From Calditrichaceae bacterium (lineage in GTDB: Bacteria > Calditrichota > Calditrichia > Calditrichales > JBFXGD01), in contig JBFXGD010000031.1 of the NCBI GenBank assembly GCA_050178385.1, forward strand, positions 1 to 28,285: DNA of 28,285 nt, in the 5' to 3' direction. Each line of letters opens with the position of its first letter. The first letter of the stretch is position 1. The translations under genes and the position numbers were made by a program. Shown in pieces: positions 1 through 28,285 of the stretch. A model generated the notes under the pieces. That model was not told the origin of the DNA, did not search any database, and saw only the letters and a program-made list of their open reading frames with translations.

Positions 1-336
1 TCCAGCCTGGAAAACAGTATCCAAATCATTTTCAGTCAGGTTGAAATTTTCAATGGCCAGAGTCGGACTGTATTTACGACGATTTCGCACAGGATTTGTT
101 TTTGTGAAAAAATGCCCTCTTGTCCTGTATCCGTTAATCAGGTTTAAGACAGCTAACTCTTTTTGACTGGATTGGGTCTGGATCTCACCCGGGGCGGTAT
201 TAAGTTTAGCGAAATCAAATCCCTCAAAAAACTTACGCCAGCTTTCTTCAACCGAATCGGGATTCTGCTTGTATTCCCTGTATAGCTGATCAATATATTC
301 AGGATGCGCGTTGTCTATATATGAGTAATTATCCAT
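1..336 (-). CDS. sucA: 2-oxoglutarate dehydrogenase E1 component, N-terminal part (runs off window edge)
   Basis: Manual translation from ATG at 336 gives MDNYSYIDNAHPEYIDQLYREYKQNPDSVEESWRKFFEGFDF...KELAVLNLINGYRTRGHFFTKTNPVRNRRKYSPTLAIENFNLTENDLDTVFQAG, open to base 1. This matches the SucA N-terminal signature (YIDxLYxxYxxDPxSVxxSWxxFF; LIxxYRxRGH). Not in the ORF track. Confidence 0.93.
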   Translation of the reverse strand, partial: MDNYSYIDNAHPEYIDQLYREYKQNPDSVEESWRKFFEGFDFAKLNTAPGEIQTQSSQKELAVLNLINGYRTRGHFFTKTNPVRNRRKYSPTLAIENFNLTENDLDTVFQAG

Positions 337-340
337 CTAA

Positions 341-425
341 AAATCATTCCTTCGTTTTATTTATTTTGATCATTAACTTGTGCCGTCAGACCCCGGCTTT
401 TTGGTCAATAAAGAAATCATTCCTT
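341..425 (-). repeat. 12-bp direct repeat AAGGAATGATTT (x2) in sucA leader
   Basis: aaatcattcctt occurs at 341-352 and 414-425 on +, with a third partial copy atcattccc at 439-447. The proximal copy contains the probable sucA Shine-Dalgarno. Confidence 0.5.
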
Positions 426-853
426 AATACAACGATTTATCATTCCCGATGTTTCAACCTGATAATTATTAATGTCTTCGGCTTACAGATGTCATTGTAT
501 AGCTCCCAAATCCAAATATGTCGGAAACGTTCATAATTTTAGCCTTTGCGGCATATACTATTTTTGATGTATAAGAGCGGCGCATGGTGCATTTTTTGTC
601 ACATATTTTTTTAGAAAATCACAATATAAGGCAACAAATGTCCTGCAGGAACCTGATCCGTCGATCGCTTCTTTGTCCGGGAATCGGGCATATTGGCATT
701 TAAGATCGCACCACCTGATCTTTTTAACCTCACCCGGATCGGATAATCGCATTTATTTAACTCCAGGGATATAAAATAATATATGTCATAACCGCCATTT
801 ATAACAATATAATTCCGTGATTCCGGAAAACAAGAATTTAACAATCAGAACTA

Positions 854-882
854 TTGACAAATGCGCTTACTCTGAGTATAAT
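854..882 (+). promoter_or_regulatory. sigma70 promoter, perfect consensus
   Basis: TTGACA (854-859), 17-nt spacer, TATAAT (877-882); lies 41 nt upstream of the YitT ATG, which has an AGGA SD. Confidence 0.88.
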
Positions 883-923
883 GCCCGCTTTGATTACAAT
901 TTCAGTCAATACAGGATAACGCA

Positions 924-1856
924 ATGCGAAGAATTTTTAAAAACAGAACATTCCGCGATTATTTGTTCATTACTATCGGTTCGATCTTGATGTCACTCGG
1001 AATAGGGGTATTTCTTGTCGATGCAAGGGTTGTCCCGGGCGGTGTATCCGGGTTCGCGATGGCTCTCCATTATCTTTCGGGAAATCAAATTCCCGTGGGA
1101 TTAATGATCTGGATATTCAACATTCCTTTGTATATTTGGGGATTAAGAGCTCTGGGATCAAGATTTGGCGTCAGAACATTTTACGGTTTTTCGGTCAATT
1201 CCTTTTTTATTGATTTTTTCCGGGGGGATATTCCGGGATTGTCACAATTCGCGTTAAACACAACCGACACAATAAAAGATCTGATGCAGAATGACTTTTT
1301 GTTTTTGATACTTATTGGATCAGCCCTATTGGGCGTCGGACTCGGTCTTGTCTTTAAATTCAAAGGGACTACCGGGGGATCCGATATTGTGGCGGCTATT
1401 TTTCAGAAACGATATGGTTCAAAACCGGGGCAGGTGATTTTAGCAATTGATTTTTTTGTGATTATTCTCGCCGGACTCATTATTTATTTTAAAGATTTAT
1501 CTCCGGACCGTCCGGCAATGTCACTCACTTTTTATTCATTTTTCCTGGTATTTGTTTCCGCCAGAATAATTGATATTATACTTGACGGATTTGATTATGC
1601 CCGTTCAGCATATATAATTTCGGAAAAACATGATCAGATTGCCGAACAGATTATGGCTAAACTGAGCAGAGGCGCCACGGCCCTGAAAGGTCGCGGGCTT
1701 TATAAAAATGTTGACCGGGAAATTCTCGTAACGGTCATTACACGCAGGGAAATAGGTATATTGGAAGAGATTATCGAAGATACCGACCCTGACGCGTTTG
1801 TAATCATCAACACTGTTCATGAAGTCCGGGGTGAAGGTTTCAGGCGAAGAATCTAA
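924..1856 (+). CDS. YitT family (DUF161 + DUF2179) integral membrane protein
   Basis: Multiple TM helices, motifs PGGVSG, NIPL, GTTGGSDIVA and C-terminal RGATALKGRGLY...DPDAFV...EVRGEGF typical of the YitT family. Confidence 0.9.
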   Translation: MRRIFKNRTFRDYLFITIGSILMSLGIGVFLVDARVVPGGVSGFAMALHYLSGNQIPVGLMIWIFNIPLYIWGLRALGSRFGVRTFYGFSVNSFFIDFFRGDIPGLSQFALNTTDTIKDLMQNDFLFLILIGSALLGVGLGLVFKFKGTTGGSDIVAAIFQKRYGSKPGQVILAIDFFVIILAGLIIYFKDLSPDRPAMSLTFYSFFLVFVSARIIDIILDGFDYARSAYIISEKHDQIAEQIMAKLSRGATALKGRGLYKNVDREILVTVITRREIGILEEIIEDTDPDAFVIINTVHEVRGEGFRRRI

Positions 1857-1909
1857 AATTATCAGCATTCCCCTAAAATTGATCCATAGAAAAAAAGGGC
1901 TGGGTTTGA

Positions 1910-2863
1910 ATGAAATCAGCTACGCGACTACATATCGGAATTGACTTAGGCGGTACAAAAATAGAAGGCGTCGTGCTAAATTCGGGTTTTCATCAGTCTG
2001 AAAATTTGGATAATTTTGTTATCATCAGAGAGAGGATCCCAACACTATCAGAAAACGGATATGAGTTTATTCTAAACCGTACAGCTGATTTTATTTCTGA
2101 GCTTGTGAAAGAGTCGGGTGTTGAACTAAACCGGATGACGATCGGGATCGGATTACCCGGCGCGGTATCCAGAACAACCGGGCTGGTTAAAAATTCCAAC
2201 ACAACTTGCCTTATTGGCAAAGATTTCCGGAGCGATCTGCAGCGTATTTTGCAACATCCCGCCGGATTTGAGAATGACGCGAACTGTTTCGCCCTGGCGG
2301 AATCGACCTGGGGAGCGGGTAAAGGCTATAACCTGGTGTTTGGAGCAATCATCGGGACCGGGGTTGGAGGAGGCTTGATTTACCGGGGAGAAATAGTTCA
2401 GGGAAGACAGAATATTGCCGGAGAATGGGGTCACTCACTTTTAATCCCTGACGGGCATGAATGCTATTGCGGAAAGAAAGGCTGTGTGGAGACTTATCTT
2501 AGCGGACCGGCAATAGAAAACTACCTCTTAAAACCTGAAGGGATTAATTCCCCTGCGAAAGAATTTAATCACCTTTATGATGAGACTGATATTATCACAA
2601 ACAGAATTATCGATGCTTATTGTAATTACTTTGGAATAGCCGTGGGCAATCTTATAAACATTCTTGATCCGGATATAATAGTTCTCGGCGGCGGTGTCAG
2701 CAATTTCCGGTTTTTGTACGACAAAGGGATTGAGGCCGTAAAAAAGAATATTTTTAATGATGAACTTCTCACGGAGATTAAACAAGCTGAATTTGGGGAT
2801 TCAGCAGGGGTTTTTGGAGCTGCCCTGGTTGGCTTGAAGCAGAATCAAAAAAAAGGCCGCTGA
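1910..2863 (+). CDS. ROK family sugar kinase (Mak/NagK-like)
   Basis: GIDLGGTKIE ATP-binding motif, ENDANCFALAE, GTGVGGG, AGEWGH, Zn motif CYCGKKGCVETY. No N-terminal HTH, so kinase rather than repressor. Confidence 0.9.
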   Translation: MKSATRLHIGIDLGGTKIEGVVLNSGFHQSENLDNFVIIRERIPTLSENGYEFILNRTADFISELVKESGVELNRMTIGIGLPGAVSRTTGLVKNSNTTCLIGKDFRSDLQRILQHPAGFENDANCFALAESTWGAGKGYNLVFGAIIGTGVGGGLIYRGEIVQGRQNIAGEWGHSLLIPDGHECYCGKKGCVETYLSGPAIENYLLKPEGINSPAKEFNHLYDETDIITNRIIDAYCNYFGIAVGNLINILDPDIIVLGGGVSNFRFLYDKGIEAVKKNIFNDELLTEIKQAEFGDSAGVFGAALVGLKQNQKKGR

Positions 2864-2873
2864 TCAGCGGCCT
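2847..2873 (-). terminator. Intrinsic terminator of the lipoprotein/beta-barrel operon
   Basis: Perfect palindrome AGGCCGCTGATCAGCGGCCT (2854-2873) followed on the minus strand by a T-run (A8 at 2847-2854 on +); 16 nt downstream of the barrel gene stop. Confidence 0.8.
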
Positions 2874-2889
2874 CAAAAATTAAACTTTT

Positions 2890-4176
2890 TTAAAAGAGCA
2901 ATTTCATGCTCAGTGCAGTAAACATACCATTTGAAGCAGACGGCCACATCGCCTTGTTCATAGCATAGGAATAATCAAAGTGGAAATGAGAAAAATTCAG
3001 ACCGAATCCCATGCCATACAGGAATCCCACTCGCCCCCCGACGGCCATTCCCGCTCTTAGAGGCAGCCATCGAAGCGGAAAGTACTCAGCTCCCGCGCCT
3101 ATCCGTGGCGTGATCGTGTTTCCAAATTCCTCATTCAATCCCTGTTGCCACTCCGCGGTTAGTGTCAGATTATCAAGCATTTGGAATGCGGCCCCCATGG
3201 ACATTTTTGCCGGTAAATTGGTTCGGAATGAGCCTGCCGAATAAGTGGTATCAACAGATACAGAATAATCTTCATCAGAATCCTCATAGACATTTGTGGA
3301 ATCCGATTCAATTATAACATTCATTTCCGTATTCTTGTCCCAGTTGATGCTGGCGAGAACATTTGTAAAACTCAGCGAAAATGTCCACACATCATCAAAC
3401 ACAGTGCTGGCGCCGAGATCAAATCCAAATCCGCCACCGGGAAATGGTTCTGATTCAGGAGTAGCGGTCCGGTATTCAATCTGAAGATTTGTTTTCGCGG
3501 TTTCAGAATCAATTTTTTCAAGCAAAACATCTGATGTCAGCGACTGCGCGACGGCAATTCCAAGATAATAATTGACATTTATACCAACAGCCAGATCCGA
3601 AAATCCGGGAAGATAATCTTCAATATCGATCAGATGCGCATAACCAAAAGACAGCTTCATCGCGGCATAAGCATCCACATCAAGAAAATTTGAATCGTGA
3701 TATAAATATTCTCGACTGAGATCTTCTCCAAAGAGGACAATTTCAAACGGTTTTTTGGGCATCGTACCTTTGCTGCTGCTTATAATCTGACTGCTAAAAC
3801 CAAACCGGTCATAGGCAATCCCGAATAGATTGGCAGAAATATCAGAATATAATTTAAACCCGTCATCAGGGATTAAATCCAGGATAGCTTCCTTATCCGA
3901 ACGGTTCCAATGTCCGTTATTGCCTTCATCTGTAAAATATTCATTATAATCATTAATCGAAAAACTGCTGTTGAATATGGAAGCATTTAACGAAAAAAGA
4001 TTTAGTTCTAAAGTACTCTCTCTTTCCAGAGCAAGATTTGCCGGATTCCATGACATTGCAGAAATGCCGCGGCTGAGCGCTGTATAATTCCCCGCCATCC
4101 CAAGACTTGCTCCATCAACTCCCTGCCCGAAAGCGGTAGAAGCGATTAATATCATTAAAATGATTAAATTCTTCAT
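2890..4176 (-). CDS. Outer-membrane beta-barrel protein (DUF5723/FadL/PorV-like superfamily)
   Basis: Sec signal peptide, N-terminal GASLGMAGNYTALSRGISAMSWNPANLA plug motif of FadL/PorV-like barrels, GFGFDLG, GAEY..LPLRAG, amphipathic strands and C-terminal Phe. SD AAGGA upstream. Confidence 0.75.
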   Translation of the reverse strand: MKNLIILMILIASTAFGQGVDGASLGMAGNYTALSRGISAMSWNPANLALERESTLELNLFSLNASIFNSSFSINDYNEYFTDEGNNGHWNRSDKEAILDLIPDDGFKLYSDISANLFGIAYDRFGFSSQIISSSKGTMPKKPFEIVLFGEDLSREYLYHDSNFLDVDAYAAMKLSFGYAHLIDIEDYLPGFSDLAVGINVNYYLGIAVAQSLTSDVLLEKIDSETAKTNLQIEYRTATPESEPFPGGGFGFDLGASTVFDDVWTFSLSFTNVLASINWDKNTEMNVIIESDSTNVYEDSDEDYSVSVDTTYSAGSFRTNLPAKMSMGAAFQMLDNLTLTAEWQQGLNEEFGNTITPRIGAGAEYFPLRWLPLRAGMAVGGRVGFLYGMGFGLNFSHFHFDYSYAMNKAMWPSASNGMFTALSMKLLF

Positions 4177-4192
4177 AACTTTCCTTATTTTA

Positions 4193-6292
4193 TTAATCCT
4201 CAGGATCGATCAGAACATCAATATAAAGTACGCCGCCGACTATCAGTTCATCATCTTTACGGAAAGAAACGGATGATTCGGTTGGCTGAACTTCAATCAT
4301 AGTGCCCACATAAATTGGATCATACTGGAATATATCAATCTGTCTTTCAGTCAATTTAATCCTGTTTGTACTTTTCACCCGTGTATCAACATACCCGTTC
4401 TGATTTGCAACGCCCGGTTCGACGCTGCTTGAAATGATAACTTTTTTTGATGAATCCGTAATAACGTCCGAATAAAAATCGGTAGTATCCGTGGCGATGA
4501 ACAATTTTACATTCGCCCCGAGAGGAAGTCCGTTGTCCAGGTTTAACTGCGCATCCACATTTGTAAAATATTTATCAATATCATCACGTTGATCCCGGTC
4601 AAGATCAGCTTCGCTAATTATTTCAATTTCACCTTTGTACACTAGACTATTTTCAAAACTGACGGAAAGGGGCGAATCAATATAATAATTGACCCAGAAT
4701 TTATCATCAAGAGACACACTTCCGGTACCCTCGATAACCGCGCGACCCGATACGATGATATCTGTCGGCAATATCGCCATCAAATCCACAATACTGGGTG
4801 ATGTGGACTCCGAATCAATTATTATCGTCGTTTTTGCCGGATCACCCGATACACCACGTCCTACTAATTCACTTATATGAACCTGCACTGAATCCGTAAT
4901 CGTATTGGTTTCAGCGGCTTTGTGATACCCTGTTATATCGAGTTCAAGAGAAATATCATAATCAATTTCATTAAAAGCATCTATGGTCAGAATCAGTTTA
5001 TCCAGTGTGATGTTTCCGTCGACATTTGCAACGTCAAGCAAATCATTCTCTTCTACAGGTTCGATATCAATTATAACCGGCTGGATGTTACCTTCAAAAT
5101 ATGAGAAATAGATTGAATCAGAAGTAAAATCAACCGTCACTGAATCATCGGATGTAATTTGAACATACCCGCCGCTCTCTTTCGACACAGCATAAATTTC
5201 ATAAATAATATAATCGATCGACTGGCCGGGATTTTTGTCATTCTGAAACCGGAGATCACTTATATCCAATGCGATATTTGTTTGCTCACCGGCAAGCACT
5301 AATTCCGAAACCTTCTTCGGATTATTCTGCTGATCCACAAAATTCGGTAAAGTCAGCTCGATATCAAGATCTACCGAAAGGCTGTTATTCAGATTGGCAT
5401 ATAAGATTCCCTTCCCGACTGATGCGAAATAGGCAATGTCGCCGTCAAGATCCAGTTCAACCGAATCACTTTCCGATATTTCCTGTGGTGGCACTATCGC
5501 TTCCGCGCTCGAAACTTTCATATCCGAAATCAGAACTTCACTATAATAATGGCTGTCCAGATCTTCTTGAGTAATAGTGATTGGACCACCGGTTCCTGCA
5601 ATCGGAATAGAATATTCCAGTCGCAATTCATTTGAAATATATTTCCCTGCCAGATTCGAAATATCGCTCTGCCCAATGCTGTTTGCGGGAACTGGGTCGC
5701 TAAAAAATACGGTGTCTATAAATCCCCCATCCGGATCCCCCGAGCGCGTGTCATCATATATGGTAATGTACATGCCGCTCTCAATGTCAACAATAAGACT
5801 ATTGTAGAATTTTATTTGTAAGGAAGCAGAATCGATTGCGGCATAATTATAGTCTTCCATAAGGACGTACTGCGGCAAAGGTTCAAGCGTCATCGGATCG
5901 ATTTGAACGGTCTGCCCTGGAGATAGATTTAAGGAAGACATCAATTCGGAAAAAGATACATTACCGGTTAGTTCAGCCGGTGGAGCGTTCAGATTTATAG
6001 TGCCTATTGATTCGGCATAATGATCATCATCGGGATCGAAGGCCATCTCAGCGGGATCTATCTTTTCAGGCTCCGTGGAATCGGATATACTGATCACTAT
6101 TATCGAGTCACCTGTCAACGCATCAAAACCCGCCACAACCGTAGAATCATTTATAATATCTTCCATGGTCATGTTTTCTGCGGGGAATTCGATCGCCCAC
6201 TGGCTGTCCCAGGTAGGAAGACTCGGCTCATTTACCGTGCAGGCACTAAACATACCCGTCACGGCTATCAATATTATTAACCTGTTCAGCAT
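4193..6292 (-). CDS. Large acidic beta-rich lipoprotein of unknown function with about 140-aa internal repeats
   Basis: Lipobox FSA-C18, D/E/S/I-rich composition, SD AAGGA; only 16 nt separate it from the barrel gene. Confidence 0.75.
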   Translation of the reverse strand: MLNRLIILIAVTGMFSACTVNEPSLPTWDSQWAIEFPAENMTMEDIINDSTVVAGFDALTGDSIIVISISDSTEPEKIDPAEMAFDPDDDHYAESIGTINLNAPPAELTGNVSFSELMSSLNLSPGQTVQIDPMTLEPLPQYVLMEDYNYAAIDSASLQIKFYNSLIVDIESGMYITIYDDTRSGDPDGGFIDTVFFSDPVPANSIGQSDISNLAGKYISNELRLEYSIPIAGTGGPITITQEDLDSHYYSEVLISDMKVSSAEAIVPPQEISESDSVELDLDGDIAYFASVGKGILYANLNNSLSVDLDIELTLPNFVDQQNNPKKVSELVLAGEQTNIALDISDLRFQNDKNPGQSIDYIIYEIYAVSKESGGYVQITSDDSVTVDFTSDSIYFSYFEGNIQPVIIDIEPVEENDLLDVANVDGNITLDKLILTIDAFNEIDYDISLELDITGYHKAAETNTITDSVQVHISELVGRGVSGDPAKTTIIIDSESTSPSIVDLMAILPTDIIVSGRAVIEGTGSVSLDDKFWVNYYIDSPLSVSFENSLVYKGEIEIISEADLDRDQRDDIDKYFTNVDAQLNLDNGLPLGANVKLFIATDTTDFYSDVITDSSKKVIISSSVEPGVANQNGYVDTRVKSTNRIKLTERQIDIFQYDPIYVGTMIEVQPTESSVSFRKDDELIVGGVLYIDVLIDPED

Positions 6293-6343
6293 AAGAATCC
6301 TTTCAAATCATTAAATATTAAATAGTATGACTTACTTTATCTT

Positions 6344-6370
6344 ATATCGACTAAAATCTTTTGGGCTTTA
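6344..6370 (-). promoter_or_regulatory. Putative sigma28 (FliA/SigD/WhiG-type) promoter
   Basis: Minus strand reads TAAA-gcccaaaagatttta(15 nt)-GTCGATAT versus consensus TAAA-N15-GCCGATA(A/T): one mismatch, exact spacing, about 50 nt upstream of the ATG at 6292. Confidence 0.6.
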
Positions 6371-6436
6371 TACTCATGACACTTTTTCTTAATTTCCGGT
6401 AGGGTTTAATCTTAAAATAGCAGAGAAATCAAAAAA

Positions 6437-6868
6437 GTGAATGACCGCTATCACATTTTCGATCATACCGCCGATGCCGGTATTGAAATTACGGGAAAAA
6501 CCATTGCCGACATTTTTTTAAACGCGGCAGCCGGAATGTACCATATTATGGGCATATACGATACGTACTCCGGCACGGTCATAACACGGCTGAAATTAAT
6601 TGACCCGACTTTGGAAGATTTACTCGTCTCTTTCCTGAGCGAATTGAATTTTTTTATCACGGTACGAAAAAAAATTCTTTGTACCGCCATGAATCTTTCA
6701 ATTGAACAAATCGGGACTAATCTTGTATTGAATGCCCACGCCGGAACTTATGATTTGAGTATATCAGATTTGTCCGCATTAAGGGAAATAAAATCCGTTA
6801 CCTACCATCAGCTCCTAATTGTCAGGGAACAAGATGAATATCTGGCACGTGTTATATTTGATATTTAA
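6437..6868 (+). CDS. Archease (RtcB activator)
   Basis: N-terminal Y..FDHTADAGI, L..LLVSFLSEL, IKSVTYH and C-terminal FDI motifs; 143 aa; GTG start; directly upstream of rtcB. Confidence 0.93.
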   Translation: MNDRYHIFDHTADAGIEITGKTIADIFLNAAAGMYHIMGIYDTYSGTVITRLKLIDPTLEDLLVSFLSELNFFITVRKKILCTAMNLSIEQIGTNLVLNAHAGTYDLSISDLSALREIKSVTYHQLLIVREQDEYLARVIFDI

Positions 6869-6882
6869 TCCGGGAGCATCTC

Positions 6883-8337
6883 ATGAAATTTAAAGAATAC
6901 ACCATTAACAAGTTAGATGACTTTCTGTACGAAATTCCGAGGATCGGAGGTATGCTGCAGCCTGGCCGAATCTACGCGTCACCGGCAATGATGAATGATT
7001 TTATTAAGGAAAAAGAGCCGCTCCAGCAGGTGATCAATGTGGCACATTTGCCCGGAATTGAAAAGTATTCACTGGCTATGCCAGATATTCACTGGGGATA
7101 CGGATTTCCAATCGGCGGAGTGGCGGCAACTGACTGGCAGGATGGGGTAATTTCACCCGGTGGAGTGGGATACGATATAAATTGCGGTGTGAGACTCGCT
7201 TCAACATCACTTACGCATACCGACGTCATTAAACGATTGCCCGCTTTGATTGAGGAACTTTTCAGGGTAATTCCGACCGGTCTCGGCTCTTCAAATGCGA
7301 TAAAAAAGCTTGGTAATTCTGAGATGAAAAAATTGCTTGAGCAGGGCGTCCCGTGGATCATTTCTCAGGGGTACGGCACTGAAAATGATATTGAGAATGT
7401 TGAAGAACGGGGACATCTGCGCCAGGCAGATACGGCTGCCGTGAGCAGCAGGGCTATGGAACGCGGGCAGGTTCAGATGGGAACGCTTGGTTCCGGGAAT
7501 CACTTTCTTGAAGTCGATTTGGTTGAACATATTTATCACGCTGAAGCTGCTGAAACCATGGGCCTTTTTAAGGACCAGATCGTCGTCTTAATACATACCG
7601 GTTCTCGCGGATTTGGCTATCAGGTATGCGACGACTATCTGAAAGTTATGGGAAAAGCAGCGTCAAAATATCGAATCAGCCTGCCTGACCGGCAGCTGGC
7701 ATCGGCTCCGGTCCAGAGTCCGGAAGGGCGTGAATATCTGGCGGCAATGGCATGTGCCGCAAATTTTGCGTGGTGCAACCGTCAGGTAATAATGGATCTT
7801 GCAAGGAAAGCATTCAGAAAAGTATTCGGCATGCCGGATGATGAATTAAATTTCCGTCTGATTTATGATGTGTCACATAATATTGCAAAAAAAGAAACAC
7901 ATACTGTCAACAACCGGGAAAAGCAGGTTTGTGTTCACCGAAAAGGCGCGACCAGGGCTTTTGCGCCGGAAAATCCCGATATTCCCGAGCGCTACCGCAA
8001 AATCGGTCAACCGGTACTGATACCGGGTGATATGGGACGATATTCATTTATTTGTACCGGAACTCTTAAAGCCGAGTCGGATACATTTGGAAGCACCTGC
8101 CACGGAGCCGGAAGAATGTACAGCCGAAATCAGGCAAAAAGGATGTCTCAGGGAAGAAATCTTATCAAAGAAATGAACGACATGGGCGTTGTCGTCCAGG
8201 CGCGGGGTAAAGCAACTATCGCCGAGGAAATGCCTTATGCATATAAAGACGTCGCTGATGTCGTTGATATTATGCACCATAACGGCATCAGCCTTAAAGT
8301 TGCAAAACTGAAGCCGCTTGGCGTCATAAAAGGCTGA
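6883..8337 (+). CDS. rtcB: RtcB RNA 3'-phosphate/5'-OH ligase (archaeal/eukaryote-like long form)
   Basis: MPDIHWGYGFPIGGV, GGVGYDINCGV, GTLGSGNHFLE, HTGSRG, HNIAK, HRKGAT, STCHGAGR, EEMPYAYK and C-terminal IKG are all intact. SD GGGAG. Confidence 0.97.
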   Translation: MKFKEYTINKLDDFLYEIPRIGGMLQPGRIYASPAMMNDFIKEKEPLQQVINVAHLPGIEKYSLAMPDIHWGYGFPIGGVAATDWQDGVISPGGVGYDINCGVRLASTSLTHTDVIKRLPALIEELFRVIPTGLGSSNAIKKLGNSEMKKLLEQGVPWIISQGYGTENDIENVEERGHLRQADTAAVSSRAMERGQVQMGTLGSGNHFLEVDLVEHIYHAEAAETMGLFKDQIVVLIHTGSRGFGYQVCDDYLKVMGKAASKYRISLPDRQLASAPVQSPEGREYLAAMACAANFAWCNRQVIMDLARKAFRKVFGMPDDELNFRLIYDVSHNIAKKETHTVNNREKQVCVHRKGATRAFAPENPDIPERYRKIGQPVLIPGDMGRYSFICTGTLKAESDTFGSTCHGAGRMYSRNQAKRMSQGRNLIKEMNDMGVVVQARGKATIAEEMPYAYKDVADVVDIMHHNGISLKVAKLKPLGVIKG

Positions 8338-8340
8338 ACG

Positions 8341-8862
8341 TTATCTTGCGGATTCTTGCTCTTCAGGGACAAGCACCTTACTGCGTACGATAAAGGCTTC
8401 TTTATAACCGTAATCCTTTGCGATATCCCGGATTCGTTCCGCATCAATCCGATCGATTGCATTTCCCACCCTTACCTTGTAAAGCGGCGCTTCAAACGTG
8501 AGATAAGTCTGAAACTTCAATACCCCAAACTGATCTGTTGCTTCCTGCTGAACAAGCGTGGCTGTCTCAATATTTTTGGTTGCCAGAATCTGCACCCGAA
8601 AGCCATCGACCTCCACAACCGGTTCCATGGCTGTCCGGTTTAAACCGGTATCCTTGTCAGTCCCCGCCTTTACATCCCCGGAAGGATTTATTTCTTTTTC
8701 CCCGATAATAATATCGTCATCGTTGAGGGTAAGGGGATCAAAAGATTCGTCAAATTTTCCTTTTTGAACAGATTCTTCGGGAACAGACTCTTTTGATGTC
8801 GATTTTACGGATGCGCAGCCGTACATCATCCCAATTATCAAAAGACCAATAAGTATTCTCAT
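8341..8862 (-). CDS. SPOR-domain lipoprotein
   Basis: Lipobox MYG-C, disordered linker, C-terminal GFRVQILA...PLYKVRVG...GYKEAFIV SPOR pattern. SD GAGGA. Confidence 0.85.
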   Translation of the reverse strand: MRILIGLLIIGMMYGCASVKSTSKESVPEESVQKGKFDESFDPLTLNDDDIIIGEKEINPSGDVKAGTDKDTGLNRTAMEPVVEVDGFRVQILATKNIETATLVQQEATDQFGVLKFQTYLTFEAPLYKVRVGNAIDRIDAERIRDIAKDYGYKEAFIVRSKVLVPEEQESAR

Positions 8863-8871
8863 ATTTTCCTC

Positions 8872-9627
8872 TTAAATAATTTCAAAATTTTCCCGCTGCA
8901 CCCAACCGGTTTTCCCATCAGCAAGTTTTACTTCAAACCACATCTGATTTTTTCGTTCAATCCGTACTTTAGTGCCTTCATGAACAACAAATAATTCAGT
9001 TCCGGTATTCGATGGTTCAGCATACAATGTCACTGAAGGATTTAATATAATGCCGTATTTTTCCGTTTCAAAAATATAAATTTTGTTGATCATGATGAAT
9101 GAAAACAACAAAAAGACCGTTAATACCACGGCAAAAACACCCTTAAGTCTGCCGTACCTTCCCCGGAATCTGTAATAAAGCCGCAATCCGCCAATCATAA
9201 TTGTCATCCAGAACAATCCACTTACGATAATGGTCAGCAGGCTGATATTAAATAGATTGAGAAGAGCATCCCACCAGACCGCCAGAAACAAACGCGGCGG
9301 ATTTTCAATCTGATCCACTAACCTGGCCTGCACCAGTTTCAGATTCTGTTCTAATGCCTCATCACCCTTTAAAAATTTTTGTGCTCGTTCATAAGACAAT
9401 CTGGACTTCCCAATTTTCCCGAGACGATAATACGCATTCCCGATATTGAAATGAAGTTCTCCGCTTTCATATCCTTCATTTAAAATCTTATTGTACACTT
9501 CGAGCGCCTGTTCAAATTTGCCCTGCTGATACAATTGATTAGCCTGGACAAAATACTGCTGTGCATCCTGAGCAAAAAGACCTGTAACAGAGATGAGTAA
9601 GAGAATAGCAAAAAGTTTTTTAATCAT
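8872..9627 (-). CDS. batE: BatE-like TPR + TM + SH3 protein
   Basis: Signal peptide, TPRs (FNIGNAYYRLG), two TM helices, SH3-like LFVVHEGTKV...WFEVKLADGKTGWV. Start at 9627 chosen for the TAATG overlap with the batD stop (track start 9636). Confidence 0.85.
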   Translation of the reverse strand: MIKKLFAILLLISVTGLFAQDAQQYFVQANQLYQQGKFEQALEVYNKILNEGYESGELHFNIGNAYYRLGKIGKSRLSYERAQKFLKGDEALEQNLKLVQARLVDQIENPPRLFLAVWWDALLNLFNISLLTIIVSGLFWMTIMIGGLRLYYRFRGRYGRLKGVFAVVLTVFLLFSFIMINKIYIFETEKYGIILNPSVTLYAEPSNTGTELFVVHEGTKVRIERKNQMWFEVKLADGKTGWVQRENFEII

Positions 9628-11447
9628 TATATCCATTTCTCAAATTTTGTTAGAATAGATTTTGCCCGGTCATAAAGAACTTGCTTATCCAGGTCATTTG
9701 CCGGAATATTCGCGAATTGACGGAAATCGCTTTCATCGAGAACTTCCAGATACTCCTGAATTTCACCATCGGCAATTCCCTTATGACGCAGTGATTTTTC
9801 CAGATTTTGTTTTCCGAAATCAGTCAGTTCCAAATTGAGTTTATTCTGAACGAACCCCTGCAATGCCTGCGATATGGAGCGGTAGAACTCGGATTGATTT
9901 TCGAGGGATATCTTCTTCCTGGCGTCGGCCAGCGCTTTGCCCGCAATTCTCCCCGCTTTTTTTCTTCTCGCCAGCTCTTGATTCCCGGAAAGTCTTACCT
10001 GATAGTCATTATATACAGAAAAGCCGATAAACAGCATCAGTCCTGAAAAAATACTGATCCAGAATGAATAGCTCATGTAAGGCTTCTTGCCAACACGGAC
10101 AAACGCGGTATTTTCTTTTATAAATCTTATATCCTGTCCCAAAAGCGACACTTCCTGCCGGTTAAATTGCTGCATACCGTTTGCGGCGCTTAGCTGCCCG
10201 TTTTCACCGCTGACCATTAGTTCTATCGGTTTACTCGAAATCGTCATGTATCGTTTCTGCTCAGGATCAAAATATGAGAAGGAAACGGGTTTAATATTAT
10301 ATTTTCCCGCAATTCGGGGAATCAGTATATATTCTGCCTTTTTTTCTCCACGAATTACTGAACCACTATTGTTGATATCGGTTGCAATTTTGGGTTCATA
10401 TTTTTCGATATCAGGCGGAATCAGCGGAGCAGGAAGATCAGTCAATTTGATATTTCCGACACCTGTTAAAATTTGTTTCAGAGAAATGGCATTATTAATA
10501 TTTGCAGTTTGCTTATCCACCGAAACATCAAAATTAAACTGGCCAACCGCACCTCCGAACCCTTCTGGTTTACCGCTTTCGGGCAATGGTTTCACCTTTA
10601 TTTTCACCGGATTGCTGCTGATCGATTTCTGTATTGTTGAACCGAGGGCGTCATTAAAGAAGTTATCAAAAAGGCCCCTCTGAGTTTGACGTGACCTTAC
10701 AACCGCTTCCATCGTAATCAGCATAGGATCGATTGTTAATTCTCCCGTCTGAGTCGGAAAAACAGCGATTTCCTTAAGAATAGCCACATTATAATTAACG
10801 CCATTAACAATTTCATTTTCGATAACCGGTTGCTGCGGCATTTTGAATTCTTCCGTCCAGAACCCGGCATTCGACGGCATTTTATCTATGTTGTAACCTC
10901 GAACGTTAACTTTGAAATAAAGTTTATACTCGATAATTATCTGTTCACCCAAATAGACATTTGTCTTTGAGACATTCGTTTTAAGATATAAATTTTCACC
11001 GGCAATATCAGCATCGGTTGTTGATTTTGGCCCGGCCGGGTTTGGGCTTGACGGTTGACCGGAAGATTTGTCTGCGTTAATAATTATTTCTTCCGATTCA
11101 AGAAGTTTGCCGTCAATGGTCACAGACGCCCTGCCTATTTTAAGTTCACCCGATTTACGAGGTTTCAGATAGAATGAGAAAGATTTTGACGACGTCATAT
11201 TACCGTTGATCCATTGAATGCTTGTTGATGAATTAGGACCGGAAAGAATATAAAAATCTTCAAATTCGGGAAACGTGACATCCGGAAGTGAAGTTGATTT
11301 TCCGGAAAGTTCCACCGAATACTGGATTTGTCCATCGATATTGACATTATTTGTGTTCACAACCGCACGGATAGAGACATCCCCGGAGAAGGCTGTACCT
11401 GTTGTAACAACCATAAATATTAATGTTAAAAATATTCTGTTTAGCAT
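9627..11447 (-). CDS. batD: BatD-like protein
   Basis: Signal peptide, GPNSSTSIQWING, GFWTEE, FGGAVGQF, G.GNIK, FSYFDP, QDIRFIK, then a TM helix and cytoplasmic tail. Start at Met8 of the track ORF (11447), just after the batC stop. Confidence 0.88.
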   Translation of the reverse strand: MLNRIFLTLIFMVVTTGTAFSGDVSIRAVVNTNNVNIDGQIQYSVELSGKSTSLPDVTFPEFEDFYILSGPNSSTSIQWINGNMTSSKSFSFYLKPRKSGELKIGRASVTIDGKLLESEEIIINADKSSGQPSSPNPAGPKSTTDADIAGENLYLKTNVSKTNVYLGEQIIIEYKLYFKVNVRGYNIDKMPSNAGFWTEEFKMPQQPVIENEIVNGVNYNVAILKEIAVFPTQTGELTIDPMLITMEAVVRSRQTQRGLFDNFFNDALGSTIQKSISSNPVKIKVKPLPESGKPEGFGGAVGQFNFDVSVDKQTANINNAISLKQILTGVGNIKLTDLPAPLIPPDIEKYEPKIATDINNSGSVIRGEKKAEYILIPRIAGKYNIKPVSFSYFDPEQKRYMTISSKPIELMVSGENGQLSAANGMQQFNRQEVSLLGQDIRFIKENTAFVRVGKKPYMSYSFWISIFSGLMLFIGFSVYNDYQVRLSGNQELARRKKAGRIAGKALADARKKISLENQSEFYRSISQALQGFVQNKLNLELTDFGKQNLEKSLRHKGIADGEIQEYLEVLDESDFRQFANIPANDLDKQVLYDRAKSILTKFEKWI

Positions 11448-11451
11448 ACGA

Positions 11452-12225
11452 TTACCAATCTTTTCCAACCTGTCTGCGTCCTCCGCGAACCGGCGGTTTA
11501 TTTTTCTGAGATTCCTGCTCTTCTGCGCGCAGCGCGTTTAAAATCCGTTCTGCTTCCTGCCGGTTCATCTGCTCTTTATCTTCTGAAGCCTGCTGTTGTT
11601 GCTGCTGCTTTTCTTCTTCTGCAGCCTTCTGCTGCTCTTGCTGCTGTTGTTGCTGTTGCTGCTCGTCCTTCTCTTGTTTTTTATCTTTCTGCTGATCCTG
11701 CTCACCGGATTGCTGATCTTCGCTCTTTTCTCCGGATCCCGATTGCTGTTGCTGCTGTTGTTGATTTTGCTGATCCGGCTGCTGCTTTTGTTTATCAGCC
11801 ATTTCCTTCAATTTTGCTCTGGCAAGTTCAAGATTATACTTGGCATCAAGATCTGAAGGATTCAACTCGAGTGATTTTTTGTACGCGTCGATACTTTCCT
11901 GTAATTTATCCTGCTGAAAATAGCTGTTGCCGATATTGTAAAATGCTTTGGCTGTCAGCCCTGTATCCTTGCTGCCTAATAATTTTTGATTTGCTTCGAT
12001 AGCTTCATCATACTTTTTCATTTTATAGAGCGCATCGCCCTGATTGAAGATTGTTTTCTCACTCTGCGGATCATCAAGAAGCGCATCCTGATACTTTGCC
12101 AGAGCATCCTCATATTTTTCCTGTTTGTACAGAGAATTCCCCTCGTTCACTTTTGATCTGATTCCCTGCCCAAATGCAAATTGGGTTAACATCAATATGA
12201 TAAGAATATATAGTAAATTTTTCAT
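11452..12225 (-). CDS. batC: BatC-like TPR protein with Gln-rich linker
   Basis: Signal peptide, TPRs (FYNIGNSYF, AKYNLELA), Q/E/K low-complexity region, AERILNAL and terminal KDW. ATGA overlap with batB. Confidence 0.88.
   Translation of the reverse strand: MKNLLYILIILMLTQFAFGQGIRSKVNEGNSLYKQEKYEDALAKYQDALLDDPQSEKTIFNQGDALYKMKKYDEAIEANQKLLGSKDTGLTAKAFYNIGNSYFQQDKLQESIDAYKKSLELNPSDLDAKYNLELARAKLKEMADKQKQQPDQQNQQQQQQQSGSGEKSEDQQSGEQDQQKDKKQEKDEQQQQQQQQEQQKAAEEEKQQQQQQASEDKEQMNRQEAERILNALRAEEQESQKNKPPVRGGRRQVGKDW
11590..11790 (-). repeat. In-frame CAG/CAA (poly-Gln) tracts in batC
   Basis: Several runs such as tgctgttgttgctgctgc on +, encoding Q7-Q8 tracts on the minus strand. Confidence 0.85.
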
Positions 12226-13259
12226 AAGCCGTTCATCTGATTATTTGCAAATTTCTTTTTTCGCACCGGTAAAAATGTTTCAATACCAAGCAGAACAATC
12301 GCCAGTAAAATAAAAATCTGAAACCTGTCTTCATACTGGGAAAATTGTCTGGATTTTAATTCCTTTTTTTCCATTTTGTTCACATCATCATAAATTTGCC
12401 CCAGTTCTGTTTCACCCGCGCTGGAAATATAATACTTTCCATTGGTTAAATAGGCAATTTTTTGAAGCGTTGTTACATCGAGTTTTGTCGTGACCACATT
12501 TCCTTCCCGGTCTTTCTTAAAACCCGCCGGACGGCCAGAGCGGTCATAGACAGGAATCGGCACTCCCTGAGGTGAACCCAGCCCGATTGTGTAAATTAGA
12601 ATTCCCTCTTTTGCGGCCTCTTCCGCGGCGGTAACAGGATCGGTTTCATGATCTTCACCATCGGTAATCAAAATCAGAACCTTATGCTTCCGCTCCTTCT
12701 GATTAAACGCTTTCATGGAAGTTTTTATAGCGTCACCCAAAGATGTTCCCGGTACCGGTATCAAATCCGTATCCATCATTCTGAGGAATAATTTTGCCGC
12801 CGAATAATCAAGCGTCAGCGGACATTGAACATGGGCCATTCCGGAAAATGCCACAAGACCGATGCGGTCGCCCTGTAACAAATCAATTAATTTTGCGATT
12901 TGATGTTTTGCTTTCTCAAGCCGGTTCGGCGCGATATCCTCTGCTTTCATGCTCAGTGAAACATCCAGAGCGACAATGATGTCCACGCCTTCACGCTTCA
13001 CTTCTTCCAGCCGCGTCCCGATTTGAGGATTTGCCAGCGCTAAAATAAGCATACTGTAGGCGGCGGTAAACAAAACCGCTTTCCAAATCACCCGCCCCTT
13101 ACTGAAACCGGGCATCATTTTCTTTAACATTTCTATTTGGCCGAAACTTTTCAGCAACGCCTCTTTTTTCCTGAAAACAAAAATGTAGAAGCCGATGATC
13201 AAAAATATGCCCCAAAGCCCGTGCAGCCAGAATGGGTTGTCAAATCTCAATACTTCCAT
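12222..13259 (-). CDS. batB: BatB-like vWA-domain protein
   Basis: N-terminal TM pair with LALANPQ, MIDAS DVSLSM, PNRLEKAK, CPLTLDY, GTSLG, LITDGEDH, C-terminal TM. Confidence 0.9.
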   Translation of the reverse strand: MEVLRFDNPFWLHGLWGIFLIIGFYIFVFRKKEALLKSFGQIEMLKKMMPGFSKGRVIWKAVLFTAAYSMLILALANPQIGTRLEEVKREGVDIIVALDVSLSMKAEDIAPNRLEKAKHQIAKLIDLLQGDRIGLVAFSGMAHVQCPLTLDYSAAKLFLRMMDTDLIPVPGTSLGDAIKTSMKAFNQKERKHKVLILITDGEDHETDPVTAAEEAAKEGILIYTIGLGSPQGVPIPVYDRSGRPAGFKKDREGNVVTTKLDVTTLQKIAYLTNGKYYISSAGETELGQIYDDVNKMEKKELKSRQFSQYEDRFQIFILLAIVLLGIETFLPVRKKKFANNQMNGL

Positions 13260-13288
13260 GCTTACCTATTATATTTTACCGTTTAATG

Positions 13289-14284
13289 TCAGGGTAGTTT
13301 TCTAAAATAAGTATTACTCAATATCAACTCGGCTATTAACAATACAAGACCAATTCCCAGATAGTAAATGAATAATTCTTCATATCTTGTAAACTCATTC
13401 ACATCAATTTTGGTTTGCTCCATTTCACCGATTTCGTCATAAATTTCTTTCAGCTTTCTTTCATCAGTCGCCCGGAAATACTTTCCTCCGGTAATCCCTG
13501 CAATTTCCCGTAATACCTGTTCATCTATTTCAACTTCCATCGGAACGTACCGCCTTCCAAAAATCGGGTCATCAACGGGATACATGGCTGTCCCTTGCTT
13601 TCCCGCTCCGATAGTGTAAATTTTGAGGCCGAAAGAATGGGCAATTCTTGCCGCGGTGATCGGATCAACCTGACCACGGTTATTAACTCCGTCAGTGAGC
13701 AAAATTACCACTTTACTTTTTGCCTTACTGTCGCGCAGACGGTTGGCCGCGTTGACAATTCCCATCCCGATAGCGGTTCCGTCCCAATCTTTATCGGCGA
13801 CTTTTACTTCTTCCAGTAGTGTCAGCAACACTCCGTAATCCAGCGTTAAAGGGCATTGAGTAAAACTCTCACCCGCAAATACCACCATTCCGAGACGATC
13901 GTTTTTTCGTCCCTTGATAAAGTCTTCCGCGACGTTTTTAGCTGCTTCAAGTCGATTATTTGGTTTAAAATCCTCGGCCAGCATACTGCTTGAAACATCC
14001 ATGGCCATGACAATATCAACACCTTCAGTCGTTACGAGTTCCTCCCTGCTGCTTGATTGCGGCCTCGCAAGTGCCAGGATGAGCATTGTAAAGGCAATCA
14101 ACCGGGCAAGAAAAAGAGTATGATACAGGCGCTGCTTTGCGCTGCTTCCTAATCTCTTTATTAATCCGACATCAGAATATTTCATTTTACCGCTGTTTTT
14201 CCGGTTTCCGCGTATGTACCAGTAAACCATACCGGGCAGAATCAGCAGTAACAGCAGATAGGCAGGATCAGCAAATCGGAACAT
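13289..14284 (-). CDS. batA: BatA-like vWA-domain protein
   Basis: MFRFADP start, LALARPQ, MIDAS DVSSSM, DGTAIG, LLTDGVNN, TGGKYFRA, C-terminal TM ending RKLP. Confidence 0.92.
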   Translation of the reverse strand: MFRFADPAYLLLLLILPGMVYWYIRGNRKNSGKMKYSDVGLIKRLGSSAKQRLYHTLFLARLIAFTMLILALARPQSSSREELVTTEGVDIVMAMDVSSSMLAEDFKPNNRLEAAKNVAEDFIKGRKNDRLGMVVFAGESFTQCPLTLDYGVLLTLLEEVKVADKDWDGTAIGMGIVNAANRLRDSKAKSKVVILLTDGVNNRGQVDPITAARIAHSFGLKIYTIGAGKQGTAMYPVDDPIFGRRYVPMEVEIDEQVLREIAGITGGKYFRATDERKLKEIYDEIGEMEQTKIDVNEFTRYEELFIYYLGIGLVLLIAELILSNTYFRKLP

Positions 14285-15633
14285 TATCTCTCTGAACTCT
14301 CCTTTAAATTGTCATCTATAATCAGATCATTTTTGGATTTAAATATTTCATCAAGCACCGCTTCATCCACCGCAACAACGTCTCCGTCAAGCGGATTTTT
14401 CACATATACAATACCCTTCTCCCTGATTCCGATTTCCAGTTCGGCCGTTCTCATATCACCTGCGAAAATCTCTATCATACCGGCCGGGCTTGTCAGTCCG
14501 TAAGGAAACAGATAAGTAGGTTTTTCAGCGACAAATTTCTTCACTGTCAAATTTATCAGAGTATTCAAAATATTTTCAACTTCCCGGATTTTGACTTTTT
14601 CACCTGTTTGCAGTTGCCAGACATCGAGCGTATCCTTGAATAATGTCAATAGATTTCCCTTATAAAGCAGATTTATTCGATCGGCTTTTTGTAAATTAAA
14701 ATCCAGTATTTTTTTGTGCCGGAAATCGTAAATATTTTTATTCAAAGAATTTACAAAAGAACTGTCAACCTCATAGATCAGAGTTCTTTTTTCGTCAGCC
14801 CCGTAAATAATGTCCCTGTCCGGAATGGAGAACCTGACACCCGATTCCAGTTCATCCGCGCTGTTCCTTAATTCGATGCTGACCGCGGGATTGGACAATC
14901 CGTAACTATTCAGTCTGGTTTTATGTTCTGATGCGACGGATATAATCCTGCTGCTGTTCAGATTATTCAGCATGTTTTCCACCAGCGATTGATCTGCTTT
15001 TGTTCTTAAAGGCCTACTAAGCATCCAATCGCTTCCATCTTTTATAAATTCAAAATTTCCATGCTGATTCTTTAAAAGAATAGTTTGTATATTAGTCATT
15101 TCAAAATGTGTAACTTTTTTATCACGTAATTCATAAAGTGATTTACCCGCGTTCTTTTTAAGATTCGATCCGGTAAGACAGACCACAGAATCCGACAGCG
15201 AGACATAGATTTTTTCTCCGGCCGTAAAATCATTTCCGATTTTAACCGAGTCCTTTGAACCGTTAATGCCCGTCAGGACAATCATTGTCGCGTCATATGT
15301 TAGTCCGTATTGTGACATCTGTTCGCTTCTTGCCGGAAAAGGTTTTTCAATCTTCGCGTCTACCAGCGATTGTAACAAGGAAATTATGGAAGATCGATCT
15401 GCTCCCGTCAAAACCGGTCTTTCAATCCGCCAGCCGGTTTTATCTTTTGCCAGGACAATATGTTCATTCTGCCTGATAATCTCAATCAAATTGATATTGT
15501 CCATCTCAGTCCGGAAAAGTTTTTCTGCTTTTTTACTCTTTGATTTCTGTTCATTGCCACCATCAATTTCGAACAGAAAAAATAATGCGGCTAAACCTAA
15601 TGCAGCAAAGAGAATAATGATTGTTTTACGCAT
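14284..15633 (-). CDS. DUF4340-domain membrane-anchored periplasmic protein (three repeats)
   Basis: N-terminal anchor; three modules W-x-(I/L)...(AD)...LL..L / YGL..P / LRDKK-like (WRIERP..ADRSSI, WMLSRP..ADQSLV, WQLQTG..). Stop overlaps the batA start (TAATG). Confidence 0.8.
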   Translation of the reverse strand: MRKTIIILFAALGLAALFFLFEIDGGNEQKSKSKKAEKLFRTEMDNINLIEIIRQNEHIVLAKDKTGWRIERPVLTGADRSSIISLLQSLVDAKIEKPFPARSEQMSQYGLTYDATMIVLTGINGSKDSVKIGNDFTAGEKIYVSLSDSVVCLTGSNLKKNAGKSLYELRDKKVTHFEMTNIQTILLKNQHGNFEFIKDGSDWMLSRPLRTKADQSLVENMLNNLNSSRIISVASEHKTRLNSYGLSNPAVSIELRNSADELESGVRFSIPDRDIIYGADEKRTLIYEVDSSFVNSLNKNIYDFRHKKILDFNLQKADRINLLYKGNLLTLFKDTLDVWQLQTGEKVKIREVENILNTLINLTVKKFVAEKPTYLFPYGLTSPAGMIEIFAGDMRTAELEIGIREKGIVYVKNPLDGDVVAVDEAVLDEIFKSKNDLIIDDNLKESSER

Positions 15634-15728
15634 TATTTAAGAGTTCCTTATTCCAGTATTTTACTATTCTTTTAACCATGATTTTTATTAAAACTTTCTA
15701 CGCCTGTTAATACTGCGCGATTAATTTT

Positions 15729-16772
15729 TTAATGATTTCCTGCCTCATCGTTCAGCTCCGCCGCTGGTAGCAGCGGATCATTCTCCTGATTATTTTTTTC
15801 CGGTTCGGATTCATAGATTATCTTTGTCTGATCAACAAAAGATCTGGCTTTTATTTTCAGGGGTTCTGTTTCATCCATACCCGGAGTATGTTTGGCAAAT
15901 TTAACAAGATCAGACATGACAAGCACATCTAACAGGTCTTGTCTGATTGACTCATCCGCGAGATGTTTTTTTAAATCTCTCATAATTTCAGTCGTTGTTT
16001 CCTCGAGCGCCGATAAATAGTACCGCCCTTCAAGATATCTGCGCAAAATATCCGACAGCTCCGTAAAAAATAACTTCAGGTGTCCTTTTTCCAGTAAATC
16101 TGACCTGAAAAGCTTGTCGAGCGCTTTTAAAGCAATCTGGTGGGCCGGCTCCGGCGTTGGAGGCGGGCTGAATATATATCCTTTTTCTTTTCGTCTTTTC
16201 CAGAACCGGAATCCTAAATAAACGAGTACGCCGACCAAAAGAATTACGCTAAGAACTAAAATCCAGAATTTATAATTGAACAGAATATCGATCGGTGGTT
16301 TGACATCTTTTAATTCGGGCGCCTCATCGTTTGCCAGAACCGATTTAACATAAATATCTATCGGCGATGCATCAATAATCTGATACCTGTTACTCGTATC
16401 CGAGGGGAAATAAGCAATCGGAAACGGCGGGATTGTAAACCTACCCGTATCAAAAACGGAAATACTGAAATCATACCGTTCGATAATCCTGCCATCTTTT
16501 TTTTCAGGATCATGGAACTTATAATCCTTTATCTCAAACATCCCAAGGTTCAGGCCTTCTCCGGGTTTTTCGATTCGAAGATTTTCCGCGCGGTCGATGA
16601 TAATCGAGTAGAGAATGCGGTCTCCAATGGTAATCGTTGATGTATCGACCATCGACTGGACTTCAATCAGTACATTTTCACTCGCTTTAGCCCTATGTGT
16701 ACCGGCGATTATAAAAAGAAATATAACGAAGATTATATTTTTTATAATATTATTACTGTATCCGATTTTCAT
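15729..16772 (-). CDS. Bat-cluster single-pass membrane protein (BatD-like Ig domain + TM + cytoplasmic helical domain)
   Basis: Signal peptide, VDTSTITIGD, FDTGRFTIPPF, LKDVKPP, TM then KRRK, LRRYLE.RY...ALEETTTEI, DLVKFAK. Matches the conserved gene usually found between DUF58 and batA. Confidence 0.8.
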   Translation of the reverse strand: MKIGYSNNIIKNIIFVIFLFIIAGTHRAKASENVLIEVQSMVDTSTITIGDRILYSIIIDRAENLRIEKPGEGLNLGMFEIKDYKFHDPEKKDGRIIERYDFSISVFDTGRFTIPPFPIAYFPSDTSNRYQIIDASPIDIYVKSVLANDEAPELKDVKPPIDILFNYKFWILVLSVILLVGVLVYLGFRFWKRRKEKGYIFSPPPTPEPAHQIALKALDKLFRSDLLEKGHLKLFFTELSDILRRYLEGRYYLSALEETTTEIMRDLKKHLADESIRQDLLDVLVMSDLVKFAKHTPGMDETEPLKIKARSFVDQTKIIYESEPEKNNQENDPLLPAAELNDEAGNH

Positions 16773-17682
16773 ATATCTGAACCTTTTGAGCTTTCATTAA
16801 CCGGTCAGCCAAACTCTGGTAAGCCTGCTGTTGTTTTTCCATCGCCAGATCCTGAGCCGCCTGCTGTCTAACTTCACTAAATGGTTTCTGTCCGATTATT
16901 TTCCCGTCTTTATCTTTCTCAGTGTAATTTTCCTTGTTCGCCTTGTAATACAATTCGACATCGGCAGGCTCTATTTTTTTTATCTGACTTTCCATTTCCT
17001 TTTGCAGTAATTTTTCGGCCATCAGACTTTTTTGCGCGCGGAAAGTCCCTTCGATCACATCTTTTTCCTGGTCAAAACCCTGCCGCTTTGCTGAGTCATA
17101 AAGCAATTCCTGAAGGATATACTGCTTTAAAAATTCACGTTTTTTATTTTTATCACTAAATTGCTCACGAACATAAGCAGGCATCTTTGAAATCTCAAAA
17201 TCCAAATCGCCCTGTGTTAATTCGCGGGAACCGATTTTCGCCAGCACCGCGCCATCCCGGTGTTCCTTTACAGTCGATTTATCAAGCGCCGCTTCCTGTT
17301 CATAAATGCGGGCTGCATCCGTCGATCGCTTCAACCGCTCAAGGCAGCTTACAATCTGCTTACCCACATCGCCCTGCAGGCTGCTTTCCGGGAAAAGATA
17401 TTTTACCTTGAAATAAAATTCCAGTGCTTTCCCGTAATCGCCGATCCGATCGAAATATATGTTCGCGATGGTATAATATGTATTCGCGCTTCTTGATGCA
17501 TCCGGTTTTGAATCCCGTATATAGGCCAGATATTCATCCACGGCCGCCGTATATAATCCGTTGGTATAATAAGCATTTGCCAGTTTTAAACGGCTCTCTT
17601 CTGAGACACTTTCGTTCTTACCCTGAGAACAGGAAGTGATCATAAATCCTAAAAGTATATAAAAAATAATCTTTCTTGACAT
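16753..17682 (-). CDS. Lipoprotein: TPR domain fused to SurA/PrsA-like chaperone body lacking the parvulin domain
   Basis: Lipobox ITS-C (start at Met8 of the track ORF), TPR helices, then VLAKIG..ELT..D / L.Q.I.QELLY..AK..G / YYKANKENY / KPFSEVRQQ / L.KA.KVQIY. No HIL or GDLG parvulin motifs. Confidence 0.7.
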   Translation of the reverse strand: MSRKIIFYILLGFMITSCSQGKNESVSEESRLKLANAYYTNGLYTAAVDEYLAYIRDSKPDASRSANTYYTIANIYFDRIGDYGKALEFYFKVKYLFPESSLQGDVGKQIVSCLERLKRSTDAARIYEQEAALDKSTVKEHRDGAVLAKIGSRELTQGDLDFEISKMPAYVREQFSDKNKKREFLKQYILQELLYDSAKRQGFDQEKDVIEGTFRAQKSLMAEKLLQKEMESQIKKIEPADVELYYKANKENYTEKDKDGKIIGQKPFSEVRQQAAQDLAMEKQQQAYQSLADRLMKAQKVQIYENRIQ

Positions 17683-17742
17683 TTTTTTAACTCTCTCATC
17701 CACGAATTGATTCTGAATCGGATTAAGCTCGCTTCACATATA

Positions 17743-18744
17743 TTAAACCGCCAGCCTCCGCGCGCGCATTTTGAAAAACCTGGTAATCGGCTTTATATAT
17801 GATCGATCGGTCAATATATTAATGTGATCCACACCGATAGATCTGAAAAGATTAGTGAGTGTTTCCTGTTGCCGGAGCGATTGATTATAAAAACCGGTAC
17901 GAATCATCGCGCTGCCTGTATCAACCAGTACTGCTTCTCCCGTCTCAGAGTCTTCTAGTTCAATCATCCCCACATTCGGCAGGGTCACTTCTCTTGGATC
18001 CATAATACTGATTGCAATCATATCGTGCTTCTTGTTGGCGACCTGTAAAGATTTTTCAAAATTTTCGGTAAGGAAATCAGACAACAGGAACACGGTACTC
18101 CTGCGTTTTATCACCCTGCTAAGATATTCCAGGGCCACATTCAGGTCGGTACTTGCATCCTGATGCTTATAAAACAGTATTTCCCTGATGACCCGCAGAA
18201 CATGTTTTTTGCCTTTTCTTGGGGGTATAAATTTTTCAATTTTATCCGAAAATATAATCAATCCGACTTTGTCATTGTTCTTAATCGCGGAGAACGCAAG
18301 AACCGCGGACAGTTCAGCCGCTACTTCGCGCTTCAGCCTTTCAGCCGTGCCAAAATTGCCGCTCGAGCTGACGTCCACAAGGAGCATAACCGTCAATTCA
18401 CGTTCTTCTTCAAAAACTTTAACAAACGGATGTCCCATGCGCGCCGATACGTTCCAGTCAATAGTCCGCACATCATCGCCGGGCTGATATTCGCGAACCT
18501 CGGCAAATTCCATTCCCCTGCCTTTAAAAACAGAATGGTATTCACCCGAGAATACTTCATTGACAACATTTCTTGTTGAAATTTCGATTTGCTGTACTTT
18601 TTTAAATAATTCTCGTGTGATGGCGGATCCATCTTTTACCGAAGTTCGGACCGGCATTGTCCTGTTTACATTCCTTGTATAAATAAAGTATCCAATGACT
18701 GCCAGGAATAAAACAAAAATTCCGCTGCTGATAATATATATCAT
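17743..18744 (-). CDS. DUF58 family protein (vWA-like MoxR partner) with N-terminal hydrophobic extension
   Basis: GEYHSVFKGRGMEFAEVREYQPGDDVRTIDWNVSAR, FEEERELTVMLLVDVSSS, LLSDF. Confidence 0.92.
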   Translation of the reverse strand: MIYIISSGIFVLFLAVIGYFIYTRNVNRTMPVRTSVKDGSAITRELFKKVQQIEISTRNVVNEVFSGEYHSVFKGRGMEFAEVREYQPGDDVRTIDWNVSARMGHPFVKVFEEERELTVMLLVDVSSSGNFGTAERLKREVAAELSAVLAFSAIKNNDKVGLIIFSDKIEKFIPPRKGKKHVLRVIREILFYKHQDASTDLNVALEYLSRVIKRRSTVFLLSDFLTENFEKSLQVANKKHDMIAISIMDPREVTLPNVGMIELEDSETGEAVLVDTGSAMIRTGFYNQSLRQQETLTNLFRSIGVDHINILTDRSYIKPITRFFKMRARRLAV

Positions 18745-18793
18745 AATTCTTTTATCAATTTTATAGTTTGTTTTAGTTTTTGTGAATCACTTT

Positions 18794-19783
18794 TTATGGT
18801 ACTTCAACCCTGTTCAGAACTTTTCTTATAACGTCTTCGGTTGTCATATTCTCCGCTTCCGCTTCATAAGATAATATGACACGATGCCGCATTACATCCA
18901 TTCCTATAGACCGGACGTCTTCCGGAGTCACATATCCTCTCCGGCGGAGAAACGCGTGGGCTTTCGCCGCAAGCGTCAAATATATCGAGGCTCTGGGACT
19001 CGCTCCAAATGTGATCAGATCTTTTAGCTCATCAAGTCCGTACTGTCCCGGCTCACGGGTGGCGAATACGATATCAACAATATACTTTTCGATTTTTTCA
19101 TCTACATACACTTCACGCACCACATTGCGCGCGTTGATGATATCCTGTGGTGTGACGACCGGTTCAACTTCATTCTGCTGAAATTTTGTCTGTCTGCGGA
19201 TAATTTCAAGCTCTTCATCTTTTGAGGGATACCCCACGCTTATTTTAAGCATAAAACGGTCAACCTGCGCTTCCGGAAGCGGATAAGTTCCCTCCTGCTC
19301 GATCGGATTCTGTGTCGCGAGAACAAGGAATGGATCTTCCAGCTTGAATGTATTTTCACCTATAGTCACCTGACGTTCCTGCATTGCTTCGAGCAAAGCG
19401 CTTTGAACTTTGGCCGGAGACCGGTTAATCTCGTCCGCTAGAATTAAGTTACTGAAGATCGGACCCTTCTTGGTGGTGAATACTCCGTCTTTCTGATTGT
19501 AAATCAGCGTTCCCAAAAGATCCGCAGGCAGCAGATCGGGGGTGAATTGGATTCTCTGAAATTTTGTGCGGATTGTGTTTGATAATGTTTTAACCGTCAA
19601 TGTCTTTGCAAGTCCCGGAACACCTTCGAGCAGTATATGCCCGTTCGATAAGATTCCGATAAGTAACCTCTCGATCATATAGTCCTGACCGACAATTACT
19701 TTTGAAACTTCATCTATAATTTTCTGAACAAAAGAACTTTCGTTTTCTATTTTTTCATTGATCGCTTTAATATCAGGATTCAT
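18794..19783 (-). CDS. moxR: MoxR family AAA+ ATPase (MoxR-proper subfamily)
   Basis: Walker A EGVPGLAKT, RIQFTPDLLPAD, Walker B ILADEINR, ATQNPIEQEGTYPLPEAQVDRF, GASPRA. SD GAGGAGG. Confidence 0.95.
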   Translation of the reverse strand: MNPDIKAINEKIENESSFVQKIIDEVSKVIVGQDYMIERLLIGILSNGHILLEGVPGLAKTLTVKTLSNTIRTKFQRIQFTPDLLPADLLGTLIYNQKDGVFTTKKGPIFSNLILADEINRSPAKVQSALLEAMQERQVTIGENTFKLEDPFLVLATQNPIEQEGTYPLPEAQVDRFMLKISVGYPSKDEELEIIRRQTKFQQNEVEPVVTPQDIINARNVVREVYVDEKIEKYIVDIVFATREPGQYGLDELKDLITFGASPRASIYLTLAAKAHAFLRRRGYVTPEDVRSIGMDVMRHRVILSYEAEAENMTTEDVIRKVLNRVEVP

Positions 19784-19882
19784 CTTGCCTCCTCGGTACT
19801 TGAATCTATCATATTTGATTTCCCCATATTAATAAGGAGAGTATGTTTATTCTAATTAAAACCGGCCGTTTGATTTACGCTT

Positions 19883-20821
19883 TCATTTTACATTACTCAG
19901 ACCGGATATATTTTCAAAGCGACTTAAGGCCATTTCAACTGTATCATAAAACAGATGGAATTCGTTTGCTGAAATATCCTCTCCGGCAAATTTTGTTAAC
20001 TCCGCCCGGTCATATAATTGTTTCAACTTATTGATTATTTCAGGGTTTAAATTTTCGCTTTTGAATTTTTCATTAATAAATTCAGAAGAGAATCCGCCCG
20101 TAAGCTTATATTTTTCAGAAACGTAACTATTGAATATTTTTGTCAGTAAATTCAGACTTTCAGTGGGTGGCTTTCCCGAAGAGGAAATCGTTTCCTTAAG
20201 AATCTGCAGATATTTCTGTTCAATTGATACCGGTTCTGCTTCCGGAATTCGCTGATTCAATTTTCGTTTTCTGAAATATTTGAGGACATAGAAGACGACG
20301 GCAAATGAAAAAGCTAAAATAAACATCCAGACAATCACCATTTCAAGTATTGGACCATTGTTTTTATCAGGAATGGGATTAATTATTTTAGCTTCAAGAC
20401 GGCGGGCGCTAAGCGTTTCCTGCTGCCCTGTCAGCGTGTCTTCGTACCTGATTGTCACACCATCAACATAGGCCATTCCTAACTCTACCGGTGTAAAATA
20501 GTAGGTGATTCTTTTAACGGAATGCGGATTTCCTTTATCATCTGTAAAGAAGCGATTTGATGATCCGCTGCCTCTCAGCTTCAAATTCGCGGCAGCCGGG
20601 TCACCTGCGTCTATTATTTTATAGCGGCTTAATTCCCCTGACCATGACATATCAACCACATATACGACTTCCCTGTTCAGAGCTACCTGCTCCTGATCCA
20701 TAAAAGTGCGGAGCTCGACAAAGGATTGTAAGCTGTCAGATTCTGACGCAGCGGCAGGGTTCGGTTCAATTGCAAATATTAACAATAATATAGCGCTAAG
20801 ATTAAATAATACTTTTCTCAT
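19883..20821 (-). CDS. Second BatD-like single-pass membrane protein
   Basis: Signal peptide, Ig-like region (MDQEQVALN...YYFTPVELG), TM then RKRK, PEAEP, Y..EKY.L, ELTKFAG. Same architecture as 15729..16772. Confidence 0.7.
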   Translation of the reverse strand: MRKVLFNLSAILLLIFAIEPNPAAASESDSLQSFVELRTFMDQEQVALNREVVYVVDMSWSGELSRYKIIDAGDPAAANLKLRGSGSSNRFFTDDKGNPHSVKRITYYFTPVELGMAYVDGVTIRYEDTLTGQQETLSARRLEAKIINPIPDKNNGPILEMVIVWMFILAFSFAVVFYVLKYFRKRKLNQRIPEAEPVSIEQKYLQILKETISSSGKPPTESLNLLTKIFNSYVSEKYKLTGGFSSEFINEKFKSENLNPEIINKLKQLYDRAELTKFAGEDISANEFHLFYDTVEMALSRFENISGLSNVK

Positions 20822-20862
20822 TTCCCTTACTCAGATTAATATTTGTCCAACAAAAGAGATAT

Positions 20863-20888
20863 TACTAATGGCAAATAAAAAAGTTTCA
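20863..20888 (-). promoter_or_regulatory. Possible ECF-sigma promoter of the Bat operon
   Basis: Minus strand TGAAAC-N16-AGTA versus Bacillus SigW-type TGAAAC-N16-CGTA; lies between the upstream terminator and the ATG at 20821. Confidence 0.3.
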
Positions 20889-20901
20889 TCCAAAACAAAT
20901 G

Positions 20902-20935
20902 AAAAAACAAAGCCGATATGAAATCAGCTTTGTTT
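20902..20935 (-). terminator. Intrinsic terminator after the TPR lipoprotein gene
   Basis: Minus strand AAACAAAGCTGAT-ttcat-ATCGGCTTTGTTT then TTT: a 13-bp stem with one G-U pair, 11 nt after the stop at 20947. Confidence 0.75.
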
Positions 20936-20946
20936 ATGTGAAAAAT

Positions 20947-21339
20947 TTATTGGCCGGTTGTATCGGTGTCTAAATTTTGAAACATGGGAAGATTGTTTAT
21001 ATCTTTTCCCAGCATATCAAGCTCATACCGGGCATCATCCGCAAGATCATGCTCCGGGAATTTTTTAATAAATTCATTATAATATTTTTCGGCATCCTTA
21101 AAATTCTCAAGGTTGTTCGCGTTTATAAAGCCCAACATAAACAAGGATTCAGCATATTTTTTTCCGGTCGGATAATTTTCGACCAGTTTTTTAAAATTTT
21201 CCGCTGCGCCGGAGAAATCTTCTTTTGCGTAGGCATCCGTGGCAGATTTGTAATATTCCTCCTCTGGTTTTATGGAAGAGCAGGAAAATGTGATTCCCGT
21301 AATTAAAAGCAGAACCGCTGTAAGCTTCATCAATTTCAT
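20947..21339 (-). CDS. Small TPR lipoprotein (BamD/YbgF-like TPR fold)
   Basis: SD AAGGAG then ATG at 21339 (the track's TTG start at 21366 is less likely), lipobox TFS-C, FKKLVENYP..AESLFMLG..FIKKFP.H.LADDA. Confidence 0.8.
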   Translation of the reverse strand: MKLMKLTAVLLLITGITFSCSSIKPEEEYYKSATDAYAKEDFSGAAENFKKLVENYPTGKKYAESLFMLGFINANNLENFKDAEKYYNEFIKKFPEHDLADDARYELDMLGKDINNLPMFQNLDTDTTGQ

Positions 21340-21468
21340 TGAAAAATCTCCTTGATAAATCCCCAAATCAGCTTATTATGAAATTATAATAAATTATTAA
21401 TTTAATATGATGTGATTTTCAAAGCAACAATTTCGCATTTGAACCCAACATCCACCGATCACAAAAGA

Positions 21469-23358
21469 TCAAAACGCGAAATAGAATCCAAGATGAATCG
21501 AATAGGATGCGCTATCCTGTTCATCTCTCATCAATTTATATCCATAGTCCAGCCTGACCGGGCCAAGAGGCGTCATTAAAGCCAGACCGGCGCCGATAGA
21601 TGCCTTTATATCCGCAGGTCTAAAATCGCCGATCTCTCTCCATACATACCCCGCATCAATAAAATTCTCCAATACAAAAAGCCAGAATAATGGAATTCTT
21701 AACTCCGCGTTAGATAAATACAGCATTTTTCCCCCCGCGGCTTCTTCAATTTTGCCATCTGCGTCTAGTGTGGAGGCCGGCCCAAGCAACTGTTCCGGAT
21801 ATCCCCGGACTGTGTTGGCCCCACCGGCATAAAACCGGTCACTGATCGGAATCTCCTCTGTTTTGCCTATCTCAACTATTCCACCCACTTTTAAGCGTGT
21901 GGCAATTGTAAAGTTCCGTCTCCAATCAAATATTTTGACTTTTATCGGCTGATAACGCTGCCAGGAACTTATGACGGTGAAGTATTGATTAATTTCCCTG
22001 TTATTATTGCTATCCCTGCCAAAACTGTTTGAAAAACTGACGCTAAGATCGGTAAGTGAACTATTTACCGGATTAAATATGTTTTTGCGCGTATCTTTAG
22101 CGCCATAGAGCCGAACGGTATAAATTTGATTCTGATCCTGACTAATCCCTGTTAGAATAGTAGTATCAATTTCAGACTTGCTTAAAATATCCAGAAATTT
22201 TGCCTCAATTGCTCCTGACAATTCAATCTTATTCGGATATTTGTGCATAACACCGAATGAAGTTTTTAGGAGATTAAAATCTCCGCTGTTGGATGGCCGG
22301 TACTGGTGATATGAAACCTGAAAAATTCCCGGTGTCCTGGTATATCCTATCCATGGTTCTACAAACATAAAAGAAATCTTATTTTCCGGATTCAAAATCT
22401 TGTGATCTTTTGTTTCATATAAAAAAGATGGAGTCACATGAAGACTTACGTTTCGGGCAGTTCCGAACAGGTTTCTGTGCCCGCCCTGTACTGTAAATTC
22501 AAGCTTGCTCCCGTAGTAGTCCTCCTGCTCATTGGCGACACCAAGATGTATTCCAAACCATCTCGGATCTTTTTCCTGCACATATATTTTTAGATTGACA
22601 CTACCGGGTTCTGCCGCGATCGGCTCAATTTCGAACCTGACGTACTTGAACAAACCGGTTCCGTAAATATTTTGTTGTGATAGTTCCATCTTTTCACGAT
22701 TATACAATTCGCCTTTTTTTATCTCCAGCTCTCTGCGAATTAGAAATTTTTGAACTAATTTTGTCCCCGTGTACTGAATATCCTTTATATAAACCGTCTG
22801 ATTTTCCTGAATTGTGAAAAGAGAGATTACCAGCGAATCCTGCTCAAATACATAGTCATTGGTGATCTTGACAAACGGCTTGCCCGAATTATAATAAACA
22901 TTTTCCACACGTTGCTTGGCCTCATTTATCAGGCCTTCATCAAATTGGGATAATAAAGGGATATTTTTGAATTGATTTATTAGTTTTTCTTCAGGTATCT
23001 CGCTGACGCCATCAAATCGCACCCCGCCGTAATAGTAACGCTGCCCTTCATTTATCAGATAATGGAGCTCGACTTTTTCTTTCTTTTTTGAATAAATAAG
23101 ACTGTCTTCCACCTCAACGGTGAGAAAACCTTTCTTCCGGTAAAAATTATTCAGTAAAATTTTATCCAGTTTGATCATCCTTGGTTCAAACGTATCCTTT
23201 TTTTTGGAATTGATGATCTCTGTGAGTTCTTTTGCCGTAAAATATTTATTATGACTGAAGGTGATTTTGCTGATCTCGCTTGCGGCAAATAAATGCGAAT
23301 ACAGCATGAAGCTGAAAATAAAACAGAAGGTCAGTCTGATAAATATTTTTGATTTCAT
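21469..23358 (-). CDS. Omp85 family outer-membrane insertase, TamA-like (about 3 POTRA domains + barrel)
   Basis: Signal peptide, POTRA motifs (FYRKKGF..V, INEGQRY, YYNSGKPF, IYGTGLF), HRNLFG, FYAGGANTVRGY, TPLGPVRLDYG, terminal Phe. At 629 aa it is shorter than a 5-POTRA BamA. Confidence 0.88.
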   Translation of the reverse strand: MKSKIFIRLTFCFIFSFMLYSHLFAASEISKITFSHNKYFTAKELTEIINSKKKDTFEPRMIKLDKILLNNFYRKKGFLTVEVEDSLIYSKKKEKVELHYLINEGQRYYYGGVRFDGVSEIPEEKLINQFKNIPLLSQFDEGLINEAKQRVENVYYNSGKPFVKITNDYVFEQDSLVISLFTIQENQTVYIKDIQYTGTKLVQKFLIRRELEIKKGELYNREKMELSQQNIYGTGLFKYVRFEIEPIAAEPGSVNLKIYVQEKDPRWFGIHLGVANEQEDYYGSKLEFTVQGGHRNLFGTARNVSLHVTPSFLYETKDHKILNPENKISFMFVEPWIGYTRTPGIFQVSYHQYRPSNSGDFNLLKTSFGVMHKYPNKIELSGAIEAKFLDILSKSEIDTTILTGISQDQNQIYTVRLYGAKDTRKNIFNPVNSSLTDLSVSFSNSFGRDSNNNREINQYFTVISSWQRYQPIKVKIFDWRRNFTIATRLKVGGIVEIGKTEEIPISDRFYAGGANTVRGYPEQLLGPASTLDADGKIEEAAGGKMLYLSNAELRIPLFWLFVLENFIDAGYVWREIGDFRPADIKASIGAGLALMTPLGPVRLDYGYKLMRDEQDSASYSIHLGFYFAF

Positions 23359-23370
23359 TTTTCCCTGATT

Positions 23371-26300
23371 CTAAAATGTCACTTCCCAGGATAGACCGAT
23401 CTGAACTTTATTATTGCCCTGAATGGTTTTTTCGTAATAGCTGTCAAAGGACCAGTTTCGGTTTATCCGGTATTCCAGACCAAGCCTGTTCCCCGCGTCC
23501 CAGCTTAGTTTCGGCGCCGGAACGCTGTTACCGAACTGAGTACGGTATTCAATATATAAATCGCTGGTTAAGTACTTTCCAAGTGAAATAGACGCGTCCT
23601 TCAGACCGTTATTAAGTTTCATTTTCTGAAGATCCAGAAATTTAGAATCTGAATCAATCTCCACCTTATCGAGACCTGTGAATGTTTCGGTTCCCCGCTC
23701 CACTGCCGTAAGCATAGATGTGGTTGCCACTTCTTCCCCCACATTTCGGAAGGTTGAATCCGCATTGGATGAGAGCATATCCGTGTCGGCGCCAAGAGTC
23801 AGCAGTGTGATTTTATCCTGGGGAGTCATATGAAGTTCGTTACCATCCAGATCTTTTACAAGTATATCCTGGCGCATTTGTTCCAGGTTTCCCGTAATGT
23901 TGAGCTGGAAAATTTTACTGGCGATTTTTTTTTCAGCGACAATACTGATATCCGGATTAATTTTATTTGGATTAGTAAAATCGATGCTACCTGATTTGAC
24001 TCCGAAATTTTGGTTCAAAGAAGAGAATTTTCCGGACACAACTTCGAGATGACCATTTATTTTTGTCAGTTCTGCCGCTGGTTCCAATATGGTCTGAAGG
24101 TCTCCCAGGATGGTGATTTTAAAATTATTTGTTAAATCCAGCGGGCTGCTAGAAATAACAAAATTACCGGGTATCTGTACATCTAGATTGTAAGCGATGA
24201 ACGGTGGTTCCAGATCGAGAGCTGAAGGACTGGTCAGATAAATATTCCTCTGCATCTGACCCAGATCCACTTCATAAAAACCCTGAGGTATGTAAACATC
24301 ACCGGTGACCATAATAGTGTCCCTGCCGATAACTTTTATATTATCCGATGAAACTAAAAGCGATGTATTTTCTACAAAATAGTCAATGTAAAATTCTTGT
24401 GTTAGTACATCTATATTGAGACCGGGACGTAAAACATTTGAAAGATCGACAGTTCCCTTCGCTTCCAGATATCCTTCCCTAATCGTCTTTCCTCGAAGAA
24501 GCGCCGTCAATTTTCTTACATAATGCCAGCCTTTCTCCAGAAAATCTTTCTTCTTTACCGAATAACCGGAGAAATTATTTATTTTTAGCACAGAATCATC
24601 GATTTCCGCGTTAAAAGTAACATTCTTTATCGTATCCCTTACCCTTGAAAGCAGAATTTCACCATTGTTTAATCTGACAAACCCGCTGGTGACGCCTGGT
24701 TTTTCAAGTGTTCCTCCCATATATAATTCAAGCTCATAATTGCCTGTGATCGATTCAAGCTGTTCATTGAACAGACCGGGTAAACTGATTTCGTTATCCT
24801 TACTCTTTAGCAAAAGTTCAAATGGCTGATCGGCAATATCAAATTCCGGATGGGCCAGGTTCAGATTATATTTCTGCCAACCTTTTACATCAAATGATGT
24901 GTTATTAAGACTACCCTGAAGACTGTCCACAAGAATATATCCGCTGTTATACTGCGCGAACATTTTTAAGGAATCAACGATAAAATCTTTATATCTGAAA
25001 TTTACCAGCGAAAGATTCTGTTTCAGCACGGGATTTGAAACGCTTCCGCTCATTTCAAGACTGCCTGTTGTTATTCCGCTCAACGGGTATCTCAGCTTAA
25101 ACAATGATGAGTATCTATATAGTGATAAATTTGACCAGTCTATCTTTAAATGCGCTTCCGTATCCTCCAGAAATCTGAATCCTTTTTTGACGTTTTTCCC
25201 GAATACAAGCGCAAGATCCCCATCGATTATTAAGCTCGAATTTGCCTCCGTCACTTTAAATTCCCTAATAGAGATATTTTTATTTACATATTGGAATTGA
25301 CTTCGGATATCTCCCAGGCGGGTTTCATTATAGATCAGATCATCTACAGTCACCTTTATATCCATTATAGGATCGTGCAACGGGGTAATTAATTCTATCC
25401 AACCGTTTATCACCCCCCCAGCGCTGAATTTATTTTCCCAGAATTGTTGAAACGGTTCAATCGACATACTGTCAAGCACAACATAGATCTGCGCGTCCTC
25501 AATTGTATTATCCCAGAATCCGCTAATTTCCAAAGCGGATTTTTTCGGACCGTGCAATCTGAATCGCTCGATGCTCACACCGGATGAATCAATTATAAAT
25601 TCAATATTATCGTCGTTTGAAAGCCAGTATTTTTCATACTCGGCCTTAAAACTATCAAAAATGATTTCTGTGTATTTTTCATTAAAGGTTACATTAAACA
25701 CGGCGCTGATATAATTTTGCAGACTATTTATGCTTAGTTCCGGAATTTCCAGCCTGTTGCTGTCGATATCGACACTCATAAGAACATCAGTGACCGGAAC
25801 ATCTTCAATACTACCCGATTTAATTCGGAATGTGGCCTGACCATTGCGGCTTGATGCAATTCTGTTCGTATATAGATCAAGCGAAATACTGTCCAGGTGA
25901 ACGGTATCGTAATTTAGCTGTTTTATCCAGAATTTTCCAATAATATCAGGATCCATTAGCGGGCCTTTTGCCATAAATTCCGCATCAAACGCGGCATCGA
26001 GACTATCAATTATACTGAATTGACTCAGGAGAATTCCAAGCTGATTCTCATTCGTGGACAACTTTAAATCCATTTGGTTTTCGTGATCCAGGGTTCCGTA
26101 GAGATTGAAACGGGATGTTGGATTGAACTGCACATAGGAGGGCTGCATAATTTCTTTATCGCCTTTTGTAGCCTTTATGGCGAATCGTAATGAATCAAGA
26201 CTAATATTGCCAAGGCTGCTGTCAAATATGTAAAGACTCCCCTGTCCTGTAGGTTTTTTAAAATTCAAACCATCCAGCCTAAATTTTAAATTGCCGTTGA

Positions 26301-27429
26301 TTCGGCTTGGCTCATATTGCCGCGCAAACTGATGCAAATTTATATTATTAAATGTCAATAAACCGGCAATTCCTGTCGCCTGATTCAATATCCCATTAAA
26401 ATAAACATCCGCGTCATTCGCGTTTATTTTTAAATAGTCGACATTGATATCACCGTATTCATACTCACCCTTCAGAGCGGCATTCCTGACGATTAAATCG
26501 TTCCATCTGCCCTTTAAGGCAAGGTCCATTCCAAAATTCTGCGGAGAACCTATAAATAAAAACTTACCGCTCAGATTGCCGTCTTTGATCTTTTCATCCC
26601 CTGTCAGCAGATACAGATCATATAAATCCAGCTGAATTTCATCAAAGGAGAGAACAATATGCAGCGAGTCTTCAAGATAAATATCGGTGGTAAGAAAAAT
26701 TTTTGACCGTTCCGTGTATAACTGAAACTGATTGATTGTCACATGCCGCTCATCACCAATAATCTGAAAATGCAGATTGGACAGCGCAAAATCCTTATCC
26801 GGCCACTTACCGGACAATTTTGATACATTCAGCTTATATGAATCTTTATTTATGGAGAGATCAAACTTTAAATAAATATCATCAAACCCGAGCTTCGGAT
26901 TAACAACATCCACTTTGCCCGCGACAATTTCAAAATCATCCAGCTCAATCTCCGGAAGTGTTCGCAGCAGACTGTCCACATAAACCGCTTTCTGCAACTG
27001 CGCGAGCGTAGAATCAAGAACAAATTCCTTGCTCTCATCATCGATCTGCGAATTTACCCTGCCGGGCAGGTTGATCGTCAGACTGTCAAAAAATATGCGT
27101 GATAATTTTACACGATTTTTTAACAATGGCAGAAGGCTGTACTTAAGATCAACATGGTTGCTTCTGATGTGTATCTGGTCATTTAATTCGAATTCAAGGT
27201 TTTCAATAACGACATGATTGAGCAGATTGCCTTTTAAGGATATGTAATGAAACCTGCCTGTGTCTTTTAACTCATGATTAAGGTAAGAAGCAATGGCGTT
27301 GGCGACAACATTTGTCTGCCAATGAAGTAAAATGATTATCAGAGCCGATAATAAAATACCCGCGAAGATCCACTTCGTCAAAGAAAGAAACATTCTAAAC
27401 CGGCTTTTTTTTATTACTTCTTTTTTCAA
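23371..27429 (-). CDS. tamB: TamB-like (AsmA-like, DUF490) translocation/assembly module protein
   Basis: N-terminal TM anchor, 1352 aa beta-rich, repeated G...P motifs (SGSVSNP, GGTLEKP), C-terminal LGKYLTSDLYIEY...LEYRINRNW...WEVTF; adjacent to Omp85. Confidence 0.82.
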   Translation of the reverse strand: MKKEVIKKSRFRMFLSLTKWIFAGILLSALIIILLHWQTNVVANAIASYLNHELKDTGRFHYISLKGNLLNHVVIENLEFELNDQIHIRSNHVDLKYSLLPLLKNRVKLSRIFFDSLTINLPGRVNSQIDDESKEFVLDSTLAQLQKAVYVDSLLRTLPEIELDDFEIVAGKVDVVNPKLGFDDIYLKFDLSINKDSYKLNVSKLSGKWPDKDFALSNLHFQIIGDERHVTINQFQLYTERSKIFLTTDIYLEDSLHIVLSFDEIQLDLYDLYLLTGDEKIKDGNLSGKFLFIGSPQNFGMDLALKGRWNDLIVRNAALKGEYEYGDINVDYLKINANDADVYFNGILNQATGIAGLLTFNNINLHQFARQYEPSRINGNLKFRLDGLNFKKPTGQGSLYIFDSSLGNISLDSLRFAIKATKGDKEIMQPSYVQFNPTSRFNLYGTLDHENQMDLKLSTNENQLGILLSQFSIIDSLDAAFDAEFMAKGPLMDPDIIGKFWIKQLNYDTVHLDSISLDLYTNRIASSRNGQATFRIKSGSIEDVPVTDVLMSVDIDSNRLEIPELSINSLQNYISAVFNVTFNEKYTEIIFDSFKAEYEKYWLSNDDNIEFIIDSSGVSIERFRLHGPKKSALEISGFWDNTIEDAQIYVVLDSMSIEPFQQFWENKFSAGGVINGWIELITPLHDPIMDIKVTVDDLIYNETRLGDIRSQFQYVNKNISIREFKVTEANSSLIIDGDLALVFGKNVKKGFRFLEDTEAHLKIDWSNLSLYRYSSLFKLRYPLSGITTGSLEMSGSVSNPVLKQNLSLVNFRYKDFIVDSLKMFAQYNSGYILVDSLQGSLNNTSFDVKGWQKYNLNLAHPEFDIADQPFELLLKSKDNEISLPGLFNEQLESITGNYELELYMGGTLEKPGVTSGFVRLNNGEILLSRVRDTIKNVTFNAEIDDSVLKINNFSGYSVKKKDFLEKGWHYVRKLTALLRGKTIREGYLEAKGTVDLSNVLRPGLNIDVLTQEFYIDYFVENTSLLVSSDNIKVIGRDTIMVTGDVYIPQGFYEVDLGQMQRNIYLTSPSALDLEPPFIAYNLDVQIPGNFVISSSPLDLTNNFKITILGDLQTILEPAAELTKINGHLEVVSGKFSSLNQNFGVKSGSIDFTNPNKINPDISIVAEKKIASKIFQLNITGNLEQMRQDILVKDLDGNELHMTPQDKITLLTLGADTDMLSSNADSTFRNVGEEVATTSMLTAVERGTETFTGLDKVEIDSDSKFLDLQKMKLNNGLKDASISLGKYLTSDLYIEYRTQFGNSVPAPKLSWDAGNRLGLEYRINRNWSFDSYYEKTIQGNNKVQIGLSWEVTF

Positions 27430-27448
27430 TGTTTTCCCGCGCGAAATT

Positions 27449-28285
27449 TTATGATCTTAAATATTGCTCCGCAAATTGCACCCTTCTGGAGACAGAAGGA
27501 TGACTGTGAAACAAAAATTCCACCACCGGATTTGGTGACTGATCACTCAGATTTGTGTCACTTAATTTTTGCATCGCGACGATAAACGCTTCCGGCTCAT
27601 TGCTGTTATCCAGAGCATAACGGTCAGCTTGCCGTTCATGTTGCCGGCTGATTGCATTCTCAACCGGATTAAATATGAAAGTGATGACTCCAAGAACGAT
27701 TGAAAGCAGCGGCAATGCCGCAAGATCACTCAACCCGTTAAAGCCCCAGGAAAAAACCATACCGCTGTAAATGATATGCGCGATATACAGACTTAAATAA
27801 CTTGTTATTGTACCCGTAATGACTCCGATTAAAAGATGTTTATGAACATAATGTCCGACTTCATGAGCAAAAACAGTTTCAATCTCGTCCAGAGAAAATT
27901 TTTCCAGTAGGGTGTCTCCCAAAATGATTCTTTTAGATTTTCCAAATCCTGTAAAAGCCGCGTTTGCCTTGTTTGTGGTTTTGCTTAGATTAAAACGATA
28001 AACGCCGTCCAGATTAAATTTACCATTCCCCGCGAGCCGGTTCATTCTGCCGAGCAATTCTTCATTATCCAATTTTTCAAATTTATAAAACAATGGGAAT
28101 ATGACCTGTGGCGCGATTCTTCCTATGATCACCGAAAAAACAAATAGCGCCGTCGCCGTCCAAAACCACCAGGTATCAGGATAATTTCTCAGAAAAAAAT
28201 AGAACAGAACCAGAATCGGCGTAAAAAGCACAAGTCCGACTGCCAGTCCTTTCATTTTCTCAAGAATCCAACCTTTAATACTTTG
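27449..28285 (-). CDS. M48 family (Ste24-like) membrane zinc metalloprotease, 5'-truncated by window edge
   Basis: NAAFTGFGKSKRIILGDTLL, HEVGH, ISRQHERQAD, HSHP. The frame stays open to base 28285 (QSIKGWILEK precedes the track Met). Confidence 0.93.
   Translation of the reverse strand, partial: QSIKGWILEKMKGLAVGLVLFTPILVLFYFFLRNYPDTWWFWTATALFVFSVIIGRIAPQVIFPLFYKFEKLDNEELLGRMNRLAGNGKFNLDGVYRFNLSKTTNKANAAFTGFGKSKRIILGDTLLEKFSLDEIETVFAHEVGHYVHKHLLIGVITGTITSYLSLYIAHIIYSGMVFSWGFNGLSDLAALPLLSIVLGVITFIFNPVENAISRQHERQADRYALDNSNEPEAFIVAMQKLSDTNLSDQSPNPVVEFLFHSHPSVSRRVQFAEQYLRS

Follow-up and report, generated by a model that had tools for sequence, protein, structure and literature searches.

Among the described systems closest to the locus analysed here, one concerns its promoter and another its products. 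In the Actinomycetota, WhiG1/WhiG2 and the WhiG of Rubrobacter radiotolerans exemplify a split of sigma28 into a copy encoded in the flagellar cluster and a copy encoded outside it, the latter having type IV pili and c-di-GMP enzymes as its targets (PMC13595943; PMC8325347); a section heading in the former says that WhiG1 and WhiG2 recognise similar promoters. At the cell surface, two further papers describe the outer-membrane barrel BamG, which binds the lipoprotein BamH through loops and the N-terminus (PMC12578637, PMC12611786). In this superphylum it is still debated how lipoproteins reach the surface and stay attached there.

We use a combination of sequence comparison and structure prediction to study a lipoprotein-barrel gene pair of a Calditrichaceae bacterium (assembly GCA_050178385.1), contained in a window of 28,285 nucleotides of contig JBFXGD010000031.1. 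The initial annotation of this window had described a self-contained two-gene unit under a sigma28-type promoter. Re-reading the sequence, we locate every one of its features where it had placed them on the minus strand, from promoter through Shine-Dalgarno sequence, lipoprotein gene, 16-nt gap and barrel gene to the terminator (Table 1). The pair is flanked by the divergent archease-rtcB genes and a convergent ROK gene, and for this reason needs a promoter of its own. From the position of the -10 element, transcription is predicted to start near 6337. The terminator hairpin (2874-2853, with the T run reaching 2847) has a folding energy of -17.1 kcal/mol (z -3.0; equalled in 2 of 200 shuffles).

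Table 1. Features of the two-gene unit and its boundary, in window coordinates.
Feature	Positions	Strand	Remarks
-35 element TAAAG (sigma28-type promoter)	6366..6370	-	read from sequence; TAAA itself is 6370-6367
-10 element GTCGATAT	6344..6351	-	read from sequence; 15 nt after TAAA; family pattern G(C/T)CGA
Shine-Dalgarno AAAGGA	6298..6303	-	read from sequence; 5 nt before the lipoprotein ATG
Lipoprotein ORF	4193..6292	-	699 aa, acidic; lipidation at Cys18 predicted
Intergenic gap, 16 nt	4177..4192	-	read from sequence; holds the barrel Shine-Dalgarno AAGGA (4186-4182)
DUF5723 outer-membrane barrel ORF	2890..4176	-	428 aa
Intrinsic terminator	2847..2874	-	9-bp stem and T run; overlaps the stop codon of the ROK gene, which is convergent
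Archease and rtcB, divergent	6437..8337	+	unit boundary, outside the unit

Within a single genome the promoter motif is no rarer than chance, and it gains significance only through conservation. With one mismatch allowed, TAAA-Nk-GCCGATAW matches this genome 76 times at k=15 and 43-110 times for k=8-25; the exact TAAA-N15-GCCGATAW occurs three times. Conservation was assessed over 57 orthologous leaders (68 loci, minus 10 without a called start and one duplicate), all from genomes of this class, which are kin, so that counts here and below are not independent. The refined pattern TAAAG-N14-xxCGA stands upstream in 34 of the 57; other spacings give 0-6, the opposite strand gives 3, and shuffled sequences give 2.9 on average and 8 at most. 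The consensus originally proposed, sought with at most two mismatches in the last 150 nt before the orthologue start, is present in 17/57 leaders at k=15 and in 0-3 at k=10-21. The published WhiG consensus, with the same -35 and -10 elements, fits 39/57 (0-8 at other spacings; PMC13595943). At the -35 of the orthologous sites T, A and A are invariant and G occurs in 30 of 32, a count that excludes the own genus and covers sites selected with the same pattern. The proposal of a sigma28-type promoter, with a TAAA(G)-type -35, a GCCGA-type -10 and a 15-nt spacer held fixed among orthologues, is thus upheld by the upstream scan. Archease is the divergent neighbour at many orthologous loci, and the motif is retained where the upstream neighbours are unrelated. 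Because families f7 and f8 (site in 0/9 genomes) and most of f2 (site missing in 5/8) keep the pair but not the site, the pair can also be made without it.

Now we consider which sigma factor could read such a site. A FliA-type sigma, on which the original proposal depended, is indeed encoded in the genome: G000:C213 is the sole match above cut-off (TIGR02479, 233 bits versus 189.6), alongside ten weaker sigma matches. TIGR02479 is above cut-off in 58 of 61 genomes, and flagellin occurs in 38 of 61. The relatives hold two types of sigma28, namely clade a, a single supported group in the tree (97/95) that includes G000:C213, and a divergent copy inside the flagellar cluster; these flagellar-cluster copies (clade b) are not recovered as one group. 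Clade a keeps the segments DELRKxDWIPRS and ESRISQIHS, which in the flagellar-cluster copies are replaced by D(A/T)LR(R/K)EG..GRD and EARISQILN. Clade a resembles FliA/SigD in its score, in the classical consensus, in the flagellin-type sites of families f5 and f7 and in a gene position after a MinD-like (by inference FlhG-like) gene, which in G000 and G001 would lie beyond the contig ends. Unlike FliA/SigD, the clade-a gene of this order sits apart from the flagellar cluster, with a response-regulator kinase gene after it, and persists in genomes where flagellin was not found. In four genomes with one FliA-type match each (G039, G041, G043 and G059) the flagellin genes carry TAAAG-N14-xxCGA, with matrix scores of 15.5-19.8, and this links the motif with clade a. 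Autoregulation by the clade-a sigma was considered and dropped, since none of 13 scored loci has a site before its gene (best score 7.0).

The comparison with WhiG can be drawn more closely. Here too sigma28 copies lie inside and outside the flagellar cluster and, as with the pilus targets reported for the non-flagellar WhiG copy, sites are conserved before pilB. The host lineage, however, is Gram-negative and of FCB type. Unlike WhiG2-RsiG, the genome yields no FlgM match and, over six frames, no exact match to the RsiG motif E-x3-S-x2-R-x3-Q-x3-D, a search that a diverged anti-sigma would escape. Here each of the two copies is associated with a motif and a spacing of its own, which sets them apart from WhiG1 and WhiG2 as far as the heading quoted above describes these, and it is the copy in the flagellar cluster that has diverged.

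To see which other genes share the site, we scanned with a matrix trained on the lipoprotein sites only. It gives 24 matches in the own genome, compared with 7-15 at most other spacers and 22 at spacer 16, and about half of the 24 are expected by chance. Six candidate targets were hand-picked from the match lists; four held, one failed and one had too few relatives. At spacer 15, sites scoring 10 or more recur in 19/30 orthologues of pilB, 19/30 of a TPR gene, 14/30 of an HU-like gene and 15/30 of an NtrC-like gene (other spacers 0-3 for the last and 0-4 for the rest). pilB encodes the type IV pilus ATPase, with an MshEN domain, and is first in a type IV pilus cluster. The candidate that failed, sprA, has a site of 12.7 in its own genome but reaches at least 12 in 1/30 orthologues and at least 10 in 2/30, and was kept as a negative control; close relatives of the remaining one, a sugar-transferase gene, occur in only 4/61 genomes. 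GGDEF-EAL and HD-GYP-like genes carry sites in the own genome, a single-genome observation. Since the pair is more widely spread than pilB as found with this query (58/61 versus 40/61 genomes), and the site persists where this query does not find pilB (for example in G024, G025, G028, G042, G044 and G048), the pair is not a pilus part.

The second gene had been called a FadL/DUF5723-like barrel, and it matches DUF5723 (PF18990) at 81.8 bits against a cut-off of 26.8 (E=1e-22), as a single copy in the genome. The predicted model (pLDDT 88.7) aligns at Z 25-28 to the FadL family and PorV and at 22-23 to BamG. It has 14 strands by our own count of secondary structure, an N-terminal plug, long extracellular hairpins and a C-terminal Phe; a preprint describes a Brachyspira DUF5723 model as 16-stranded (10.1101/2025.01.03.631275). 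The barrel shares the fold and the NPA plug motif (N44-P45-A46, with N44 and A46 invariant in 39 rows) with FadL/TodX and PorV. It differs from them in having 13-18% identity, scores below the Toluene_X and PorV_fam cut-offs (35 bits versus 90 for NF033709; the genome's PorV sits on C12) and a fixed lipoprotein partner gene. The barrel lies directly 3' of the lipoprotein gene in 58 of the 61 loci with downstream DNA (in the remaining 7 of 68 the sequence stops just past the lipoprotein gene), and in G002 both genes are duplicated together in tandem. A plasmid search with the barrel gave no match, and the papers found mention DUF5723 only in passing and give it no function.

The lipoprotein, with lipobox FSA-C18, belongs to no Pfam or NCBIfam family (no Pfam match at E 0.1, PF15414 included), and a sequence search of the PDB with its profile returned nothing. 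A single-sequence homologue search found six proteins only, and a search with shorter forms found one; group-3 homologues carry the name KSB1, and Atlas neighbours are mostly Bacteroidota and Fidelibacterota. Its predicted structure (pLDDT 86.7) suggests a rod of four nested jelly-roll domains, with limits read from fold-match ranges at about 25-60+546-699, 61-78+404-545, 79-100+263-403 and 101-262; hhalign detects internal repeats at E 7e-9 to 1e-3. The best fold match is BDI_1231 of Parabacteroides distasonis (4h3w), presumably a structure of the DUF4621 family, at Z 11.8 and rmsd 7.2 over 294 of 312 residues (next Z 7.4). The shared fold covers both outer domains, and our protein differs in two extra repeats nested inside. 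DUF4621 is also the nearest named Atlas cluster (0.95), so the lipoprotein appears related to this family by fold and language-model features only, not by a sequence family match. We found no paper giving a function for DUF4621, BDI_1231, 4H3W, PF15414 or PF18990. Lipoprotein lengths fall into classes of about 690, 980 and 1274 aa, and the N-terminus is the most conserved part. Two acidic residues follow the Cys in 18 of 49 lipoproteins and one in 29 of 49, this one included. Surface-exposed lipoproteins of Bacteroidota have two or more within six of the Cys, by a rule given in PMC12578637, and surface exposure is thus weakly signalled by a rule that may not hold in this lineage.

We give a probability of about one half to the reading that a non-flagellar sigma28 has the pair in its regulon and that the barrel anchors the lipoprotein at the surface. 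The initial annotation had proposed co-regulation with flagellin and a part in a flagellar sheath or pole. In favour of this, the motif is the classical sigma28 consensus, it precedes flagellin in families f5 and f7, and the TPR gene of the regulon adjoins a flagellin gene in several genomes. Yet the own genome (94% complete) has no match to flagellin, FlhA, rod or FlgM proteins, and the sister genome (97% complete) likewise lacks a flagellin match; four MotA family matches, indistinguishable from ExbB/TolQ, were set aside. The expected co-occurrence with flagellar genes also fails to appear: among high-quality genomes the pair is in 43/43 and flagellin in 29/43, and the site does not track flagellin, being present in 15/21 genomes without and 19/35 with it, in a per-genome count that leaves out 6 of the 68 loci. 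Flagellins of this order use another motif, TTAA(A/G/T)A..CGA, one base shorter, its TAA to CGA distance being 20 instead of 21. Its definition followed inspection of the sequences and drew on 20 of the 38 genomes with flagellin; it is in 11/15 of their leaders and 0/58 lipoprotein leaders, the lipoprotein-type site is in 0/15 flagellin leaders, and three further flagellin copies agree with it. The flagellins adjoining the TPR gene use this shorter motif as well, and in f5 and f7, where clade a serves flagellin, the pair has a site in 1/5 genomes, one without flagellin. The flagellar reading fails and is hardly credible any longer; the conserved promoter is likely read by a non-flagellar sigma28 copy. 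That another factor, such as an alternative sigma or a repressor, reads the motif, or that it is a by-product of sigma70 promoters in a shared intergenic region, is very unlikely. A sigma70-like TCGATA-17-TACTAT does overlap the site in the own genome, the divergent archease has a 9/12 sigma70 match (6347-6374) that shares its CGA with the site, and the weaker sigma matches offer other readers; but the sense arrangement occurs in 1/35 motif-bearing leaders and the antisense one in 6/35, so both sigma70 readings were rejected, and the motif persists beside unrelated neighbours and agrees with the flagellin promoters of genomes whose one FliA-type sigma belongs to clade a.

Two other explanations concern what the pair does. 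In one, the promoter is accepted as read, and the pair is housekeeping equipment for outer-membrane assembly or scaffolding (BamG-BamH-like, or a type IX secretion helper) which the orphan sigma merely boosts. Its presence in all high-quality genomes, like SprA, its retention where the site is absent, the barrel's fold kinship with BamG and PorV, and the lack of a DUF4270 match in the own genome (we take BamH to be DUF4270) all point this way. The pair also resembles BamG-BamH (PDB 9n2d, 9hiv, 9hjm) in joining a FadL-fold barrel to a lipoprotein whose N-terminus is best conserved. However, the DUF5723 barrel model lacks the N-terminal extension, about 10 residues beyond FadL, that marks BamG according to PMC12578637 (the mature start, at residue 19-20 of the model, falls opposite residue 7-9 of FadL, with cleavage before Gln18 judged by eye). 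Further, the lipoprotein matches 4h3w with no bamA link seen, no BAM-complex chain is among its listed fold matches (lists that are not decisive by themselves), five more FadL-family matches and a PorV of its own are encoded elsewhere in the genome, and the site is not conserved before sprA; we consider this explanation rather unlikely. The pair might instead serve uptake: the barrel would be a FadL-type channel that admits hydrophobic or small solutes, and the lipoprotein its lid or binding arm, much as in SusC-SusD. FadL, TodX and CymD are the barrel's best structural matches (Z 26-28), the NPA motif is kept in a plug that is its best conserved part (0.63), and single jelly-roll domains match carbohydrate-binding modules at Z 6-7, values that a common arrangement would also give. 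We judge uptake unlikely, given that the pair is not accompanied by genes for catabolism or transport (it adjoins archease-rtcB or varying genes), that the co-regulated genes are pili and signalling and not metabolism, that the lipoprotein forms a long rod of repeats whose length varies, and that PorV and BamG have the same fold without being transporters.

Returning to a surface lipoprotein anchored by its barrel, which the initial annotation had mentioned in passing and which fold and gene pairing make plausible, we can outline how the unit may work. The orphan clade-a sigma (G000:C213) very probably directs transcription of both genes as one message, from near 6337 to 2847. The lipoprotein would be lipidated at Cys18, and the barrel would probably bind its conserved N-terminal tail, a P-x-x-P-x-W stretch close to the Cys, and its first domain, by analogy with BamG-BamH. 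We lean slightly toward a rod that faces outward, its reach set by two to six or more jelly-roll repeats according to length class. That the pair functions in attachment or in the binding of surface polymers, and is turned on along with genes for type IV pili, c-di-GMP and two-component signalling, is a tentative suggestion.

A broader reading, which we hold to be doubtful, is that the class runs two sigma28 factors with separate codes, in which the fast-evolving copy of the flagellar cluster recognises the motif shortened by one base and drives flagellin, the canonical copy is a surface-lifestyle switch and the pair is a new appendage. If this were true, the canonical sigma28 would have been freed from flagella and kept in nearly every genome, without a known anti-sigma, and its targets would be type IV pili, an HU-like protein and signalling, with the pair the best conserved of those found here. 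A DUF5723 barrel would anchor, and perhaps export, a DUF4621-type lipoprotein whose nested jelly-roll repeats tune its length, giving a first function to two FCB-wide families of unknown function. Judged by their listings, the papers that literature searches returned do not treat flagella or sigma factors of Calditrichota, for pili, c-di-GMP and FliA the phylum is unnamed among the matches listed, and for FliA contact residues the papers were unrelated. For a sigma factor of this barely studied phylum, our results put forward a regulon that can be tested. They would represent a second, independent case of a flagellar sigma redeployed to pili and signalling. Because the promoter codes of the two copies seem to have diverged from each other, the case is also relevant to the means by which cross-talk is avoided after a sigma factor is duplicated. 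Finally, the DUF5723 and DUF4621-like families (3256 relatives at 50% clustering) become linked as a likely barrel-plus-lipoprotein module.

The unit drawn in the initial annotation is present feature for feature and place for place (TAAA, -10, SD, both ORFs, gap and terminator), as collected in the table. Archease and rtcB lie upstream on the opposite strand and a ROK gene converges from downstream, leaving the unit bounded at either end. The barrel gene directly follows the lipoprotein gene in 58 of the 61 loci with downstream DNA, the exceptions being one locus with an intervening gene and two loci of one genus with no barrel within 1.6 kb. The divergent archease-rtcB pair (window:6437-8337) is kept across three families of the order, its promoter and that of the lipoprotein lying in one common 144-nt gap. 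The entire pair is duplicated in tandem at G002:C1:3259971-3267300 (loci L007 and L056 of a related genome), and several genomes of families f2 and f8 hold two pairs; in two genomes, G005 and G011, the site precedes one copy only.

Features of the lipoprotein-barrel transcription unit
Feature	Position	Strand	Basis
-35 TAAA	from 6370	minus	sequence
-10 GTCGATAT	3' end 6344, 15 nt after TAAA	minus	sequence
SD and 699-aa ORF, lipobox Cys18	6292-4193 (ORF)	minus	sequence
428-aa DUF5723 barrel ORF, after a 16-nt gap	4176-2890	minus	sequence
Terminator	2874-2847	minus	sequence

Taken alone, the window genome holds the motif no more often than chance: there are 76 one-mismatch matches at spacer 15 and 43-110 at other spacers. 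The lipoprotein occurs in 58/61 genomes of the class (43/43 among high-quality genomes), and we scanned the last 150 nt before 57 orthologues (of 68 loci, 10 had no called start and one duplicate was removed). TAAAG-N14-xxCGA, with one mismatch permitted in TAAAG, is found in 34 of these leaders, against 0-6 at other spacings, 3 on the opposite strand and a mean of 2.9 (maximum 8) in shuffles. Because this pattern was refined on the same leaders, two prior patterns were run too: the consensus of the initial annotation, with two mismatches, matches 17/57 (0-3 at other spacings), and the WhiG consensus of PMC13595943 matches 39/57 (0-8). The sigma28-type promoter proposed before the pair is thus kept at a fixed spacing, and we take it as real because it is conserved across orthologues. 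Sigma70 readings that overlap the site are kept in just 1/35 and 6/35 leaders and were rejected.

Which programme does this promoter serve? A single sigma of the FliA/WhiG family passes the cut-off in the window genome, but that genome (94% complete) gave no match to flagellin, FlhA, rod protein or FlgM, tblastn with relatives' flagellin and adjacent ORFs returned just generic kinase/GTPase matches, and no flagellin was found in a sister genome (97% complete). Of the 61 genomes of the class, 58 have a FliA-type sigma that passes the cut-off and 38 have flagellin, many of the flagellated genomes having two sigma copies. The site precedes the pair in 15/21 flagellin-less and 19/35 flagellin-bearing genomes (score at least 12, by a matrix trained on the same sites, with 6 loci dropped); it is missing in families f7 and f8 (0/9) and in 5/8 f2 genomes. 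The promoter before the pair is not flagellar, and the flagellar interpretation is refuted.

We placed 23 sigma28 copies from 15 genomes, together with two outgroup rows, in a tree, where the copy of the window genome belongs to clade a, a supported group (97/95). The remaining copies, clade b, are 29-36% identical, long-branched and not resolved as a single group; they are preceded by genes for a MinD-like and a small membrane protein and adjoin flagellar genes, a neighbourhood for which FlhF and FlhG are probable names. The clade a copies of this order and of family f6 have another location, with a response-regulator kinase gene downstream and, in many cases, a comF-like gene upstream; in G039, G041 and G049 clade a occupies the flagellar-type position. 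Clade a retains the segments DELRKxDWIPRS and ESRISQIHS, presumably the parts reading -10 and -35, and both are altered in clade b.

The promoter motifs appear to track these two types. Flagellin leaders of this order carry TTAA(A/G/T)A..CGA with a TAA-to-CGA distance of 20 nt in 11/15 (3 matches at 19) and the lipoprotein form, at distance 21, in 0/15; lipoprotein leaders have distance 21 in 34/58 and the flagellin form in 0/58. The flagellin motif was derived from the data themselves, using 20 of the 38 flagellin-bearing genomes. Four genomes have just one FliA-type match each, and their flagellin genes are preceded by a TAAAG site with the spacing seen before the lipoprotein (scores 15.5-19.8). 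The shorter form is also found at three flagellin copies adjoining a TPR gene, and G046 is intermediate, with TAAAG at distance 20. Flagellin leaders L040-L053 of this order show a distinct promoter-like motif, TTTAA(A/G)AA..C(C/A)(A/C)CGA, which has one base less than the classical sigma28 site and accompanies the divergent sigma28 of the flagellar cluster. By such comparison the promoter and its assignment to a non-flagellar sigma are well supported, with a probability of roughly 0.85.

With a matrix built solely from lipoprotein sites of other genera, upstream regions of the window genome give 24 matches at spacer 15, 22 at 16, 15 at 14 and 7-14 elsewhere, counts from which about half of the 24 would be noise. 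Response regulators, kinases, and GGDEF-EAL and HD-domain proteins are prominent among these matches. Six hand-picked candidates were examined in relatives (score at least 10). A spacer-15 site precedes pilB and a TPR-protein gene in 19/30 relatives each and an HU-like gene in 14/30 (other spacers 0-4), and an NtrC-like gene in 15/30 (other spacers 0-3; opposite strand 6); sprA was rejected (2/30), and a sugar transferase gene is too rare among relatives for a count. The pilB product, a PilB-like ATPase with MshEN and C-terminal receiver domains, is encoded at the head of a complete-looking type IV pilus cluster (L260, G000:C17:13733-25358), and its site lies 52-83 nt upstream in most loci, though the neighbours change. 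The HU/IHF-family gene (L095, G000:C57:19216-19545) is unusually conserved (61/61 genomes, 73-100% identity), with its site ~150-190 nt upstream. The TPR gene (L104, G000:C122:4170-5987; 56/61 genomes, site conserved) encodes a 605-aa exported protein whose N-terminal domain has no family assignment, and adjoins a flagellin gene in G014, G022, G032 and G059. A strong site precedes porV at L198 (G018:C183); the best score at the window genome's porV (G000:C12:8721-9812) is 8.3. In one genus (G014:C167, G022:C44, G032:C12) sprA lies ~7-9 kb from a flagellin-family (hook-associated-like) match.

With 18% Asp+Glu, the lipoprotein is strongly acidic, and its model is nearly all beta (pLDDT 86.7, pTM 0.58). 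Fold-match ranges of ~25-699, 63-543, 79-402 and 101-259 imply, in this predicted model, four jelly-roll domains nested one inside another, and the domain pieces are homologous to each other (hhalign E 7e-9 to 1e-3). Only one fold match stands above background: BDI_1231 of Parabacteroides (4h3w; Z 11.8, rmsd 7.2, 294/312 residues, two outer domains), which Foldseek lists as well; the next best has Z 7.4, and among named Atlas clusters DUF4621 is the closest. There are 3256 relatives at E 0.001, in length classes near 690, 980 and 1274 aa, as expected if jelly-roll repeats were added. Conservation is highest in the N-terminal tail and first strand (C18 and P23 invariant, P26 and W28 nearly so). 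The barrel model (pLDDT 88.7) keeps the NPA motif and matches FadL-family channels (Z 26-28), PorV (25) and BamG (22-23).

We propose that the clade a sigma would drive a two-gene message, that the barrel would insert in the outer membrane and hold its partner's lipidated tail and first domain, and that the partner's jelly-roll repeats would form an acidic rod projecting from the cell within a pilus and surface-contact programme. The grip is likened to that of BamG on the lipoprotein BamH, as described in PMC12578637 and PMC12611786. The barrel here lacks the N-terminal extension of BamG type. From the pairing, the conservation and this analogy, the barrel probably anchors the lipoprotein; outward display of the rod is predicted with slightly better than even odds, and a role in attachment is a tentative suggestion. 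Two observations count against these readings: the acidic export signal is marginal, and the pair is more widespread than the site and than this pilB. The anchored-rod proposal still has two rivals, a role in housekeeping assembly and one in uptake.

The predicted pilB target recalls Rubrobacter, whose WhiG controls type IV pili according to PMC8325347, and the two sigma28 types recall the WhiG1/WhiG2 split described in PMC13595943, except that the copies here go with different motifs. Unlike in the WhiG-RsiG parallel, the RsiG motif was not found in the window genome. Flagellar and type IV pilus clusters are reported for Caldithrix abyssi in PMC5317091. SprA, PorV and DUF5723 in the window genome point to the FCB group. 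In the window, a minus-strand run at 8872-19783 resembles a Bat/MoxR operon, with BatD confirmed by Pfam and the other genes presumably members, followed by a SPOR-domain lipoprotein gene (8341-8862); a TamA-like and TamB-like pair lies at 21469-27429, by sequence only, and a perfect 12/12 sigma70 consensus at 854-882 precedes a YitT-family gene.

In the literature covered (main texts, few of them subscription papers), DUF5723 appears in passing mentions only, and neither DUF4621 nor the sigma28 of this phylum was found to be treated. What emerges is an undescribed barrel-lipoprotein pair, assembled from known folds and probably a conserved target for a non-flagellar sigma28.
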